Source of the DNA: Candidatus Altiarchaeales archaeon | GTDB lineage: Archaea > Altiarchaeota > Altiarchaeia > IMC4 > SCGC-AAA252-I15 | Direction: 5' to 3' | NCBI GenBank assembly: GCA_014727915.1 | Contig: WJMO01000006.1 | Span: forward strand, 160,001-224,000 | DNA length: 64,000 bases | Translations under genes and position numbers: made by a program | Shown: piece after piece, positions 1-64,000 of the stretch | Numbering within the stretch: the first letter of the stretch is position 1 | Layout of the letters: each line of letters starts with the position of its first letter | Notes under the pieces: model-generated | Databases searched by the model: none | The model's input: only the letters and a program-made list of their open reading frames with translations | What the model was told of the DNA's origin: nothing

Positions 1-190
1 CATTTCCCGACCCACCGGACAAAACCGCGAACGCGGCCGCCAGGACGACCAAGCCTAACAGCAGGTGTGCGCTGCCAAAACCTCCACCTCCATCAACCGA
101 TGCCTGCCCGCCGGATTCTTCTGACACTCTCACGCTACCGCTCTTAGATGCTCGCCCTCTATTTTTCTCCCTTTTTCCCTTTCTTGCCAT
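1..190 (-). CDS. Membrane-anchored protein, 3' end outside window
   Basis: ATG at 190, 4 bp after the upstream stop; MARKGKREK... then hydrophobic HLLLGLVVLAAAFAVL; open to the window edge; not in ORF track. Confidence 0.6.
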   Translation of the reverse strand, partial: MARKGKREKNRGRASKSGSVRVSEESGGQASVDGGGGFGSAHLLLGLVVLAAAFAVLSGGSGN

Positions 191-194
191 TTTA

Positions 195-557
195 TCATTC
201 ACCAGTAAACCCGGCACCTGGACCTATGCCACAGCTGCCCTCTTCGATGTCTCCCTTGCACTGGGGGCAGACTTCATCGAATCTTCTCTGGGCTATCATC
301 TCATCGCACCTGCATATGCCGTCATCCCAAAGCCAATGCCCCATGAAGCACATGTCACACACCGGGCTGATACAGCACTTGTACTCCCCGGACTCAACCT
401 TCTCGGCTATCAGAGAGTTCACCTCATCCAAGGCATTAGCCCGCCTAACCTGGTAGCTGTCAGGATAGGGCGGGTTCCCGCCTGAAGAGTATGCCAGAAT
501 GGATGATATGCCTATCACCGCCGCCAACGCGACAAGTCTCTTATCCACCGGCACCAC
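195..557 (-). CDS. Small exported Cys-rich protein, putative metal-binding
   Basis: N-terminal hydrophobic segment; YKCCISPVCDMC, CRC and CPQC motifs; same strand as and overlapping the DsbA gene. Confidence 0.7.
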   Translation of the reverse strand: MVPVDKRLVALAAVIGISSILAYSSGGNPPYPDSYQVRRANALDEVNSLIAEKVESGEYKCCISPVCDMCFMGHWLWDDGICRCDEMIAQRRFDEVCPQCKGDIEEGSCGIGPGAGFTGE

Positions 558-1209
558 CCAGCTCTGAGCCTATCACTTCCCGGAATGCGCTCATCGGCTG
601 GGCGCCGACTACCTTCTGCCCGCCTATGAAGAACGTCGGGGTCCCGGACACCCCCCGGCTCCTTCCTTCTGAGATATGGCTTTCCACCAGCGACTCCTTC
701 GAGCTGGAGTCCAGGCACCTGTTGAACTGCAACCTAGCTAACCCAAGGTCAGAGGCTATGGACTTCAGGACATCCGAGTCTCCGACATCATAGCCTGAAC
801 CGTGCCTTTCGAAGAGCATGTCATGGTATTCCCAGAACATGCCCTGGTCCCTGGCGCACTCAGCGGCCTCGGCAGCCTTGTCAGCGCCCCTGTGAAAGGA
901 GAGGGGAAACTGCCTGAAAACAACCTCAATCCGGCCCTCATACTCTTCACGTATCTGGTTGACAGTGGTCGCAGCCCTCGCGCAGTAGGGGCATTTGAAG
1001 TCGCTGTAGACGACAACCTGCAAAAGACCCCCACCGCCTGAATCAGATGCAACCACGGCATTAGGGGGCGACTGAACGCCCTCAGCCGGGGGTGTTTCTG
1101 ATGGCTGCAATAGCGCGTATGCAGCCACCGCGAACAACACGGCGATGACGACGCTCAACGCCAGTATGTTATTCCCACCGCAGCAACCGTCTGATCCTTC
1201 CCGTTTCAT
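541..1209 (-). CDS. DsbA/thioredoxin-fold disulfide oxidoreductase, membrane anchored
   Basis: YSDFKCPYC, FRQFPL and GVSGTPTFFI motifs; start moved to ATG 1209 (ATGA overlap with upstream stop). Confidence 0.9.
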   Translation of the reverse strand: MKREGSDGCCGGNNILALSVVIAVLFAVAAYALLQPSETPPAEGVQSPPNAVVASDSGGGGLLQVVVYSDFKCPYCARAATTVNQIREEYEGRIEVVFRQFPLSFHRGADKAAEAAECARDQGMFWEYHDMLFERHGSGYDVGDSDVLKSIASDLGLARLQFNRCLDSSSKESLVESHISEGRSRGVSGTPTFFIGGQKVVGAQPMSAFREVIGSELGGAGG

Positions 1210-2477
1210 CTTCCACCTCCGCATCCGCAACCGCATCCGCCGCCACCGCATGAACCGCCACATGAGCCCCCACCTGGGACCTCGATGGTCTCAACCGCCT
1301 CTGCAACAGCAGCAGGGTCCTCGATGTTTATGTCTTCTTTTACCACGAAAACCCCGGGTATCATCCCCATCCAGCAGCTCCAGGGTATAGTACCAGAATC
1401 GTCTGGCGTGAACTCGATCGTCTGCAAACCGGGTTCTATGTCGAATTCCAAACCTAGCTTGGGCACCTGTATGGCGTTGTTACATCCGTTTATCTCCTTG
1501 CCGTCTATTACCCACTTGACTGGAACCCCCCTTTTCAGAACGAACTTGTCCGGCTTCCAACCGTACCGGTTCACCTCCATCTCTATTACCTGGTAGCCGC
1601 CTTCAAGCTCCAATGAGAGGTTGCCTGGGTCGTCTTCCATCGCCTGAGCCGACACAAGGATGGTGTTGAAGTCCGCTCCCGTGCCAGTCAACGCCAACCC
1701 CCGGTTCACCATAACCAGGCCCAACAGTATAACTACTACCCCAGAGTAGCGAACTATCTTATGGGTCATCCTGGAGCTAACCACCGATGTCAAAACCCCG
1801 AAGCCGAGCAGGACAGGTAGTGTGCCCAACCCGAACACTGCAAGGTATAGAGCGCCGTGGACTGGACTGCCAGATGATGCTGCCAGTATGTACACCGCCT
1901 GCAGTGGGCCGCAGGCTATCATCAGCCCGTTCAACAATCCGATAACCGCGGGGCTCCTGCTCTCATTCTCCTTTTCAGACCGCCACCTGTCTATGAACGA
2001 GGGCATTGTAAGCCTGAAGCGACGGAACCATTTCATCATTCCCAGCATGTTGAACCCGAACAAAACCAGGAACAAACCCGCGAGTATGGCCGCCGCACCC
2101 CGCATGAACGGGGTGAAAGTGAAGAAAGACCCTATGAAACCGAATACGGCACCGAAGAACGCGTAGGACACTGTCTTGGACAATCCATACGTTAGGTGGG
2201 AGCCGTAGTTGATACGCCCGTCCGCGGCCTCCTTGGCAGAGTAGCTTACCACAAAACCCCCACACATGGCAACACAGTGGAAGCCGGTCAGCAGGCCTAT
2301 TATGAACAGCAACATTATTGAAGTGTCACTGTCCAATGAGGGCATGTACACGCCAAAGCTCTCATGAAGCATATAGTATCCCCCGGCGAGGATGGCCAAC
2401 ACACCCAAAACCACGGAGACGTTCTTCAAGTCCGCAGTTGAAAACGCTATCCTTCTGTTGATATTAGAATTTTTCAT
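1206..2477 (-). CDS. DsbD_2/TauE-like membrane protein fused to a cupredoxin-like domain with a Gly/Cys tail
   Basis: GFHCVAMCGG and ACGPLQA motifs; C-terminal GC...IPWSCWMGM; tail GGSCGGSCGGGGCGCGCGGGR. Confidence 0.85.
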   Translation of the reverse strand: MKNSNINRRIAFSTADLKNVSVVLGVLAILAGGYYMLHESFGVYMPSLDSDTSIMLLFIIGLLTGFHCVAMCGGFVVSYSAKEAADGRINYGSHLTYGLSKTVSYAFFGAVFGFIGSFFTFTPFMRGAAAILAGLFLVLFGFNMLGMMKWFRRFRLTMPSFIDRWRSEKENESRSPAVIGLLNGLMIACGPLQAVYILAASSGSPVHGALYLAVFGLGTLPVLLGFGVLTSVVSSRMTHKIVRYSGVVVILLGLVMVNRGLALTGTGADFNTILVSAQAMEDDPGNLSLELEGGYQVIEMEVNRYGWKPDKFVLKRGVPVKWVIDGKEINGCNNAIQVPKLGLEFDIEPGLQTIEFTPDDSGTIPWSCWMGMIPGVFVVKEDINIEDPAAVAEAVETIEVPGGGSCGGSCGGGGCGCGCGGGR

Positions 2478-2498
2478 GTTTATCCAGAGCAACTAGGA

Positions 2499-2536
2499 TG
2501 AAACAATATAAGCCAACATAGGTGAAACTGGTTTCA
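2499..2536 (-). promoter_or_regulatory. TGAAAC operator-like sites flanking a TATA-like box
   Basis: TGAAAC at 2499 and 2523, inverted GTTTCA at 2531; minus-strand CTTATATT lies between the direct copies. Confidence 0.55.
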
Positions 2537-3007
2537 TTTAAGGACCACTATGTTTGTCAGGCCTCTCCTACGCCTCTCTAGCAGGTTCTTGGACTCCAGC
2601 CGGTCCAGGTTCCGGGTTACCTTAACCTTTGACAGCCCGGTCTTCTCGGATATCTCACTCTGGAAGATTGTGCCTCCAGAGTCTGAGATCAGCTGGTAGA
2701 CTGTCTTCTCATCCCCATCCAGGCTTCCGAGGTTCTCCAGCCACTTCTCCCTGCCTGAAGGCTCCTGATCCAATCTGCCGCCCTTCAAAGCCAGGTATAT
2801 GCCGATGAAGAACAGTATCACGACACCAGCCAATCCGCCATAGAAGACGGGAGGGACCTTGAAATGGATCATCTCGCAGCTTTCCCCGCAGGTGCAGGAC
2901 TGGGTGCTCATATCGGCGAGAGTGTCTAGGAGAACTGACAATAACGCCACCAGAAAGACCGCCAATAGTATCAGCACAATCCCTACTTCCCGCAATCCGG
3001 CCCTCAT
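2534..3007 (-). CDS. Membrane-anchored winged-HTH regulator (2 TM, Cys-rich loop)
   Basis: Two TM helices around CTCGESC; C-terminal IFQSEISEKTGLSKVKVTRNLDRLESKNLLERRRRGLTNIV. Confidence 0.85.
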   Translation of the reverse strand: MRAGLREVGIVLILLAVFLVALLSVLLDTLADMSTQSCTCGESCEMIHFKVPPVFYGGLAGVVILFFIGIYLALKGGRLDQEPSGREKWLENLGSLDGDEKTVYQLISDSGGTIFQSEISEKTGLSKVKVTRNLDRLESKNLLERRRRGLTNIVVLK

Positions 3008-3013
3008 CTTAAG

Positions 3014-3862
3014 CTAAACCCATTCCTCCCTTAGCTTTTCTCCTTTTATGCTTATTACCGCCGATTTCACAGGCACCTTCCGCTGAGCCCTTTCAACAGC
3101 CTCTTTCGCCATCTGCAGCAGCCCAGTGCAGCATGGGACTTCCATTGTCACCACCGTGAGCGTGTTTATCCCGGCGTCATCAATGAGTGAAACGAGCTTC
3201 TCCACGTACGTCTGCTGTTCGCTGTCCAGTTTCGGGCAGGCTATCGCCAGCCGCCTTCCCTTCAAGTACTCACCGTGGAAGCGCCCGTAAGAGTATGCCG
3301 CACAATCAGCCGACAACAGCACGTCAGCGCCCTTGAAGTAAGGTGCCAAAGGCGATACCAGGTGCATTTGGACAGGCCACTGCCTCAGCTGCGAGGAAAC
3401 CTCACCAACCACTTTACCCACTACCTCCGGGTCATGGGAGAAGTCCATAGTCCTGGCTCCCGGGCAGCCCCCCGCAGACCCTGAGCAAGGCGTCTCAGGT
3501 GCTGCGGTTTCCGGGACCTCCAAACCCTTATCCTTCAGGAATCCGACAGCCTCGTTGTAGTATCCCATCTCCCCATGATCTCTCAGATGTTCAAGGTGGG
3601 CTTTTATCGTGTTATAGCCCTGCTTGACGATGTTCTCCATGACCCTGCGCTCATCGTAGGGTTCCGCCTCCCGCTCGACTATGTCTATCGCGCCTTCGGG
3701 ACAGTGTCCCATGCAGGCTCCGAGCCCGTCGCAGAAGAGGTCGCTGACCAGCCGGGCCTTGCCGTCTATCATCTGCAACGCTCCCTCGGGGCAGTTGGGT
3801 ATGCACAAGCCGCACCCTGTGCACTTGTCCTCGTCTATCTCGATTATGCTACGCTTTACCAT
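3014..3862 (-). CDS. 4Fe-4S dicluster-domain protein
   Basis: CTGCGLCIPNCP and CDGLGACMGHCP; C-terminal QWPVQ, ADC, CPKLD, MEVPCC. Confidence 0.85.
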   Translation of the reverse strand: MVKRSIIEIDEDKCTGCGLCIPNCPEGALQMIDGKARLVSDLFCDGLGACMGHCPEGAIDIVEREAEPYDERRVMENIVKQGYNTIKAHLEHLRDHGEMGYYNEAVGFLKDKGLEVPETAAPETPCSGSAGGCPGARTMDFSHDPEVVGKVVGEVSSQLRQWPVQMHLVSPLAPYFKGADVLLSADCAAYSYGRFHGEYLKGRRLAIACPKLDSEQQTYVEKLVSLIDDAGINTLTVVTMEVPCCTGLLQMAKEAVERAQRKVPVKSAVISIKGEKLREEWV

Positions 3863-3873
3863 GTTGTATCCTC

Positions 3874-4221
3874 TCAGCCGAACACGAAGGCTGATAGTGT
3901 GGGCAGCAGCAGGTACAAGACCATCAACGTCAGAGAGACATAGGTGACTATGCTAACAGCCACCATCGTCCTATGGGCTTTGACGTCGTTCAAGGTGCAT
4001 GTGCCGCCGCACTGCCTTTTGATCTTGAAGTAGAGGGACAAGAGCATGAAAACCGTGCCCGCCGCTATGAAGAAGAGCTTATACCTTGGAAGCTTCAATG
4101 CTGCGGTCATGCTCCCAGCCCCCAATGTCCCGAATATCATGACCAGTATCAGGGGCAGCGTGCAGCAGCTCGACGCTATGATCGTGGCCTTCACCCCCGT
4201 CCAGAATCCCTTCAATCCCAT
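3874..4221 (-). CDS. MerT/MerF-like heavy-metal transport membrane protein
   Basis: ASSCCTLPLIL Cys pair in TM1, three TMs, loop CGGTC. Confidence 0.65.
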   Translation of the reverse strand: MGLKGFWTGVKATIIASSCCTLPLILVMIFGTLGAGSMTAALKLPRYKLFFIAAGTVFMLLSLYFKIKRQCGGTCTLNDVKAHRTMVAVSIVTYVSLTLMVLYLLLPTLSAFVFG

Positions 4222-4445
4222 CCTATCCTATCAACCTCGCCTTTGAAATCCTCTCCAACAGCCTCTGCTGCCGGTGGTTCTCTCGTGTTCGGTGATTTGG
4301 CCGGCCTGCGCCGAGCCTCCTTAACGCTCTCCAAACCGTAGAATATTAGGGCAGCCAGCAAGACCACCACTAATATTATTATGAATATCCTGTTCTCGCT
4401 GACTCCCCCGCCGCCTTCCTTTTTGTTAAGCGTCTTCAGGCTCAT
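4212..4445 (-). CDS. Small single-TM hypothetical protein
   Basis: One hydrophobic helix; overlaps the start of the next gene. Confidence 0.55.
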   Translation of the reverse strand: MSLKTLNKKEGGGGVSENRIFIIILVVVLLAALIFYGLESVKEARRRPAKSPNTREPPAAEAVGEDFKGEVDRIGWD

Positions 4446-4456
4446 CTTTTGAAAGT

Positions 4457-4465
4457 AAAAAAAAA
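4457..4465 (-). terminator. U9 tract, candidate archaeal terminator/attenuator
   Basis: Nine consecutive T on the minus strand, 20 nt after the micro-ORF stop. Confidence 0.4.
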
Positions 4466-4484
4466 TGATGTTATAGATACTGTC

Positions 4485-4511
4485 CTAGCAGCAACCGCAT
4501 CCTGGACCCAT
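4485..4511 (-). CDS. 8-aa Cys-rich micro-peptide MGPGCGCC
   Basis: ATG GGT CCA GGA TGC GGT TGC TGC TAG; GGAGGTGA at 4524-4517, 5 nt before the ATG. Confidence 0.6.
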   Translation of the reverse strand: MGPGCGCC

Positions 4512-4530
4512 AAAGCTCACCTCCAAAGAT

Positions 4531-4588
4531 TATAGTTACTTTTTAACACTATATGTTGTGTTCTTTGAATAAATAGGTGTTGGTAACC
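4531..4588 (-). promoter_or_regulatory. Promoter GGTTACC-N6-TATTTATT plus TATAGT/ACTATA inverted repeat
   Basis: GGTTACC 4588-4582, TATA-like 4575-4568, inverted repeat 4531-4536/4548-4553. Confidence 0.5.
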
Positions 4589-4594
4589 GGATTG

Positions 4595-5119
4595 TTACCC
4601 TACGCCAAGGTCCAACTCCACCATTATCTTATGGGATTGGTCAAGTGGCAGTATCAGGTTGGGGTATTCCCCGAAGAAGTCCCGCGCCTCAGAGGTTGTT
4701 AGCTGCTCCCGGAGCCTTTCCGCGTGTTCGAGTATCTCCTCCTTAGTCCTCTTCTCCAGGCTGGGACAGTACTCCAGGGAATCAAGTGTAAGGTAGGCCT
4801 TACCATCCTTTTTCATGACGAAGAAGGGCCATAGACGACACCAGAAGGGCCCGACCTCGTATACCCTGCACTTCACTCCGTCTGTGAAGGGGCAGATATA
4901 GTGGCCGTTCTCCATGATCTTGAACGTGACCCTGTGGGTGTTCTCAGACTCCCTCTTGAACAGGCCCTCGGAGAAGCCCAACGCCAAGGCAGCCTCGTAT
5001 TCCTCGTCTGTGAAGACCGGAAAGAACGAGGGGTAGTGGGGGCTGAACCTGCAACAGGGATCAGTGCAGGCGAAACAATCCTCGGAGGAAGTCAGCATAT
5101 CAAGGTCTGGTATTTTCAT
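4595..5119 (-). CDS. YkgJ-like cysteine-cluster (CxxCxxxCC) protein
   Basis: CFACTDPCC, CPF, CRVYEVGPFWCRLWPF. Confidence 0.8.
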   Translation of the reverse strand: MKIPDLDMLTSSEDCFACTDPCCRFSPHYPSFFPVFTDEEYEAALALGFSEGLFKRESENTHRVTFKIMENGHYICPFTDGVKCRVYEVGPFWCRLWPFFVMKKDGKAYLTLDSLEYCPSLEKRTKEEILEHAERLREQLTTSEARDFFGEYPNLILPLDQSHKIMVELDLGVG

Positions 5120-5123
5120 CTTT

Positions 5124-6128
5124 TCAAACCTCACCGATCAGATGGTCTATTATGAGCTCGCAGATGTTAGCGGAGTATTCGCCGGTCCGCCTTATGCTCT
5201 CGGCTATATGGTCGACAGAGTGAATCTTCTGGGGTTCGATGCCATAGGCTTCGGCGGATATCGAATTGCAGAGGGGGTCCAGGTCTGGCAGGGATTCGAT
5301 TGTCCGGTTAGCATTGAGAACATCGTTGTTGAACCATGAGTTCATGCTCTCATTGAATATACCCATGGCCGTGTCGTTGGCTGCCCTGATAGATTCCCGC
5401 ACAGGCTTGTATTTTTTACTGGTCAGGGACGGTGCGTTCTTTGCGATGGTGACCGTGTGATCGGATATCCGTTCCATTATCATGCTCGCCAGATAATGGA
5501 ATCTCGCTTCCTGAGGGAGAACGCCCATGTTCTTGGAGAGCAACGGGTTGTTGACTAACAGGTTATACTGGTGCGCTATAAGCCAGTGAAGTCGGTTAAC
5601 CTCAACGTCCCTGGAAACCACGTCTTCTGCCAGCTTGATGCCTTTCTTGGAGAGGGTTGAAATGGCATCCTTTCGCATCGTGGTTATCAAGACGTGCATC
5701 CTATTGAGAGTATTGGCGAATGGCATCTCAACAGGGTTGAGTAAATCCCTTATCTGTATGAAGTTATCCGTCTCCTCCACAATCTCCGGGCCCACCGCCA
5801 CCTGTATGAACTCTGTCACAGCCTCCCTCTTGTCGGTGCCCATGTGAGACTCCGACTCGACATCGATCAGAGTGTATCCCATAACATAGGCGCCGACGAG
5901 AAGCCTGAATAGGTATCTTGGGCTGAAGCTGTCCCCCACAGAGATCACCTTCTTACGCACTACGCTCTCGCCGGTCAGTTTTGGGACTATTGTCAGCGTG
6001 CCGTCTGGCTGCTGGAGAACGCCAACAGGCCTGTTCTTCGTAAGATTGTTATTGTCGACCCAATCCTTAGGCAGGGTTATCATGTAGGACGACCCACCCG
6101 TAACCTGTATTTTTCTCAGATCCACCAA
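5124..6128 (-). CDS. phoU: Archaeal phosphate-uptake regulator (AbrB + PhoU domains)
   Basis: RKIQVTGGSSYMITLPKDW AbrB N-terminus; ERISDH and RRTGEYSANICE PhoU motifs; start approximate. Confidence 0.85.
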   Translation of the reverse strand: MVDLRKIQVTGGSSYMITLPKDWVDNNNLTKNRPVGVLQQPDGTLTIVPKLTGESVVRKKVISVGDSFSPRYLFRLLVGAYVMGYTLIDVESESHMGTDKREAVTEFIQVAVGPEIVEETDNFIQIRDLLNPVEMPFANTLNRMHVLITTMRKDAISTLSKKGIKLAEDVVSRDVEVNRLHWLIAHQYNLLVNNPLLSKNMGVLPQEARFHYLASMIMERISDHTVTIAKNAPSLTSKKYKPVRESIRAANDTAMGIFNESMNSWFNNDVLNANRTIESLPDLDPLCNSISAEAYGIEPQKIHSVDHIAESIRRTGEYSANICELIIDHLIGEV

Positions 6129-6276
6129 AACAACCCCAAATACATAATATATATATTTTATGTCGGAAAGATATATAAATGATTCAACATATATATAATC
6201 GCTCCTGTGCATTAAATTGGGAAGTCTAAAAGTGGGACCGGAAAAAATTGTTGAAAACGCAAACGTGGGTGGCAAT

Positions 6277-6402
6277 ATGAATGGATACTGTTACATACCA
6301 TACCAGTGCAAACATTTCGAAAAAAAGGACGGAAAACGATGCGAGTGCAGACACTCCATATACGGAGACTGCTTCAACCCCCAGATGATGAAGGAGGACT
6401 GA
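6277..6402 (+). CDS. Small Cys-rich hypothetical protein (41 aa)
   Basis: MNGYCYIPYQC...CECRHSIYGDC; stop lies 4 bp before the next ORF. Confidence 0.45.
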   Translation: MNGYCYIPYQCKHFEKKDGKRCECRHSIYGDCFNPQMMKED

Positions 6403-6406
6403 CAGC

Positions 6407-6715
6407 ATGGACGCCATAGTGCTATACGACCAGGACGGAAAAAGAGCATCAGAAATCTCAACATACCTGGCAGAAAAAGACAAAAAACACACTATAGCGG
6501 AGACGATAGTCGAGTGCAAGGAAAGGATAAAAGGTCATGGTAGGGGATTCCTGATGATCGGCGAATTCGACGGAGCAGAGGACATAAAAGGTCTTGCCGA
6601 GATCATACGGGAGGAGAACATCACGCCAGTGTTCTTCGACCTCTTCGACCCCGAAGAGAAAGACTACATGAACAGACTTCAAGAATATATCAACGTCAAG
6701 ACACCCCAAGGGTAG
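6407..6715 (+). CDS. Hypothetical protein, possibly degenerate receiver-like fold
   Basis: GGAGG SD; IVLYDQD start resembles CheY-like strand 1. Confidence 0.55.
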   Translation: MDAIVLYDQDGKRASEISTYLAEKDKKHTIAETIVECKERIKGHGRGFLMIGEFDGAEDIKGLAEIIREENITPVFFDLFDPEEKDYMNRLQEYINVKTPQG

Positions 6716-6776
6716 GGAACCGATGTGGCTGCCCTGTTTTGAGGGTGGTCAGGCTTTTAGGGCAGCCACATCAAAA

Positions 6777-7970
6777 TCACCGATCACTGAATACGTCCTT
6801 CAGGTACATCACCCAGACGGCATATGCCATGAAGAGAGGATAGTATTCGAGTAAGGTGAAGGGATACTTCAGCCCGGAGCTGAAGATGGGTATGACGAAA
6901 TACGTCGCCATCACCAGGAAGTTGTAGTGCCTAACATACTTGGGTCGGCGGAGTATGAAATAAGTAGCCGGCAACAGGAGTATGTATGAGTAGTCCTTGA
7001 ACCTTGGCATAACCAGCGCGAACGCAACCGTCGACAGGAAGAGAATCATTCTGCGCCAGTCAGAGGCAGAAGAAGACCTAAGCACCATAAAAGCCTTCAA
7101 GGTCAGCAAGAGCACCGTCAGAGAAGTGAGAAGATAGATGATCTGCCATAGGATGCCCGGAGTAAATATGCCATACTCGTATCTGAGGATGTCTGACAAG
7201 TCCCCCAGGAGCTCTGGCATGCAGGGGTTCAAAACCCCCCGCTCATTGGGTATCGACACAGACAGATTAGCGCTGTTGACGTATGAATCGAACTGGGAAG
7301 GGCTTGCAAGATAGGAAAAAACGAGATAGAGCGAGAAAACAAAGGCTGAACGCAGGAAGACACGGTATCTTGCATTATCGCCAACCAACAGAACCAAGCC
7401 CAAGAAGACTATCAGGTTCAGCTTGAAAGACGAAGCAGCCAGCACGAACAGAGAGAAAAGACTGTGCCTGCCCCTAAGGAGGAAGTAGAAGCCAGACCAC
7501 AGGAAAGCCTGCTCAAAAACAGAGATATTGCCCCCTATAAGGTCCCTTATGAGAGTCATGTTATAGGCAAGCAGGCAGGCCCCATAGTAGAAAACGTCCA
7601 CATCCCGTTTAAGGAAGAAATCACGCCATGAAGAGAGGAGGACCCCGACGAGCAGCAGCTTAACACCTAGGAAGACATGCTGTGCCAAGCCATATTCAAA
7701 GAATGAGAATGGCTTGAAAAAATATACGGTCAGCGGAGGATAAACGTATGTGTTGATCGGATAAGGCGCGATTTCAAGTAGAGTCTCAGAATCGTAAAGC
7801 CCAACGCCCATCGAGTGCATCTTGGCTGTGTAGTAGTAGACAGGAAAATCCCACTGTAGGTCTGCAAGGCCCGAATACATAAAAAAAGACCATAGCAAGA
7901 CCAGAAGTACGGGTATGAGGGCCACAGACTCCAAACGACCATAGGGCAGATCCTGCCTTCGATTTTCCAT
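6777..7970 (-). CDS. GT-C glycosyltransferase (family 87-like)
   Basis: DFPVYY, YVYPP, GN and FKL motifs; multi-TM. Confidence 0.8.
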   Translation of the reverse strand: MENRRQDLPYGRLESVALIPVLLVLLWSFFMYSGLADLQWDFPVYYYTAKMHSMGVGLYDSETLLEIAPYPINTYVYPPLTVYFFKPFSFFEYGLAQHVFLGVKLLLVGVLLSSWRDFFLKRDVDVFYYGACLLAYNMTLIRDLIGGNISVFEQAFLWSGFYFLLRGRHSLFSLFVLAASSFKLNLIVFLGLVLLVGDNARYRVFLRSAFVFSLYLVFSYLASPSQFDSYVNSANLSVSIPNERGVLNPCMPELLGDLSDILRYEYGIFTPGILWQIIYLLTSLTVLLLTLKAFMVLRSSSASDWRRMILFLSTVAFALVMPRFKDYSYILLLPATYFILRRPKYVRHYNFLVMATYFVIPIFSSGLKYPFTLLEYYPLFMAYAVWVMYLKDVFSDR

Positions 7971-8082
7971 GTTATAGCAGTTGGAACACGGGCCAGACAC
8001 CCATGAAAACCCGCTGTTAAGTATTTAAATACCATGATAAAAAAAAATCAGGGTTTTTGAAGGTTCAGAGGGGTATCTAAAA

Positions 8083-8110
8083 GGTTACCATGAGGCTTAT
8101 ATTGGTTACC
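8083..8110 (+). promoter_or_regulatory. GGTTACC-N6-CTTATATT-GGTTACC promoter
   Basis: GGTTACC at 8083 and 8104 (21 bp apart) flanking a TATA box about 25 bp before ATG 8126. Confidence 0.55.
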
Positions 8111-8125
8111 TGCTTATTGTCTTCG

Positions 8126-8992
8126 ATGGTGGATAGAATAGTATTGGCCGCGGGTCTACTGTTGCTGATAGTGTTCGCAGGCCTGGTCTTGGTGAACCTT
8201 AAGGACGAGCCCCGAACCATGTTCCCAACGACCACCACTACCGTGCCGACCACTTCAACAACAGCGACTACTTCGACGACACAGACGTCAACAACCCTCC
8301 CAAAGCCCGATTCCACTACAACCACCTCGACCACCACCTCGACGACTTTGAGGTATGTTGAAGTGAGGTGGAGCGACCTCAGCAAATGCCGGAGCACCTC
8401 CCTGGGCAGCATGAACACGCTGCTGGCGTGGGTGGGCGACGAGCTGGAGGGGAGTTGGGGGGAGAAGCCTGAGCCCAGGGCATATGTCACATGCGACAGC
8501 CCAGAGCTAATACCCGTGGACATAGTCACACTACGCGGCGGCAGGAGCATCGAACCCGTCAACGACGTCAACGGCACCTACAGGTTCATGGTGAAATGCG
8601 GACGCAACCAGCTGGCCGAAGACCTTAACGACTGCAGGGAGCTTAAAGCCTATTTCGACAGGAACACCATAACCGGCGAAGGTTCAGACTATACGGTAGT
8701 TGCCACGTCATCCTCAACCACCACAACCTTGAAGCGTAACCCTTACCTCGACAAGTTCCGGGGTAAGGGCTATCGCAAGGTTGACATGCACATATACTGG
8801 CTGTGCCCCAGCTGCGTGCCGGCAGTGAACAACCTGGTCATCGGCGAGCCGGGGGTGAAGAGCCGCAGCCTGGCCTACAAGCAGAACGTCAGCTACGTCA
8901 TATACGACCCCACAGTCGTGGACCTGGAGAGGGTGCTGGAACTATCAGGCGCGGGGGGAGACGTAGAGGTATACCAGGACCTGGAAATCTGA
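8126..8992 (+). CDS. Membrane-anchored Thr-rich protein with C-terminal HMA-like domain
   Basis: N-terminal TM, poly-Thr linkers, WLCPSCV...PGV...VIYDP HMA pattern. Confidence 0.7.
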   Translation: MVDRIVLAAGLLLLIVFAGLVLVNLKDEPRTMFPTTTTTVPTTSTTATTSTTQTSTTLPKPDSTTTTSTTTSTTLRYVEVRWSDLSKCRSTSLGSMNTLLAWVGDELEGSWGEKPEPRAYVTCDSPELIPVDIVTLRGGRSIEPVNDVNGTYRFMVKCGRNQLAEDLNDCRELKAYFDRNTITGEGSDYTVVATSSSTTTTLKRNPYLDKFRGKGYRKVDMHIYWLCPSCVPAVNNLVIGEPGVKSRSLAYKQNVSYVIYDPTVVDLERVLELSGAGGDVEVYQDLEI

Positions 8993-8998
8993 ACATAG

Positions 8999-9763
8999 TC
9001 ATCTGCTGTGCTTTCTCTTAAGTTGGCCTACCGTGTATTCCGCGAGTTTCTCCAGGTTCACCGTGTCATCGCGGTTGTACTTCACCAGAAGGTCGAGTGC
9101 TTTCTCGCCCTTCACTTTTTTGCCTGCGACTTCCACCGTTCGATCGTTCTCGTAGGCCTTCCACAGCCGCACAGCATCGTATCCCGTCACGCCGTCCGTG
9201 TCCCTTGACATGCCCAGCCGGGATTCGATCCTCTTAAGGCCGCCGCTGAAGCCGAGGGACCTCAGGGGATACATGAGATCAAGGTGAATCTGCTTGAAAC
9301 TTATGTCCAATGCGTGGGTGAGGAATGGAAGGTCAAACCTCATTCCGTTGAATGAGACTATGTATTTGAAATCCTGCAAGTCCTTCTTCAGCTCCCCCAG
9401 GTTATCCCCTGACACATAGCTTTTGGTCTCCCTGCCGCTGTGCACGCAGACGGTTGTCACCTCGTCATAGACAGGTGACAGTCCGGTTGTCTCGATGTCG
9501 ATGTAGCAGGCGTGGTCCCTGAACGCGTTATACGCCCTCCACGTCAGAGGCTTGGGCAGGCGTTCCCTGAAGTAGTGGTGGTCGAGGGCGTCGAGGCGTG
9601 CGATGCTCTCCAGACAGGCTGCCCTGAGACGCTTGCAGATGGGCGCCGGCAGTTCAACCTCTTTTTTCGCCAGATGCCTCCAGCTTTTGACACCCCTCTC
9701 CCAGAGCATCCTCTCCGTCTTCTCCCCGACCCCGGGGATATGCTGGAATGTGGACTCGATCAT
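8999..9763 (-). CDS. YprB-like RNase H-fold exonuclease with N-terminal HhH
   Basis: IPGVGEKTE; YIDIETTG, FNGMRFDLPFL, HLDL, YNRDD. Confidence 0.85.
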   Translation of the reverse strand: MIESTFQHIPGVGEKTERMLWERGVKSWRHLAKKEVELPAPICKRLRAACLESIARLDALDHHYFRERLPKPLTWRAYNAFRDHACYIDIETTGLSPVYDEVTTVCVHSGRETKSYVSGDNLGELKKDLQDFKYIVSFNGMRFDLPFLTHALDISFKQIHLDLMYPLRSLGFSGGLKRIESRLGMSRDTDGVTGYDAVRLWKAYENDRTVEVAGKKVKGEKALDLLVKYNRDDTVNLEKLAEYTVGQLKRKHSR

Positions 9764-9903
9764 TCAAGACAATTAGAATTGGCAATTATTAATTGGACCC
9801 TGGACGATGAGCGTGGTGGATCCGGGAGGAGTTTCGCATCATCCGGAGTCACGATAGGGATATCGGCGGTTTTGGCTCCGGCAGCCATCACCCCGCTCAT
9901 GTA

Positions 9904-9933
9904 GTTACCAGATGGTTACCTCAACATTATAAT
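9904..9933 (+). promoter_or_regulatory. GGTTACC-N6-TTATAAT promoter
   Basis: GTTACC 9904, GGTTACC 9914, TATA 9927-9933, ATG 9956. Confidence 0.5.
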
Positions 9934-9955
9934 CCAGGGGAATAATAGTATTAAT

Positions 9956-10318
9956 ATGAAGGACCTTAGGTATCTTACGGGCGTTTTAGCCATTCTGCTC
10001 TTGTCTGCCGCGTTCTTTGCGTTGAACACCGGAGCGGACGAGACACCGCAATTACCCCAGCAGGTGGATGAAAAAGCCCACGACTGCCTTGATTTCATCG
10101 ACTCTGACGGCGACGGCGTATGCGACAAGGAAGGAACGTGCCTGAAGCACAACAGTGAAGGGGGATGCGGCAACTGCGATAGGCACAAGTACGAAGGTTC
10201 TGAAGTTGGGTGCAGTTTCGGACGCAAAGAAGGCAAGGTCGGAGGATGCACTGGAGTATGCGGGAAGCACGCCGGCAAAGACCATCTGCCCTGCGGGCGA
10301 AAAAGCGTTTTCAGTTGA
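9956..10318 (+). CDS. Small exported Cys/His-rich protein
   Basis: Signal/TM segment; DSDGDGVCD; nine Cys. Confidence 0.7.
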   Translation: MKDLRYLTGVLAILLLSAAFFALNTGADETPQLPQQVDEKAHDCLDFIDSDGDGVCDKEGTCLKHNSEGGCGNCDRHKYEGSEVGCSFGRKEGKVGGCTGVCGKHAGKDHLPCGRKSVFS

Positions 10319-10320
10319 AG

Positions 10321-10476
10321 ATGGGATTGTTCTGCGGTGAATGCGGTCTGACGGAGGCGATAACGCCCCTGCTGCTTACACTGTCCGTCATACTGCCAGT
10401 GGAACTGAAGTCCAGAGTTGAACGTTACCTCGCAAGCCGCAGATGCGAAGTCAAAGAGGAAGAGCCGGTTAAGTGA
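10321..10476 (+). CDS. Small CxxC protein with hydrophobic segment (51 aa)
   Basis: MGLFCGECG...; ATG 2 bp after the upstream stop. Confidence 0.45.
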   Translation: MGLFCGECGLTEAITPLLLTLSVILPVELKSRVERYLASRRCEVKEEEPVK

Positions 10477-11632
10477 ACATGCTCAGGCTCGTCTGTACGT
10501 TATGAAGGTTCTCCCTCAGGAGAAGAGACTCTCTCTCATAGGTCTCAATAGGCAGGGTCAGCTTTCCCAAAGCCTGGTCAAGCGCCTCTATGAGGGTGTT
10601 ATGCTCTGTTGGCTTGCCTTTCACCGCCGCCCGGACGTTCTCGCGCACATTGAAAACTCCCAGAGGGACGTAGCCGGGGTAGGCTTCCCTGAGTATTATC
10701 GCTCCTGCCTGGATCTTCTCTCTGTGCAGCTGCTCCAACACAGCCATCTTGCAGCTGTAGTAGCATCCGCCCACGCAACTGTATCCTCTCTTGCCGAGGT
10801 TGGTCTCATGGTCTCCGAAGGTGTGGGTCCTGCCGCCCAAGACTTTGATGAAGGACTCAGTCCACTCGTACTGCCATGCCGTAGGCAGCAGAATCACCTG
10901 GTAGCTGTTGTTGAGGCTCTGGTGCCCGTAGACCCGGTAGCAGTCTAGGATGTCATTTTGCCTGACCTCCTCAAGGAGGTGGTTTCCGATCGTCGAATCA
11001 CATGCTGTTATCGACCACCTGGTGGGCACCATCCTCCGGTTCCTCTTCAACCCGAACGCGCCTACAGACAGCGCCTTCTGCATCTTGGAGAAATGCGTCT
11101 CACGCCTGTGAAGGTCCAGTATGGCTTCTTTCGCCTTCAAGTCCGTGTCATAGTATGCTTTCTCAAGGTCCCTGTCCCAGCTGCCCTCCTCTACCCTGTA
11201 TTCTTCGAGGAACGCGCTGGGTCCGTGAGGTGTGTGCTCGTCGCTCAACCTCAATCCCCTGGGCTGGTTCCTGAACTTCACCTCTCCCATGCTTGAACGC
11301 TTTGAGAGTGCGGTCTCCTGGAGTTTCACCGCGAGCCTGTCCTCAACGTCCGTGACATCCAGCTCCCGCTTGCCCCTGACCAGGTTAACCCTGTAGTTTA
11401 TTATCTCATCCTGCTCGTATCCGCCTGGCACCCACTCTTCCGGGCTGTCATATATTTCCGTCGCCTCATGTTCAGCTGCCATCATGGGACCGGCGTAGAC
11501 TTTGGGATAGTTCCAGGAGCCGATGAACACCGAAGGGGGAGTGCTGCCCTCCATCTCCCTGCCGACGTCAACGCTCCTGATCCTGGTCTGAGCCGTAAGC
11601 TGCTTCAGAAAATAGCCCTTACCCTTCAGCAT
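10469..11632 (-). CDS. nreA: Nre-family archaeal DNA repair protein
   Basis: GSTPPSVFIG..YPKV, VPTRWSIT, GGCYY, PLGVFNVRE; C-terminal PIP box QTSLSMF; no N-terminal Zn finger. Confidence 0.85.
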   Translation of the reverse strand: MLKGKGYFLKQLTAQTRIRSVDVGREMEGSTPPSVFIGSWNYPKVYAGPMMAAEHEATEIYDSPEEWVPGGYEQDEIINYRVNLVRGKRELDVTDVEDRLAVKLQETALSKRSSMGEVKFRNQPRGLRLSDEHTPHGPSAFLEEYRVEEGSWDRDLEKAYYDTDLKAKEAILDLHRRETHFSKMQKALSVGAFGLKRNRRMVPTRWSITACDSTIGNHLLEEVRQNDILDCYRVYGHQSLNNSYQVILLPTAWQYEWTESFIKVLGGRTHTFGDHETNLGKRGYSCVGGCYYSCKMAVLEQLHREKIQAGAIILREAYPGYVPLGVFNVRENVRAAVKGKPTEHNTLIEALDQALGKLTLPIETYERESLLLRENLHNVQTSLSMFT

Positions 11633-11705
11633 ATGAAGAACTTCGACACCCTAATAAAAACAATAGGGGTTAGAGCAGCGGAAAAATAAATGTTTGGGGG
11701 GATGT

Positions 11706-11933
11706 CTATAGCATCTCCCCTATCTCTATTGTGTCGTCTTCAGGTATGAACGGGGGCATAACCTCGTCCACGTCCACATCGTCCAATGACGTGTTATCTG
11801 CGACGGTGCCGGGCTGCACTCTCGTATCCCCCTGGGGGCTGGAGTCCTCCGACATGCCGGCGTCCGTATGCGTGGACTGCATGCATCCTATGGCAAACAC
11901 CACCAGCACTGCGAGGGCGACTAATGCTCTCAT
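11706..11933 (-). CDS. Small acidic lipoprotein-like protein
   Basis: Signal ending AIGC; ATGA overlap with the upstream gene. Confidence 0.6.
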   Translation of the reverse strand: MRALVALAVLVVFAIGCMQSTHTDAGMSEDSSPQGDTRVQPGTVADNTSLDDVDVDEVMPPFIPEDDTIEIGEML

Positions 11934-12919
11934 TTTCCATTGCCTCCGCCGCCGTTATTGCCCTGTGCTCCTAAACCGTTATTGCCCGGTCCTCCACCGG
12001 CGGGGTTTTCCTGGCCTGGGCCTTTCTTATCCTGTTGTTTCTGGATTATCTCCTGGCGCTTTTCCATGCGGTCCTGGAGCTTGCCCATCTGGCGGTCGAG
12101 GTTCTCCACCCTCTTCTGCAGCCGCTCCTGCGCGCCATCCGACAGGTTCATGGCCTGGGCCTTCTCCAACCTCTTCTCAAGCCTGGCGTTAGCTCTTTCC
12201 ATCTGGTTCAACGCAACCCTGTCGGCCACAGCCTTCTTGAAGACGCTCCCCTTGACATGCTCTTCCTTCATCGCAGACCATGCGTTCCTCTTCTGGGTAT
12301 TGTTCATTGCCTTAAATGCGTTCTTCAATGACTTTTGTACCTGGCTCTTGTTCGCTTCGCCGTTCTCCACATCCTCGATAAGGCCAGGGTCGTCTATGCC
12401 GGCCGCGTCCATCATGTTCTGCAGCTGCTCCGCATTATACGCGTTCCGGGCATTCCGGAACCTCTGCTTCCACTCCTGCCCGGTGCCGTTCAACTCAGCC
12501 CTAAATGACTTCCTCAAAGCCGCCGCCTCAGGACCGGAGATCAAAGTCCTCGCGGATTCCCGGAACTCCTTGGTCAAAGCCACAGACTCCTGTTTCATGT
12601 CAACAAAAGCCTTAGCCGCCGCCTCCCCGACCGCGGGCTCCGTGGACCCGACCTCGTCCAATAGCACGTTCATCTCGGCCAGAATCGCCTCCAGGCCGGA
12701 CGAGTCACTCCCGTTCGCCTCAACATACCCTATTATCTCCTCACCCCATGCGATGTTCTTCTCAAGCGCCCGCTCAAGCTGGAGCAGACGCACCTCAGAA
12801 CCCCAGGTGGACCTGAAAGCCAGTGTCTCATTCTCCACCTCTCCACCAGCATCCTCTGCGAATACAGGGTTCGCGTAAGCCAACACCACCAACAAGCTCA
12901 AAATCAATGCTTTTTTCAT
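11930..12919 (-). CDS. Secreted all-helical coiled-coil protein
   Basis: GAGGTGA SD, signal peptide, E/K/R/Q-rich helices, Gly/Asn tail. Confidence 0.75.
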   Translation of the reverse strand: MKKALILSLLVVLAYANPVFAEDAGGEVENETLAFRSTWGSEVRLLQLERALEKNIAWGEEIIGYVEANGSDSSGLEAILAEMNVLLDEVGSTEPAVGEAAAKAFVDMKQESVALTKEFRESARTLISGPEAAALRKSFRAELNGTGQEWKQRFRNARNAYNAEQLQNMMDAAGIDDPGLIEDVENGEANKSQVQKSLKNAFKAMNNTQKRNAWSAMKEEHVKGSVFKKAVADRVALNQMERANARLEKRLEKAQAMNLSDGAQERLQKRVENLDRQMGKLQDRMEKRQEIIQKQQDKKGPGQENPAGGGPGNNGLGAQGNNGGGGNGK

Positions 12920-12963
12920 ATTCCATTCACCTCACAACATTTGTTGGTTGCTTACATCTAAGG

Positions 12964-13012
12964 TGGAACAGCATAAGAGCCTACGCCGGAAAACGGCGGA
13001 AAACCGCGGAAC
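12964..13012 (-). promoter_or_regulatory. GGAAC/GGAAA repeat array
   Basis: TGGAAC 12964, CGGAAA 12987 and 12997, CGGAAC 13007; outer copies 43 bp apart. Confidence 0.45.
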
Positions 13013-13695
13013 TAGTTCAACTTCACCATGGCGCTCATCCCGACCCGCCTCTTCTCGACAACGCCCATGCCCTCGAGTGTGTCTATGTTCCGTGACACGC
13101 TGGACTTGGGCAGGTTCAGCTGCTCACATATCTCCGCCTGGTTCACGGGAGCATTCCTCTCCCTGAGGAACTCGACTATCATCCTCTGCCTGTCGGTGAG
13201 CATACGATCGTCAAAGCCAGCACCTGCCTTGGAAGGCCTCCACCATAGATACATCACCGCAGAGGCGGCAGCCAACAAGGCTATGACGGCAGCATACAGT
13301 GTGCTGTTGTCAGGTGAACTTTCACGGCCGATGGTGTACTGGACCAGGACATTGAAGGGCTCATCCTCCCCAACCCCCGACACCTTAACCCTCCCATCCT
13401 CGGAGGATATCCTGAAGCCCCGGGGGGACATGGCATAGTTGACTTCCGCCCCTTCGGGCAGCTTGACAGAGTACACGTACTCGGTGAAATCACCGTCCAA
13501 GCTGATGTTAAGCAGCCAGTAGCCGCCGCGCTTGAACGTGTACTGGTCGTAGACCCCGTCAGCCAGCAGGGGGTGGTTGCTGGTGCCAGATATTGTAGCG
13601 GCTCCAGACCCGCTGACATCAAATGATACGTCAGCGTAGTAGGCCTCGGCCGAGGCGAAACCAACCAATAAGATGAAAAGCAAAACCCGCTTCAT
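13012..13695 (-). CDS. Membrane-anchored winged-HTH regulator with extracellular beta domain
   Basis: Signal peptide, beta-rich domain, TM, NQAEICEQLNLPKSSVSRNIDTLEGMGVVEKRRVG. Confidence 0.85.
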   Translation of the reverse strand: MKRVLLFILLVGFASAEAYYADVSFDVSGSGAATISGTSNHPLLADGVYDQYTFKRGGYWLLNISLDGDFTEYVYSVKLPEGAEVNYAMSPRGFRISSEDGRVKVSGVGEDEPFNVLVQYTIGRESSPDNSTLYAAVIALLAAASAVMYLWWRPSKAGAGFDDRMLTDRQRMIVEFLRERNAPVNQAEICEQLNLPKSSVSRNIDTLEGMGVVEKRRVGMSAMVKLN

Positions 13696-13855
13696 CGTGG
13701 AGAATATATATGCCAGACATCCTCTTAAAGGCATAAGCCACAACCGACAGTTAAAATTATTTATAATATTTTCAAAATAATTTAAAATTTTACATTAATA
13801 CTTTGTCTTCCATGTTGGGCTGGCCGGTATTTTTATTCCCTGTTCCCATGAGTTC

Positions 13856-16450
13856 ATGTTCAATATGCGGTGGTTGGTTTTATTCATAGTGTTGGCGCTA
13901 TTATCAGGCTTCACGACTGGCAGGCAGGATCAGGGCATGATGCCCGACCTGGGAAAGCAGAAGCCCGGCGCTGGCATCCCTGAGGTAGAGACCGGCCCCG
14001 GCAGCCAGCCGGCAGACCTGCCGGAGGTGCCCGGGGAGCGGGCGCTCATCTCCGGCGTGCCACACTATTATCAGGCGACCATGGAGGGGGAGATGTGCCC
14101 CAACCTCCTGCCCCTGCTCCTGGGAAGCCCCGTGCCCGCAGGCTACAAGGACTATAAGACCGGGTGCGGGCCGGTTGCTGCAGTGGCTGTTATGGGGTGG
14201 TGGGAGCGCCGGGGGGTAGACGGCCTGCTGCTGCATACGGTGGAGGGGGACGGCCTGCCCCAGGACACGATAATAGAGATAGGCCAGTACGAGTACTTGA
14301 GGAGGCTGCCGGACTGTGACAGCGGCCAGGCGGCGGTGACACCCTCAAGGTTCGAGACAGGATTCCAGAACTACCTGGACGACCACGGCAGCGTGGAATT
14401 CACGGTCACAAAATACAAGATAACCAAGGACAGCGACTTCGACCAGATATGGGATATGGTCAAGGAGGAGATAGACAACGGCCGGCCCCTCGTATACCTG
14501 CTCAGGCATGACGGTCTGCGGCAGGACGCAGCCAACGACCAGGACAACCACAAGCTCGCAGACCACTACATCGTCATAGTAGGATATGATACGGTGGACA
14601 ACCAGCGTGTTCTGGTGGGCCAGTACAACTTCGGCTACGTCGGCTACTACGACCACTACTTCACCCACTGGCTACCCCTCGAGGTCGGAGACTACACAAC
14701 AGCCTATCCAAAGTACCACCTGTTCGCCATCCGGCCTGTCTCAGAGCCGGACTACATGGGAGAGTGCAGCGGGTGGCTGCTGAACACCACCAGGTTCCAC
14801 GAGGCAGACCCCTACGACGGCGTCCAGTCGGAGTACTTCAGGCCCTACCAGGCGGAGTTCACCAACGGCAGCACATGGAAGAAGACCAACGTGTTGGAGA
14901 AGCAGGACGGCATCTGCTTCGTGGCCAGGTGGATAGACTCCGACGAGGACGGCATCTATGACGGGGAGGACAACTGCCCCGACATCTACAACCCAGGCCA
15001 GGAGAACGGCGACGGCGACGATTACGGGGACATATGCGACTACCCGGACATCGTGTTAGAATACGGTTACAGGGACTATTCCGAGGTGGAGTTGGGTGAC
15101 GGGCGGGCGAGGATATCATTCACCATCGACACGAACCTCACCAACCAGGGAACAGACCCCATTGTAGCCGGGACTTCACTGGTTGTGAAGTGGGTGCAGG
15201 AGGCAGTGACAACAGGGGGTGAGAAGGTAACAGCCGATGAAGATGGCGAGATTGTGCCTTTGAAGATAACCCAGGCCAAAGGAAGTAAGAAGCTGATGAT
15301 CATGGAGAACATCCCGGACGAGGATGAAGGCGGCAGCGGGCCTGAACTCATTTTGAACGTGGACGGCATGTTGGACATGCCGTTGGAACGCAGCCAGCAG
15401 GTGACTTTGTCTGCCGGGCTGTTGGAAGGCGGGTCTTATAGCCTGGACTCCCAGACGTTCTCGTTGATATTGGACGAGGGCGAATGCGCCACTGTCACCC
15501 ACACGATATACACCATCGATTCGGTGGATGAGATGGACGGCCATGAGGACAATGAAGTGGTTGAAGTCCCCTACAACAAGCTCAGCGACTGCTTCGGAGT
15601 CGCTGGAATAGACCCTGACGATGTTATAGACAGCATACTCGGGCCTCAAGCTTCCGTGGACGGCGCGGACACCCCTGAGTTGGACAAGGACATCGCCGAA
15701 GCCGGCATAGACCAGATAATAGGGATCCTGCAGACCATAGGACCGGAGGGCGGTACGAACCTCTACCACGACCATTTGACCGTTGACTTCCCCGCGGGCG
15801 CTGTTGACAGGCAGCTGCCGTTGAAGGTGAAGATATTCAGGGGTAGTATGGCGGGGTTCGATCCCGTGGGGGAAGTATATGACATCCAGTTCCCGCCGGG
15901 GCAGAGGCTTAACAAGCCCGTGACATTGTCCATAGGCTATGGGGGTGAAGACCTCGCCGGGGTTGAGGAGGGTTCCCTGGCTGTTCACACTTTCTCCCAG
16001 GGCAGGTGGACTGCCCTGCCATCCGAGGTTGACACGGCATATGATGTTGTGTCAACCCAGCTGAACCATTTCACCCTATACGCACTCGCACCATTAGGTC
16101 AGGGTTCTAAGACGCCGCCGAAGCCGTTCAACAAGTCGACGGCTAAGCCATTCGACAAGCCGGATCTTGGGAAGCCAAATAGATCAGAGATGCGCGGTTT
16201 CAAAGGCCCGGAGGGTAAAACGGGCGGAGAGAAGGCTTTGCTGTTCAAGCACATGAAATCCGGCGAGCAGCTTGTGAAGGTGAAGAACGTGACAAAGGAC
16301 GGCCGCCCCGCCTACCAGGTGCAGAAAAAACGCAGAGCCAGGATACTAGGCATAGTTCCTGTTGATGTGAACGTGGAGACGACAGTCGACGCCAACAGCG
16401 GGGAGAAACTGGGGGAGAATAAGCCCTGGTGGAACTTCCTGGCATTCTAA
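13856..16450 (+). CDS. Secreted papain-fold (C39/C10-like) peptidase with TSP3-like Ca repeats
   Basis: GCGPVA, GRPL, DHYIVIVGYD; DSDEDGIYDGEDNCP; C-terminal KPWWNFLAF. Confidence 0.75.
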   Translation: MFNMRWLVLFIVLALLSGFTTGRQDQGMMPDLGKQKPGAGIPEVETGPGSQPADLPEVPGERALISGVPHYYQATMEGEMCPNLLPLLLGSPVPAGYKDYKTGCGPVAAVAVMGWWERRGVDGLLLHTVEGDGLPQDTIIEIGQYEYLRRLPDCDSGQAAVTPSRFETGFQNYLDDHGSVEFTVTKYKITKDSDFDQIWDMVKEEIDNGRPLVYLLRHDGLRQDAANDQDNHKLADHYIVIVGYDTVDNQRVLVGQYNFGYVGYYDHYFTHWLPLEVGDYTTAYPKYHLFAIRPVSEPDYMGECSGWLLNTTRFHEADPYDGVQSEYFRPYQAEFTNGSTWKKTNVLEKQDGICFVARWIDSDEDGIYDGEDNCPDIYNPGQENGDGDDYGDICDYPDIVLEYGYRDYSEVELGDGRARISFTIDTNLTNQGTDPIVAGTSLVVKWVQEAVTTGGEKVTADEDGEIVPLKITQAKGSKKLMIMENIPDEDEGGSGPELILNVDGMLDMPLERSQQVTLSAGLLEGGSYSLDSQTFSLILDEGECATVTHTIYTIDSVDEMDGHEDNEVVEVPYNKLSDCFGVAGIDPDDVIDSILGPQASVDGADTPELDKDIAEAGIDQIIGILQTIGPEGGTNLYHDHLTVDFPAGAVDRQLPLKVKIFRGSMAGFDPVGEVYDIQFPPGQRLNKPVTLSIGYGGEDLAGVEEGSLAVHTFSQGRWTALPSEVDTAYDVVSTQLNHFTLYALAPLGQGSKTPPKPFNKSTAKPFDKPDLGKPNRSEMRGFKGPEGKTGGEKALLFKHMKSGEQLVKVKNVTKDGRPAYQVQKKRRARILGIVPVDVNVETTVDANSGEKLGENKPWWNFLAF

Positions 16451-16457
16451 AAAAAAT

Positions 16458-16895
16458 TTGAAGCTTTATTTGCATACTACCAAATATGGCATAATGGTCA
16501 CTGGAACAGTCCCCAAGGAGGAGGTTCCCCGGCGTATTGGCACTGACGGAGCTATTTTGAGGAAGGACGGTGTTCTGGTGGGGCCGCGGGAGTTCGTGCG
16601 ACTAAGCAGGAGTGAACGGCAGCTGTTGGACAAGCTGCTAGTGGAGTGCTATGGGGACGTGAAAGACCCGTTGGACACCTGGGCCGAGACCCCGGTTGGC
16701 AGGATCTTCTCCCTACAAGAGCGTGACTCCATAATAAAAGGTGTGAAAGACGACCTGGACCCTGAGGACGCGGGTCTGTTGTTCGACCGGCTTGAGAAGC
16801 TCAAGCACGAGAAGGAAGTCCCCCACCCCCAGGAGCACTTCCACACGCAACTAACGCACGCTGCCAAGTACGCAAGCCAACGGCAGAGAATCTGA
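16458..16895 (+). CDS. Hypothetical protein
   Basis: ORF with host-like codon use; start uncertain. Confidence 0.5.
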   Translation: MKLYLHTTKYGIMVTGTVPKEEVPRRIGTDGAILRKDGVLVGPREFVRLSRSERQLLDKLLVECYGDVKDPLDTWAETPVGRIFSLQERDSIIKGVKDDLDPEDAGLLFDRLEKLKHEKEVPHPQEHFHTQLTHAAKYASQRQRI

Positions 16896-16981
16896 AAAAG
16901 CAGGATATATTTTTCCATATCCTACCTAGTATTCTACCATGGGCAAGTTTAGGATGGTCTTCGGCCATAGCATCCAGGGTA

Positions 16982-17242
16982 TTGAGGCCCGTGAGGAGCT
17001 GCGGCACAGAATACAAGTCGGGATTGAAGTGCACCGACACAGACCTCGGACAGCACTTCTACTTCCCAGGCACCACAACAGGAAAACGATACTCCGCCTC
17101 GACCTCTGTGGACACTGAGACCGACAGCTGCGAAGGCGAGTTCATACTCAACGAATACTACTACGTCGGCGACACCCGGTACATCACACAGTACAGGTGC
17201 CCCAACGGCTGCGAAGACGGAGCCTGCAAGAGCGGTTTGTAA
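16982..17242 (+). pseudogene. Fragment of a Cys-rich surface-repeat protein
   Basis: CTDTDLG...DSC...LNEYY...CPNGCEDGAC unit with no signal peptide or good start. Confidence 0.5.
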
Positions 17243-17254
17243 CGTCAAGCCCTT

Positions 17255-18652
17255 CTATTTCCGGCCGTTCCAGCAGTATAGGCAGAGTTTCTCCCTGGGC
17301 AGGCCGATCGCCTCTATCATGTCTTCGAGGCGCTGGTACATTAGGGACGTGGAGCCGAGGTCATTGTTTATCCACTCTACCATCTTGGCGTATTCGTCGG
17401 AGTCGGAATCCAGGTATTTGTCCACGTTCTTTTTTATGTCTCCTTCCAGGCTTTTTATCGCCTTCCGGGCGGCCAGCTCCTCCAGGGTCTTCGTGGAAAG
17501 GTTGTACTTGCAGGGGAACATAAGCGGGGGACAGGCCACTCTGATGTGGATCTCCCTGGCTCCGCTGTTGTATAGTTTGTTGAGGGTGTAGTTCTTCAGC
17601 TGTGTGCCGCGGACGATGCTGTCCTCGCATATCACGATGCTCTTGCCCTTTATGATCTTCTCGTTGGGTATGAGCTTCATCAAGGCTATCTGGTCCCTTG
17701 TCTCCTGGGAAGGGGGAGTGTAGCTGCGTCCATATCCGGGTGTGTACTTGACCATGGGGCGCCTGAAGGGAACTCCAGCGCCGATCGCGTAACCGATGGC
17801 ATGCGCCACCCCGGAATCGGGTATGCCCGCGGCCATATCAGCCTTCACACTATCGCGTGCTGCCAGGGCCTTCCCGCACCGTTCCCTGACCTCCTCCGCG
17901 TTTATTCCCTCGTAGTCAGATGCCGGGAAGCCCGTGTATATCCACATGAAAGAGCATATCCGATTGTCTTCCCCCTCTTTTTTAACCGTCTTAACGCCCT
18001 TTTCAGTGAGCAGGACTATCTCGTCCGGTCCGACGTGCTTCTTCGCCTTCAAACCCAGGTTGGAGAAGGCGCATGACTCGGATGTGACCGCGTGGAATCC
18101 ATCGCCTTCGCCGACTACGAGGGGAAACCTGCCTTTCCGGTCGCGGGCAGCGTATACTCCGTCCTTGTTCAGTAGCAGCAGTGTTATAGAGCCTTGGATC
18201 TGGTCGTACATCTTGCCTATGCCGTCGACGATGTCATCGCCTTTGCTTATCATTGTTGCCACCAGCTCGGCCGGGTTCACTCCGTCCTTGGAGTACTCTG
18301 AGAATGTCTCCCCGTTCTCGATCAGCTCGCTGGCTATTTCAGACTTGTTCTCTATGAGCCCGTTTGTGCAGAGGGCGTAGGTGCCGAACTTCGACTCGAA
18401 TACGAGGGGCTGCTCGTTGCTGTCGCTTATGACGCCGATGCCCGCTTTGCCCTCTATGTCCTGGAGGTCCTGGTAGAACTTCCCCTTGAACTGGCTCTGC
18501 TGTATGTCGTGTATCTTCTTCGTTATCCTGTTCTCGCCGTTGAGGACTGCGAGGCCCCCGTACTGTGTTCCAAGGTGGCTGTGGTAGTCCACGCCCACGA
18601 ATAGTTTGCTCGTGCAATCCGCCCCGCCTATGACTCCGAACAATCCACTCAT
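17255..18652 (-). CDS. purF: Amidophosphoribosyltransferase, variant lacking Cys1
   Basis: CSFMWIY, IPDSG, EDSIVRGT PRPP loop, ACPP, LCLYCWNG; starts MSGLFG. Confidence 0.9.
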   Translation of the reverse strand: MSGLFGVIGGADCTSKLFVGVDYHSHLGTQYGGLAVLNGENRITKKIHDIQQSQFKGKFYQDLQDIEGKAGIGVISDSNEQPLVFESKFGTYALCTNGLIENKSEIASELIENGETFSEYSKDGVNPAELVATMISKGDDIVDGIGKMYDQIQGSITLLLLNKDGVYAARDRKGRFPLVVGEGDGFHAVTSESCAFSNLGLKAKKHVGPDEIVLLTEKGVKTVKKEGEDNRICSFMWIYTGFPASDYEGINAEEVRERCGKALAARDSVKADMAAGIPDSGVAHAIGYAIGAGVPFRRPMVKYTPGYGRSYTPPSQETRDQIALMKLIPNEKIIKGKSIVICEDSIVRGTQLKNYTLNKLYNSGAREIHIRVACPPLMFPCKYNLSTKTLEELAARKAIKSLEGDIKKNVDKYLDSDSDEYAKMVEWINNDLGSTSLMYQRLEDMIEAIGLPREKLCLYCWNGRK

Positions 18653-18726
18653 CCTAAAGGAGAAGCTATTGGACAGATAGTTTAAAAAGTAATGTAATAA
18701 ACCCTGACGCATAATCTCTTCCCAAT

Positions 18727-19299
18727 ATGAGAATGTCCATTGTTTTGCTGGTTATTATGTCGGGTTGCCTCGGAGGCGGGCCCGACGTGGAGGCCGAGCC
18801 GACGACGACTACCATCACCCTGCCCGAGGACTGCGGTTTAGACGTTCCAGTCAGGCTGCAGATGGATGGGGACTGGTGCGGGGTGGCGGTATCCCAGATG
18901 ATCCTGGAATACTATGGGTTATACGCGGACCAGAAGACGCTCTCGGAGGAGATAGTCGGGGACCGTGGAGGCTCCTTAACGCATATGAAGGACGTGCTTG
19001 CAGGCTATGGGCTGGAGGTCGAGGAGAAGAACTATGGTTTGGAGGGTGTCAGCGAATTGGAGAAGGCAGTCTGCGGGGAGAGGTCGCCCGTAATCGTCTT
19101 GCAGAGGATGGGCTTCGAAAACCCGAACAGCCACTACAGGATCGTCGCAGGCTTCGACAGGAGATACGCTTATGTAATCGACCCATACTATGGGCGGGTG
19201 AGATTCACCAGGAACGAGTTCAGGGAGCTGTGGGAGTTCAACGACCCGAACAGGGTGGACAACACCGCCTTGATAGTCAGGGGAGGGGTGAGGGTTTGA
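18727..19299 (+). CDS. C39-like cysteine peptidase, lipoprotein-like
   Basis: SGC lipobox; QMDGDWCG, SHYRIVAGFD, IDPY. Confidence 0.85.
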   Translation: MRMSIVLLVIMSGCLGGGPDVEAEPTTTTITLPEDCGLDVPVRLQMDGDWCGVAVSQMILEYYGLYADQKTLSEEIVGDRGGSLTHMKDVLAGYGLEVEEKNYGLEGVSELEKAVCGERSPVIVLQRMGFENPNSHYRIVAGFDRRYAYVIDPYYGRVRFTRNEFRELWEFNDPNRVDNTALIVRGGVRV

Positions 19300-19808
19300 T
19301 GGAGTGTAGGGGGGCTCTGGTGTTGTTGATGGTTTTCAGCGGTTGCATCGGCGTAGAGGATGGGTTGCCGGAGGAATGCGGGTTGAAGATCGAATTCCAT
19401 GGCGTGGGTGATGCCGCCTTCGCCCGGGCAGTGTTGGAATACTACGGGATAAACAGGAGCTTGGAGGTGTTGGAAGGAGACCTAGCCATGGAAGCTGGAA
19501 CAGGCCGGTTAGACCGGATGAAGTCTCTGCTGAGGATGCACGGACTCCACGTTGAAGAGGGTAAGGCCATGGACTGGGAGGAGTTGGGCGTTCACGTCTG
19601 CGAAGAGGGCAATACAGCCATATTATTTCACAGAGAGGGAGAGACTTTCATGGCTGTCCTGGGTTTCGAAGGCGGCAGAGTATACGCCGAAGACCAGAGG
19701 GAGGGTCTGGTCAGGTTCACCAGGGATGAGTTCATGCTTTCAACATTGCAGGATGGTAAGTTGGTCGTTCATGGTAGGCTCTTGGAGGGTAAGCCACTCT
19801 GCATCTGA
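19299..19808 (+). CDS. Inactive C39-like paralogue
   Basis: TGATG overlap; shares LPE.CGL, LEYYG, VRFTR.EF with neighbour but lacks catalytic Q/C/H. Confidence 0.7.
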   Translation: MECRGALVLLMVFSGCIGVEDGLPEECGLKIEFHGVGDAAFARAVLEYYGINRSLEVLEGDLAMEAGTGRLDRMKSLLRMHGLHVEEGKAMDWEELGVHVCEEGNTAILFHREGETFMAVLGFEGGRVYAEDQREGLVRFTRDEFMLSTLQDGKLVVHGRLLEGKPLCI

Positions 19809-19841
19809 TCAGCGCCCCTCAACCAAAATGGCCTTTCAGAT

Positions 19842-21107
19842 TCACATTTCAGCTAGATGTCGGTGGGGGTGAACGCCCTCCTTCAACGTATCGTCTACCA
19901 GCGGCCCTAGCCTATTCATGTTCTCTGCAACCTGCCTCTTGAAGAAATGGAGTGAGGTGAAGGTGGTTAACAACGCGACAGAGACTATGAGGGAGAACAC
20001 GGACTCCCCCATCAGCCCCTGTTTCAACGCCACTACCGCGATTATCAGCTCTATGCCCCCGCGACTGTTCATCCCGTAGCCGACTGCCCGGATGGTCCCC
20101 TCCTTCAGCTTCACCATCTTCCCAGCCAGGTAGACGCCAGCGTATTTGCCGACTGCACCCAAGACCGTCAATCCAATAAGCAAGGGCATGTTCCTGAAGA
20201 TGTTCGCCAAGTCGAACCTCAACCCGACGGAGATGAAGAAGAAGGGTATTATGAAACCGAAGGTTATGGCGTCCAGGTTCCGTATTATCTCCCTGCCTTC
20301 CCTCCGCTTCTTCACGGTCTGGTTTATTATGAGACCTGCTATGAACGCGCCTATCAGCGAGCTCAACCCGAACACCTGGCTGAGGAAGGTGACGAGCAAT
20401 CCGAATATGAGGGATAAGGTAAGCATCTGGTTCTCGCCCCGGCGCCGCCACACAAGGCTGGCAATGTATGGGTAAACCCACAAGCCCACTACAACAGCTA
20501 TCAGGAAGAACGCTAGGTATTCTGCTGCGAGCTTCCCCGCGGCAGCGACCAGTGAGTCCACCGTCAGGTCGTCAACCTTCACAGCCACAAGTATAAGCGA
20601 CAACGCTACCACACCGAGTATGTCGTCGACCATGCCCGCGCCCACAATGACAGCCCCGTCCCTGGACTGTAGGAGGCCGTATTCCATCAGGATCTCCACA
20701 GCGATGGCCGCGGCTGTGACTGACATGCACAATGCAACGATCAGCGAGGTTGAAAAGCCCAGGCCGAACAGTGAGAGGAAAGTGAACGTCAGCGTCAGAG
20801 GGCATATGAAGGCTGAAAACCCCACTGCAAGGGAGGCGGTCGACATCTCCCTCAAACGCTCAAGGTCTATTTCGGTCCCGGCCAGCAGTATGAAGAACAC
20901 TATGCCCACCTCTGATAGGAACTCGAGCAAGGGCATGAAACCCTCAGGCAGCAGGAATGCGTTAACATATGGCAGGCCGATGAAGACTCCAGCGAGTATG
21001 TATCCGAGAACCCTGGGATACCTGAGCTTGTTGAAGAACTCGGAGAACAGGAATGATACCATCAGGCAGCCGGTGAAACCCACCAGCATCGGGCTCAAAG
21101 ACTCCAC
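19842..21107 (-). CDS. Cation:proton antiporter (CPA2)
   Basis: GYILAG, AGTEID, VDDILG, GAFIAG, PFFF, SRG motifs. Confidence 0.9.
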   Translation of the reverse strand: MESLSPMLVGFTGCLMVSFLFSEFFNKLRYPRVLGYILAGVFIGLPYVNAFLLPEGFMPLLEFLSEVGIVFFILLAGTEIDLERLREMSTASLAVGFSAFICPLTLTFTFLSLFGLGFSTSLIVALCMSVTAAAIAVEILMEYGLLQSRDGAVIVGAGMVDDILGVVALSLILVAVKVDDLTVDSLVAAAGKLAAEYLAFFLIAVVVGLWVYPYIASLVWRRRGENQMLTLSLIFGLLVTFLSQVFGLSSLIGAFIAGLIINQTVKKRREGREIIRNLDAITFGFIIPFFFISVGLRFDLANIFRNMPLLIGLTVLGAVGKYAGVYLAGKMVKLKEGTIRAVGYGMNSRGGIELIIAVVALKQGLMGESVFSLIVSVALLTTFTSLHFFKRQVAENMNRLGPLVDDTLKEGVHPHRHLAEM

Positions 21108-21143
21108 CTAAGAAAATCACAGGAGAAGAATAAAAGAGGAAGG

Positions 21144-21821
21144 TCAGACTATCTTCCCGTCGACTATCTGTATCTTCTGCCTGGCGTTCTTGGCTATCTT
21201 CGAGTCGTGGGTGACTATCACCAAGGTCTTGCCCTCTTCCTCGTTCAACCTCTTCAGCAGGCCCATGATTGTCTTCCCGGTATTCTGGTCCAGGTTCCCG
21301 GTGGGCTCGTCGGCGAGTATAATCTGGGGATCGTTAGCCAGGCTTCTAGCTACCGCGACCCTCTGCTGCTGTCCGCCGCTCAGCTCCGACGGCCTGTTGC
21401 CCGCCTTGTCGGAGAGGCCGACCAGCTCGATTATCTCCTCTACTTTACTATTCCGCACGGGTTTTGGTGTGCCCTTGAATCTCATGGGGAGTTCGATGTT
21501 CTCGGCTGCGCTCATCGTCGGGATGAGGTTGAACTGCTGGAAAACGAACCCCAGCTTCTCCCTCCTCAACCTGGCCTTCTGAACTCCGTTCAACCCGCTT
21601 ATGCCAACGTCCTCGATGTAGACCTCCCCCCGTGTGGGGGTGTCCAGGCAGCTTATCAGATTCAGCAAGGTGGATTTGCCAGAGCCTGAAGGTCCGATTA
21701 TGCTAGCGAACTCCCCCAACTCAATCGTCAAGTCCACTCCGTTCAATGCCCTGCATTCGTTAGGCTCGCCCTCGTTGTATATCTTGAACAAACCCACACA
21801 GCGTATTTCCCCGTTACTCAT
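21144..21821 (-). CDS. ABC ATPase, LolD/MacB type
   Basis: GPSGSGKS, LSGGQQQRVA, ADEPTGNLD, VTHD. Confidence 0.95.
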   Translation of the reverse strand: MSNGEIRCVGLFKIYNEGEPNECRALNGVDLTIELGEFASIIGPSGSGKSTLLNLISCLDTPTRGEVYIEDVGISGLNGVQKARLRREKLGFVFQQFNLIPTMSAAENIELPMRFKGTPKPVRNSKVEEIIELVGLSDKAGNRPSELSGGQQQRVAVARSLANDPQIILADEPTGNLDQNTGKTIMGLLKRLNEEEGKTLVIVTHDSKIAKNARQKIQIVDGKIV

Positions 21822-22983
21822 AGCGCAACACCTCTATAGGATCGAGCCTCGAAGCAGCCCATGCAGGATATAAGCCTGCCCCCATCCCTAGTATGAGGGA
21901 GAATGCGAATCCTATGGCGATGAGCTCAGGGCTTAATATGGGGGTGAATGACGTGTGGGATTTCACCAGTTCACTGGCTCCATATCCGAGCATGAACCCG
22001 ATGAACCCGCCTATGAGGCTCAACACCGCGGACTCCTCCAATACCTGCATGAGTATGTTGGTTGTGGTGGCGCCGATGGCCTTCATCACCCCAATCTCCC
22101 GCCTGCGTTCCATGACGCTCATGATCATCGTGTTCATTATGCCAATGCCACCCACGATAATGGACACAGCGCCGATGCCGTAGACTGCCATCGTTATGGT
22201 GCCCAACGTGCTCTCCAAGCTCCGGACCAACGTAATAGCAGAGAAAGCCCGGACCGTGTCGAACATGTCGCTTATCTCCTGTTGGATAGGTTCTACATTC
22301 TCGACCTCGTCCACCTTCACCTTTAACTGGGTTATCTTGTCGTCGTCTTCCAAATCCTGCATGGTTGAAAGGGGGACGAAAGCCGCCTCGTCAATTGTTG
22401 AGTCCCCGGTCTCCTCCAGGATGCCCACGACTTCGAAGTGGAAGCTATCGGTGGTGTCGTTCTCGACCCGCTGGTACTCTATCTCGTCGCCGACGTTGTA
22501 CAGTTGGTTGTAGGCGGTCGTGGATCCCAGGAGCACCACATACTGGAAGTCGTCTGATACATCAAGTTTACGACCGTCATCTGCGACTATGTTCTCGCCT
22601 ATCAGGTAGTCCTGGTCTTCAGGGTTCAAGGCCGTGAACTCCAGGGTGCTGGATGAGCCGCCCATCATCCGACCCATCATCCCCCCAAAGCCTCTGTGGC
22701 CCCCGCGGCTTATCCGGTATTCGCCGATTGCCACAACGTCCGTTACGCCTGTTATGTCCCGTATGTCCTGTATCATGTCCTCGGTTATACCGTCCTCGCT
22801 CTCGAAGTCGCGGACGTCGATGACGGCCGCCATGTCACCGAAGGAATCCTGTATCTGCTTGTTCAACCCCTCACCTATGGCTCCGAGGGTGAGTATCAAA
22901 CCTATGCCCATGGCTATGCCCAGCATGGTCAATATGCTGCGGGACTTCTGCCTGAAGACGTTCTTAAACGCGATGTCAAGCAT
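21814..22983 (-). CDS. ABC permease, MacB/FtsX type
   Basis: RSILTMLGI, GIMNTM..SVMERRREIGVMKAIGA, LDPIEVLRYE. Confidence 0.93.
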   Translation of the reverse strand: MLDIAFKNVFRQKSRSILTMLGIAMGIGLILTLGAIGEGLNKQIQDSFGDMAAVIDVRDFESEDGITEDMIQDIRDITGVTDVVAIGEYRISRGGHRGFGGMMGRMMGGSSSTLEFTALNPEDQDYLIGENIVADDGRKLDVSDDFQYVVLLGSTTAYNQLYNVGDEIEYQRVENDTTDSFHFEVVGILEETGDSTIDEAAFVPLSTMQDLEDDDKITQLKVKVDEVENVEPIQQEISDMFDTVRAFSAITLVRSLESTLGTITMAVYGIGAVSIIVGGIGIMNTMIMSVMERRREIGVMKAIGATTTNILMQVLEESAVLSLIGGFIGFMLGYGASELVKSHTSFTPILSPELIAIGFAFSLILGMGAGLYPAWAASRLDPIEVLRYE

Positions 22984-22984
22984 C

Positions 22985-24667
22985 TTACTTCTTCTTACGC
23001 CTCTTGTAGAGCTTGTAACCGCCAACAACCACAACCAAGACTATAACTGCCTTCATTAACAGGGCTGCCAGCCCAGAACCAGAATTCCTATTTGAAGAGC
23101 CCGTGAAAGAGGACATCGCAGTTGAAGAACCACCCCCAAGGTTGAAGGTTTCCACCTGGGTGACTCTCTCACCGTTCAATCCAGCATACTCCAACGTCAA
23201 AGTGAACGGGCCGGACACGGTAGTGTCGAAGGTGAAGGTCGTCTGCTTCGTAGGCTTGATGTCCGACTTGTAGGAGACAATCTCCTGGCTTCCGGTTTGA
23301 GCGTATGCGGAAGTCCCACTATCAGACGTTGATTGCCTGGCACCTCCGCTGGGCCGGACCATACCCCTGCCAGACAACATGGACACCGGATTAGACTGCC
23401 TCTGGCTCGCCCTGTTTTCCCAGGCCTCATCCGTGGACTGGGTGCTACGGTCAAACGTCCGGTTACCCAGGTCCGACGTCTTTACAGTGGCCTTGACTCC
23501 CTCCGCAGCCCGGGTGCCAATGTTAGCGACTTCTATGCGGAGCGAACCACGCTCCTGATCGACGTTTATCACCTCCAATATGACCTGCCCCGACACATCC
23601 AATCCGATGCTCTTCTCATCCGTGTACGAAGTGCCCCCGACCGTATAGTCTATCGTCAAGGGTATCGCATAGGTTTGAATCTCAGCATCCCATGAGATGG
23701 ATATCTCAAACTCTGTCTGCACATCCTCGCCGGACTCGACCGTGCCTATGTGCTTCTCCGCAGTGTCAACTGGGACGAAAGGCTCGGACAGTGTCAGGCT
23801 TGCCGTGACATCATCAGCGGCCGCAGCCCCATAGTTCTTCAAACCCATCTTCAATTCTACCGTCTCTCCCGGACCTGTCGGCTCGTAGCTGACGTTCAAA
23901 ACCTTGAAGTCAATGCCCGCACTCTCAACGTTCAAGCCGAAGGACATGTTTCTGGAGGCTGAAGTGCCGGACTCGTCCGTGTAGTCTATCTTCAAAGAGA
24001 CCATGCACGCCCCCTCAGCAGAAGGCTTTATCTGGTAGCCCAATGTGAAATCATCGCCTTCCTCAATGTCTCCTATGTACTTTCTGGATGAGCCTATAAC
24101 GGTGAGGCAGTCAGACGATAGCGTGGCTTCCAGGTCCTCCACCGAGGAGCGCAACGTACCTTCCAGGACCAGGTCTCCGAGCGTGTCCTTATAGTATGTG
24201 GTCTTCTCCGGGTTCAACTGGAAGAGTGGGTTACCGTATATCCGCAGGGGCACGTCCCATGTGGTGAGCAGGTTGTTCACCGAAGTCCCATCGTATTTGA
24301 AACCGTCATATGATATGCGAACGTTAATCGCTGTCAAACCCGTCTTCGCTCCCTCCTTTACCCTCACAACTACGGGCACGGTCTTGGACTGCTCCGGGTC
24401 GACCCTGCCTATGTAGAATTTCTTGTCGACACTCACGACACCAGTGCTTGGAATGTATACTTCAACGTCGTCAGCGCGAAACCCGCCAGTGTTCTCAATG
24501 GCAAGGTTGAGTATGCCACTGTCACCAGGCCTGAGATTAGAGTCATAGTATGTCGAGTCGAAGTCAACGACCACGTTAGTTGGTGAGGTCGTGCCTGCAG
24601 TAGCAGCCAAGACACCATCTGAAAAAATGCAAAGGAACACCATCAACAACAAAATCCTTTTCACCAT
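22985..24667 (-). CDS. COG1361-like S-layer-domain protein
   Basis: Signal peptide, repeated Ig-like PG....L..N.G...A units, C-terminal TM and basic tail; adjacent to the ABC genes. Confidence 0.8.
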   Translation of the reverse strand: MVKRILLLMVFLCIFSDGVLAATAGTTSPTNVVVDFDSTYYDSNLRPGDSGILNLAIENTGGFRADDVEVYIPSTGVVSVDKKFYIGRVDPEQSKTVPVVVRVKEGAKTGLTAINVRISYDGFKYDGTSVNNLLTTWDVPLRIYGNPLFQLNPEKTTYYKDTLGDLVLEGTLRSSVEDLEATLSSDCLTVIGSSRKYIGDIEEGDDFTLGYQIKPSAEGACMVSLKIDYTDESGTSASRNMSFGLNVESAGIDFKVLNVSYEPTGPGETVELKMGLKNYGAAAADDVTASLTLSEPFVPVDTAEKHIGTVESGEDVQTEFEISISWDAEIQTYAIPLTIDYTVGGTSYTDEKSIGLDVSGQVILEVINVDQERGSLRIEVANIGTRAAEGVKATVKTSDLGNRTFDRSTQSTDEAWENRASQRQSNPVSMLSGRGMVRPSGGARQSTSDSGTSAYAQTGSQEIVSYKSDIKPTKQTTFTFDTTVSGPFTLTLEYAGLNGERVTQVETFNLGGGSSTAMSSFTGSSNRNSGSGLAALLMKAVIVLVVVVGGYKLYKRRKKK

Positions 24668-24722
24668 ATTTTTTCACCTTATTATCCTGAATATCAAGAA
24701 TACACATCCTTAAATATAATAC

Positions 24723-24772
24723 TGAAACAGGGGATATCCCAGCGTGAAACACCTGTAGCAGAATGTGAAACA
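24723..24772 (-). promoter_or_regulatory. Triple TGAAACA direct repeat
   Basis: Copies at 24723, 24745, 24766 (+22,+21); minus-strand TATTTAAG 6 nt after the proximal copy. Confidence 0.7.
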
Positions 24773-24837
24773 TGGGTTTGGGAGGCTTCCCGGGTCGGAT
24801 TAGAGTGGGAAGCCTCCGTTGTGGTGGCTGCAGTGAG

Positions 24838-25347
24838 CTATTGTTTAGTTCCTGCCGGTTGGCCTTCTGCAAAAGGGCATCCACCGCCCCGCATACCCCT
24901 ACCAGGAAATCCACCCCCCATCTTCCCGGGGCATTTATCCGGGTTCTCCTGGCAGTAGGCATGGTGGGCCTCCATTATCTCCTCGTGTGTGGCGTCCTCG
25001 CCGAGGCCGAGCTTGGATAGCATCTCACTGTGCCTTTCCTCCATCTCCTGGTGGCGTTCCTCCATACGGGCCTTCACTGCAATATGGAACTCCCCTATCG
25101 TATCGTCCTCGGTCAGGCCGAGGTCGGATAGTCTCTTCTCCCACATGGCTTCTCTTATCTCTTCTCTCGTAGCATCTTCCGTAAGCCCGAGCTCCTCCAG
25201 GTTCACAGGCTCATGTCCTTTCATAAACCCGTGTCTGGAGAATCCCTTGCTTCCCCCTGCCGCTTCCGTTGCGTTGACGGCCACCACCAGTCCTAGGACC
25301 AGCAGTGCTGCCAAGCCAGCGGCAAACAGTTTGGTTTTACCATCCAC
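24838..25347 (-). CDS. Secreted helical protein with three LGL.ED.T repeats (Spy/CpxP/ZraP-like character)
   Basis: GAGGTGA SD, GTG start, signal peptide, His/Met/Glu-rich helices, G/M/R tail. Confidence 0.7.
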   Translation of the reverse strand: MDGKTKLFAAGLAALLVLGLVVAVNATEAAGGSKGFSRHGFMKGHEPVNLEELGLTEDATREEIREAMWEKRLSDLGLTEDDTIGEFHIAVKARMEERHQEMEERHSEMLSKLGLGEDATHEEIMEAHHAYCQENPDKCPGKMGGGFPGRGMRGGGCPFAEGQPAGTKQ

Positions 25348-25375
25348 TTTGGTTCACCTCGAAGGATTCATTGGA

Positions 25376-25425
25376 TGAAACAGGGCATAAGTTTGGATGA
25401 AACAGTTGTGGCAGAAGATGAAACA
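25376..25425 (-). promoter_or_regulatory. Triple GATGAAACA direct repeat
   Basis: TGAAACA at 25376, 25398, 25419 (+22,+21). Confidence 0.75.
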
Positions 25426-25430
25426 TGACT

Positions 25431-25841
25431 TTAAAGCTTCAGCTTGACGAGGTTGGTGTTTCCCAGGGGCTTCTTCTCAACGACACCCCGTTGCTCCAGC
25501 TTGGACAGGACCCTTGAGACCTTCACCTTGGATATTCCGGTCTCTGCAACGAGGTACATCTGCTCCATCTTGCCCTCCTTCAACAGCACCTCTATTATCT
25601 TCCGCTCCTCAGCGGGCAATACCTTCAGCATCGAGTAGGCCTGCCTCTGGGTCACCTTCCACTGGAACATTAGTATTATCAGAGCTCCAACACCCATGGA
25701 GACAGCTGTCACCCCGTAGACCACCACAGGCATGGACGAGCCGGTGTCTTCAATGTAGGACCCGTTAAGTATGGACAGTAGTATCCCCAAGCCGAACACT
25801 GACGTTAATGCTATCGCTAACCGCTTCTCCGAGACTTCCAT
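25431..25841 (-). CDS. Membrane-anchored winged-HTH regulator (2 TM)
   Basis: EQMYLVAETGISKVKVSRVLSKLEQRGVVEKKPLGNTNLV. Confidence 0.85.
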   Translation of the reverse strand: MEVSEKRLAIALTSVFGLGILLSILNGSYIEDTGSSMPVVVYGVTAVSMGVGALIILMFQWKVTQRQAYSMLKVLPAEERKIIEVLLKEGKMEQMYLVAETGISKVKVSRVLSKLEQRGVVEKKPLGNTNLVKLKL

Positions 25842-25844
25842 CTT

Positions 25845-26123
25845 CTATCCGCCTATGTCCTCCTTCATCTCAAGGTATGTTTTCTTGTCTATCTCCCCTG
25901 ACACATACCGTTTCTTCAGCACGTCCAATGGTGTTTCAACCCTGCGGGAGCCGCGTACAAGCCACCAGAATATGAGGGCAACGACCACCACTATGACGAG
26001 ATTCCACACCATGAAGGTCGGAACCAATCCGAATATGGGCTCACGACCCAGGAAAGGATGCGGCGCCCTGCATGTGGAGAACATTGCGGCCCTGCCGCCG
26101 AACTCGGCAAAAGTCTGGTTCAT
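25845..26123 (-). CDS. SHOCT-domain membrane protein
   Basis: TM then PLDVLKKRYVSGEIDKKTY; GAGGTGA SD. Confidence 0.8.
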   Translation of the reverse strand: MNQTFAEFGGRAAMFSTCRAPHPFLGREPIFGLVPTFMVWNLVIVVVVALIFWWLVRGSRRVETPLDVLKKRYVSGEIDKKTYLEMKEDIGG

Positions 26124-26169
26124 AAGAATATCACCTCAGTACTATACAACTAATAAGAATAAAAAAGGG

Positions 26170-26219
26170 TGAAACAGGCGATATCCAGGGTTGAAACAGC
26201 CGTATCAAAAAATGAAACA
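26170..26219 (-). promoter_or_regulatory. Triple TGAAACA direct repeat
   Basis: Copies at 26170, 26192, 26213 (+22,+21) in a divergent intergenic region. Confidence 0.7.
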
Positions 26220-26271
26220 CTGATAGGTTTTTATAGATTTGCAGTCAAATAAGAAGGCGTGGAGGTCACAT

Positions 26272-27060
26272 ATGGACTTCATAGTATTATCGGTTTCGGG
26301 TTTTTTGATAGGGGCTTTAGGCACGATAATAGGCTCGGGAGGGGGTTTTCTTGTAGTCCCACTGCTTCTCCTGCTAACCGACCTCTCACCCCAGGTTATC
26401 GCGGGGACCTCCTTGACAGTGGCTTTGTTCACATCCCTGTCGGGTTTTGTCGCATATCACAGGCAGAGGAAGATCGACTACCTTGTCGCGGGAGTATTTG
26501 TCCTAGCTCTGATACCGGCGACTTTCATCGGCGTGGAAGTAAACCAGAGGATAGAAGCGGACCAGTTCAGGATGATACTGGGGGTCCTGCTGGTGATGAT
26601 CTCAACCCTGCTATTCAAGAGGGTCAACATCCGGATACCGCATTATATCCCCTACCCCATCCACTATGACCGGGAGAAGACGGACAGCCAGGGAGTCACA
26701 TACAAGTATCACGTGAGCATGAGGAGGGGGGCGCTCATGAGCTTCGTTATCGGGGTGGTCTCGCCGGTTGTGGGCATCGGCGGAGGAGTCCTCAGGACGC
26801 CTGCGATGGTCGTTTTGGAAGGCATGCCAGCCCGTATCGCAGCGCCAACAAGCCAGGTAACGACGATATTCGGGGGTGCGATTGCAGTGGCGTTGTTCGC
26901 CATGAAATCCCAGATCAACATATCATATGCCATACCGCTTATAGTGGGGGTGATAGTGGGGGCGCAGGTTGGAGCCCTATTCTCAGAGAGATACGGGCTT
27001 ATGGTCCGGAAGATTACCTCAGCCGCCCTTTTCATAACTGGGCTCTGGCTGCTGCTGTAG
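26272..27060 (+). CDS. TauE/SafE family transporter
   Basis: GSGGGFLVVP, GTSL, GIGGG repeats; GGAGGT SD. Confidence 0.88.
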   Translation: MDFIVLSVSGFLIGALGTIIGSGGGFLVVPLLLLLTDLSPQVIAGTSLTVALFTSLSGFVAYHRQRKIDYLVAGVFVLALIPATFIGVEVNQRIEADQFRMILGVLLVMISTLLFKRVNIRIPHYIPYPIHYDREKTDSQGVTYKYHVSMRRGALMSFVIGVVSPVVGIGGGVLRTPAMVVLEGMPARIAAPTSQVTTIFGGAIAVALFAMKSQINISYAIPLIVGVIVGAQVGALFSERYGLMVRKITSAALFITGLWLLL

Positions 27061-27102
27061 GCTAGTGCTTTTTTTCGTGGGGTTGCATAATTATCCTCCA
27101 AG

Positions 27103-27795
27103 ATGAAAGCCTATAGGATTTTTTATCTCTCGGTTTTGGCTGTGGTGTTAGCTGCTGCCCTGCCGTCAATATTTAACCATGCCCTGTGGCTCATGGGAGG
27201 GGAGGGCCTGCCGAACATAATAGCCGGCAGGTGGGATCTGGTGGCTTTGAACGTGGCCTTCTTCACCTTCTTCCTCCTGCTCACAACCTACAAGAGGCAT
27301 GTCAACTGGCGTTCCCGTAACATCTACACCGCCTTCATAGTCGCGTTGTTCGCGGAGATGTACGGGTTCCCGTTGACCGCGTATTTCATCGCAAACCGGT
27401 TCGGGGTCGTGGACGTGGACTACCGACCCGCATACAATCTGACCTTCGATTTCCTGGGCGTCTGGTTCACCTTGCCCACGATGATGATCGCCGGCGCTGC
27501 GGTCACCGTATTCGGCCTCGCATTGATAGCGGCGGGGTGGTATCAGGTGTACAAGAGCGGGGGCGGGGTAGTCACCACCGGCTTGTACAGGTACTCCCGG
27601 CACCCCCAGTATGTGGGCATACTATTGGTCACCTTCGGGTGGATAATACACTGGCCCACGATCCCGACACTTGCCATGTGGCCGGTGCTGGCGGTTGTCT
27701 ACTACCGGCTGGCGAGGGAGGAGGAGGCGTGGGTCGAGAAACAAAACCCCAGAGAATTCAAGGAATACCGAGAAAAAACGCCCATGTTCATCTAG
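27103..27795 (+). CDS. ICMT/PEMT-family membrane methyltransferase
   Basis: EMYGFP, TTGLYRYSRHPQY, AREEE...Y...TPMF. Confidence 0.85.
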   Translation: MKAYRIFYLSVLAVVLAAALPSIFNHALWLMGGEGLPNIIAGRWDLVALNVAFFTFFLLLTTYKRHVNWRSRNIYTAFIVALFAEMYGFPLTAYFIANRFGVVDVDYRPAYNLTFDFLGVWFTLPTMMIAGAAVTVFGLALIAAGWYQVYKSGGGVVTTGLYRYSRHPQYVGILLVTFGWIIHWPTIPTLAMWPVLAVVYYRLAREEEAWVEKQNPREFKEYREKTPMFI

Positions 27796-27796
27796 G

Positions 27797-28006
27797 CTAT
27801 TTGATTTTGTGGATGCTGTTGTCGAGGGTGTATAGCTGGGCGAACCCGGGCTTCACATCCAACAACGCGATGCACGCGTTCTTCTGCTTTATGCCCTCCG
27901 CCCCCTCCAAGGGACAACCCTCCTAAAAGAGAAATACACCGGATTCAGACTCTTCGCAGCAGCACTGATCACAACCGGAACAATCCTGATATCCATAGCC
28001 AACTAA
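27797..28006. pseudogene. Deletion scar joining two divergent 3' gene ends
   Basis: Minus strand ...QKNACIALLDVKPG...DNSIHKIK* (His-phosphatase-like end); plus strand LKEKYTGFRLFAAALITTGTILISIAN* (EamA/DMT-like end); no starts. Confidence 0.45.
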
Positions 28007-28205
28007 AAAAAAAACAGAATAATTTGAACAAAAATACAAACAATTTATAAAATTTAGCCCCCGGAGCAGCCACCAACCACAACCAACAATAAGAGCCAAA
28101 TAGCATATGTGCTGGTTTTAGGCTAAAAAAGGCGTTAGGGACCAATAAATCAAAGGTTTAACATTCTTAAATAGTATTTAATTATCTTACATTCTTATAT
28201 CTTTT

Positions 28206-28439
28206 ATGATGAAAAAAACTCAATTTCCCCTTGTTATTGAAAAAGATGAGGATGGGTTCTATGTTGTAGAATGCCCAGTGTTGGAGGGGTGTTATTCTCA
28301 GGGTAAAACCTTGGATGAGGCGATGAAGAATATTCGGGAAGTCATTGAGATCTGTCTTGAGGAATCGTCCACTAAAGATTTTCTGAAAAACTATCACCCA
28401 GTAGAGTTTAGCTTCCATACTATTACTGTTGGTTCATGA
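28206..28439 (+). CDS. hicB: HicB-family antitoxin
   Basis: IEKDEDGFYVVECPVLEGCYSQGKTLDEAMKNIREVI. Confidence 0.9.
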   Translation: MMKKTQFPLVIEKDEDGFYVVECPVLEGCYSQGKTLDEAMKNIREVIEICLEESSTKDFLKNYHPVEFSFHTITVGS

Positions 28440-28663
28440 TGGCATCGAAGCTGCCCATCGTTTCTGGCAAACAAGCAGTCAAAGCGTTCAACAAACTTGG
28501 TTATGCTGTTATTAGAAGGAGGAGTAGCCATATTCGCCTGGAACATGAAAGTAAGAAAAAGATAACAATCCCAGACCACAAAACACTAGGAAAAGGAATA
28601 CTAAGAAAACTAATCCGCGATGCTGAGATAACAATAGAAGAATTCAACAAATTACTAAAGTAA
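28436..28663 (+). CDS. hicA: HicA-family toxin
   Basis: LPIVSGK...LGY...SSH...TIPDH..LGKGILRKLIR; overlaps hicB stop. Confidence 0.9.
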   Translation: MMASKLPIVSGKQAVKAFNKLGYAVIRRRSSHIRLEHESKKKITIPDHKTLGKGILRKLIRDAEITIEEFNKLLK

Positions 28664-28728
28664 AATTTTCACCCCAATTCTTTAAAGGAGTTCAACACCC
28701 CCCAAATCAACGAATCCTCATCCGACTC

Positions 28729-28894
28729 AATGAAGCTCTCGAAGCGATCGAAAAGGAAGCCAACAAATTCTTCGTGCAATTGTCCAAGAACAAGCAGTTC
28801 AGAACTTGGCTGGAGAAGACGTTCACAGCCCCGAAGATCGAGGCGGGGTTGAGTTTGCCCTTTTTTTCGGTTGCCGGTTTCGAAGCCCCAGGAG
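28729..28894 (+). repeat. Right-end repeat copy 1 (coding remnant plus att)
   Basis: Aligns with 41741-41916; reads NEALEAIEKEANKFFVQLSKNKQFRTWLEKTF...FEAPG. Confidence 0.85.
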
Positions 28895-29021
28895 CAACCA
28901 CCAACCCACAACCAAGAAAAAGAGCCAAATAGCAAATCAGCTAGAATTAAGCTAAACCCGTCGAAACTACCAACACACAACCAAGAACAGAAGCCAACAG
29001 CGTGTTAGGGTCCTTTTTCTG

Positions 29022-29858
29022 CTATGTTTTTTTGAATTTAAGGTGTATTATCTCTGGTTGGGCGAAGAATCTTATAGGTAGTCCTGTCACTCCTACTCCA
29101 TTTGTTATTATGACTTTTGTGTGTTCTGTTTCCACGATGCCACTTATGTATTTTTCACCGTAGTCGCTTGTCTTGTAGGGGGTCCATAAACCGAAGAAAG
29201 TGACCTGTCCACCGTGTGTGTGCCCTGCTAACATAAGGTCTATTTTGTCTGTTTTAATCTCTTCTGCGTAGTCTGGATTGTGTGAGATAAGGATTACAAA
29301 GTCCTCTTCTGAAACATTCTCTATTGTTGGTTGTATGTCCTGTGTGTCTTCCCATATGTCTCCGACGCCACCTACCCTAATCTTGTTCCCATTATCTGTA
29401 ATCCATTCACCCTGGTTGTCGACGAGCGTTATATCGGCCTCCTCTAGGGCTTTCCTTGCTTGTTCTGCATCAGCCCAATGTTCATGATTGCCTAACACAC
29501 CATAGACTCCCAGAGGTGCATGGAGGTCTTTTAATTCTCCTATGCAGGGGTCAATGTATTTTATGTCATCGTAGATGTAGTCGCCACCCAACAAAATAAT
29601 ATCTGGTTCGAGGTCGTTAATCATCCCTATTATGTCTCTTGTCCTCTCAACTGACAACAGGGGACCGCAGTGTATGTCAGCCACGAAAACAGCAGTCTTA
29701 CCATTAAACGAACTGGGAACATCCTCGTCAACAATATCTATCTCATTAACTCGAATAAGATATGCCTCAATGAACGAATAGGCAAAACATAAAAGAAACA
29801 CCATTCCCATACCGACTAGTATCCTTTTCCACCGCATCTCAAACCATATAACCCCCAA
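29022..29858 (-). CDS. Metallophosphoesterase (YkuE-like)
   Basis: ADIH, GGDY, GNHE, SHNPD, AGHTHGGQ. Confidence 0.92.
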   Translation of the reverse strand: MGVIWFEMRWKRILVGMGMVFLLCFAYSFIEAYLIRVNEIDIVDEDVPSSFNGKTAVFVADIHCGPLLSVERTRDIIGMINDLEPDIILLGGDYIYDDIKYIDPCIGELKDLHAPLGVYGVLGNHEHWADAEQARKALEEADITLVDNQGEWITDNGNKIRVGGVGDIWEDTQDIQPTIENVSEEDFVILISHNPDYAEEIKTDKIDLMLAGHTHGGQVTFFGLWTPYKTSDYGEKYISGIVETEHTKVIITNGVGVTGLPIRFFAQPEIIHLKFKKT

Positions 29859-30089
29859 TCAATAAATATTTCTGGATTTCACTCTAACAACAAACAGATA
29901 TATGGCTCTAAAGGTCCATCTCCCCATCAAAAGGCTATATTGCACCAGAACAAACAGGTGAGCTACAAGAACAAACAGGGTAGGGTGTTGTCTTGTCTTG
30001 TGAAGTCTCCTTGGCCTGTTTGGGCTGAATATTGGTTTTTATCCTGTCTTGTATGCTAGGATGATGGTTCCTTGATCCTTGCCTGTATT

Positions 30090-30551
30090 TTAAGGAATAA
30101 TCTCGTTGTGGATGTAACTATGAGCAGCTAAGGAATATGCCCCACTAATGGCATGGACCATTACACAAGCTATCAGTGAGACTAATGAAAAGATAAAATT
30201 GAAAATAAAAACTGGGATTATTATTCGGTTACGTCTTGAATTAACTTTTTTCTCTAGATAGACATGTATGCTGGAAAAACCAATCCCATAACAGATCGGG
30301 TTAATTATCAGAAAAATTTGTTCAATCATTCCCTGCATTAAATTCATGTTCTGTGCATCTGAGAGTAGATTGAATACTGGTTTGGTAAATGTAAGGATGA
30401 TATTTCCAGCTGAGAATATGCTCTGTCCTGCAATAATAAAAATTAGTAGATAGAACATAATCTGCAAGACAATAATAAAAAAAGCAATTAGGGCCGACTT
30501 TATCCATTTGTTTTCTTGTGAAAAAATCTTGCGCCTTAAGTTACCTAGCAT
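30090..30551 (-). CDS. Small multi-TM protein, paralogue of 35636-36091
   Basis: Shared motifs FFII..Q, TF..PV.N..S..N, IN.I.Y, EK..N. Confidence 0.7.
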   Translation of the reverse strand: MLGNLRRKIFSQENKWIKSALIAFFIIVLQIMFYLLIFIIAGQSIFSAGNIILTFTKPVFNLLSDAQNMNLMQGMIEQIFLIINPICYGIGFSSIHVYLEKKVNSRRNRIIIPVFIFNFIFSLVSLIACVMVHAISGAYSLAAHSYIHNEIIP

Positions 30552-30575
30552 TTTAGCCTATATCGAGTTCCTTTT

Positions 30576-33500
30576 TTATTCGAAGTTTAGTACTCCGTCC
30601 CGCAATTTGAATGTTCCGTTGTCTAGTTCTATTTTGGAGTCTGCGATTGATACTGTCAGTTCCCTTGCAGTGAATGTTGATTCTATCACTCTCATTGTGC
30701 CGTTGACGTAGATGTCGTCTACTGTACAAGTGTTGTCTGAGGTAACATTCCAGTCTCCGTATTCGGGGCATGATTCTCCACTGCATCCTGCTTCGAGTTG
30801 GATGGTTATGTTGATTGCTTCGCTGGTTGAGTATATGCCCTCTGTTGTCTCTATTTCTATAGTGAATTCGTAGCTGTTGCCGGATGTCCCTGTTGCGTTG
30901 ACACTCCAGCTGGGACTGCATGATTGCCCGTATGTCAGTGGTCCACAGTCGTAGGGGTTTTGGCTGGTTGTGTAGAATGGTGTTCCACTATTCATCGGGA
31001 TTGCTCCTTTTCCTATGGTGACCGCTGTGCTGTTTACTGCGGTCCCGTTCATGTATTCGTCTCCTGGCGTGATTTCGCATATTATGCCATCTCCTATTGT
31101 GTAGTTGGAGTATTCCAGCGTATTGCTTGTTTCATCGCTTATCACTTCACCGTTTTTGAACCAGCGGTAATGGGCAGTTGGCGTGTCATCGTCATCCCCT
31201 AGTCCCAGGTGGTTGCATTCCAGGTTCTCGCTGTACGGTGGCGAGGAGGGCAGTATGTATGCAAGAGTGACATAGGGTTTGCATCCTCCTCCGCTAACGC
31301 AAGATGATGTGCAGGTCACTTCTGTGTCGTTCCATGTTCCATCCCCTCCCCCTATGCATGTCCTGTAGCTTTGTCCGTCGCAGTAACGGTAGTTTTGGCT
31401 GTACTGGCTGCCGTCGTGTACGCACCCGTCTGATAGGCTTGAGCAGAATTCCCCGCTGTCGTCATAGTCGTCCGGGTAGCAGTAACCTCCACTACAGACA
31501 TCATCTGGGTCGCTGCCTTCCTGTTCCTTGTCTTCACAGTCTCCGCCATCAGATACTTGTGTTAGGCAGTCTCCGTCTTTGTTGCAGTATTCTCCTGCTG
31601 AACAGTTACTGTGCATTACACACCCGATCGTGTATTCAAGATAAATGTCTTCTGGAAGCCATTGCACTTCGTTCAGTTTAGGATCTGGCTCCCCTGGTGG
31701 TCCATCACAGTCTGTTTCTGATTCGACGTCTAGATGCAGCTTAAATCCTATTATACTCTTGTTTTCGTTTAAGTAACTGTCTTGCACTTCTGTTAGTATG
31801 TCTTCGTCAAGGCTGCAGTCACAATCATGCCATGATCCGTCATCCCAGCTCATATCACAGATGGTCGCTATTTCAGTTGAGCCTATGCCTTTATCGTCGC
31901 ATGATAGGCCTCCAAAATCTTCATCTAGAATGTTTATTGTTAGTTCGTCTCCACTATTGCCTGAACCTATTGCAGAGCAGTCTCCACTGGAACTTCCTTT
32001 TAGCCTCATTGTTTTGACGTCTAAGGTGGCGTTTTCGATGATCTCTGAGATGTTGTATGTCCACCATCCCATGGAAAAATCCCCGTATTCCAGTGCGCTG
32101 CCTGTTGCTCTTATAAGATTGTCTCTTAAGTCGCTTCCACTGCAGTTGTTTTTATCGCAGCTTTGGAAATCTAGTTCTTCTACATCGTTGTATTCTTGAA
32201 GGGGTTTAATAGTCGGGTCTATGATGATGGGATATTCTGCTTCCAATAGCCATTTTTTCGGGAGATTCAATCGTAGGATCGTATCTCCCAACTCTTTGTA
32301 GATTGTATATGATGTGTCGAGTTTTTCACTGTGGTTGTCTGTGATGAACGGCCTCTGTATTGTGAAATACGATAATTCCACTGGTATTCTGCCTTGTTGT
32401 TTCTTTAGTTTGAATGGAATATCTTCTTCAACGAGTTTTTCACTGCCATCCCAGTTTATACCATTGACAATCGGGGTTAAGTGCTCTGGATAATCAAGGA
32501 TATATGTTATTTCAAAGTCCTGTGTTGAAGATGCAAAGAGATTTGAAGAGTCTACAATGATGGATTCCTTTAGCAAATCGTCTGTTAGTTCATACTTGAT
32601 GTCAACACCTTCACCAAGAATATTCGCATAAAATGGTTCGTCGTTAAACATGGATAAGCTGTTTGAATCATAGAATAATTTTTGATTAGTGGTTGGCTTT
32701 ATTTTAAAGGATAGTGTTGTGTCTAATGCTGTGAAATCAACGGTCTTATCCATGTGGAATACTGCACTATAGTGTTTTTTCTCGTATTTAATGTCCTCTT
32801 CGGCTGAAACCAGGGTGGTTGTGGTTGTTGAGGTGTCCATTGTTGTAGTGGTTAGTTCAATTAGGGTGGTGGTTGTAGTTTCAATTGTCGTGGTTGTGGT
32901 CTCTGCTGGGAGGGTTGTAGTGGTTGAGGATGGTTGGAGTGTGATAGTTGTTGTGGTATCTAATAATGGAATGGTGGTGGTTGTCTCACTCGTGGAGGTA
33001 GTTGAGGATGTGCTTGTTGTGCTTACCAGGATTTTGCTTTCATCCTGTGTTGATGAGGCCAGATCTGGATCCAGGATTACGGTAACATTACCACAGTCGT
33101 CTACCAGGCATGTCACGTTCACGGTAAAATCAAAGAACTGATTTTGGTAAACTATTTCAGAAGATACCAAAGGATCAAGAATAGATATATCTACTTTTGG
33201 AAGTGCAAGGACCGTGTAATTGAATACTGCTACGTTGTTGGTTTCGTCCAGTTCTTCGACAGAGTCTTTGCTGTCTGCTATCACGTATACATGGTTGGTT
33301 CCTGTGTTGTTTGTGACGTTCCATGTTAAATCAACAAGATAATCTTCTCCAACGTCAAGCAGGCCCATTGATGAATTATATATTTCTTCTGCTCCGGTGG
33401 GTGTTGCTACTATAATGCTTATTTCCGCGCTTGAGGTAGTTGATGCTAGTGTCCCGTCATTTGTGACCGATGCGTTTATAGTGATGATCTGGTTTTCATA

Positions 33501-35639
33501 GAGGTTCTGTGGCGTGACATTCAAGGTTGAGTTGAAGTCGGGCATATCCGCACCGATTGCCGTGAAAATTGTGTTATGATCAATGAGCGCCCATACGTAT
33601 TTATTGATGGTATCGACTCCAGTTATTGCTTCTTCAAGCCATTCTGAAGCGGTTTCATTCCACCAGTGAATTTTTAGAGTTTCTTCTGGAACGGTTAATG
33701 CACTGGAATTATAGGGGATTTTCAACAAGAAATAATTGAATGATCCACTGATCTCAACATTCACATATTTACCTATGCTACTGTTATCACCGCCAGTTGG
33801 AGCAGAGATTATATCAAATCCTGAGAAATATGCAAGGGAATCCAAACTGTTTAGGATTCCAAGTATGCCCTCTGTTTCGTTAGTTGGTGGTTCTGGTTTT
33901 ACTAGTATTGTTGCATAAGCCTGGTTATTTGCTTCATCAGTTTCTTCAATATCATCTTGGGAGTCTATTTCTACAAATATTGTATGGTTATTTGCATCGG
34001 GGATATTCCATGATACGCCAACTTGTTTACTTCCTCCTGCTTCGACAACATCCGCAATGCTTGAACCTATGTATACTCCTCCATCACTTATGTTACCATC
34101 ATAAAAACTAACATTAACGTCATATGCATTGCTACTACCCTGGTTTTCAACTGTAAATGTAAGGTTAACTAACTCCCCATCATAGTATCTAAAACAGTCC
34201 TGTAGTTGTGTGGTTAGGGATTTGCCATCATATTCTCCCATATTGAAATTCATAAGATCGGCGAGTGTGGGGGCCATATCCAGAACACTGTAGTTAACGT
34301 CTCCATAGCTACATCCGCCGAACCGTGGAGAAATGTACATCATCGGAACAAAGGTATCTGTGCGATAAAGTCCCCCGTGCATGCCCTCTTTTTCTTCGTT
34401 CATGATGTAATAGCCTGATTCGACATTGGATAGAATGATTATGTCCCCTGCCCGTTGAGGATAAAGCATATTGACCCTATCAGCAAAGGGGTAGTCTGAG
34501 GGATCAAGAGAATCCAGGCTTGCAGAATTATTATTTCCTGTATAGACTTTATACTCTGATTCCCCCTCATATCTCACCAGTACCTTGTCTATTCCATCCA
34601 TATCATACAAAGCCTGAGCAGCACGGTTAACTGTGGCATTAGTCGGATAAGCATCCCAGGGTATTGAATAACTAGTTTGATTAAACTTCAGATATACATA
34701 AGCGGAATTACCAATGGTTGCGACAACCGCAGTAGTATTACTATAATCATTTAAAAGAAGATAATTAGTTTTTGGTTCAGTGGCAAAATCTTCACCCTCA
34801 AGAACACTCTCGATATCTTCACGAGATATGGCTAATGACGAATTCACATCACTTTGTCCATGATCACTTATTACAACAATTAAAGTGTCCTCACTCTTAT
34901 TGAGACTCATCAATTTTCCATAAATACTATCGACTACATTTATCTCATTCAATATCATATCATTAGCATCATCAGTATCGGTCCCAGAATAACCACTGAC
35001 ATCATGATAGCCCTGAAGATAAACAACAGTAATATTGTAAGGGCTAGAAAGATGTTCTCTTGTTAGAATACCCATTCCGTTTTCAGCTTTTATGACCCAG
35101 TTTTTTAATTGTAATTTTGCTGAAGCCAATGAAATACCAACCAGACCATATGCTTCATAGTGTATATGTGTAGCATCTTTCTCTAGAAATTCTCCAAATA
35201 ATTGACTTGTTAATTCTGAATTGTCTGCTTTTTTATATATTGTATCCGCTAGCAAATCATTGTTAACACCTAAAAAAGGAATAACTAAATCCGTTTCTAA
35301 TCCAATATTATATGTCCTATATGTTGAACTTGTCCTGTCAAACCAATTTATACCATTTGAACTGTGATTTCTTGGATATCTCCCAGTAAATATGGATGGG
35401 TGCGCAGCTGGCGAGCTCCCTGGAAAGATGGTTGTTGTATTTACGAAGTATACTGAATTTGAAAAAATACGATTTTCACTATTTTCATAACCCCAATATA
35501 GTCGTTCTGAGGGGATTGCATCAATTAGGACGATTACAACATTTTTGAATTGAACATTTTCTGCATTCACAACTGGCAGGAATAATAGGAATACCAAACC
35601 CAAGATTAATAATTGAGTTTTGTATTTTTTCATTATCAT
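30576..35639 (-). CDS. Giant secreted protein: AP-superfamily phosphodiesterase + CARDB + Thr linker + YPxxIDPT module + Cys-rich/Ig-like domains
   Basis: Signal peptide; LIDAI, FPGSSPAAH..TG, SDHG, GMHGG; two E..E.NN CARDB ends; EYPIIIDPT; start at ATGA overlap. Confidence 0.85.
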   Translation of the reverse strand: MIMKKYKTQLLILGLVFLLFLPVVNAENVQFKNVVIVLIDAIPSERLYWGYENSENRIFSNSVYFVNTTTIFPGSSPAAHPSIFTGRYPRNHSSNGINWFDRTSSTYRTYNIGLETDLVIPFLGVNNDLLADTIYKKADNSELTSQLFGEFLEKDATHIHYEAYGLVGISLASAKLQLKNWVIKAENGMGILTREHLSSPYNITVVYLQGYHDVSGYSGTDTDDANDMILNEINVVDSIYGKLMSLNKSEDTLIVVISDHGQSDVNSSLAISREDIESVLEGEDFATEPKTNYLLLNDYSNTTAVVATIGNSAYVYLKFNQTSYSIPWDAYPTNATVNRAAQALYDMDGIDKVLVRYEGESEYKVYTGNNNSASLDSLDPSDYPFADRVNMLYPQRAGDIIILSNVESGYYIMNEEKEGMHGGLYRTDTFVPMMYISPRFGGCSYGDVNYSVLDMAPTLADLMNFNMGEYDGKSLTTQLQDCFRYYDGELVNLTFTVENQGSSNAYDVNVSFYDGNISDGGVYIGSSIADVVEAGGSKQVGVSWNIPDANNHTIFVEIDSQDDIEETDEANNQAYATILVKPEPPTNETEGILGILNSLDSLAYFSGFDIISAPTGGDNSSIGKYVNVEISGSFNYFLLKIPYNSSALTVPEETLKIHWWNETASEWLEEAITGVDTINKYVWALIDHNTIFTAIGADMPDFNSTLNVTPQNLYENQIITINASVTNDGTLASTTSSAEISIIVATPTGAEEIYNSSMGLLDVGEDYLVDLTWNVTNNTGTNHVYVIADSKDSVEELDETNNVAVFNYTVLALPKVDISILDPLVSSEIVYQNQFFDFTVNVTCLVDDCGNVTVILDPDLASSTQDESKILVSTTSTSSTTSTSETTTTIPLLDTTTTITLQPSSTTTTLPAETTTTTIETTTTTLIELTTTTMDTSTTTTTLVSAEEDIKYEKKHYSAVFHMDKTVDFTALDTTLSFKIKPTTNQKLFYDSNSLSMFNDEPFYANILGEGVDIKYELTDDLLKESIIVDSSNLFASSTQDFEITYILDYPEHLTPIVNGINWDGSEKLVEEDIPFKLKKQQGRIPVELSYFTIQRPFITDNHSEKLDTSYTIYKELGDTILRLNLPKKWLLEAEYPIIIDPTIKPLQEYNDVEELDFQSCDKNNCSGSDLRDNLIRATGSALEYGDFSMGWWTYNISEIIENATLDVKTMRLKGSSSGDCSAIGSGNSGDELTINILDEDFGGLSCDDKGIGSTEIATICDMSWDDGSWHDCDCSLDEDILTEVQDSYLNENKSIIGFKLHLDVESETDCDGPPGEPDPKLNEVQWLPEDIYLEYTIGCVMHSNCSAGEYCNKDGDCLTQVSDGGDCEDKEQEGSDPDDVCSGGYCYPDDYDDSGEFCSSLSDGCVHDGSQYSQNYRYCDGQSYRTCIGGGDGTWNDTEVTCTSSCVSGGGCKPYVTLAYILPSSPPYSENLECNHLGLGDDDDTPTAHYRWFKNGEVISDETSNTLEYSNYTIGDGIICEITPGDEYMNGTAVNSTAVTIGKGAIPMNSGTPFYTTSQNPYDCGPLTYGQSCSPSWSVNATGTSGNSYEFTIEIETTEGIYSTSEAINITIQLEAGCSGESCPEYGDWNVTSDNTCTVDDIYVNGTMRVIESTFTARELTVSIADSKIELDNGTFKLRDGVLNFE

Positions 35640-36091
35640 ATTAAACCCCACACCATAACAATTGGAATAAAAATCAAACATGAATAGAAAATCAACAAAA
35701 TAGATAAGAGAATTATTTTATAGTTAGGTGAGTGATTAAATCTTTTTTCAAACAAGTATAGCATTCCTAAGAAAATAGGAGTGTAAAAAATACCATTAAT
35801 GCCTACAGTAAGCATTGACAAAATAATAAAAAGATATACTCCAAGTAAAGAGAGTGTATTCAGTATTTCATTATTGGTATTAGAGATGGCATTTAACACT
35901 GGATCGAAAAAAGTCATTATATGACCAAATAGTTCAAAAAAAAGACTAATTACAAGCCCATATTGAAAAACTAAAATGAGAATGAAGATTGTTTGAGATA
36001 CTAGTAAAATTATAAAAAAGAGGATAGATGTTAAATGTCTCAACCAGTTTTCTTTTATATCCTTTTGTATAGTGGCTAGTGTCTTGTTCAT
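35636..36091 (-). CDS. Small multi-TM protein
   Basis: ATGA overlaps at both ends; paralogue of 30090-30551. Confidence 0.75.
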   Translation of the reverse strand: MNKTLATIQKDIKENWLRHLTSILFFIILLVSQTIFILILVFQYGLVISLFFELFGHIMTFFDPVLNAISNTNNEILNTLSLLGVYLFIILSMLTVGINGIFYTPIFLGMLYLFEKRFNHSPNYKIILLSILLIFYSCLIFIPIVMVWGLI

Positions 36092-37797
36092 CTTATTCTA
36101 AAAAATATTATGTTTGCGTTTTTTGCGACTAGGTCTGGGTTTCCTTGTTGGCAGCCGCTTGGGTCATTGCATACGTATCCGGGGTCGCATTCTATGATGT
36201 TTCCGAATGTGCCTGATGTGCATTGTTTGTATGCTGTGGTGTTGTAGCAGTGTTTGTCTCCTTCGTTGTATATTGTGCTGTCGTGTACGCATTTGTCTTC
36301 TTCATCGCAGAAGTATCCTATCCCGTCGTATTCATCTAGCACGCATTCTTCGTAGTCGTGGGGGCAGGCTTCCTCGTCGTCGTTGTCTGCTGTTACGTTT
36401 TCACATGGGTCTCCGTAGTCTAGGTCTCCTTCGCACATGTATGTGATGTTGCAGAATTCGTCTGCGAAACAGTTTCCTGTCGAGGACGTGCAGTTTATGG
36501 CGTATTCTATGAACAATTGTGTCCCGCCTTTGTTGATGCCATAATAGTAATCATGGTCGTTTTGGCCTGGTTGCTCGTCCTGAGGCAATTCAGGGGCTAT
36601 GTCTGTCTTGAAGGCTAGGTATTCGTCTCCGTTTAATGCGTCTTGAAATATGTCTGTTATGTCGAGTGTTTGGCTTCCCTGCTCTGAGCATGTGTCCTCG
36701 TACATGAGGGTGACGAGGCTTGAACTGGTATTGACATCTGCGTTGTTTGAGCAGTCTGGCGTTTCTGTGAATGAGTTGACTCGGAATAGCTGGATATTGT
36801 ATCCAGAGGGCATGTATTCTTCTCCTACGCATGAGCCATAGTAGTGTAGTGTGGCGTGGTGTGCTGTTTTCCAGTTAAGGTGTGAGACGTTGAATCTGAA
36901 TAGTGGCTTTGAGACTCCTTCGTATGCGCTTCCCCAGCAGAAGGGTTGTGTTTTGAATTGTATGTAGTCTGGCTCTTCAAAGATGTCCTCGCATGCGTTC
37001 GTGTTCGTGCTGCAATTGTTCAGGTTCTGCCATTTGAAATAGTTTTCATCGCCGCCAATCTTGACTGTTGGATCTATCTCTATTGGATACTGGGCCTCGT
37101 TAAGCAGTTTATATGGTATTTCTAGGCTTAATTTTATCTTTTCTTTTTCTTTTGTGAGCCGGTAAACTAGAGGTTCAATCTTTCCAGTGTTGTCTTCGAT
37201 TGTAGGTGCCTCTATCAAAAATACTGTCGGGTCTTGGTAGATAATCCCCTGTTTTGTCTTTAGCTTGAATGGAATGTCTTTGTTGGTGGTTATTTCGTTG
37301 CCCATCCATTTTTTCCCTTCAACGTATATGTCAGTGTCTTCAGAGTATATCAAAGTGAAGTCGATGCTTACCGTGGAAGACGACAAGGAGGGTATGCTGT
37401 TTTTTTCATCGATGATTATCTTTTCCTTGACTTTATTTGGCAGCATCTGGTATTCCATGTCGATTCCTTTTCCGAAGACATCATAGTATGTGACCTGTTC
37501 GGAGTCTGTAAAGTATGGGTTGAATGAAGGGGATGTTCTTTCGAGAGTATTCAATGAGTCTGGCTTGAATTGAAGATTGCTATTGCCAACAGATACTTGC
37601 ATGCCCCTGTCTTCGGGGCTTGATTTGAAGATTATATTGTAGGTGTTTGTATTCATGCCATAGTCTGTTTCAATCCTCATGCCCTCATAGCTAGGCGTGA
37701 TATCGGGTTCAGGGGAGGGGGCACCAAAGACCGTAGAAACAGAGAGAATAAGAAAGGTGCAAAGAATCCACGATACACATTCTCGCTTAAATCGCAT
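36088..37797 (-). CDS. Secreted YPxxIDPT-module Cys-rich protein
   Basis: Signal peptide; DIPFKLK.KQG, QYPIEIDPTV and CVHD shared with the giant protein. Confidence 0.8.
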   Translation of the reverse strand: MRFKRECVSWILCTFLILSVSTVFGAPSPEPDITPSYEGMRIETDYGMNTNTYNIIFKSSPEDRGMQVSVGNSNLQFKPDSLNTLERTSPSFNPYFTDSEQVTYYDVFGKGIDMEYQMLPNKVKEKIIIDEKNSIPSLSSSTVSIDFTLIYSEDTDIYVEGKKWMGNEITTNKDIPFKLKTKQGIIYQDPTVFLIEAPTIEDNTGKIEPLVYRLTKEKEKIKLSLEIPYKLLNEAQYPIEIDPTVKIGGDENYFKWQNLNNCSTNTNACEDIFEEPDYIQFKTQPFCWGSAYEGVSKPLFRFNVSHLNWKTAHHATLHYYGSCVGEEYMPSGYNIQLFRVNSFTETPDCSNNADVNTSSSLVTLMYEDTCSEQGSQTLDITDIFQDALNGDEYLAFKTDIAPELPQDEQPGQNDHDYYYGINKGGTQLFIEYAINCTSSTGNCFADEFCNITYMCEGDLDYGDPCENVTADNDDEEACPHDYEECVLDEYDGIGYFCDEEDKCVHDSTIYNEGDKHCYNTTAYKQCTSGTFGNIIECDPGYVCNDPSGCQQGNPDLVAKNANIIFFRIR

Positions 37798-37879
37798 TCA
37801 AAACCACCACAATTAGCTATTTGATGAGGATAATATAAAGCCCTTGAATATGTTTAAACATGGGATTACGGTTGTTTGA

Positions 37880-39952
37880 TTAGGTTATCATACTGATCAC
37901 TTTTTTGATTATTTTTTCTGCCGCTGGAGGTATTATTCTTTTGGGTGTTTTTTGGAGGCATTCTTTTGACATTGTGGTGTTTGTTATCTTATGACATAGT
38001 ACTCTATCTTTTTTATGTAATGCATTGTCCCAGTAGCATACGTTCCTGTTCCATTCGCCGTTGATTTTTTCGCATAGGGTGTGGTTTCGGAGTTCACGGC
38101 TTGTTTCCAGGTAACACCAGTCATTGTCTATTTCTGTTTGCTTAATCTTGTCGCATAATGAGTAGTTATTGTTTTTTATGGCGACGTTTCGGTAGCATTG
38201 GTCTTTTTCGCTTTGTTTTGCCATCTCATCGCATATTGTGATGTTGTTTGTTTTTTCGGCTATTTTTGTCTTGCACCCGAACCTCCAGTTTGGCGGTTCC
38301 ATGTTTGCACATATTGTGATGTTGGTTGTTCTTTCAGCAATATCTGATAAGCAACCGACCTTTGAGAAGGCATTTTTACATATGTCTGGATTGTTTGTCT
38401 TTTTAGAAATTTCCAATAAGCAATCGTTTCGTATTGATACGTTGAAAATATCAAAGCATATTGTGTGATTGTTATTCTCTATCGCTATCCTTTTAATGCA
38501 CCGATCTGTCTTGTCTTTGGTGGTTGCTATCCTGCATTGAGTTATGTTTTTTGTTCTTTCGGCCTGCCAGTCAAAGCATGATCTCACAATATCCACATTG
38601 TCTATTTCATGGCAGTCGAGTGTGCGGTTCAGCCATTCTTGTATTTTGCTGTAACACCATGTCGCATCATTTTCTTCAGTTATGTACTCGCAGGTTTTGC
38701 TGTTGTTTAATGATATCACTATCCGTTCATAGCAGTATTCCCTGTCCCATCGGTGGCTTATATTCTGGCACAAGGTTATGTTGTTTGAGTTCACGCTAAC
38801 GTCCTCGTAGCATTGACTCCTGTCATACCTGTCCTTGACTTTGTCGCATAGGCTGCTTTCGTTTAGGTTTTTTGCAAGTCCAGAATAGCAGGAGTCTACT
38901 TCCTCTTGCTCCACTATTAGGGTGCATAAACTAGTGTTTAACAGGTTGTATGCTGCATAATTGAAGCACCAGTCCCTGGTTTCAGTGTATGTGGGTTTGT
39001 TGCAGAGGTCAAGGTCTTTGAATCCATCATGAAGAATAAAGTAACCATAGCAACTGTTTCTTGTTCTATTGTCTAGGACTATCCTATCACATAATGACGA
39101 GTTTTTCGTAATTCTTGCGAGAGTGTCATAGCACCTAAACCCAGCCAATTCAATGTCTTGTATTTTGTTGCAGAGAATTGAGTTGTTTGTTAACCTGGCG
39201 TAGCATATGCTGCTGTAGTCGTTATCTCTGATTTTTTCGCAGAGTGAGAGATTATTGGCTTCGATGGCAGGGAGGAGATAACACATTCCTTGTATGCTGG
39301 AATTCTCGATCTTGTCGCAGATCGTGGTATTTTTTGGATAGTGGGAGTACAGGTAGCACCTGTCCCGTTTATTGTTGTCTAATATCTCGTCGCATATGAC
39401 GTATGTTCTTTTTTGGCTGCAATATCTGATGTAGCATTCATCCCGTTCAGCATGCTCGTTTATGTTGTTGCATATTCTGACATCATTTGTGTTCACTGCT
39501 ATATGGGAAATGCAGTTATTTTTTGACGTATTAAGGTAGTCGTTTTCGATGATTGTCCAGTTGGGCAGTTGCTTGCATAGGCCGATGTTGTTTGTCTTGT
39601 GTGCAATACCTTCTATACAATAGTCCTTTATTTCCTGGTTTTCAATAAGTGTGCACATGGACGAATCATTAAGTTCCTGTGCAACATGCCGGATACAATA
39701 TCCTCTCTTCCCGGAATCACTTACTTCCATGCATTTGCGCAAGCTTAAATCCTTTTTGCCCTCCTTGTAAAAGCATGCATCTCTCAGTTCTTCATGGGGT
39801 GTTACCCAACAGTATGATAAGCGGACTGTTAACTCCCTGGAAACGGTAGGTATCAGCCAGAGAATGCTGAATATCAGGACAGCCAATATTATCGATACTT
39901 GAATCCAGAGCTTCCAGCCCTTCATGCATTTGATTATTCGGCTATTTTTCAT
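37880..39952 (-). CDS. Membrane-anchored tandem Cys-pair helical repeat protein
   Basis: N-terminal TM, then over 20 units of about 26 aa, consensus RDxCYxxxAxxxxNxxxCxxI. Confidence 0.85.
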   Translation of the reverse strand: MKNSRIIKCMKGWKLWIQVSIILAVLIFSILWLIPTVSRELTVRLSYCWVTPHEELRDACFYKEGKKDLSLRKCMEVSDSGKRGYCIRHVAQELNDSSMCTLIENQEIKDYCIEGIAHKTNNIGLCKQLPNWTIIENDYLNTSKNNCISHIAVNTNDVRICNNINEHAERDECYIRYCSQKRTYVICDEILDNNKRDRCYLYSHYPKNTTICDKIENSSIQGMCYLLPAIEANNLSLCEKIRDNDYSSICYARLTNNSILCNKIQDIELAGFRCYDTLARITKNSSLCDRIVLDNRTRNSCYGYFILHDGFKDLDLCNKPTYTETRDWCFNYAAYNLLNTSLCTLIVEQEEVDSCYSGLAKNLNESSLCDKVKDRYDRSQCYEDVSVNSNNITLCQNISHRWDREYCYERIVISLNNSKTCEYITEENDATWCYSKIQEWLNRTLDCHEIDNVDIVRSCFDWQAERTKNITQCRIATTKDKTDRCIKRIAIENNNHTICFDIFNVSIRNDCLLEISKKTNNPDICKNAFSKVGCLSDIAERTTNITICANMEPPNWRFGCKTKIAEKTNNITICDEMAKQSEKDQCYRNVAIKNNNYSLCDKIKQTEIDNDWCYLETSRELRNHTLCEKINGEWNRNVCYWDNALHKKDRVLCHKITNTTMSKECLQKTPKRIIPPAAEKIIKKVISMIT

Positions 39953-40153
39953 TAGTGTTTATCCTTGCCTCCACAAGATTATTCGTTTTCATGATTTAAA
40001 CGGCTTGTCTTGTTTTTGGGCTTGTTGGCTGTACTTTTCGTTTTTGGAGGGGGTGAAATATACAGTTTTGTAAAGGCTTTTGTTGGCTTTTGTTTTTTGT
40101 TCTGGGTGTTTTCGCTGTACATGGCTGTACAGTCAACAGCGGTTTGGCTTTGT

Positions 40154-41740
40154 TTATTGTTTTGGGCGTGATTCATCCTCTGTTTGTTGTCCTGGGCTTG
40201 ATTCATCCCCTGTTGTGAAGTATGATTTTATCTTTTCTGTGACTCTTATGCGGGTGATTGTTTCTCCGTATGGTTCGTATTGTGGGCTGTTTTCGTAGTT
40301 TGTGAGTATGAAGAACCATCCGTCGTATTTTTGGAGTACGCTGTGTTTCAAGTCCAATTGTTTCTTGGTTTTGGCTGATTTGTCGGTTTCTATTTCTACA
40401 GCGATTTTTTCCCCTTCTTCTGTTGTGAAGACTATGTCCGGTTCTTTAGTCAGATTCTCGACGTATGTGGCGTTGTATTTTTGGAGTTCTTCGCAGATGA
40501 GGTATCGCAGTATGAAGTGTTCGTCGGATTCGACTGTCGTATTTTGCACGAGGTAGACAGATCCGCGGCCTCTGACGAATCCTGGGTCTCGGACTTCCTT
40601 GAAGCCTTCCCTGTGGAGGATGTCTATCTGGCCCGTGTCCAGGTCGGTTTTCAGGTGCACTTTGTTGTCTATGTCGAATCGCTTCTTGGGTGACGCAGGG
40701 ATTTCTTCTTGGGGTTTCTCCTCTGGCTTGTTTTTCCTTTCCAGGCGCACGAGGTCTGCGGGCTTGGTTGTGACGAACTCGTATTCCCGAGGCGATGCTA
40801 TGACTTTGAGGGGTATGTGGTTGTTGTAGGCCATTAGCAGGCCTTCGCCTGGCTGGGCGTTCATCAGTAGCATGGTTTCCCCGTAGTTGAGCTTGAAAGT
40901 CCGTGTTATGCTGTCTATTACTGACGGGTCTTGCCGTAGCAGCAGTTTCCATGCTGTGTTTGCGAGGACTGATTTCCCGGCACCGCTTGAGAGGAGGTCG
41001 TTGACTTCCTGGGTTATGATGATGAAGCTCAGGTTGTATTTCCTGCTGGTCTTGACTATCTCGAATATGCGTTCTGCTGCCTGAGGGTATTGGAGAAGCA
41101 GCCAGGCCTCGTCGATGACGAAGACTTTCCGTTTCATGTTGTCTTTCATCTTGTGCAGTATATATTCTAATATAGTGTACATCATGGCCGGCTTGGCGAG
41201 CTTCGGGACTTGGCTTACATCGAATGTGACCATGCGGTTGTCGAAGTCAAGCACTGTCTGCTTGTTGAGGAATTTCAGCGAGCCTTCTGTGAACATCCTC
41301 AGCCGGTTGGTCAATGCCATTGCCGAGGTTCTTGTGAAGTGGTTTTCATCTGACTCTTTGGCTTTTATGGCTGAGTAGAGTTCACTGAATGTGGGTGGTG
41401 TGTTTTTCCATGTGCTTTTTTCCTCGGTGATTCCCGCATCATAGTAGATTTTTCTGAATGCATCGTCCAGGAGAGCCCGCTGTGACGGCGAGATGTCCTC
41501 GATTATCGTGAACATCAGAGAGTGCAGTGACGCTATCTTGTCTGCATAGTCCATCCCCATCATGTCAAACGGGTTGATGACAGTGTCCGAGTCCTTGGAT
41601 ATCTTTATCGCCTGCCCCTTGTAGGCTTCCGTCAGCTTCGTGTATTCGCCCTGGGGATCGAGGTTGATTACGTTCGCATCCATCAGAAGCTGCCGTATCT
41701 CGAAGACTTTGACAAAGAAGCTCTTGCCAGCCCCCGAGGT
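40154..41740 (-). pseudogene. VirB4/TraG-like ATPase, N-terminally truncated, with C-terminal PD-(D/E)xK-like tail
   Basis: TSGAGKS, LDPQGEY, INPFD, IDEAW, RKYN....ITQ, GEGL; PDIVF...AVEIET; sequence before Walker A is the unrelated right-end repeat. Confidence 0.8.
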
Positions 41741-41916
41741 CGATGAAGCCCTTGGAGCGATAGAAAAGGAAGAGAAGGAAGCCAGTAAATTCTTCGTGCA
41801 GTTATTCAAGAACACGCAGTTCAGAAGTTGGCTAGAGAAGACGTTCACAGCCCCGAGGATTGAGGCGGGATTGAGTTTGCCCTTTTTTTCGGTTGTCGGT
41901 TTCGAAGCCCCAGGAG
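41741..41916 (+). repeat. Right-end repeat copy 2 (coding remnant plus att)
   Basis: DEALGAIEKEEKEASKFFVQLFKNTQFRSWLEKTF...FEAPG; 9-bp in-frame indel vs copy 1. Confidence 0.85.
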
Positions 41917-41979
41917 GGATTTGAACCCTCGACATGCAGATTACAAGTCTGCCGCTCTACCAGTCTGAGCCACTGAGGC
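41906..41979 (-). tRNA. tRNA-Thr(TGT)
   Basis: GCCTCAG/CTGGGGC acceptor, GCAGA-CTTGTAA-TCTGC anticodon arm, TTCAAAT T-loop. Confidence 0.97.
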
Positions 41980-42093
41980 GTGTGTTTTTTTATTGTTTTT
42001 CTCCTTAATGTGCGTGGCACCGTATGGTGGCACCCGCGGAGCGTGTGCACGGAGCTAGCCGTGTAGTCTGAGCCACTGAGGCGTGTGTTTTTT
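41962..42093. repeat. 29-bp direct repeat of tRNA-Thr 5' end plus leader
   Basis: AGTCTGAGCCACTGAGGCGTGTGTTTTTT at 41962 and 42065. Confidence 0.9.
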
Positions 42094-42185
42094 GGATGTC
42101 TAATATTTAGGGTGATTTTGGAATATAAGTGCTATTTTGGTTTTTACGGTTTTTTGGTAGGGTTTTGGGTGTCCTTGCCCCAGTA

Positions 42186-43187
42186 TTATCGCTGGTGTAG
42201 CAGGTATTCCCGCAGGATTTGGTCGTGTGCGAATTTGGGCTTGAGCATGTGGTTCATCATTATGTTGGTTTCCAGGGGTATTGAGCTGTAGCAGGTTGAG
42301 CATTTGAAGTCGGGGATTGAGTGGAATGATTGGGCTCCGTTTTTACCTGCGTTGCAGTCCTCCCGTCCGGCACATGATGCTAGGGTGTCGCAGCAGGGTG
42401 CAACATGGCCGGAGGGGTCTATCGCGCAGGATATGCGGCCGGCCCAGCATTTCTCCGCTGGCATCTTGTCGGGCCAGCAGTCTCTCATATGCTCCAGGTA
42501 TTTAGTTGATGATGCGACCGGCCGTACCTGCTTCTTAGCGTTTATCAATTGGGTGGTTGCTTCCCTCATCTGATCTGGTGTTGGGAAGTACATCTTTGAT
42601 TTGCCTTCAGTATCTTCTTTTTGCACCCGTATTGGCTGGAAGAAGACGCGGGTGCCATATGCTTCGGCGAATCCTAGCACATCATCCAATACGTTGATGT
42701 TGTGTTTTCCTATCACAGTCATTATGTTGTTCTGTATGTTGTTTGAGTCTAAAGCGTCCATTCCTTCAATTATCTTGTCGAAGCTTCCGGGTCTTGATTC
42801 CTCCTGGATCTTTCTGGGTCCGTCCAGGCTTATGGTGACCATGTCAATGTCTCGTAGGTCGTTTATGCGTTCTGCCACGAGGGTGCCGTTGGTGGCCAGT
42901 GACGTGATGAACCCCAGTTTACGGCCGTATGTTATGAGTTCTCCTAGGTCGTCCCTCATGAGCGCTTCTCCGCCGTTGAAGCTCCAAAAACGAGTGCCAG
43001 CTTCTCGGAAGGACTTCATCAAATCCATGACATCCTGTGTGCCGAGTTCGTTTGTGTCATAGTGTCTTGAGCAGTAGCTGCAGTCGAGGTTGCAATTGTA
43101 GGTTATCATATGGGTCACGCGCAACGGTATCTTGGAACCTGCTTTTACTTTCAGGACAGAGGGTATCGAAAGTGCGGTTTTGATCAT
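42186..43187 (-). CDS. Radical SAM protein with SPASM/twitch domain
   Basis: CNLDCSYC, GGEAL, TNG, SLDG, CWAG....IDPSG.VAPC. Confidence 0.9.
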   Translation of the reverse strand: MIKTALSIPSVLKVKAGSKIPLRVTHMITYNCNLDCSYCSRHYDTNELGTQDVMDLMKSFREAGTRFWSFNGGEALMRDDLGELITYGRKLGFITSLATNGTLVAERINDLRDIDMVTISLDGPRKIQEESRPGSFDKIIEGMDALDSNNIQNNIMTVIGKHNINVLDDVLGFAEAYGTRVFFQPIRVQKEDTEGKSKMYFPTPDQMREATTQLINAKKQVRPVASSTKYLEHMRDCWPDKMPAEKCWAGRISCAIDPSGHVAPCCDTLASCAGREDCNAGKNGAQSFHSIPDFKCSTCYSSIPLETNIMMNHMLKPKFAHDQILREYLLHQR

Positions 43188-44629
43188 TCATATCCCCCGT
43201 CAGGGAGCTTCGACTTGACTTCGAGGAGGTCGGGGTCCTGGAGCCTGTCGTAGAGGATGCTGTGTTCCTGTCTGCCCTGGACTATCTCGGAGGCTTGGAA
43301 GCCCATGAGCATGGCGTCATCCATGAAGATGTAGTCGAAGAGGCCCTGGCGCCCGCATGATATGAGATTCCCGTACTTTTTGAGGTGTTCGAGGAGGCCG
43401 TCCCTGTTCTGCCGGTAGGTCATAGAGTAGACGGGGTAGGATTGGATGGCGTCTGTGGTGTAGTAGTCGACGACATTATCCTCCAGGTCCAAGCCCATGT
43501 CCTTCAAGTCCACCATGCAACGTTCGAACAGCTTCTTATCGTCCATGGTCCATGTTTCATCGCCGACCGTGCAGGGTATCTCCAGCATCACGGACGTCTT
43601 ACCCTCGGGAGCGCTGTATCTGCTTCGCCTCTTCGGCTCCTGCAACCGGGTGGCCGCGTAGCCGCCGTCCTGGAGGTACCACCAGGTGTTGTCGCTGATG
43701 TCTTCGATACCGTCCAATGGTATGTTCATGAACCTTAGGGAGCGCAGCTTCAGGTCGTCGGCCATGGCCAGCACCTCCGCTGCCGGCTTGGGATGCATCA
43801 TCTTCACAAGATCGGGTAGTAGCAGTGTTGATATCAGCTTCTCGCATTCTATTTTTTTCTTCACCCCGTCGAGTTCATACTCCACGGAGGTGACGGTGTC
43901 ACCTTCCAGGTTCACCGCCGTTACCCTGGCGTTGTAGACTATCATGCCCCCCAGACGTTCGACTTCGGCGGCGAGCACGCGGAACATCTGCCCTATTCCC
44001 TCACGGGGGTAGAAGTATTTGAGCGCGTAGGTGCGGGGCTTGGACTTCCGCAACCCCAACACCCGCAGTATGACGTCGGATAGGTTCAAGAGCGATATCC
44101 TCTGGGACGCCCACTCGCTGGATATCTCCCTTGGGCTGACACCCCAGAGCTTCGTGGAATATGGTTCGAAGAATATCTGGTAGAGCCTCCGCCCGTACCT
44201 GTTGACCAGCCACTCCTCGAAGTTATCGTCGGGTTGGGGGTTCAACCGGTTCAACAGCCGGGACTTCACATAGCTGAGGAAGCAGGCGGAAGACAGGAGG
44301 GGGTTCATGTTCACTAGGAGGTCGCGGGCGTTCAACGGGTACTTGTAGTTCTTGCCCTGGAAGCGGATAACGCTCTTCCGGGTTGAGACCAGCAATTCCG
44401 AGCCCATGAGCTTCTGCACGCGGTCGATGAGCCCCTGGTCCCTGCTTATGAAGCGGTGGCCGCCCAGGTCGAACCTGTAATCGCCACGCTCTGAAGTCCG
44501 GCACAAACCCCCGGGCTCGCCGAGCACCTCCAGCACGGTCACCTTGTAGCCCTTCTCCAGCAGGTCCCACGCAGCGGACAAACCGCAGGAACCAGCCCCT
44601 AAGACCAGCACATCCCCTCTACCGTTCAT
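43184..44629 (-). CDS. FAD-dependent oxidoreductase (HemY/UDP-galactopyranose-mutase-like)
   Basis: GAGSCGL, GGLCRT, FDLGGHRF, FYP..G.G, YPVY, GRQGLF.Y..MD. Confidence 0.85.
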   Translation of the reverse strand: MNGRGDVLVLGAGSCGLSAAWDLLEKGYKVTVLEVLGEPGGLCRTSERGDYRFDLGGHRFISRDQGLIDRVQKLMGSELLVSTRKSVIRFQGKNYKYPLNARDLLVNMNPLLSSACFLSYVKSRLLNRLNPQPDDNFEEWLVNRYGRRLYQIFFEPYSTKLWGVSPREISSEWASQRISLLNLSDVILRVLGLRKSKPRTYALKYFYPREGIGQMFRVLAAEVERLGGMIVYNARVTAVNLEGDTVTSVEYELDGVKKKIECEKLISTLLLPDLVKMMHPKPAAEVLAMADDLKLRSLRFMNIPLDGIEDISDNTWWYLQDGGYAATRLQEPKRRSRYSAPEGKTSVMLEIPCTVGDETWTMDDKKLFERCMVDLKDMGLDLEDNVVDYYTTDAIQSYPVYSMTYRQNRDGLLEHLKKYGNLISCGRQGLFDYIFMDDAMLMGFQASEIVQGRQEHSILYDRLQDPDLLEVKSKLPDGGYE

Positions 44630-44657
44630 CTAAGGGATTAAGAAAACAGCATATAAA

Positions 44658-47624
44658 TTATACTACGACTTCTTTGGTTATCCAGACTCTTAGGCTGTTG
44701 CTGTCTATGTCTATGACGCCGAATTTGACCTCCCAGTATTCGGCGTTCTCCCAGAAGCTGACTTTGAACCTCTGGCTCTTGTCGTAGGGGTCCCATATGC
44801 GCACCCATGCGCCGTTGTAGCACTGGCGGTCCCAGACTATGCGGTCGAGTTTCAGCTTGAAAGACTGGTATTCTATTACATCCGTTGCGGTGAGGTTGAG
44901 TATGTCGTATTGTGGGGGCTTGGATGCGCAGGTCTTGCAGGGTCCGCCGCAGTCTATGCCGAGTTCTCCCTGGTTCTGGATGCAGTCGTAGCAGTTGCCC
45001 TGCCCTGGCAGGCCTCCCATGCAGTCGTCCTGTCCTTCGATGCACACCTCCCACTGGTCGCATACCTCGATAACCTCCACGGTATCCTTTACAGTGCAGT
45101 TGGCGGTGTACTCCCCCGGGTTCTCGCATATGTTCCGGGTGCAGTTCAGGGAGGGGTTGTTGGCGTGGTTGCAGTATGGTGCGCCGCACACGTCCACGCC
45201 GCAGTCCTCGTTCACCAGGCACATTGTGTCGTTTTCGTCGCATGGGGGGCAGGGTCCGCCGCAGTCCATCCACACCTCCCCCCTCTCATAGTCCCTAACG
45301 TCGTTTCGGCAGTGGTCTGGGTAGCATTCTCCAGCGTAGCAGTATTCGCTGTCCTCGCATGTTTTCACGAGGCGTGGGTTTACGGCCACTGACTTGCAGT
45401 ATGAGTCGGGAGTGCCGGGGTGTATGCAGGTGAACTTGACGTCTGGTGTTTTGACGAACCGGTCGTCGCAGAATGGCCGGTATGGTATGGGCTCCTCGCA
45501 CATGCTGGTGTTGTAGCATCTGACCTCCAATGTGGTGGTCGTGGTCGGGTTGGTGGGCAATGTCAGGGGCGGGAGGGTCGACTGGGTTGTCACTGTGGGT
45601 TTCAGCGTGGTTGTGGTCGGGCACATGCTCCTCTCCATGACCCATTTGCCGTCGTAGCACTGGTATAGGACTGCGGGCTTTGTGAATGACGCGAGTGCAG
45701 AGCTGACGTGGCCTTCCACGTAGGGGTACGCGAATAGTATGACCACCCCCCCGACCGCGATGAGTATGATGAAAACTACGCCTGCCATTACGAGCTTCAT
45801 AACAGGGGATTTTCCCCCGGGTTCTGTTTCTTCCGCAGGGGAGGGGAAGTCTTCCTTGTCTTTCTCGGTCTCCTCCAACGGTTCTAGGGTTGGCTTGGTT
45901 TTCTTCTTTTTCCCGAAGAACTGCTCCCTCAGGCCGCCCTCCTTCTTCGGTTTTGGCTGGGTGGGTGATTGCTCGCCCCCTGCAGGCGACCAGGTTATCT
46001 CCGATCCGCCAGCGGGTTCCCCCCCGGGAGGGCTTGTTCGGCCACCGGGCTTGGAGGGGGTTCCATCCGCTGTCCTGGGAGGGGATGGCTCTTCTTTGGA
46101 TGTTCCGGCATCAGCAGCATCCGACTCCCCTGTGGGGGGTGCCTTTGCCTGGGTGGTGGGAGCATGAGCTGGGGGGATGGGAGTCGGTGGAGTGGGAGGA
46201 ACTGCAGATTTTGCAGCCGGTGAAGGAGCCGGCGGTCTCTCCGGTGATTGGGCAACTGGGGGCTTACCAGCAGGCGAGGATTCAATAGGCTGCTTTTCAG
46301 GGGGGTATGGTGTGGCTGGCTTGAAGGTGGGGGGCTTTTGGATGTTGTCTGGCTTCACGCCTCGCATGTGAGGCGCTGTCATGTCTGTGGGGGAGGTTGA
46401 TGACGGGCCTGCAGTAGTAGGGGTGGATGGGGTTTTTGTGGGCGTTGTGGCGGGCCTTGGAGGTGTAGCAGGCTGCTGTTCCTGAACGGGTACAGGAGTC
46501 CTAGCGGCAGGCGAAGGCGGTGGTTGCCTTTCAGAGGAGGGAGGAGTAACCGGTTGGGGTGTTTTCTGAACCTGGGGTTGCGGTGGTGTAACAGGTTTTT
46601 GAGTTTGAGCCTGGGTTGATGGCGGCACATCGGTTTTTTGGAGTGTAGGCTGGGGACGAGCAGATTCAGAGGGCTTTTGAACTGGAGGAGTTGGAGGCCT
46701 GGCAGGAGGTGACTGTGGCTTTTCAGGGGTGGAATCCGAAGTTCCGGGGGTTTTAGGTGTTTGAGGGGGTGTACTTTCTGGTGTTCTGAATCCGGGGGGT
46801 TGATATGTTTCGGGAACGGGGTTGGGCTTTGTTTTTTCAGCTGTCCCTGCCGGAGGCTGGGCGGTAGTTGAGGGTTTATCAGGGGCTGCTGGCGCAGTCT
46901 GCTTAGCAGCCGGTGAAGTGGGTGCGGGCGGCTTCTGAGCCTCTGGCGTTTGAGTAGCAGGCTGCCTGGCCGGCGTCTGCGGTGCCTTGGCTGTTGTTTT
47001 AGGCTCTTCACGGCGGGGAAACCCCGGCCTTGAAGGCTTAGATAGGGGCGTCTCAGCTTGTTTCTGAACCGGGGAGACAGGTTCTAACCCGGCAGTCTTC
47101 TGAGCCGGCGAGGCTGGAGGCCTGGCAGGGGGCGTAGTAGACCTGGCAGATGTGGGTTGATCTGGCTCTTCTTGAGTAGACGAGGGCGGAACCGGCTTCT
47201 CAGGCACTGTAGGAGTCTGAGGCTTAGCGGCTGGTGAGGTAGTAGCTGTTACTGGAGGCTTCTGAGCCTGAGGTTGTGTGGGCGCTGCCGGTTTTTGAGT
47301 TTGAGTTCCGGGCGGGGTGGGAGTAGGTGGTTGGACCGGCTTCTGAGCTGGGGGAGTAGCAGGAGCCGAAGGCACAGTCGGCTTCTGAACTGGAGGAGCA
47401 GAGGGACTAGCGGGTGCAGAGGGCGAAGGTGGTTTCTGGGCTTGCGGAGCGGGGGTAGAGGGTGTTTTTTCCGGGGTTGTGGGTGTTGGGTGATCGGTCT
47501 TCTCCGCCTCGGCATCCTGTTGGATCTTATGGCGCTCCCGTTCTTTTCTCAGTTCCTCCTTAAGCTTGTCGAGTTCGGCCTGGTCTATGTCTTCAGAGCC
47601 ATCGTCATCGGGCATGGTAAACAA
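44658..47624 (-). CDS. Single-pass membrane protein with very long Pro/Thr-rich N-terminus and Cys-rich C-terminus
   Basis: About 600 aa low complexity, one TM, two DCGGPC motifs. Confidence 0.8.
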   Translation of the reverse strand: MFTMPDDDGSEDIDQAELDKLKEELRKERERHKIQQDAEAEKTDHPTPTTPEKTPSTPAPQAQKPPSPSAPASPSAPPVQKPTVPSAPATPPAQKPVQPPTPTPPGTQTQKPAAPTQPQAQKPPVTATTSPAAKPQTPTVPEKPVPPSSTQEEPDQPTSARSTTPPARPPASPAQKTAGLEPVSPVQKQAETPLSKPSRPGFPRREEPKTTAKAPQTPARQPATQTPEAQKPPAPTSPAAKQTAPAAPDKPSTTAQPPAGTAEKTKPNPVPETYQPPGFRTPESTPPQTPKTPGTSDSTPEKPQSPPARPPTPPVQKPSESARPQPTLQKTDVPPSTQAQTQKPVTPPQPQVQKTPQPVTPPSSERQPPPSPAARTPVPVQEQQPATPPRPATTPTKTPSTPTTAGPSSTSPTDMTAPHMRGVKPDNIQKPPTFKPATPYPPEKQPIESSPAGKPPVAQSPERPPAPSPAAKSAVPPTPPTPIPPAHAPTTQAKAPPTGESDAADAGTSKEEPSPPRTADGTPSKPGGRTSPPGGEPAGGSEITWSPAGGEQSPTQPKPKKEGGLREQFFGKKKKTKPTLEPLEETEKDKEDFPSPAEETEPGGKSPVMKLVMAGVVFIILIAVGGVVILFAYPYVEGHVSSALASFTKPAVLYQCYDGKWVMERSMCPTTTTLKPTVTTQSTLPPLTLPTNPTTTTTLEVRCYNTSMCEEPIPYRPFCDDRFVKTPDVKFTCIHPGTPDSYCKSVAVNPRLVKTCEDSEYCYAGECYPDHCRNDVRDYERGEVWMDCGGPCPPCDENDTMCLVNEDCGVDVCGAPYCNHANNPSLNCTRNICENPGEYTANCTVKDTVEVIEVCDQWEVCIEGQDDCMGGLPGQGNCYDCIQNQGELGIDCGGPCKTCASKPPQYDILNLTATDVIEYQSFKLKLDRIVWDRQCYNGAWVRIWDPYDKSQRFKVSFWENAEYWEVKFGVIDIDSNSLRVWITKEVVV

Positions 47625-47675
47625 TGAGAATAAAAACTAAAAAGCCGTTTTAACAGCATGGTTTGAATACATACC

Positions 47676-48113
47676 ATGGACGAGCACATGACCACGGCGT
47701 GGGAGGAGGCTAAGAGGGGTTTGGAAGAGGGCGGGATACCCATAGGGAGCGTTCTGGTAGTCGGCGGCCGGGTAGTCGGCAGAGGCCATAACAGGAGAGT
47801 CCAGGGGGATAGCAGCGTGCTGCACGCGGAGATGGACTGCCTCGAAAACGCCGGACGGCTAACATCCAAGGACTACGGCAGGTCAGTCCTCTACTCAACC
47901 CTAAGCCCGTGTGACATGTGCGCCGGCGCAGTCCTACTATACAAGATACCCAAAGTCGTGGTCGGCGAGAACGTGAACTTCAAAGGAGCCGAAGAACACA
48001 TGCGAAAACGAGGGGTTGAAGTCGAAGTGTTGAACCACCCGGCTATCATAGAATTCTTCAGGAACTGGGTAGATGAAAACCCGGAACTCTGGAACGAAGA
48101 CATCGGCGAATAA
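47676..48113 (+). CDS. Zn-dependent cytosine/nucleoside deaminase
   Basis: PIGSVL, GHN, HAE, SPCDMC, WNEDIGE (Fcy1-like ending). Confidence 0.92.
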   Translation: MDEHMTTAWEEAKRGLEEGGIPIGSVLVVGGRVVGRGHNRRVQGDSSVLHAEMDCLENAGRLTSKDYGRSVLYSTLSPCDMCAGAVLLYKIPKVVVGENVNFKGAEEHMRKRGVEVEVLNHPAIIEFFRNWVDENPELWNEDIGE

Positions 48114-48115
48114 GG

Positions 48116-48343
48116 TTAGTAACGATTGGCTAGATATGTGTAGATTACTACGAGCAATATTGGTCCAGCAAGTGAGAATAGTCCATAGTGGACAATTGAT
48201 TCTAAGGGACAACTAGACTTGTCGGAAAGACTAGAACAGTAAACAATAAATCCTCCTGCGACACCACCTATTATTGCCAGATACCAAGCAACTAAGATAT
48301 GGAAAATATCTTTGGTAGATAATTTCTCTAATTTAAGGTCCAT
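48116..48343 (-). CDS. Small AT-rich 2-TM orphan protein
   Basis: MDLKLEK...; two hydrophobic helices; start moved out of the hairpin region. Confidence 0.5.
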   Translation of the reverse strand: MDLKLEKLSTKDIFHILVAWYLAIIGGVAGGFIVYCSSLSDKSSCPLESIVHYGLFSLAGPILLVVIYTYLANRY

Positions 48344-48358
48344 TTTGTAGTGGACTCT

Positions 48359-48465
48359 GGGGGATTGTAAATCCCCCTTCCGCTTCGCGTGTGAACCCGA
48401 AGCAAGCAAAGCTTGCTAGGGTTGCTTGAACAGCATAACTGTTCATCGCAACGGAGCGAGCCGTT
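48359..48465. other. Run of five hairpins directly 3' of tRNA-Pro
   Basis: GGGGGATT/AATCCCCC, GCTTCG/CGAAGC, AGCAAGC/GCTTGCT, GTTGC-TGAACAG/CTGTTCA-GCAAC, AACGG/CCGTT. Confidence 0.6.
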
Positions 48466-48469
48466 CGTT

Positions 48470-48592
48470 TGGGGCCGCCGAGATTCGAACTCAGGTCGCC
48501 AGCTCTCCGTTTCACAGCAGGGAAAATTAATGGGTTCCCCTTGCTTGACGAAGCCCCGAGCTGGAAGTATGGCCAAGCTAACCCACGGCCCC
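48470..48592 (-). tRNA. tRNA-Pro(GGG) with 49-nt intron at 37/38 (48505-48553)
   Basis: GGGGCCG/CGGCCCC acceptor, CCAGC/GCTGG stem, relaxed BHB; loop reads TC-GGG-G|A; a CGG reading fits less well. Confidence 0.85.
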
Positions 48593-48645
48593 AAAATGGA
48601 CTGGATACTTTAGGATTTACTCGTTTATATAGGTTCTGGGTGGGT

Positions 48646-49206
48646 TCATGCGTCAAGTTCCTTTATCTGGTAGCATCTGCCCTCCGGTTCATACAGGCAG
48701 AGGTCGCTGTCCGCCGCGACCAACGCAGCAGCGGCTAGTTTCAGGTTCTTGGATATCAACGCGGTTATGAGGTTGTCGGGTATGGCCTGGGTCACCCAGG
48801 CGTATCCCCTGGCTTTTTCCCCAGCATCCCAGTATTCACGGTATCCGCTCAAAAGCTTAACATCCTCTGAAAGGACGTAGACTATCCCGTTATCGCTGAA
48901 GTTCCCCGCGTATTTGACCGCTGCGTTCTTGCGTGATAGGTTAGTGGACAGTGTCATGCTCGAGTCCCTGCAGCTGAGACCCATGCAGACCTGCCATTCA
49001 TTGTCTATCTCGTTGCCGTCAGCCTGATGCGGTGCCAGGCCATATTTCAATATGGCAACGTGGTCGCCTTCGCTCCCGTGCATTATCATACCCGGCCGGT
49101 CGATGTCGATTTCCGGGTCGTCAACGGATTCGATGGCATAGAGGGTCTTGGACAGGCCGAAACGTCCCCGGTATTCTGAAAGGTCGATGACGTCAATAGA
49201 CACCAT
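48646..49206 (-). CDS. Hypothetical protein, possible ART/Tpt1-like NAD-binding fold
   Basis: MHGS...ILKYGLAP...LST...VYVL...WVT..IP...I; start moved out of the tRNA. Confidence 0.55.
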   Translation of the reverse strand: MVSIDVIDLSEYRGRFGLSKTLYAIESVDDPEIDIDRPGMIMHGSEGDHVAILKYGLAPHQADGNEIDNEWQVCMGLSCRDSSMTLSTNLSRKNAAVKYAGNFSDNGIVYVLSEDVKLLSGYREYWDAGEKARGYAWVTQAIPDNLITALISKNLKLAAAALVAADSDLCLYEPEGRCYQIKELDA

Positions 49207-49247
49207 AGTGATAGTATTGGAGCAGAAGCAGAAATAAAAAAAAGATT

Positions 49248-49349
49248 TGGACTCGTCGGGATTTGAACCCGAGGCCTCCGCCACACTGGAAAACCCTGCT
49301 TTTTGGTTTTTTGCCAAGGCGACGATCTACCGGACTGATCTACGAGCCC
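49248..49349 (-). tRNA. tRNA-Ala(GGC) with 28-nt intron at 37/38 (49284-49311)
   Basis: G3:U70 pair; TT-GGC-A|T loop; BHB helices TTGG/CCAG and AAAACC/GGTTTT. Confidence 0.95.
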
Positions 49350-49456
49350 ATGTCTGGAATATGTGATTATAAGTATATTATTTCTTTGGGGGGTGAGGCA
49401 CCTTTTCTTTCACCAAAAGAAGGGGGGGTCAAGGGCTGATCTACGAGCCCATGTCT
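49335..49456. repeat. 21-bp direct repeat of tRNA-Ala 5' end plus leader
   Basis: CTGATCTACGAGCCCATGTCT at 49335 and 49436. Confidence 0.9.
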
Positions 49457-49555
49457 ACAAATTACTGCACCAACGGTTAAATAACAGCAAACACAAAATA
49501 TTTGGGTTATTTTACGTATAATTTAAAGATTTTTTTGTATTATTTAAAAAGTGGT

Positions 49556-49639
49556 CGCAGAGGTCGGGATTTGAACCCGAGCTCCCGAAGGAACAGGATT
49601 AGCAGTCCTGCGCGTTAAACCATGCTCCGCCACCTCTGC
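49556..49639 (-). tRNA. tRNA-Ser(GCT)
   Basis: GCAGAGG/CCTCTGC acceptor, CAGGA-CTGCTAA-TCCTG, long variable arm, G73. Confidence 0.96.
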
Positions 49640-49654
49640 AAGATGATAGTTTCC

Positions 49655-49831
49655 TTATTGTATCTGTTCTGCTTCGTCCACCAGCATTATCGGTATGTTG
49701 TCTTCTACCTTGTATTTGAGCTTGCATTTGTGGCATGTGAGGCTCTCCTCTTTCTCCGAGTCCTTGTATTCGAGGTCACCCTTGCATTTGGGGCATGCCA
49801 GGATGTCCAAAAGCTTCTTGTCGAGTGTCAT
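49655..49831 (-). CDS. Trm112/YcaR family protein (58 aa, missing from ORF track)
   Basis: MTLDKKLLDILACPKCKGDL...LTCHKCKLKYKVEDNIPIMLVDEA. Confidence 0.9.
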   Translation of the reverse strand: MTLDKKLLDILACPKCKGDLEYKDSEKEESLTCHKCKLKYKVEDNIPIMLVDEAEQIQ

Positions 49832-49913
49832 ATTCAGCTATAAGAGAGGAAATATTTGAATAAAAATGGTTTTTAAGGTTTGTTCTGGTAATATGGTAGG
49901 TGTCATGTGAGGG

Positions 49914-51149
49914 TTGGGCTATAGAGTGGATGTGAAGTCTTTTTTTGTGGAGTATGTGGGGTGCACCCGGAGGATGATGGATGCTGAGAGGATCAAACAG
50001 TATCTTCTGGCGAACGGTTTGGACTACACGGACAACCCCGGAGAAGCGGATTACATTTTCCTAATAACCTGCGGTCTCAACAAGGTGAACGAGGACCGTT
50101 GCGTAGACTTCATAAAAGACTATAAGCAGATGAGTGGGGAGTTGGTTGTGTGCGGTTGCATGCCCTCCATGAACCCGCAGAAGGTCAAGGCAGTATATGG
50201 CGGGAGGGTCGTCCACACCTACGACCTGGACGGGATAGACGGCCTGTTCCCGGAGTTCACGGTAAAGTTCGGGGATTTGCCGGACGTTAACAGGGGTTTT
50301 ACGAGGGGTTTGGCTGTGAAGAGGAAGCTGAGGAAGATGCGCGAATCCGGGTTGGGCCTTGCATTGAAGGATGTGTTGGGCCACCTGTCTTTCAGGTATC
50401 ATGGTTTCATGAGCCGCCACAGCAACCCTGTGGTGTTCAACAACGATTACCTGAGCCTGCGGATATCCTATGGGTGCCTCGGGAGCTGCAGCTACTGCAA
50501 CATAAAGAAGGCCATTGGGAGGTTGAGGAGCAAGCCCGTGGACGTGTTGTTGGAGGAGTTGAGGCGAGGGGTTTCAGAGGGAAGATTCATGGTGAATATC
50601 ATCTCCAGCGACACCGGAGCCTATGGGCTGGACATAGGAGAGACCTTCCCCGGTTTGCTGAAGGCGATATTGGACGAGGACGAGCGGGTGACCGTCGAGT
50701 ACGTAGAGGACTTGCACGCCAACTGGGTTGTAAAGTATAGGAGCGAGCTCGTCGACCTGGTTGGGACAGGGAGGGTGAATTCCATTCTTACGGCTGTGCA
50801 GAGCGGAAGCGACCGTCTGCTGAAGCTGATGAGAAGGCACACCAGCTTGGAGGAATACAAGAAGGCGTTGGATATGATGAGGGAGGCCAACCCTGAGTTG
50901 AAGCTCAGGACGCAGGTGATAGTTGGTTTCCCGACCGAGTCCGAGGAGGACTTCCAGGAGACCATCGGATTTCTGAGGGCTGCAGGGTTCGACGAGGTTG
51001 ACGTTTTCAGGTACTATGAGGTGGAGACCATGGACTCCGCGGTAATAGAGCCCAAGGTCCCGGAGGATGTTGTGGTCGATAGGATGGACAGGATAGAGGA
51101 GCTCTTCTCAGAGGGGGAGTTGAAATGCTCTTATAACATCTACCGGTAG
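49914..51149 (+). CDS. Methylthiotransferase-like radical SAM protein, no TRAM domain
   Basis: N-terminal GC...D, TC and GC motifs; GCLGSCSYC, QSGS, IVGFPTE. Confidence 0.85.
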   Translation: MGYRVDVKSFFVEYVGCTRRMMDAERIKQYLLANGLDYTDNPGEADYIFLITCGLNKVNEDRCVDFIKDYKQMSGELVVCGCMPSMNPQKVKAVYGGRVVHTYDLDGIDGLFPEFTVKFGDLPDVNRGFTRGLAVKRKLRKMRESGLGLALKDVLGHLSFRYHGFMSRHSNPVVFNNDYLSLRISYGCLGSCSYCNIKKAIGRLRSKPVDVLLEELRRGVSEGRFMVNIISSDTGAYGLDIGETFPGLLKAILDEDERVTVEYVEDLHANWVVKYRSELVDLVGTGRVNSILTAVQSGSDRLLKLMRRHTSLEEYKKALDMMREANPELKLRTQVIVGFPTESEEDFQETIGFLRAAGFDEVDVFRYYEVETMDSAVIEPKVPEDVVVDRMDRIEELFSEGELKCSYNIYR

Positions 51150-51151
51150 GG

Positions 51152-52114
51152 TTAGCTGTTTTTTGACGTCCAACTCTGGGGGTATGTGTCAGGGTGCATC
51201 ACATTCCTTTCCGGGGATGCTACTTCCCCCTTCTTCAGGGACATGATCGACGCGCTGTCCTTCAATGCCTTGGCCAATCCTATTATCTCGTCGCGGAGTG
51301 TGAACAAGGCGGTGAGGTCGTCTTCTACAATGTTGTCGGTTAGTTTCGCGACTCCGGGGGCGTTCAAGGGGGCGCCGTGGCATAGTGCGCTTACCGCCGA
51401 GTCCTTCACCCATATCTTGGGGAGGTGGTCGACCATGGTCTCCATCGGCTGTATGAGCTTCCTCAGCTGTTCCTCGTCCCTGGTCTCCCAAGCGTCCCGG
51501 AGGTCGTGGAGTGACACTAGCTTGTCTTCCGTGTAGGGTCCTGCCTGGATCCTCCTTAGTTCTTGCATGTGGGCTCCCACCCCCAATAGCAGCCCTATGT
51601 CGTGGCAGAGCTTCCTTATGTAGGTGCCTGCTTCGCAGTGGACGTTGAACAGGACATAGGGGCCGTCGCGTTCGATGTACTGTATCGAGTATATGGTCCT
51701 AGTCCTCAGCTCACGTTTAACCGCGCACTTCTGCGGAGGCCTCTGGTATATGGTGCCCTTGAAAAGGCTTAGTGTCTTCTTTATCTGGCTGTTGGTCGTG
51801 TCCCCATGGAGCTTCATCAACGTTACGTATGTCTTCCCTGAGAGCAGAAGGGCTTGGAGCGCCTTTGTCCCGTCCTCCAATGCGACGGGCAGCACCCCCG
51901 TTACCTTGGGGTCCAGTGTTCCGCTGTGGCCGGCCTTCTTCAACCCCATCATCTCCTTGACCCACGCTGTCACCTGGTGCGAGGTTGGACCGGAGGGCTT
52001 GTCGATGTTGACTATGCCCTTGCGGATGTATTCTTCGATGGGTCTCTCACATGGGGGGCTGCCATAGTCTGGGCTTCCCTCCTCCTCGGACTTCACTAGA
52101 ATCCTTCCATCCAT
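51152..52114 (-). CDS. cbf5: H/ACA pseudouridine synthase Cbf5 (TruB family)
   Basis: IDKPSGPTSH, GHSGTLDPKVTGVL, GTYIRKLCHD, PUA domain. Confidence 0.97.
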   Translation of the reverse strand: MDGRILVKSEEEGSPDYGSPPCERPIEEYIRKGIVNIDKPSGPTSHQVTAWVKEMMGLKKAGHSGTLDPKVTGVLPVALEDGTKALQALLLSGKTYVTLMKLHGDTTNSQIKKTLSLFKGTIYQRPPQKCAVKRELRTRTIYSIQYIERDGPYVLFNVHCEAGTYIRKLCHDIGLLLGVGAHMQELRRIQAGPYTEDKLVSLHDLRDAWETRDEEQLRKLIQPMETMVDHLPKIWVKDSAVSALCHGAPLNAPGVAKLTDNIVEDDLTALFTLRDEIIGLAKALKDSASIMSLKKGEVASPERNVMHPDTYPQSWTSKNS

Positions 52115-52146
52115 GCAGAACCACCTCCCACAGCTTATTCGGAGGT

Positions 52147-52362
52147 TTAAGCCAGGCCAAGGCTTGAAAGCTCCTTAGCCGGGTCTTTGGCGTCCACAAC
52201 CCATGGTGTGGGCTCCAACTGGCTGCCTGAAACCTTCTTTTTCCGGGCTCTCGCTCCCTCTACCGTGAATTTCCCGTCTGTTTTTCCGGTGATCACGCAG
52301 AATTCGCCTGCATCGCGGCCTCGAGTCTTCTTGCACACCCTGCCAACATCCAATAATGCCAT
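52147..52362 (-). CDS. rpl14e: 50S ribosomal protein L14e
   Basis: DVGRVC.KTRGRDAG..CVI...LEPT; canonical position upstream of cbf5. Confidence 0.9.
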   Translation of the reverse strand: MALLDVGRVCKKTRGRDAGEFCVITGKTDGKFTVEGARARKKKVSGSQLEPTPWVVDAKDPAKELSSLGLA

Positions 52363-52606
52363 CTTCGTGCACAACATTTAGGGATTAATGGTATATAAAG
52401 CCGTTAAAGAGGTGTTTCGTGTTCATGTTGTAGAGCGTTTCCTGACGTTGTCTGCCATGGTAGCGGACATAGTAGGGAGGGCAGATGCTTAATCCCGGGG
52501 GGTATATTCCCTTCCCATTCCATTTGTTTTAGAATCTGCCACTGCATATTTCCAAGGCAGGCAGGGGCCGGGCAGTATTTACCTGGATTTATTTAATCCT
52601 TTAAGG

Positions 52607-53914
52607 ATGAGATATGTTGTTTTTGTCCTGGTGTTCCTGGTGGTCGGGGGATTGTATCTCCTTGCGGAGTATCCATCCATATCCGGCTATGGAGACGCTC
52701 CAATGTGCGAAGGGTGCAACCTGGTCCTTGTTACGATGGACACCACACGAGCAGACCATCTCGGACTGTACGGTTACGACCGTGACACTTCACCCTTCCT
52801 CGACTACCTTGGAAACAGGTCCATAGTGTATGAGAGGTTCTACGCCCCAATACCCGAGACGAACCCCTCCCACGCTACCATGTTCACCTCCAAGCTGCCG
52901 TACATTCACAGGCTCCAGTTCAACGGGCAGAAGCTCAGGGACAGCGAGACCACCCTGGCGGAGATACTGAGGGGAGAAGGCTATGATACCGTGGCTTTCA
53001 CAAGCGCCAAACACCTGAACCCGAGAACAGGCTTGGGTCAGGGGTTCAGGGAATTCGACTACCCCAAGCAGAAGGAGAGAAAGGCGACGATAACCACCGA
53101 CATCGCCCTGGACTGGCTGAGAGAGAAAGAGCAGGGGAGGTTCTTCATGTGGGTGCACTACTTCGACCCACATTACGGCTACGAACCGCCAACGCCTTTC
53201 AGCTTCTACGAGGAGGGGATGGACGAGAACACGGGGAAGATCGCGAGATACGACGGTGAGATAAGGTATGTGGACTCTGAGGTCAGGAGGCTGTTCGAGT
53301 ACTTGGAGGACGAGAACCTGCTGCAGAACACCGTTTTTGTGGTCACTGCAGACCATGGGGAGGGACTCGGAGAACACGGTTACTTCTGGGATCACGGGGA
53401 CCTGCTCTATGAGGACCAGTTGTGGGTTCCACTGCTGATATACGTGGACGGGACGCGCTTCAACTCCGGAAGGGTTGGCCAGAACACCCAGCTTATGCCC
53501 ACGTTGCTAGAAATCCTTGACATAAGGGATGAGCACTCGGTCGCTCCATCCCTCTTCTCGGAGGAGGGTCGGGGGATGCTCTTCTTCGAGAGCGACAGGT
53601 GCGAAAAGCAGAAGGTAAGCGGGTGCTTTCCAGGAAAGAGCATCAAGGGAAAATCCGTCGCCGCCCTGAAGGACGACGTTAAGTTCATCGCCACACCCGT
53701 GAGAGACGGGATGAGGGAGGAGCTTTTCGACCTTCGTAAGGACCCTGGAGAGGGCATCAACAGGATATCAAACCCAGGATACGAGGACATCAGGGAGGAG
53801 CTTAGGACGAAGGCATTGTCTGTCATGAAGGAGGTGCACAACAGCGACAGGGACTACATCGAGGTCGACAATGAGACCCTGGAAGTGCTGAAGTCCCTAG
53901 GGTATGTGAACTGA
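52607..53914 (+). CDS. Membrane-anchored sulfatase-like (AP superfamily) protein
   Basis: DTTRADH, TNPSH, HYFDPH, TADHGE, LKSLGY. Confidence 0.88.
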   Translation: MRYVVFVLVFLVVGGLYLLAEYPSISGYGDAPMCEGCNLVLVTMDTTRADHLGLYGYDRDTSPFLDYLGNRSIVYERFYAPIPETNPSHATMFTSKLPYIHRLQFNGQKLRDSETTLAEILRGEGYDTVAFTSAKHLNPRTGLGQGFREFDYPKQKERKATITTDIALDWLREKEQGRFFMWVHYFDPHYGYEPPTPFSFYEEGMDENTGKIARYDGEIRYVDSEVRRLFEYLEDENLLQNTVFVVTADHGEGLGEHGYFWDHGDLLYEDQLWVPLLIYVDGTRFNSGRVGQNTQLMPTLLEILDIRDEHSVAPSLFSEEGRGMLFFESDRCEKQKVSGCFPGKSIKGKSVAALKDDVKFIATPVRDGMREELFDLRKDPGEGINRISNPGYEDIREELRTKALSVMKEVHNSDRDYIEVDNETLEVLKSLGYVN

Positions 53915-53999
53915 ACCAGCATAGTATTACTGCTGGTTTTTCGGCGTGGGCCGAAGATAATGTCATTAGGTTATTAAAGCATCTGGAAAATATTAAGAT

Positions 54000-55004
54000 A
54001 TGGCGGACAGGAGCCTGTTGATACTGGCAGGGTTGATAGCGGTGATGTCGCTTTTAGTGTTGCTAACCGGCTCGAAATCCCATGATGGGGGTATGGTGGG
54101 CGGTGACTGCGGGACTGTGAGCCCGGAGGGCAGGGACGAATGCTGCGGCAGAAAGAACGCGGACACGCCTCATGACACGTGCGTGGGAAGCTGGAGGTAC
54201 GACGGCAAGGAAGGCAAGTGCGAGTACGTCTGCCATGGCAGCATTACCAACTTCCAAGAGTGCGCTGACGCAGGATATCCGGTCATGGAAAGCTATCCGA
54301 GAAGGTGCAGGGGCCCCGAAGGGAAATCCTACACTGAGGTGATAGACGAGCCATTGGACCCCCCCAAGCCGATAGGGGGGGACCGTGACGAACACGGCTG
54401 CCTTACGCCCGCAGGTTACTCATGGGATGGGGAAATCGGAGCCTGCACCCGGAGCTGGGAGATAAAGGACGAGAACGTCAGGAGGGCTGCGACAACCGCC
54501 GTTGACCACGTGGGATGGGACGACGGTGTGACCGTGGTAGGGGTCGAGGCCGGAGGATGCCCTGGATGCTATTATGTCACCGTTGAGAAAGGCAGTGACA
54601 GGGTGGAGGTCGAGCTGAACAACTGGACTGTCAGGGACCGATCGATCACCCCGGAAGAGTGCAGGCTAAAGGGAGGCGAGACCGTCAGCACAGTAGGCGA
54701 AAGCGGGGAGGACCCCTGCAACGGCAGGTACAACATGGGAGAGGTGACGGGGTTGATATCACCCCACGTATGCTGTGACGCCGGTCCGAGGCCCATATCC
54801 TCAGAGGAGGCTGTGGACGTGGCATGGGAGAGCGAATGCGTGGAGGTCGGGGCTTTGACTGACCGCATGTACAGGAACGAGGACACGAGAACATGGTGGA
54901 TAGACCTGGACGCTGAAAAAGCAGGTTGCAGCCCCGCATGCGTGGTCTATGAGGACACGATGACCGCGGAAGTCAACTGGCGGTGCACGGGGCTAGTCGC
55001 CTGA
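54000..55004 (+). CDS. Secreted multi-module Cys-rich protein
   Basis: FQECADAGYPVMESYPRRC, GGDRDEHGC...AGYSW, EVNWRCTGL. Confidence 0.75.
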   Translation: MADRSLLILAGLIAVMSLLVLLTGSKSHDGGMVGGDCGTVSPEGRDECCGRKNADTPHDTCVGSWRYDGKEGKCEYVCHGSITNFQECADAGYPVMESYPRRCRGPEGKSYTEVIDEPLDPPKPIGGDRDEHGCLTPAGYSWDGEIGACTRSWEIKDENVRRAATTAVDHVGWDDGVTVVGVEAGGCPGCYYVTVEKGSDRVEVELNNWTVRDRSITPEECRLKGGETVSTVGESGEDPCNGRYNMGEVTGLISPHVCCDAGPRPISSEEAVDVAWESECVEVGALTDRMYRNEDTRTWWIDLDAEKAGCSPACVVYEDTMTAEVNWRCTGLVA

Positions 55005-55601
55005 AGACTCCAGGACCAAATGGTTCAGCTCCTCCTTGAACTTCGGCACAACAGCCTTTGAAAGAAAGTAGAGGCCATTTTTGTCAGGGGTGAGGCCGCG
55101 GCCTCTGAAGCGGAGGTTCTCATAGAAGAGCCGGGACATGGGAAGCTGTGGCTCCGCATGGACTCTCCCCTCCAAACCGGTCTTTTCGCTCACTATTACC
55201 GCGTGTTCCATCAGCCTGGAGCCGACGTGAGAGTACTCTCTGCCTTCGGTCCCGTGCATGTTCCACGATGCAGAGTCTATGCGCTCTATCGAAAGCGACT
55301 TCGCCCCATGGTATCTACCAGGCTTCACGCACAAGGCTCCCTCAACACGTTCAACACCTCCGGTTTTGGTTGCGAGAACGTATATCCGATGTTCCCCGGG
55401 GATGTCAGTGTTGTATCCGGGGCTCAATTCCCTCAATGCCTCCTTGTCAGCGGGGATGGCCTTCCTTATGATGGCGGGGGTCCGCTTCCTCGTTAACGCG
55501 TCGACTATGAAGGTCTCCCGCTCGACCAATTTCCCGACTATGGGGCCCACGGGAGGCAAAGCCGCATCGGCCGGGGCTGATTGGCCAGCTACGACAGGCA
55601 T
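54993..55601 (-). CDS. GNAT-like acetyltransferase
   Basis: YSHVGSRLM..A and FYENLRF resemble GNAT motifs A and B. Confidence 0.6.
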   Translation of the reverse strand: MPVVAGQSAPADAALPPVGPIVGKLVERETFIVDALTRKRTPAIIRKAIPADKEALRELSPGYNTDIPGEHRIYVLATKTGGVERVEGALCVKPGRYHGAKSLSIERIDSASWNMHGTEGREYSHVGSRLMEHAVIVSEKTGLEGRVHAEPQLPMSRLFYENLRFRGRGLTPDKNGLYFLSKAVVPKFKEELNHLVLESSGD

Positions 55602-55750
55602 GATATAACATAGGTAATCATCGGGGAAAAATGACGCGGACCGCAGGCTAACCTTATTTTAAAAAATGATAGGAATAGTGCGGGATCTGCCGGGTCATTT
55701 TTTTGACTGTTAAAGGAGGTCTGGCAGGAACCCGGCCGTTGAAAACCGGC

Positions 55751-55945
55751 TTATATTACCTGGACTTTCTCTGCCTTGGGCCCGCGCTCGCCTTCAACTA
55801 CTTCGAAGGATACCCTGTCGCCGTCGCGGATCACGTTGTCGCCTTCTATCCCGCTTCGGTGGACAAAGTAGTCTTTCCCGTCGTCTCCGGTAATGAACCC
55901 GAAGTTCTTTTCTGTGTTAAAAAACTTAACTACGCCTTCAACCAT
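55751..55945 (-). CDS. Cold-shock protein
   Basis: GVVKFFN..KNFGFI, DYFVH, GPKA; AGGAGGTGA SD. Confidence 0.95.
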   Translation of the reverse strand: MVEGVVKFFNTEKNFGFITGDDGKDYFVHRSGIEGDNVIRDGDRVSFEVVEGERGPKAEKVQVI

Positions 55946-55985
55946 GGTTTCACCTCCTTTACTTTGTTTAGATTAGAAATATGGC

Positions 55986-56288
55986 TTACCTCCACTTGGA
56001 GTTCCTCAACATTAGCTTTTTGATCCTCTCCGCGAGCTCGTCCGGGAGGGTGCTCTCATTCCTGAGTCGCTCCACGTACTCTGATGCCCCGTCAAAGGAT
56101 TGGTTCATGAGCTTCGTCTGTATGTTGGCTGATATTGTGCCCTTGTTCTCGGGTGTTCCGATCTCGTCTAGCATCTCGTCCAAGTCCATCCGGAAATATT
56201 TGCTCTTCCCAACGTCCAACAGCCGTCGCTTCTTGCCCCCCTTGTTCTTTTCGTTGTGCCTTGAGCGGAAGCTCCTCTTACCGCCCAT
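55986..56288 (-). CDS. Basic hypothetical protein
   Basis: K/R-rich N-terminus then helical domain. Confidence 0.6.
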   Translation of the reverse strand: MGGKRSFRSRHNEKNKGGKKRRLLDVGKSKYFRMDLDEMLDEIGTPENKGTISANIQTKLMNQSFDGASEYVERLRNESTLPDELAERIKKLMLRNSKWR

Positions 56289-56495
56289 CTTGGGTTTTTT
56301 GGGTCCTCTCGCCAAACCGATCCGTCTCCATCGCCTCCAATCCACTGGCAAGCCGAAAGCCTCTTCCGGGGGGGTAGCATGTAGAACAAGAAAAACCTTG
56401 GCGGCAAATCTTAGACTACAAACGACTTACTCTAGGATAGAGATTGCTGAAAGAGTATAAGCAATACAAGCTTAAAAAGGAGGGTATGAGGGGTT

Positions 56496-56690
56496 TCAAC
56501 CCTCTGAGAGCATCTTGTCCGCTTTTTCCATGAGCATCCTCTTCTGATCCTCGGACATCGCCGCCATCACATCGGCATGCTCTTTCATGCCATGGTCCAG
56601 CAGGGCCTTCTTAACCTCCTCAGCCGTCTCCCCCGTGGCTTCGAATTCGCATTCCAAGCCGCTGAGTTCGCTGCACTTCAATGACTTCAT
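56496..56690 (-). CDS. DUF1059-like small metal-binding protein
   Basis: LKC....ECEFEA.GET.EEV....DHG..EH. Confidence 0.8.
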   Translation of the reverse strand: MKSLKCSELSGLECEFEATGETAEEVKKALLDHGMKEHADVMAAMSEDQKRMLMEKADKMLSEG

Positions 56691-56827
56691 CTCATATCAC
56701 CCAGGTAAGGGATGAGTTTAAACGCATAAAAGACAGGCAGTAACTTGCAGGAAACCGGATGTCCTGGGCAGCAGAGGGCGGTTTTTGTTAATTTTAATAA
56801 AACATATATTAAATGAGGTGTTTTAAT

Positions 56828-57553
56828 ATGGAGGACAGGTGCCCAACGGGTATCATGGGATTCGACAATCTGGTAGGTGGTGGTCTGCCCAGGTCCAGGA
56901 CGGTCCTCGTTAATGGGACCTGCGGGACTGGTAAGACTGTGTTCTCGACGCAGTTCCTATACAGGGGTGCCGTAGACTACGGGGAGCCCGGGATACTGGT
57001 CATGCTGGAGCAGGACGCCGAGGAGTTCAAAGACGACATGCGGTCGTTCAACATAGACCTGAAGAGGCTGGAGGACGAAGGTAAGCTGATAATAATAAAC
57101 GCCAAGCTCACCCACAGGGAGGGTAACTTCCTGGAGTTGAAGTCGGAAACCCACGACATAAACCCGGACATGGCTACGGTAGACAATTTGACAGAGGTTA
57201 TCAGGGGTGCGGTGGATCAGATAGGCGCGAAGAGGGTTGTGTTGGACAGCCTCAGCTCCATGACGTTGTCGTTCGAGGATTCCAGGAGCCTCCGACATCT
57301 CATACTGAACCTGAACTACACTTTGAAGAGCCTGGGTTTGACGACCTTGATAATCTCGGACGAGATAGCCGGGGACGTGACTGAAGCGGCTGAGAAGTAC
57401 GTCGTAGACGGTGTGCTGACGTTGAGGTATGTGACTGTCGGACCGGACCCGGGGAGGACCCTGGTCATCGACAAGATGAGAAAGACACGCCACAGCGAGA
57501 ACATCCACACACTGAGGTTCGGGGACGATGGGATAGAGATACTTGAAGAGTAA
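56828..57553 (+). CDS. KaiC/RAD55-like RecA-fold ATPase, single domain
   Basis: PTGI.GFD...GGGLP, GTCGTGKT, VVLDS, KMR. Confidence 0.92.
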   Translation: MEDRCPTGIMGFDNLVGGGLPRSRTVLVNGTCGTGKTVFSTQFLYRGAVDYGEPGILVMLEQDAEEFKDDMRSFNIDLKRLEDEGKLIIINAKLTHREGNFLELKSETHDINPDMATVDNLTEVIRGAVDQIGAKRVVLDSLSSMTLSFEDSRSLRHLILNLNYTLKSLGLTTLIISDEIAGDVTEAAEKYVVDGVLTLRYVTVGPDPGRTLVIDKMRKTRHSENIHTLRFGDDGIEILEE

Positions 57554-57554
57554 A

Positions 57555-59057
57555 ATGAGCCGGAGCGCAGCAACCGCAGCCCTTTTCCTGATCATTTTCT
57601 CCGCCGTTAATGCGAGCGGTTTTGGGGAAGGGGACGTATACCGGATACTCATGAAAGGAGTGTGTTTGAACTCAGAGGAGGGCATGCCCTGCAAGACCCC
57701 GGGGGATATGGAGGAAATGTTCTATGGGGTCTGCTGTTCGGGCGTGTGCAACGTCAACGCCGACGACTGCAGCGAACGTGGTGAGATGCGTTTGGAGATC
57801 GTCAGGACGATATCACGGAAGATGTGCGAGCAGAGATATGATGGAACGGAATGCTACATGCCGGACCTGTTCCAGAAGGTTGAGGGCACGGAATTCTTCG
57901 GGGTATGCTGCCGGGGGGAATGCAACTGGGGTGAGAGGAAGTGCGTCAGCTACTGCGGGGACGGATACTGCACGAGCCAGGAGCAGAGGGAGGGGAACTG
58001 CGCTGAAGACTGCGGGAAAGCCATGAAGGACGATAAGGAAGAGGTCAGGATGAGCACGGAGGAGATGATGGAGGAGATGAGGGTGATAGGGTGCCTGGGC
58101 ATCGAGGAAGGAGGGAATTGCGTCTTCCCCGGTGACTTCACCCAATGGACCAACATATCAGGGGTGTGCTGCGGGGGTAAATGCCAGTTCAGAAAAGAGG
58201 CATGCATCGAAAAGGCAGTTGACGCGAACAAGCCCGACCTCATCGTTAAGTCCATCGACATCTCGCCCGAAAAGCCAGAAGCGTACGATAAGGTGAACGT
58301 TACCGTTACCGTGGAGAACACGGGCCGGGAGAACGTGTTGGAGAGCTTCTGGATACTGTTGGAGATACGCGACAGCGGGGTTCTTTTGACGGAGGACAAC
58401 CAGGAGGTCAACGAGACCGTATTAAGGGGTTCGACCATAACGCACACGTTCACAGACAACCTCGGGCTTGGGAGGTCGGGTTCGTTCCGGGTCACGGTCG
58501 ACGTCGACGCCAACTCGAACTTCCCCCACCAGAACAACCTGATAGACGAGGTCGACGAGGACAACAACGGCGGTTCGAAGGTGTTATACGTCCTCGACGG
58601 CGTGAGGGGCGTCTGCGGCGACAGAATATGCAGCGAATCAGAGTTGAAAAGGGGGGATTGCACCGTCGACTGCGGTGGGGACGAGTACTGCGGAGACGAC
58701 ATATGCAGTGACGCGGAAAGGAAATCCGGCTCCTGCAGTACGGACTGCGGCACATCCGTTGGAGGAGATGGCGGATATCCCCTGAAGATGATTATCGCAG
58801 GAGCGGCAGCTGTCATAGTCGCTGCCATAATCGTCTTGTACAATTTGACGGGAAGGCGTCAGGGACCAGAAGTCATTGAGACTGCAAAGTCCCGGGAGGA
58901 CCTGGAGCGGGAGAGGGACGAGCTCGAGAAGATGACCGCCCTAGCCAAGGCCAAATACCATCGGAGGGAGCTGGACGAGGAGAGCTTCCGGGAGATCGTC
59001 CGGGACAACCAGAGGAAGATAATCGAACTGGAGCTGAAGATGAAATCCATGAGATAG
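57555..59057 (+). CDS. Cys-rich CARDB surface protein with C-terminal TM and coiled coil
   Basis: Three GVCC.G.C units, CGDG.C repeats, PDLIV...EVDEDNN. Confidence 0.8.
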   Translation: MSRSAATAALFLIIFSAVNASGFGEGDVYRILMKGVCLNSEEGMPCKTPGDMEEMFYGVCCSGVCNVNADDCSERGEMRLEIVRTISRKMCEQRYDGTECYMPDLFQKVEGTEFFGVCCRGECNWGERKCVSYCGDGYCTSQEQREGNCAEDCGKAMKDDKEEVRMSTEEMMEEMRVIGCLGIEEGGNCVFPGDFTQWTNISGVCCGGKCQFRKEACIEKAVDANKPDLIVKSIDISPEKPEAYDKVNVTVTVENTGRENVLESFWILLEIRDSGVLLTEDNQEVNETVLRGSTITHTFTDNLGLGRSGSFRVTVDVDANSNFPHQNNLIDEVDEDNNGGSKVLYVLDGVRGVCGDRICSESELKRGDCTVDCGGDEYCGDDICSDAERKSGSCSTDCGTSVGGDGGYPLKMIIAGAAAVIVAAIIVLYNLTGRRQGPEVIETAKSREDLERERDELEKMTALAKAKYHRRELDEESFREIVRDNQRKIIELELKMKSMR

Positions 59058-59085
59058 GCCGGCCGGGTTTGAAAGGGGGGTTAAA

Positions 59086-60291
59086 TTGAAAAACGTCGTT
59101 TTTTGGAAGTTGACTTTGGCTCTTGCAATTGCCATCACCGTTTCATATATCATCATTTTGGCGGGAATCCCAGCCTATGGGCACCCTGAGGACTCTGAAG
59201 AACGGGGGCCTGTTGATTCCAGCGATGCCACAGCCAAGCTCCTATCCCTAGGCTACTTGAGCCACGCGAGGGAAAGCCATGACCGGGGGGTGGGTGTTAC
59301 CGTCTACGACCGGGTTTCCGCATACGATGGTTTGAATCTGTTCACGAATCTTTGGACGAGTGAAGTGCTGTTGATGGACATGAACGGAAGTGTGAGGCAC
59401 ACGTGGACTTTGGACGGCAGATACTGGCATCATGCCGTAGAGGACAACATGAGCCTTGTTGGTTTGGCCTACCGGGTCGTCGACGGTGATGTAGAGGGCA
59501 GCATAGTAAGGATGGACAAGGGTTCTAACATAATATGGAAGTCCCCGGGCACATACCATCATGGGGTATGGGTGACTGACGACGGTAGAGTGTATTCCAT
59601 TGACGGTTCCAAGACGATGCCCGGGGAACGTAGGAACATAACAGTAGGGGGCAGGGGTTACATGATAGTCGACAACCACATCGTCGAACTATCGCCTTCG
59701 GGCGAGGTCGTTGATTCTGTCTCTGTCTTTGACCTGGTGGAAGACCTGGTGAACAACGAGACCATGGCCGAATACGGGGATTATCTCCCGTTCGAAGCGG
59801 TTGAAGTGCTCCACACAAACTACGTCGAGGAGGTCCGTGAAGACCTGGGATACGCGAACGAGGGTGATGTCCTCTTCTGCGTGAGGAATCTGGACCTCAT
59901 CGGCATAGCAGACATGGACGAGGAAAAGCTGGTCTGGCATTGGGGCCCCGGGGTTTTGGAGCACCCCCACAGCCCCAGCATATTGGACGGGGGTAACATT
60001 CTCGTCTTTGACAACGGCGTTCGCAGGGGATATTCCAGGGTGTTGGAGTTGGACCCTCGTACGGGAGAGGTGGTCTGGGAGTATGAAGGAAGCCCGCCGG
60101 AGTCGTTCTATTCGGAGAGTAGGGGTTGGGCTCAGAGGCTTCCCAACAACAACACGCTGATAACAGAATCGGACATGAGCCGCGTGTTCGAAGTCACAAG
60201 GGAGGGCAGGATTGTGTGGGAGTACTGGAACACACACGCGGACGATGAGAACCGGACAGCAATAATCTGCTCTATGCAGAGGATAGGATGA
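59086..60291 (+). CDS. Arylsulfotransferase-like beta-propeller
   Basis: HH, HTN, HPHS...GNILVFDNG, AQRLPNNNTLITES. Confidence 0.85.
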   Translation: MKNVVFWKLTLALAIAITVSYIIILAGIPAYGHPEDSEERGPVDSSDATAKLLSLGYLSHARESHDRGVGVTVYDRVSAYDGLNLFTNLWTSEVLLMDMNGSVRHTWTLDGRYWHHAVEDNMSLVGLAYRVVDGDVEGSIVRMDKGSNIIWKSPGTYHHGVWVTDDGRVYSIDGSKTMPGERRNITVGGRGYMIVDNHIVELSPSGEVVDSVSVFDLVEDLVNNETMAEYGDYLPFEAVEVLHTNYVEEVREDLGYANEGDVLFCVRNLDLIGIADMDEEKLVWHWGPGVLEHPHSPSILDGGNILVFDNGVRRGYSRVLELDPRTGEVVWEYEGSPPESFYSESRGWAQRLPNNNTLITESDMSRVFEVTREGRIVWEYWNTHADDENRTAIICSMQRIG

Positions 60292-60370
60292 GGACAGGAC
60301 TGATGTATAAATGCTCCCAGCCAGGACACCATCAAAAGGCAAAAAGAATGCATTCCTGGGGATGATGGTT

Positions 60371-62014
60371 TTAATTCACGTAACCGAGTGACTTAAGCTG
60401 ATCTTTGACTGTTTCAGGGGTCTCGATAATATTTTCTTCCTGGAGGTCCTTGAAGGAGTAGTCCAATAGCATCTGCTGGAGATGGGCGGCGCAATTGTCG
60501 CATCCAAGTTGAAGGTTCCTCTGTTCGAACGGGTCGGATGAAAGGTTGTAAACTTCCATCCTGTAGGGTAGTTCGAGCACCTGTTCCTGCCTTACCATCA
60601 GGAATTCCTCGTTATACGAGTTGACCCTGGACCTGATGTACTTAATCTCCCCGTCTATGAGCATGTCCCGCCCATATCTGCCTCCAGCGTAGATGTAGGG
60701 TTTGTCATAGGATAGGTTGAAGAAGTTCATGCCCTTGAAGGTCGAAGGAGCCTCAACCCCCAATAGGTATAGTGTCGAGGGCGCAAGATCTATCATCTCG
60801 ACCGGCTTTTTTACGACTAGGCCTTTATCAAGGCCTGGCTTGTAGAAGAGGAGGGGGACCTTAAGCTGCTCATTGTATATCGTGTATACGTGGAATCTGC
60901 CTCCATGCTCGAAAAACTCCTCTCCGTGGTCGGCGGTAAAAATAAAGAGGGTGTTCTCATCGTATTCTGAGATCTTCCCCATGAGATTGGATATCATATA
61001 GTCTGTGTATGCGATTTCTTGGTCGTACTTGCATATCTGAAGTCGTTGGAACCGGCGCTTTGAAGGCAGCAAACCTCCCCCGGGATCGCAAAACATGCTA
61101 TCATAGGGTTTTGGAGCTATGAAGGGATAGTGTACGTCCATGTAATGGAGATATAGGAAAAACTTCTCTGGTCTTTCCTCTTTCAGCCATTTAAGTGCCT
61201 TTTCCTCTATCTTGGATGCTGTTTCGAACTTCTCAACCTCTTCATCGCCTATGAAACCCCGACTGTTGACATAGTATGTGTCAAATCCTTGACCAAGGTT
61301 TTTACGCTCGTGCATGAAGGGGTTCAGGACGAATGCTGCGGTCTTATAGCCTTCGAGGGAAAGCACCTCAGCGAGTGTGGTATGGTCGTCGCTTAAGCGG
61401 TTTTCAAAGGGCACTTCGATTATTCCGTGTGATTTGGGATATTCTGAGGTGAATATCGAGGCTACCGAGGGGGTTGTGTAGGCCTCCTGGCTGTATGCAT
61501 TGGCAAAGTTGACAGAGGCTAGTGCAATATTGTCCAGGTTGGGTGTGGTGTTCCGGGGATAACCGTTGAAGCCCATATGGTCAGAGCGCAGGGCGTCTAC
61601 GAGGAATATCACAACATTGCAGTCTTCACAGATTAAATCGCCTATCAGACCATCATAGGACAAGTTGCTCGAGTGATCAAATTCTCTCCTGGACAGAGGA
61701 TGTTCTACATTGTAGGATTGGAAGAAAGGTTGATAGTATTCGCCGGTTAGGACCATTTGAGTGCGTATGTCCAGGACCCTGTTGGCGGTGTCGCTCCTGA
61801 GGTGATCCGGGTTGAATAGTGGGTAAAACTCGAATCCGGTGGCAGCCTGATAGGATATGTAGGGGATAATGACGAGGAGTATGGGAATCAGATAGACTAG
61901 GATATACCTCCGAAAATCCCATTTTGACATGGATAAGGGATAAGAGTGAGTGTATAATAACTGAGTGATTATGGGGGCGGTTTCGACCGATATGATGTTT
62001 AGCTGGCCGGGCAT
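60371..62014 (-). CDS. Membrane-anchored sulfatase-like protein
   Basis: DALRSDH, TTPSV, HYMDVH, TADHGE, LKSLGYVN; true start probably the internal MSKW. Confidence 0.85.
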   Translation of the reverse strand: MPGQLNIISVETAPIITQLLYTHSYPLSMSKWDFRRYILVYLIPILLVIIPYISYQAATGFEFYPLFNPDHLRSDTANRVLDIRTQMVLTGEYYQPFFQSYNVEHPLSRREFDHSSNLSYDGLIGDLICEDCNVVIFLVDALRSDHMGFNGYPRNTTPNLDNIALASVNFANAYSQEAYTTPSVASIFTSEYPKSHGIIEVPFENRLSDDHTTLAEVLSLEGYKTAAFVLNPFMHERKNLGQGFDTYYVNSRGFIGDEEVEKFETASKIEEKALKWLKEERPEKFFLYLHYMDVHYPFIAPKPYDSMFCDPGGGLLPSKRRFQRLQICKYDQEIAYTDYMISNLMGKISEYDENTLFIFTADHGEEFFEHGGRFHVYTIYNEQLKVPLLFYKPGLDKGLVVKKPVEMIDLAPSTLYLLGVEAPSTFKGMNFFNLSYDKPYIYAGGRYGRDMLIDGEIKYIRSRVNSYNEEFLMVRQEQVLELPYRMEVYNLSSDPFEQRNLQLGCDNCAAHLQQMLLDYSFKDLQEENIIETPETVKDQLKSLGYVN

Positions 62015-62087
62015 AGCAGCCTGGAGGGGATGGAGCGACCGAAGAAGACAGGCATATTGGAGGACGGGAAGGGAAGCCCGGGAGGGG

Positions 62088-62381
62088 TCATACTTCCATG
62101 CAGTCGTGGTAGCTTTTGTCCCGGGTGTCGTATTTGCAGCATTCCCTGACTCCGACTTCAGCGGAGTTCACGTTGCAGTATGGCCTCCTAGCGGGACAGA
62201 CATACAAGACCTCCTTGGTGTCCCATTCGATTATCTTCTGGGGCCAGCTCCACTCGCAGTAGTATATCCGGTCGCCGGAGGTTTTCTCCTCCGACGGTGA
62301 TAGGGTGACTTCCACGTTGGTTCCCATGCACACGCACCCGGAAGCAAGCAGGACCAGGACAACCAGTATGAGAGAGCGCAT
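62088..62381 (-). CDS. Small Cys-rich lipoprotein-like protein
   Basis: Signal ending ASGC; several Cys in the mature part. Confidence 0.6.
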   Translation of the reverse strand: MRSLILVVLVLLASGCVCMGTNVEVTLSPSEEKTSGDRIYYCEWSWPQKIIEWDTKEVLYVCPARRPYCNVNSAEVGVRECCKYDTRDKSYHDCMEV

Positions 62382-62420
62382 GGTAACACATGAAATTACA
62401 CCAATATAAGGGAGCAAGTG

Positions 62421-63416
62421 TTATTTTCTCCTTTGGAGAACGTGGTATCTGCTTCCCGAGATGAGCATCACCGCGTTGTTGAATTTCTCCAGTTGCACGC
62501 CAGGCAGGTTGTTTTCCATCTTCATGTCGGATAGGGGTATGTTATGTATCTCAGGAGGCCGGGCTGGATTCACAGTCGAACCTATGCTCTCGTATCCTAT
62601 TTCATGGAGTGTTTTAAGGGTTGTCTCCTCGTGTTCGGCCACGACCGCAACGGCATCGGAGGCTAGGTGGTTATGGTCGAGTTTACTGACCCAACTGGTT
62701 ATCTCCTCCTGGCCAAGGTCCTCCCTGAGGAACCGGTGGTATTCCATCCCCTTGAATATCGCATAGTCGAATTTCCCGCCGCCCAATATGTTTGAAAGTA
62801 TGGTCTCGTCGCCCGACACCGAAGGTATGAAAGTAAAGTGCTCCCATGTGAGGTACCTGCCCATCTTACGCCAGTCTCTCTCGCCTATGCTATATCCTAT
62901 ACGTTCATGGGCGTATTTGATCCTCCGGATGCCCTCCCCGTGCTCGGATGTTATAGGATATTGGAGGGCTTCTTCTATGTCTCTGCGTATAGGCCCTGAC
63001 TTTATGAAGTTCCCGAAAACCATTGAGGGGTCTAATTTGAGCGCTTCCAACAGTCCGGCTCCTGCTATCATCTCCCCCTCGTGCATGCACATGCCCACGA
63101 GCCGGCCCTGGGTGCATGTGTTGACAAGCCAGAGGGTGTCGGCTCCCATCTCAGGGTAGAATCCCAAGCCCGTGAATATTGGCTTCCCGTCGGATCTGCG
63201 AATCCTAGAGAGTTCGCTCTGCTGTCTCAGCTGCTCGTGTAGGCATCCCAGGCCTGTCTTGCCCGTGTGTTTGGCAAGCCAGAAGACGGGATGTTCAAGT
63301 ATTTCAGTTTCGGGAGGTTCAGACAGGGGGATCGGCTCGCCGGCCAGGAACTGGAGGGGGTCAGGCACCATAGGGCCGGGGATAGATTTATTCGTCAACT
63401 GGCCTGGAACCACCAT
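62421..63416 (-). CDS. Hypothetical protein
   Basis: Long ORF, no recognised motif. Confidence 0.6.
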   Translation of the reverse strand: MVVPGQLTNKSIPGPMVPDPLQFLAGEPIPLSEPPETEILEHPVFWLAKHTGKTGLGCLHEQLRQQSELSRIRRSDGKPIFTGLGFYPEMGADTLWLVNTCTQGRLVGMCMHEGEMIAGAGLLEALKLDPSMVFGNFIKSGPIRRDIEEALQYPITSEHGEGIRRIKYAHERIGYSIGERDWRKMGRYLTWEHFTFIPSVSGDETILSNILGGGKFDYAIFKGMEYHRFLREDLGQEEITSWVSKLDHNHLASDAVAVVAEHEETTLKTLHEIGYESIGSTVNPARPPEIHNIPLSDMKMENNLPGVQLEKFNNAVMLISGSRYHVLQRRK

Positions 63417-63464
63417 CCTATTAGTAGAACAGGGAAATTATAGGTAATAAGTCTGTGGGTTTTT

Positions 63465-64000
63465 TTATGCTATTTTTTTGAGCCCATCCTCGATCAACTC
63501 CTGGAATTGGATGTAATCCTTGTCGCCTTCTAGGGGTTTTCCGTTTATGAAGAACTGGGGTGTGCCGCTTACTCCCACGTTTGAGCCGTCAGCGATGTCT
63601 GCCATCACTTCCTCAGTGTTTTCTCCGGAGTCGAGGCATTGGTTGAATTCTCCCATGTCCAATCCTATGTCGCGGGCGTATTTTCTCAGGGAGTTCACGC
63701 CGAGTTCCTGCTGGTTCTGGAAGAGGAGGTCGTGGTATTCCCAGAACATGCCCTGGTCGTCGGCGCACTCGGCAGCCTCCGCAGCCTTCATTGCGTGATC
63801 GTGTTTGCTCAGCGGGAAGTCGCGGAACACCAGCCTGGCTTTCCCGGTGTCAATGTATTCTTCCTTCAACTTCGAGAGGGTGTCCTGGGCGAATCTCCCG
63901 CAGAAGGGGCATTCGAACTCGGAGAATGCGATTATGGTGACGGGAGCGCCGGGGTCTCCGAGGACGGGGTCGTCGTCCTCGCCCGGCGGCTCTATGAACC
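63465..64000 (-). CDS. DsbA-family oxidoreductase, 5' end outside window
   Basis: Frame open to the edge: DDPVLGDPGAPVTIIAFSEFECPFC...RDFPL...GTPQF. Confidence 0.9.
   Translation of the reverse strand, partial: FIEPPGEDDDPVLGDPGAPVTIIAFSEFECPFCGRFAQDTLSKLKEEYIDTGKARLVFRDFPLSKHDHAMKAAEAAECADDQGMFWEYHDLLFQNQQELGVNSLRKYARDIGLDMGEFNQCLDSGENTEEVMADIADGSNVGVSGTPQFFINGKPLEGDKDYIQFQELIEDGLKKIA

What the first reader, a model, noticed from the sequence alone, without database searches (positions are those of the whole stretch)
4440..4590. Hidden 8-aa Cys leader peptide (MGPGCGCC) plus U-tract at the head of a heavy-metal operon: candidate archaeal metal-sensing attenuator or micro-metallothionein
Seen, in order on the minus strand: a TATA-like box (4575-4568), an inverted repeat near the likely TSS, a perfect GGAGGTGA SD 5 nt before ATG 4511, ORF MGPGCGCC-TAG and a U9 tract. 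These are followed by the MerT-like, 4Fe-4S, HTH, DsbD/cupredoxin and DsbA genes, whose products carry similar GCGC/GCC motifs. The TAG is in frame with ATG 4445 across 13 sense codons, so readthrough is formally possible. Known: bacterial leader-peptide attenuation; archaeal U-tract termination. Inference: the peptide binds metal, or stalls the ribosome to control termination.
Basis: partly seen in the sequence, partly recalled or inferred. Interest (0 to 1): 0.75.

Follow-up and report, generated by a model that had tools for sequence, protein, structure and literature searches.

The report
Conserved eight-residue cysteine peptide gene
An uncultured archaeon carries a real, conserved gene for a peptide only eight amino acids long, one of an unnamed family of 6-19-residue cysteine peptides that probably soak up toxic metals or oxidants rather than act as an on/off switch for neighbouring genes.

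Summary
The micro-ORF, SD and U9 tract are exactly as described and are conserved. Anchored on the HxlR regulator, without a peptide pattern, 13 of 18 orthologous Altiarchaeota loci carry a divergent, SD-led 6-10-codon GPGC peptide; 0 of 3 distant paralogues do. I gathered 39 loci (20 peptides, 6-19 aa) from archaea and a few bacteria, including a second copy in this genome. Third codon positions vary freely and stops are TAA/TGA/TAG 25/11/3, so readthrough is refuted. A missed palindrome at 4582-4599 is the genome's top match to the relatives' operator. A pure attenuator fits badly: in 7 of 39 loci the next gene is convergent, including one HxlR-paired copy; in 12 the peptide trails another gene; no antiterminator or anti-SD pairing was found. 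Neighbours are thiol and metal genes (MerT, MerR, ZIP, peroxiredoxin-like, SOD, glutaredoxin, rhodanese). Best reading (0.6): a stress-induced, ribosome-made thiol or metal buffer peptide; function is untested. The MGPGC paper search gave one irrelevant hit. The scan earlier noted a similar HxlR plus 25-aa Cys peptide pair in Bathyarchaeota (e1-4470921), not this family.

The parts
4485..4511 (-). Micro-gene encoding MGPGCGCC (stop TAG), member of a GPGC cysteine micro-peptide family
   Evidence: conservation
4517..4524 (-). Shine-Dalgarno GGAGGTGA, 5 nt before the ATG, complementary to the 16S 3' end found in this genome
   Evidence: rarity 7 of 1065 genes
4457..4465 (-). U9 tract starting about 20 nt after the stop; likely (leaky) archaeal terminator of the micro-gene
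   Evidence: T-tract after 13 of 33 in-frame vs 0 of 52 out-of-frame metagenome matches; termination itself not shown
4582..4599 (.). Palindrome GTAAC-N6-GTTAC, predicted operator of a Cys-studded HxlR/DUF24 regulator (hxlR itself lies on contig C6 in this genome)
   Evidence: only perfect N6 copy in the genome; top hit of a matrix trained on 15 sites from other genomes/contigs; binding inferred
4568..4575 (-). TATA-like box at the position where relatives have a TATA box, 7 nt after the operator
   Evidence: in relatives that box also fits a leaderless leftward hxlR transcript, so its direction is not settled
4535..4544 (-). Operator-like half-site AAAAGTAAC near the predicted start of transcription
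   Evidence: recurs in several relatives and before the glutaredoxin-like gene of this genome
4212..4445 (-). 77-aa stub: N-terminal membrane anchor of the HMA-like protein that follows the micro-gene in relatives; metal-binding domain missing; no SD
   Evidence: 36% identity over 47 aa to the G002 protein
3874..4221 (-). MerT-like membrane protein
   Evidence: PF02411 E 4.4e-6, below cut-off; NF010314 E 2.3e-7, below cut-off
3014..3862 (-). 4Fe-4S dicluster protein
2534..3007 (-). Membrane wHTH protein (DUF7343)
1206..2492 (-).
541..1263 (-). DsbA-like thioredoxin
8072..8089 (.). Second predicted HxlR site, directly before a full-length HMA-like paralogue (8090-8992, +)
9903..9920 (.). Third predicted HxlR site, before a Cys-rich membrane-anchored 120-aa ORF (9956-10318, +)

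Best explanation
The micro-ORF is a gene whose product matters: a ribosome-made, 8-residue, three-thiol peptide that buffers thiol-reactive stress (soft metals or metalloids, or oxidants and electrophiles), working like a minimal metallothionein or a glutathione/phytochelatin stand-in. Shown: conservation at peptide level, strong SD, downstream terminator-like tract, pairing with a Cys-studded HxlR and a conserved palindrome. Inferred: HxlR senses thiol stress through its three invariant Cys sites and switches the promoter on; the strong SD and the nearby U-tract give many short transcripts and a high peptide copy number; leaky read-through supplies lower amounts of the SD-less membrane genes behind it. 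Speculative: the invariant Gly-Pro-Gly start shields the peptide from aminopeptidases, and the glutaredoxin-like/thioredoxin-reductase pair in the same predicted regulon re-reduces it.
For: Pattern-free synteny test: 13 of 18 close HxlR loci (12 of 17 genomes) have a divergent GPGC micro-ORF, 0 of 3 distant paralogues. The Gly-Pro-Gly codons use all four third bases across 39 loci (the pattern forced the residues for loci found by pattern, but not for those). Stand-alone or terminal copies: next gene convergent in 7 of 39 loci (L284, L225, L235, L295, L212 with family-annotated neighbours; L285 and L059 with unannotated ORFs), among them HxlR-paired L284. Directly behind a co-oriented gene in 12 of 39 (ZIP x3, Hsp20 x3, MerR, IscU, a 42-aa 12-Cys ORF, others). 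Behind ZIP the downstream gene differs in all 3 loci. Longer forms repeat the GPGC unit (11, 16 and 19 aa). The predicted regulon in this genome includes glutaredoxin-like/TrxR-like, rhodanese-like and HMA-like genes (named by sequence inspection). No glutamate-cysteine ligase found: PF04107 0 of 21 family genomes, PF04262 0 of 1.
Against: No expression, peptide or binding data. A free 6-8-mer with 2-3 Cys cannot form a metallothionein cluster alone and may be degraded fast (general knowledge). In most Altiarchaeota loci the ORF is first in a gene run with a U-tract before SD-less genes, the layout of an attenuator; 26 of 39 peptides have adjacent Cys codons and metY lies downstream in several loci. 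The convergent cases come from about five lineages, not seven independent events. The gene is missing at HxlR loci of G001 and G007 and is rare outside the family: 1 of 40 other Altiarchaeota; only the centre genome in samples of 201 and 251; none genuine among 6 hits in 401 genomes. The genomes are incomplete, so missing GshA is 'not found'.
Confidence: 0.6

Rival explanations
1. Cysteine-sensing leader (attenuator): ribosomes slow on Cys codons when Cys-tRNA is scarce and so keep aCPSF1/FttA from terminating at the U-tract, or free the downstream start.
For: First in the gene run at most HxlR loci; U-tract about 10-40 nt after the stop; adjacent Cys codons in 26 of 39; metY downstream in L026, L029, L033/L007 and L205. 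Two consecutive Cys sufficed in mycobacterial leaders (10.1101/834739, Discussion). U-tracts with aCPSF1 set termination efficacy (PMC8716108 abstract).
Against: Nothing to attenuate in 7 of 39 loci; 13 of 39 lack adjacent Cys and none has three in a row; a codon sensor does not need invariant Gly-Pro-Gly. No excess pairing of the coding region (2 of 38 loci p<=0.05, combined p 0.27) or SD (0 of 38, combined p 0.62) with the downstream 80 nt; window leader z -0.33. A dedicated DNA-binding regulator is already present.
Confidence: 0.2
2. Nascent-peptide metal sensor: the peptide binds Cu, Hg or As in the ribosome exit tunnel, arrests the ribosome and controls termination or re-initiation, possibly alongside a trans role.
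For: Peptide-level conservation; MerT/HMA genes downstream in Altiarchaeota and in one Elusimicrobia merR-merT locus.
Against: Stand-alone and terminal copies; stop-to-next-gene spacing varies from about 40 to 250 nt, and length and C-terminus vary; no known arrest motif recognised (recalled, not tested).
Confidence: 0.09
3. Precursor of a modified peptide (RiPP), or a sulfur/cysteine carrier for enzymes encoded elsewhere.
For: Constant N-terminus with variable Cys tail; neighbours include rhodanese, IscS/IscU and MetY.
Against: No modifying enzyme recurs next to the gene among the neighbours annotated (54 proteins, 15, 15; not all neighbours of all 39 loci were scanned); 6 aa leaves little room for leader plus core.
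Confidence: 0.08
4. TAG read-through makes an N-terminal Cys extension on the 77-aa protein, or the ORF is a pseudogene remnant or chance.
For: TAG is in frame with ATG 4445 over 13 sense codons.
Against: TAG is an ordinary stop here (481 of 1535); 36 of 39 family members stop at TAA/TGA; frame to the next gene is not kept (5 of 13 in frame); reverse-pattern control 0 vs 13 matches.
Confidence: 0.02

Closest known systems
SmtB-SmtA divergon of Synechococcus and MymT of mycobacteria (bacterial metallothioneins; SmtB-SmtA recalled and named in earlier notes, MymT passage seen in PMC11672702)
   Same: Small Cys-rich gene set head-to-head with a Cys-using winged-helix regulator and a palindromic operator; metal-handling neighbours.
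   Different: Product is 6-10 aa with 2-3 Cys in most copies (about 50 aa with many Cys for those proteins, recalled); regulator is HxlR/DUF24, not ArsR/SmtB or CsoR; host is archaeal.
Polycysteine leaderless sORF attenuators of mycobacteria (10.1101/834739; abstract and Discussion read)
   Same: Very short ORF with adjacent Cys codons at the head of sulfur-related gene runs.
   Different: Here the ORF is SD-led, has invariant Gly-Pro-Gly, never three Cys in a row, shows no SD-sequestering duplex, and often stands last or alone.
Glutathione and phytochelatins (low-molecular-weight thiols; recalled)
   Same: Size, thiol content and the partner genes (glutaredoxin-like, TrxR-like, peroxiredoxin-like, SOD).
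   Different: Those are enzyme-made gamma-glutamyl peptides; this one is gene-encoded with ordinary peptide bonds, in genomes where glutamate-cysteine ligase was not found.
YodB/QsrR MarR/DUF24 thiol-stress regulators (PMC8063818 passages)
   Same: HxlR-family fold, N-terminal reactive Cys, spaced palindromic operator.
   Different: The Altiarchaeota protein adds a C-x4-C-x2-C tail, a different operator, and a micro-peptide as its most constant target.

Membership tests
Metallothioneins (SmtA/BmtA, MymT) | Enough Cys in one chain to form a multi-metal thiolate cluster | tested here: not met
   36 of 39 peptides have 2-3 Cys; only the 9-, 16- and 19-aa forms L283, L286 and L297 have 4-6
Metallothioneins (SmtA/BmtA, MymT) | Small, Cys-rich (about 30% or more), no aromatic core | tested here: met
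   3 of 8 residues here; 18-44% across the family (from one search list)
Metallothioneins (SmtA/BmtA, MymT) | Profile match to a metallothionein family | not testable with these tools
   All members are under the 20-aa minimum of the scanner; the neighbouring 42-aa Cys-rich ORF of L220 had no Pfam hit
Metallothioneins (SmtA/BmtA, MymT) | Binds metal and is metal-induced | not testable with these tools
   Needs titration and expression data
Leader-peptide attenuators (mycobacterial polycysteine type) | Always 5' of a co-oriented regulated gene | tested here: not met
   True in the window, but 7 of 39 family loci have a convergent next gene and 12 of 39 trail another gene
Leader-peptide attenuators (mycobacterial polycysteine type) | Consecutive regulatory codons | tested here: inconclusive
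   Adjacent Cys codons in the window and in 26 of 39; none with three
Leader-peptide attenuators (mycobacterial polycysteine type) | Alternative RNA structure overlapping the ORF or the SD | tested here: not met
   an unstructured FttA-based mechanism is not addressed by this test
Leader-peptide attenuators (mycobacterial polycysteine type) | Downstream expression responds to translation of the ORF | not testable with these tools
   No RNA data available
HxlR/DUF24 thiol-stress regulon | HxlR-family regulator with N-terminal Cys and a conserved spaced palindrome at the promoter | tested here: met
   PF01638 above cut-off; Cys-Pro in all 18 close orthologues; palindrome found in 14 of 18 loci by the script's expression
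HxlR/DUF24 thiol-stress regulon | Regulator binds the site and responds to thiol stress | not testable with these tools
   Needs EMSA and induction data
RiPP precursors | Co-located, recurring modifying enzyme | tested here: not met
   None recurrent among the neighbours scanned; not every neighbour was scanned
Stop-codon read-through (Pyl or recoded TAG) | Conserved TAG and conserved frame to the next gene | tested here: not met
   TAG in 3 of 39; in frame in 5 of 13

The most novel reading that the evidence does not exclude
Several archaeal lineages and a few bacteria use a gene-encoded hexa- to decapeptide as their inducible low-molecular-weight thiol: a ribosomal replacement for glutathione/phytochelatin, capped by Gly-Pro, presenting CC, CXC or thioredoxin-like CXXC dithiols, and recycled by a co-regulated glutaredoxin-like/thioredoxin-reductase pair. 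It would be among the shortest genes with an unmodified, trans-acting product.
Probability: 0.3. Interest if true: 0.92.

Novelty: new variant of a known kind. Interest (0 to 1): 0.78.

Why it matters
Gene callers and profile libraries cannot see 6-10-codon genes, so this family is invisible in current annotation. If the peptide works in trans, it points to an answer to how reduced-genome anaerobic archaea without detectable glutathione synthesis buffer thiol-reactive stress, and it lowers the size floor for functional gene products. If it instead works in cis at the HxlR loci, it is a ready test case for leader-peptide attenuation in archaea. Both are cheap to test: the peptides can be synthesised, and the roughly 160-bp promoter-ORF-terminator cassette can be put before a reporter in a laboratory archaeon.

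Tried and rejected
Read-through and pseudogene readings: rejected. RNA switch: no excess pairing, leader fold z -0.33, no Rfam match in 4300-4700, no hairpin terminator in the window. A relaxed SD-ATG-(N)-CC-stop pattern gave matches in 55 of 61 genomes, mostly out of frame by inspection, with 50 matches not listed; no second recurring family seen. Of 33 in-frame metagenome matches I kept 14, dropped 1 as a duplicate of G019 and dropped 18 as probable chance (mostly inside long frames, no T-tract). Of 9 matches, 3 were out of frame (L282, L287, L288). Of 6 none was genuine. Viral contigs: 0 matches. Sequencing runs: none was listed, no RNA holder listed. The HxlR query found nothing in 3 Bathyarchaeota genomes and 1 Promethearchaeota genome, so the link to e1-4470921 is untested. 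A weak GSH-S_ATP hit also rings in control genomes not known to make glutathione and was not taken as GshB. The 445-aa ORF after the second copy in this genome has no family. L030 was first thought to have a convergent next gene; one search shows a co-oriented ORF about 320 nt on, so it is not counted. One search gave nothing useful. Outputs were cut in the middle; counts rest.

Full report
Observation. On the minus strand the window has TATTTATT (4575-4568), GGAGGTGA (4524-4517), ATG 4511, MGPGCGCC-TAG (to 4485), 13 sense codons to ATG 4445, and T9 at 4465-4457. The genome has 1.81 Mb in 13 contigs. Relatives' contigs carry Altiarchaeota titles. With a crude ORF caller, a full 8-nt SD precedes 7 of 1065 genes with reliable starts, a 7-of-8 T tract follows 144 of 1535 stops, a T9 follows 2 of 1535, and TAG ends 481 of 1535 genes. 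Downstream lie a 77-aa stub, MerT-like (below cut-off), 4Fe-4S, DUF7343 wHTH, DsbD_2/cupredoxin and DsbA-like genes. The stub matches only the membrane anchor of the HMA-like protein found here in relatives; a full paralogue sits at 8090-8992.

Conservation, tested without a peptide pattern. The MerT-like protein matched 21 of 61 Altiarchaeota genomes. Looking upstream showed SD-led MGPGC micro-ORFs and a divergent HxlR-family gene (both outputs were cut). I then anchored on this genome's HxlR orthologue (contig C6) and listed every SD-led ORF of 3-25 codons on the opposite strand. 13 of 18 close loci (12 of 17 genomes) have a 6-10-codon GPGC peptide; 0 of 3 distant paralogues do. The five without are: this genome (hxlR has moved), G001, G007, G020 (micro-gene and operator on another contig, L281) and G010 (contig ends after 59 nt). 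The pattern SD-ATG-GPGC gave 13 matches in 11 of 61 genomes, all 6-10 aa with at least two Cys, against 0 for the reversed control. Allowing one extra residue added five genuine loci among 9 matches, including a second copy in this genome, MFGPGCGPGCH on C10. In all, 14 of 21 family genomes and 1 of 40 other Altiarchaeota have one.

Wider family. A metagenome scan gave 85 matches; 33 end in frame as short Cys peptides. With the 52 others as control, a T-rich tract follows 13 of 33 vs 0 of 52, and 15 of 33 vs 1 of 52 lie outside long frames (related contigs are not independent). The family is patchy: only the centre genome matched in samples of 201 and 251, none of 6 matches in 401 was genuine, and viruses gave 0. 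My working set is 39 loci, chosen partly by eye (drops are listed under Tried and rejected). It has 20 peptides of 6-19 aa with 2-6 Cys; all four third bases at the Gly, Pro and Gly codons; stops TAA 25, TGA 11, TAG 3; SD of six or more bases in 36; T-tract or hairpin in 37. SD and tract counts are descriptive because they helped the choice. After GPG come CC, CXC or CXXC, including CGPC and CGHC, which I recall as thioredoxin- and PDI-type active-site motifs. The 11-, 16- and 19-aa forms repeat GPGC.

Position decides between the readings. At the HxlR loci the ORF is mostly first, followed by a U-tract and HMA-like, MerT-like or metY genes without an SD. But in G006 (L284) the hxlR-operator-micro-gene-terminator unit is followed by a convergent gene. 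Convergent next genes also occur at L225, L235 and L295 (SOD; one lineage), L212 (DUF447), L285 and L059 (unannotated ORFs): 7 of 39. In 12 of 39 the ORF directly trails a co-oriented gene: ZIP transporter (3, each with a different downstream gene), Hsp20 (3), MerR, IscU, a kinase, a 42-aa ORF with 12 Cys, a 47-aa ORF and a 379-aa ORF. Other neighbours are MerT-HMA and zf_CopZ, rhodanese, DUF1858, glutaredoxin with a pyridine nucleotide-disulfide oxidoreductase, and an AhpC-like peroxiredoxin named by inspection. No excess pairing links the coding region or the SD to the downstream 80 nt in 38 loci (combined p 0.27 and 0.62). The next gene is in frame in 5 of 13 head-of-run loci, so read-through is not conserved.

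Regulation. The palindrome at 4582-4599 is the only perfect GTAAC-N6-GTTAC in this genome. A matrix from 15 sites in other genomes and contigs ranks it first. 10 of the top 14 hits lie just upstream of genes by my reading, among them window 8072 (HMA-like paralogue), window 9903 (Cys-rich ORF), a glutaredoxin-like/TrxR-like pair and a rhodanese-like lipoprotein. All 18 close HxlR sequences keep an N-terminal Cys-Pro and a C-x4-C-x2-C tail. YodB, a MarR/DUF24 protein, senses diamide and quinones through an N-terminal Cys and binds a spaced palindrome (PMC8063818, passages). That this HxlR binds this site, and what it senses, is inferred. The C10 copy has only a weak site (score 8.6).

Mechanism. 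Most likely (0.6) the peptide is the product: an inducible thiol or soft-metal buffer made in high copy from a short, strongly translated, promptly terminated transcript, with leaky read-through into the membrane genes. U-tracts with aCPSF1 set termination efficacy in archaea (PMC8716108, abstract only). Glutamate-cysteine ligase was not found (PF04107 0 of 21 family genomes, PF04262 0 of 1; genomes 57-93% complete). A Cys-codon attenuator like the mycobacterial polycysteine leaders (10.1101/834739, abstract and Discussion) stays possible at the head-of-run loci (0.2), as does a nascent-chain metal sensor (0.09). A cis role here and a trans role elsewhere could coexist. Nothing here shows expression or binding.

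Literature and novelty. 'MGPGC' anywhere in the library gave 1 irrelevant paper. Searches on archaeal Cys leader peptides, Cys-rich small ORFs, archaeal attenuation, HxlR in archaea, smallest metallothioneins, low-molecular-weight thiols, Altiarchaeota small proteins and DUF24 operators listed nothing on this family; I saw listings only, apart from the papers named. I also read passages of PMC13681488, which calls archaeal coupling data scarce, and two passages of PMC11672702. No supplements were read; small-ORF tables there, or in subscription journals, could hold these peptides. The scan's own index had no 'MGPGC' or 'GPGC' but holds AI notes on longer Cys micro-proteins with ArsR or HxlR partners, which I did not verify. 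The element fails membership of metallothioneins (too few Cys for a cluster) and of leader attenuators (position, no RNA switch), yet most resembles a regulator-metallothionein divergon shrunk to glutathione size. Verdict: real, conserved and apparently undescribed; new variant of a known kind; interest 0.78.

Noticed in passing
G000 contig C10, ATG at 22934 on the minus strand (L285): Second family member in this genome, MFGPGCGPGCH with a tandem GPGC, SD and T-tract, standing alone; metY, metX-like and cysK-like genes start about 1.8 kb downstream beyond a convergent 445-aa ORF of no family.
   Followed up: partly
window 8072-8089, 9903-9920, 56739-56756; G000 C3:148203, C3:153669: Predicted HxlR regulon: sites before an HMA-like membrane protein, a Cys-rich 120-aa ORF, a KaiC-like/DUF-type divergent pair, a glutaredoxin-like/TrxR-like pair and a rhodanese-like lipoprotein.
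   Followed up: partly
window 4212-4445: The gene after the U-tract is a stub that has lost its HMA-like domain, while a full-length paralogue with its own operator lies at 8090-8992; hxlR has moved to contig C6. The locus looks recently rearranged.
   Followed up: yes
L220:2544-2669 (-): 42-aa ORF with 12 Cys and no Pfam hit, 13 nt before the micro-gene, behind a DUF134 gene: an unannotated metallothionein-like protein.
   Followed up: partly
L058 (Elusimicrobia), between 2390-2836 and 1702-2277 on the minus strand: The micro-gene sits between merR and a merT-HMA fusion, with a strong hairpin after it: the same functional context as in the archaea, in a bacterium.
   Followed up: partly
L044/L243 (Elusimicrobia): Sigma-70-like promoter, micro-gene, hairpin, then an AhpC-like peroxiredoxin; one of two loci with nominal coding-to-downstream pairing (p 0.03), the best candidate for a cis switch.
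   Followed up: partly
L297: 19-aa member with six Cys directly after iscS-iscU and before a DUF1858-like gene; bridges the micro-peptides and metallothionein-like repeats.
   Followed up: no
G000 genome-wide: TATA-like words peak 28-33 nt before the first ATG of crudely called genes and only 153 of 1065 have a 5-nt SD, suggesting many leaderless transcripts in this archaeon.
   Followed up: no
G031:C29:10109-10134 and G030:C23:91657-91681: SD-like GAGG followed by 4-codon ORFs ending in two Cys in another Altiarchaeota family; may be chance.
   Followed up: no
window 195-557 and the C-terminus of 1206-2492: Cys-rich 120-aa secreted ORF with no Pfam or NCBIfam hit, and a Gly/Cys-rich tail on the DsbD_2/cupredoxin protein.
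   Followed up: no

Follow-up and report, generated by a model that had tools for sequence, protein, structure and literature searches.

The gene unit and its repeat modules

The window analysed here is the whole of a 64,000-nt stretch of DNA from Candidatus Altiarchaeales archaeon (GCA_014727915.1 WJMO01000006.1:160001-224000). It holds a unit of six genes, all on the - strand, that encode a SHOCT membrane protein, a predicted membrane-anchored winged-helix (wHTH) regulator, a secreted helical-repeat protein, a CARDB cell-surface protein, and the permease and ATPase of an ABC transporter, with a repeat module ahead of the SHOCT, secreted-protein and CARDB genes (Table 1). Pfam agreed with the gene identities given in a sequence-only reading of this DNA (SHOCT, HTH, COG1361-type, permease and ATPase); the SHOCT protein itself scored 22.5 bits (PF09851, E 9.1e-5), below the 27-bit cut-off, and 31 of 32 orthologues matched SHOCT at E <= 0.01 (best 8e-9).

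Table 1. Position, strand and basis of assignment of the features of the locus
Feature	Position	Strand	Basis
Related but different repeat site after paralogous DUF7343 regulator	2499..2536	-	sequence
ABC ATPase, MacB/LolD/FtsE type	21144..21821	-	Pfam
MacB/FtsX-type ABC permease	21814..22983	-	Pfam
CARDB cell-surface protein, 560 aa	22985..24667	-	Pfam
Candidate operator-promoter module 1, ahead of CARDB-MacB-ABC operon	24723..24772	-	matrix, 63.1 bits
GC-rich hairpin, 11 bp	24781..24817	-	RNA fold vs shuffles
Secreted helical-repeat protein, 169 aa, no known family	24838..25347	-	18-orthologue alignment, AF2
Candidate operator-promoter module 2, ahead of secreted helical-repeat protein	25376..25425	-	matrix, 59.9 bits
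Predicted transmembrane transcription regulator, DUF7343 wHTH, 136 aa	25431..25841	-	Pfam, AF2
SHOCT membrane protein, 92 aa, single-pass, C-terminal SHOCT domain	25845..26123	-	Pfam
Candidate operator-promoter module 3, ahead of SHOCT-HTH	26170..26219	-	matrix, 66.2 bits
TauE/SafE-family permease, divergent from module 3	26272..27060	+	Pfam TauE, 152.3 bits

The SHOCT stop codon comes 3 nt ahead of the HTH start codon, 38 of 40 related loci have a SHOCT gene immediately before the HTH gene, and on sequence grounds the SHOCT partner is translationally coupled to the regulator gene. The CARDB protein (Pfam NPCBM_assoc 39.9 bits, CARDB 36.5 bits), which has a signal peptide, CARDB/NEW3 Ig-like domains, and a C-terminal membrane anchor and basic tail, is of the COG1361 "S-layer domain" type; orthologues 45-61% identical to it come after the module in related loci. 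The permease ATG (22983) is one base past the CARDB stop, and the first 8 nt of the ATPase gene overlap the end of the permease gene. MacB_PCD (93.6 bits) and FtsX (81.8 bits) in the permease and ABC_tran (123.7 bits) in the separate ATPase were all above cut-off, which places the transporter in the MacB/FtsX type (type VII); no NCBIfam equivalog cut-off was reached, the best matches of the ATPase being LolD, MacB and FtsE. A Pfam search found no kinase or receiver domain among the six genes, and none is conserved across the related loci; the conserved unit is without a kinase gene, as the description of the circuit as kinase-free had it. The hairpin, which follows the stop of the helical protein and precedes module 1 (-24 kcal/mol, z -5.62, equalled by 0 of 200 shuffles), is probably a transcript 3' end or an insulator.

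On the + strand TGAAACA occurs at 24723, 24745 and 24766 (module 1), at 25376, 25398 and 25419 (module 2), and at 26170, 26192 and 26213 (module 3), with spacings of +22 and +21 at all three sites, the same positions and spacing that the sequence-only reading had reported; in the sense of the genes the repeat is TGTTTCA. These nine are among 19 copies in the window, counted on both strands; shuffled windows had an expectation of 9.44 (sd 3.33), and 19 was reached in 0 of 100. As the spacers are also conserved, each array is one 50-bp composite module; in gene sense, an imperfect inverted copy stands between heptamers 1 and 2, and a conserved WTAT box between heptamers 2 and 3. Module 3 has its three TGTTTCA copies at +21/+22, with the imperfect inverted copy between the first two and GGATATC as the box between the second and the third. 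When both strands of the window were scanned with a 50-bp weight matrix derived from 46 arrays, the three window sites among them, the next best site after the three modules scored -1.0 bits, and the maxima in five mononucleotide shuffles were -15 to -22. Because the 46 training arrays had been preselected for <=2 mismatches to the repeats, the conservation seen in the repeats is inflated; only the conservation of the spacers and three extra modules that the matrix picked up (L008:4963, L010:105 and L010:1688) are independent of this preselection.

Module 1 ends 55 nt from the CARDB ATG (24667); module 2 occupies most of the 83-nt gap behind the HTH stop and ends 28 nt from the GTG (25347) of the secreted protein, with a GAGGTGA Shine-Dalgarno between; and module 3 ends 46 nt from the SHOCT ATG (26123), in the divergent intergenic region that the SHOCT-HTH and TauE genes have in common. 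At 7-17 nt from the outer repeat of module 3, the TauE gene has a box resembling a TATA, TTTTTATAG, and the gene is a possible extra target of the module in the window genome only; no TauE homologue was found in the 40 related loci, which puts TauE outside the conserved unit. The arrays folded as RNA no better than shuffles (z -0.79, +2.21 and -0.32) and an Rfam search of the region gave no match, indicating that the module is not an RNA element. With two turns of the helix from one repeat to the next, the repeats would, we propose, face one side of the DNA and bracket a TATA box.

Conservation of the module and its target genes

The 40 related loci, 26 of Altiarchaeota type and 14 distant, were all gathered through the HTH protein, and co-occurrence with it is therefore partly built in. 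The module was present in 25 of the 26 Altiarchaeota-type loci encoding the same 2TM + winged-helix protein, the sole miss (L019) being a 1.6-kb contig, and 46 modules, all in gene sense, scored >35 bits in the 347,762 bp of these loci. Among the distant, Woesearchaeota-type loci, whose HTH proteins are 39-53% identical, 8 of 14 had a reduced form in which two or three GTTTCA at 20-22 bp surround an A/T-rich box, and these arrays head secreted-protein-SHOCT-HTH operons; no array was found in the other six, five of which have <1.6 kb of upstream sequence. The sequence-only reading had staked its proposal on the arrays being present in orthologous loci, where they were indeed found, and the shared cis-element that it saw wiring SHOCT-HTH, the secreted helical protein and CARDB-MacB-ABC into one unit is conserved there.

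The genes behind 49 modules (11 SHOCT, 22 helical-repeat, 9 CARDB, and 7 other signal-peptide or lipoprotein; the count takes in L010:105 and L010:1688, which were assigned by eye and called "other" by the script) all encode membrane or secreted proteins. A module heads the regulator operon in every locus whose operon head is on the contig, and this is an autoregulatory position. The ABC operon was linked in 15 of the 26 close loci and in 0 of the distant ones, indicating that the exporter belongs to the regulon in certain lineages only.

Over their full 50 bp, with the spacers counted in, the three window modules share about 65-70% of their sequence, a resemblance that recent duplications of a promoter cassette would also produce, in which case there would be no dedicated regulator and the repeats would be read by, for example, a general factor paralogue. 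Across the 46 modules of 26 genomes, however, the spacers vary freely, whereas the GTTTCA cores, the 21/22 spacing and a few spacer positions are fixed, which argues for selection on the sites and not for shared descent. Moreover, no other promoter in the 64 kb of the window has the module (next best -1), and it is thus not a general promoter feature. We consider such a duplication origin very improbable. On balance, we propose, the modules are the operator-promoters of one small envelope regulon under the DUF7343 regulator and its SHOCT partner; dozens of uncultivated archaea share this arrangement, which suggests the regulon of a regulator family not studied so far.

The putative DUF7343 regulator and the secreted protein

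The regulator matched Pfam DUF7343 (PF24034) over residues 78-134 with 56.9 bits against a 27.6-bit cut-off, which places it in that family, and it also matched the MarR_2 and TrmB wHTH families. Its AF2 model (pLDDT 79.9) has helices at residues 5-33 and 39-60 and a wHTH with wing at 77-134; the two helices, of 29 and 22 residues, are hydrophobic and are kept in 38 aligned sequences, as judged from AF2 and the alignment. The predicted layout is an N-terminal two-helix membrane hairpin with a short conserved outer loop (NG-YIEDTGS--P), followed by a C-terminal winged helix-turn-helix. The hairpin has Lys/Arg on either side, ahead of helix 1 and behind helix 2, and an acidic loop; together with the AF2 topology, these charges would put the wHTH on the cytoplasmic side. 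The AF2 helices and the DUF7343 match thus bear out the earlier claim of a membrane HTH, in the form of a predicted membrane-anchored winged-helix protein. Transmembrane transcription regulators are defined by a DNA-binding domain and at least one membrane region (PMC10269533); the three Pfam matches and the AF2 wHTH supply the predicted DNA-binding domain, and we predict that the protein belongs to the transmembrane one-component class. A literature search for DUF7343 found no paper, and the word "undescribed", which the sequence-only reading applied to the system, fits this family to that extent; it does not fit the class, since transmembrane one-component regulators are known in archaea (ArnR, PMC6396743; census in PMC10269533).

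The regulator is 64-81% identical to the 37 relatives aligned with it, and the recognition-helix stretch G-L-S-K-V-K-V-S-R varies hardly or not at all among the 38 sequences, a parallel to the invariant core of the repeat. From the adjacency of gene and module, their co-conservation and the autoregulatory position, the regulator probably binds the module repeats. It could be argued that a soluble transcription factor encoded elsewhere binds the modules and that the DUF7343/SHOCT pair is only one target operon, coding perhaps for membrane proteins that serve some other purpose, given that the HTH gene was the means by which all loci were gathered and that the window has other DNA-binding proteins, for example, the paralogue at 2534-3007. 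This seems unlikely, as, of the DNA-binding genes, the HTH gene alone is found with the module in all loci; module and HTH gene remain together across two phyla while their neighbours change; the recognition helix is as little varied as the repeat core; and a variant operator in one locus (L021) adjoins a divergent HTH paralogue (37% identical), indicating that operator and regulator variants go together.

The paralogous regulator at 2534-3007 (Pfam DUF7343 47.2 bits) is 28% identical to the main one and has the recognition helix S-K-V-K-V-T-R. The repeat site beside it, described in the sequence-only reading as related to the modules and following the paralogue, is related and is so placed, but it is not the same element: TGAAACA at 2499 and TGAAACT at 2523 have a spacing of 24, an inverted GGTTTCA is at 2530, and the site scores under the listed hits of the matrix scan. 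In gene sense it reads TGAAACC-A-GTTTCA, 11 nt, TTATAT and TGTTTCA-tcc, and a DsbD_2/cupredoxin-like gene begins 21 nt further on, with its ATG at 2477.

The secreted protein consists of a signal peptide, a Gly/Arg/Met/His-rich linker, three copies of the repeat L-G-L-x-E-D-A-T-x-E-E-I-x-E-A, which make a helical core, and a Gly/Met/Cys tail; its AF2 model has a pLDDT of 74.6, rising to >90 across about residues 50-140. Nothing in Pfam was above cut-off, and in Foldseek against the PDB 0 of 46 matches had E <= 0.001, the best being a J-domain (E 1.9). No CpxP/Spy/ZraP Pfam match at E <= 0.01 was found in the window protein or its 18 orthologues; the NCBIfam Spy model matched residues 6-72, the signal peptide included, with 16.8 bits where its cut-off is 174 bits; and no Spy/CpxP/ZraP chain was among the 46 PDB fold matches. 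We therefore rejected the protein as a relative of CpxP, Spy or ZraP, and the analogy to Cpx/Zra drawn from sequence alone found no counterpart here in sequence or fold. The label "His/Met-rich" holds for the window copy, with 8 His and 9 Met in 169 aa, and is not a conserved property, because the 18 orthologues have no conserved His or Met column besides the start Met; this weakens a metal-binding reading of the protein.

Proposed promoter position and mode of control, and known systems

In seven cases an ATG follows the end of the module at 14-15 nt, and six of these seven lack a Shine-Dalgarno motif; most helical-protein genes have one 13-22 nt after repeat 3. Upstream of repeat 3, the only conserved A/T box is WTAT, at module positions 36-39. 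An ATG 14-15 nt after the module, mostly without Shine-Dalgarno, argues that the TATA lies inside the module between repeats 2 and 3, and the core promoter thus probably sits inside the array, a point that the sequence-only reading missed. In AT-rich distant loci the box between the repeats makes a good TATA, as in TTTTTATTAA and AAGAATATATC. In this arrangement, seen in gene sense, repeat 2 would be at the BRE position, WTAT would be the likely, weak TATA box, and repeat 3 would lie between it and a transcription start about 12-14 nt after the module. We propose that the regulator would occupy the module repeats from the membrane and control its own operon, the secreted helical-repeat protein and the CARDB-MacB-ABC surface/export operon. 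There is about an even chance that at rest it would repress, occluding TFB/RNA polymerase until released by a signal through the SHOCT partner or the outer loop; activation is nearly as likely. Envelope or soft-metal/thiol stress is offered tentatively as the signal.

In the window genome the WTAT box is a poor TATA (GGGATATCC, TGGATATCG, AACTTATGC), far from consensus, and modules 1 and 3 then have better, strong A/T-rich boxes right behind repeat 3 (TATTATATTTAAGG, TTTTTTATTCTTATTAG). The real TATA of these two modules may lie there, downstream of the repeats, and all three repeats would then be an upstream activating site. It is possible, if somewhat doubtful, that the same regulator is an activator, with a WTAT box that is deliberately weak or a true TATA just after repeat 3, and with TBP/TFB recruited or stabilised on signal by the membrane-bound protein on repeats 1-3, in the way that characterised transmembrane regulators work. 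ArnR has been described as a membrane-bound activator (PMC6396743). Sites 22 bp apart on one face and flanking the TATA could, by this account, clamp the TBP-induced bend. In the seven modules that end close to the ATG, however, repeat 3 would lie between the box and the start, and in characterised archaeal systems a site between TATA box and start usually blocks polymerase recruitment. The sequence fits either repression or activation and does not decide between them.

With Cpx/Zra/Spy the unit would share a membrane-level sensor, a secreted all-helical small protein and co-regulated exporters; unlike Cpx, Zra, Bce and Lia, it has neither histidine kinase nor response regulator, and, unlike that of Cpx/Zra/Spy, its secreted protein is no CpxP/Spy/ZraP relative. 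SHOCT-like domains are predicted to anchor or assemble sub-membrane complexes and are found beside transcription regulators and ABC transport operons (PMC11237479). The DUF7343/SHOCT pair resembles the HAAS-PadR-like wHTH/SHOCT-linked pairs in being a kinase-free two-gene unit of a membrane-associated helical protein and a wHTH, whereas those pairs occur mainly in bacteria and have a soluble wHTH (PadR, GntR) (PMC11237479); the passages of that source that carry the term SHOCT, the only term searched, do not include the DUF7343/SHOCT pair.

BcrR, a bacterial transmembrane one-component regulator, controls an ABC exporter (PMC3968067, PMC10269533), and ArnR, a membrane-bound archaeal regulator, forms oligomers and binds several promoters (PMC6396743). 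Like ToxR, CadC, BcrR and ArnR/ArnR1 of Sulfolobus, the DUF7343 regulator is predicted to combine a DNA-binding domain and membrane helices in one polypeptide, without a kinase, and to act on promoters from the membrane. Unlike these regulators, it has a predicted N-terminal hairpin and C-terminal wHTH, an outer loop of about 5-12 residues with no sensor domain, and a SHOCT membrane protein as an obligatory, translationally coupled neighbour; its DNA-binding domain is DUF7343, not OmpR-, XRE- or ArnR-like, and its putative operator consists of direct repeats two turns apart bracketing the proposed TATA box.

Ss-LrpB of Sulfolobus solfataricus is a soluble Lrp whose operator has 15-bp palindrome boxes, about four turns apart, upstream of the TATA. 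As there, the control region of the regulator itself has three regularly spaced sites on one DNA face, an arrangement suggestive of cooperative binding and wrapping; unlike there, the sites are 6-7-bp direct repeats, two turns apart, placed around the candidate TATA box.

Three repeat arrays and their conservation

The three 50-bp repeat arrays of the unit are real and conserved. The sequence-only reading had reported trios of TGAAACA with an identical phase, and all three trios were found exactly so on the + strand, each with +22/+21 spacing (see table); in the sense of the genes, which lie on the − strand, the repeat reads TGTTTCA and the spacing is +21/+22. TGAAACA occurs 19 times in the window, nine of these inside the arrays, relative to a shuffle expectation of 9.44, and none of 100 shuffles reached 19. 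The arrays end 46 nt (SHOCT), 28 nt (secreted helical protein), and 55 nt (CARDB) before the respective start codons. A 50-bp weight matrix gave the three sites 60–66 bits and no other site in the window more than −1, and its maximum on five shuffled windows was −15. A reading of the arrays as RNA elements was dropped because they folded no better than shuffles and Rfam had no match in the region; across the window Rfam returned three tRNAs only. One 102-nt Rfam tRNA, not reported by ARAGORN, probably contains an intron.

Positions of the arrays, the genes of the unit and other features in the window
Feature	Position	Strand	Length	Description
Array 1	24723..24772	−	50 bp	TGAAACA (+ strand) at 24723, 24745, 24766
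Array 2	25376..25425	−	50 bp	TGAAACA (+ strand) at 25376, 25398, 25419
Array 3	26170..26219	−	50 bp	TGAAACA (+ strand) at 26170, 26192, 26213
ABC ATPase	21144..21821	−		Pfam
Permease	21814..22983	−		MacB_PCD + FtsX (Pfam)
Surface protein	22985..24667	−	560 aa	CARDB/NEW3 (Pfam)
Secreted helical protein	24838..25347	−	169 aa	no family in Pfam
Regulator	25431..25841	−	136 aa	DUF7343 winged helix (Pfam, 56.9 bits)
SHOCT protein	25845..26123	−	92 aa	one hydrophobic helix, C-terminal SHOCT (Pfam 22.5 bits, below cut-off; 31/32 orthologues match)
Paralogue locus	541..4221	−		five genes, following rows
Thioredoxin-like	541..1263	−		
DsbD_2 protein	1206..2477	−		DsbD_2 + cupredoxin-like membrane protein, Gly/Cys tail
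Second DUF7343 membrane protein	2534..3007	−		28% identical to regulator
4Fe-4S protein	3014..3862	−		
MerT-like	3874..4221	−		
Peptidase_C39-like proteins	13856..16450 and 18727..19299	+		upstream of the locus
HicB-like antitoxin	28206..28439	+		
HicA toxin	28436..28663	+		4-nt overlap with HicB
Large surface protein	30576..35681	−	1701 aa	type I phosphodiesterase + CARDB domains, Thr-rich linkers
tRNA	49248..49349	−	102 nt	Rfam, 53.7 bits

A single scan of species-representative genomes with the regulator alignment yielded 40 related loci, of which L001–L026, for the most part labelled Altiarchaeota, encode regulators with 62–74% identity to the query, and L027–L040, for the most part labelled Woesearchaeota, encode regulators with 39–53% identity. 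The SHOCT gene lies directly upstream of the regulator gene in 38 of the 40; the exceptions are L036, at a contig end, and L039. The array was kept at the orthologous loci, with the 21/22 spacing in 25 of the 26 close loci and the one miss, L019, on a 1.6-kb contig. Modules scoring more than 35 bits numbered 46 in 347,762 bp of loci, all in gene sense. As the matrix was trained on arrays picked for their repeats, conservation of the repeats themselves is circular; conservation of the spacers, and three extra modules found by the matrix (L008:4963, L010:105, and L010:1688), are not.

A phased search of the distant loci that assumed no hexamer picked out GTTTCA again, with three copies at 20–22 bp in L027, L029, L031, and L032, two copies at 22 bp in L035, L037, and L038, and one copy plus a one-mismatch copy in L034. 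No array was found in the six other distant loci, in five of which the sequence upstream of the regulator is shorter than 1.6 kb. In the distant arrays the repeats, which bracket an A/T box, lie about 35–50 nt ahead of a gene for a secreted protein, in most cases one ending in Cys-Pro-Met; SHOCT and then the regulator follow. What does not vary in the operator is thus a pair of GTTTCA copies two turns apart around the probable TATA box, and regulator and operator appear, from these sequence comparisons, to travel together across two phyla as other genes change.

Module anatomy and probable promoter position

The 46 aligned arrays gave the consensus tGTTTCA nTTTtTG yw ACrG n TGTTTCA nnnnA rn WTAT nnyy TGTTTCA nCnAtt, in which positions 13–19 (TGywACr) form an imperfect inverted copy of the repeat, and WTAT at positions 36–39, preceded by an A at 33, is the only conserved A/T box. 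When the three window sites were added (n = 49), seven modules were found to end just 14–15 nt ahead of an ATG, six of them without a Shine-Dalgarno motif; most genes for the helical protein have GAGGTGA 13–22 nt past repeat 3 and the start codon at 27–34 nt. The distance from a TATA box to the transcription start is about 26 nt, so in modules this close to a start codon the box cannot fit downstream of repeat 3, and we take WTAT to be the TATA box, which places the predicted transcription start about 12–14 nt past the module. On this reading repeat 2 would occupy the site of a BRE, and repeat 3 would fall between TATA and the predicted start. Where the distant loci are AT-rich, this box reads as a clear TATA (TTTTTATTAA, AATATAGATA, AAGAATATATC). 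At the window modules it is weak (GGGATATCC, TGGATATCG, AACTTATGC), and stronger A/T boxes come after modules 1 and 3; judged by these boxes, a TATA downstream of repeat 3 is possible at those two modules, and it would turn all three repeats into upstream sites. The upstream regions of tRNA genes, considered as a TATA reference for this organism, were too few and unclear for calibration.

The genes behind the 49 modules comprise 11 SHOCT, 22 helical-repeat secreted, 9 CARDB, and 7 other signal-peptide or lipoprotein genes, the targets of L010:105 and L010:1688 having been assigned by eye from the script class 'other'. Two gene orders were seen, helical-SHOCT-HTH followed by CARDB-MacB-ABC, or SHOCT-HTH-helical-CARDB-MacB-ABC, and whatever the arrangement every transcription unit is headed by a module. 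Fifteen of the 26 close loci, and none of the 14 distant ones, carry the CARDB-MacB-ABC operon or the beginning of it. TauE, divergent from module 3, was rejected as a conserved member of the regulon, as a homologue occurs in 0/40 loci. The Peptidase_C39-like proteins of the neighbourhood include one of 864 aa and a lipoprotein-like one of 190 aa. On the other side of the unit, the HicB/HicA pair borders a stretch of low GC from 28 to 42 kb (0.35–0.48 relative to about 0.54 elsewhere), inside which the large CARDB-containing surface protein is encoded.

Two loci carry a variant head of the CARDB-MacB-ABC operon (L012:520-600 and L021:1056-1122), in which two repeats at a distance of 10 bp precede a TATA-like box and then TGTTACA-tcc, the last within a TGTTAC-N8-GTAACA inverted repeat; at L021 a regulator paralogue of 37% identity is encoded divergently beside it. 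The window has a second DUF7343 membrane protein, whose recognition helix reads S-K-V-K-V-T-R, and its gene is followed by a related site (in gene sense TGAAACC-A-GTTTCA, 11 nt, TTATAT, and TGTTTCA-tcc) placed 21 nt ahead of the DsbD_2/cupredoxin-like gene. From its gene content this paralogue locus appears to be a unit for handling thiols or soft metals, with a GTTTCA-type site of its own. The pairing of paralogous regulators with paralogous operators supports the view that the repeats belong to the DUF7343 family.

The candidate regulator and the secreted helical protein

The AF2 model of the regulator (pLDDT 79.9) has long hydrophobic helices at 5–33 and 39–60, joined by a short, acidic, conserved loop, and then the winged helix at 77–134. 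Because basic residues flank the hairpin N-terminally and after helix 2, the DNA-binding domain of the modelled protein should face the cytoplasm. Relatives of the regulator that carry a name are almost all Candidatus Altiarchaeota, and the first 119 relatives listed are 64–81% identical to it. G-L-S-K-V-K-V-S-R is invariant or nearly so across 38 aligned regulator sequences. The SHOCT stop codon lies 3 nt before the regulator ATG in the window, and the two genes overlap by 4 nt in many related loci; co-folding of the two proteins from their family alignments scored 0.00 in both runs, which were made without controls and give no evidence either way. Searched against PDB sequences, the regulator profile best matched a SigF fragment (E 0.0011) and an Lrs14-like regulator (E 0.0058). 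Among 1.84 billion cluster representatives it found 1,875 relatives at E ≤ 0.001 and 10 at E ≤ 1e-30, and many proteins of about 300 aa matched solely over the last membrane helix and the winged helix; by these profile matches, therefore, the compact form is a small branch within a wide membrane-wHTH group. Three cluster representatives of 286–290 aa (P0130, P0132, and P0137) match the profile over two stretches each and appear to be tandem fusions of two regulator copies, an arrangement that would fit a dimeric working unit.

The 18 aligned orthologues of the secreted helical protein have in common a signal peptide, a linker rich in Gly, Arg, and Met, between two and four copies of the repeat L-G-L-x-E-D-A-T-x-E-E-I-x-E-A, and a Gly/Met tail, with Cys pairs in some; only the start Met, two Leu, and two Ala are invariant. 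AF2 modelled the core confidently (helices 61–75, 84–113, and 121–134). The likeness to bacterial Cpx/Zra systems proposed from the sequence was not borne out, as searches of Pfam, NCBIfam, and PDB with the protein turned up no sign of CpxP, Spy, or ZraP. None of 46 matches in a fold search against PDB reached E ≤ 0.001, the profile matched PDB sequences at chance level only (best E 0.046), and the best named lead in the ESM Atlas, DUF2680 at 0.81, was under the meaningful level; a word-index search returned eight relatives, none named. The Pfam model of Mu-like prophage protein I (Mu-like_Pro) matched 8 of the 18 orthologues weakly (best E 5.7e-5), and the structure neighbours in the Atlas include phage prohead proteases; the Mu-like_Pro match probably reflects a shared helical repeat motif.

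At seven distant loci (L027, L029, L032, L034, L035, L037, and L038) the product of the first gene driven by the module is a secreted protein whose tail is rich in Gly and Met and in five of the seven ends in Cys-Pro-Met or Cys-Pro-Tyr-Met, and the SHOCT proteins of distant loci have Gly/Met/Tyr-rich N-terminal tails. The composition of these tails hints at ligands of the Cu(I)/Ag(I) type.

Interpretation and relation to known systems

Altiarchaeota and DPANN archaea are uncultivated, and to our knowledge almost nothing is known of their gene regulation. The best reading makes the modules operator-promoters of a DUF7343 regulator that is anchored in the membrane, regulates itself, and has a SHOCT partner; this regulator would control proteins that are secreted or lie at the surface, plus a MacB-type exporter in Altiarchaeota. 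We think it fairly probable that the DUF7343 protein is the binder of the repeats; the sign of its regulation is close to an even call. Envelope or soft-metal/thiol stress as the signal is a doubtful suggestion, prompted by the outward-facing tails rich in Gly, Met, and Cys, by the MerT/DsbD locus of the paralogue, and, as a weak lead, by a silver-stress transcriptome (PMC10694973). More speculative still, and in our view improbable, is that the DUF7343/SHOCT pair forms a minimal, kinase-free transmembrane device common to Altiarchaeota and DPANN, in which a regulator without a sensor domain clamps TATA from both sides via same-face GTTTCA repeats, the SHOCT partner switches it, and the outward SHOCT tail (Gly/Met-rich in distant loci) and the secreted Gly/Met/Cys-tailed proteins report soft-metal or thiol stress at the cell surface; if true, a SHOCT domain would have a function for the first time, and the archaeal core promoter a new mode of gating. 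The operator-promoter reading offers a concrete regulon for in vitro testing, with a 50-bp element of clear consensus and with targets that are without exception surface or secreted proteins, the MacB-type exporter included. It also provides a fixed partner for SHOCT, a domain with no assigned function. If confirmed, direct repeats two turns apart around TATA would add a layout to the few characterised in archaea, and the matrix could be used for regulon annotation in metagenomes.

Judged by title and abstract, none of the papers listed for TGTTTCA in archaea appeared to concern this motif, and searches on COG2512, on Altiarchaeum regulators with ABC genes, and on Altiarchaeota promoters or TATA found only unrelated work. 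The system had been proposed as undescribed; this stands for the DUF7343 family to which the candidate regulator belongs, on which the library searched had no literature, but does not for its class, as transmembrane one-component regulators are established. The original SHOCT paper reports no function found (PMC3581485), and a later paper, dealing chiefly with bacteria, predicts that SHOCT-like domains assemble sub-membrane signalling complexes beside ABC operons and wHTH regulators (PMC11237479). Silver stress in Haloferax alexandrinus is reported to induce a SHOCT membrane protein and a COG1361 protein (PMC10694973), a weak lead for this unit, with which they were compared by domain name. 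A published count gives 1,384 transmembrane one-component regulators in 404 archaeal species (PMC10269533), and among known systems ArnR/ArnR1 of Sulfolobus is described as membrane-bound and oligomeric, binding several promoters (PMC6396743).
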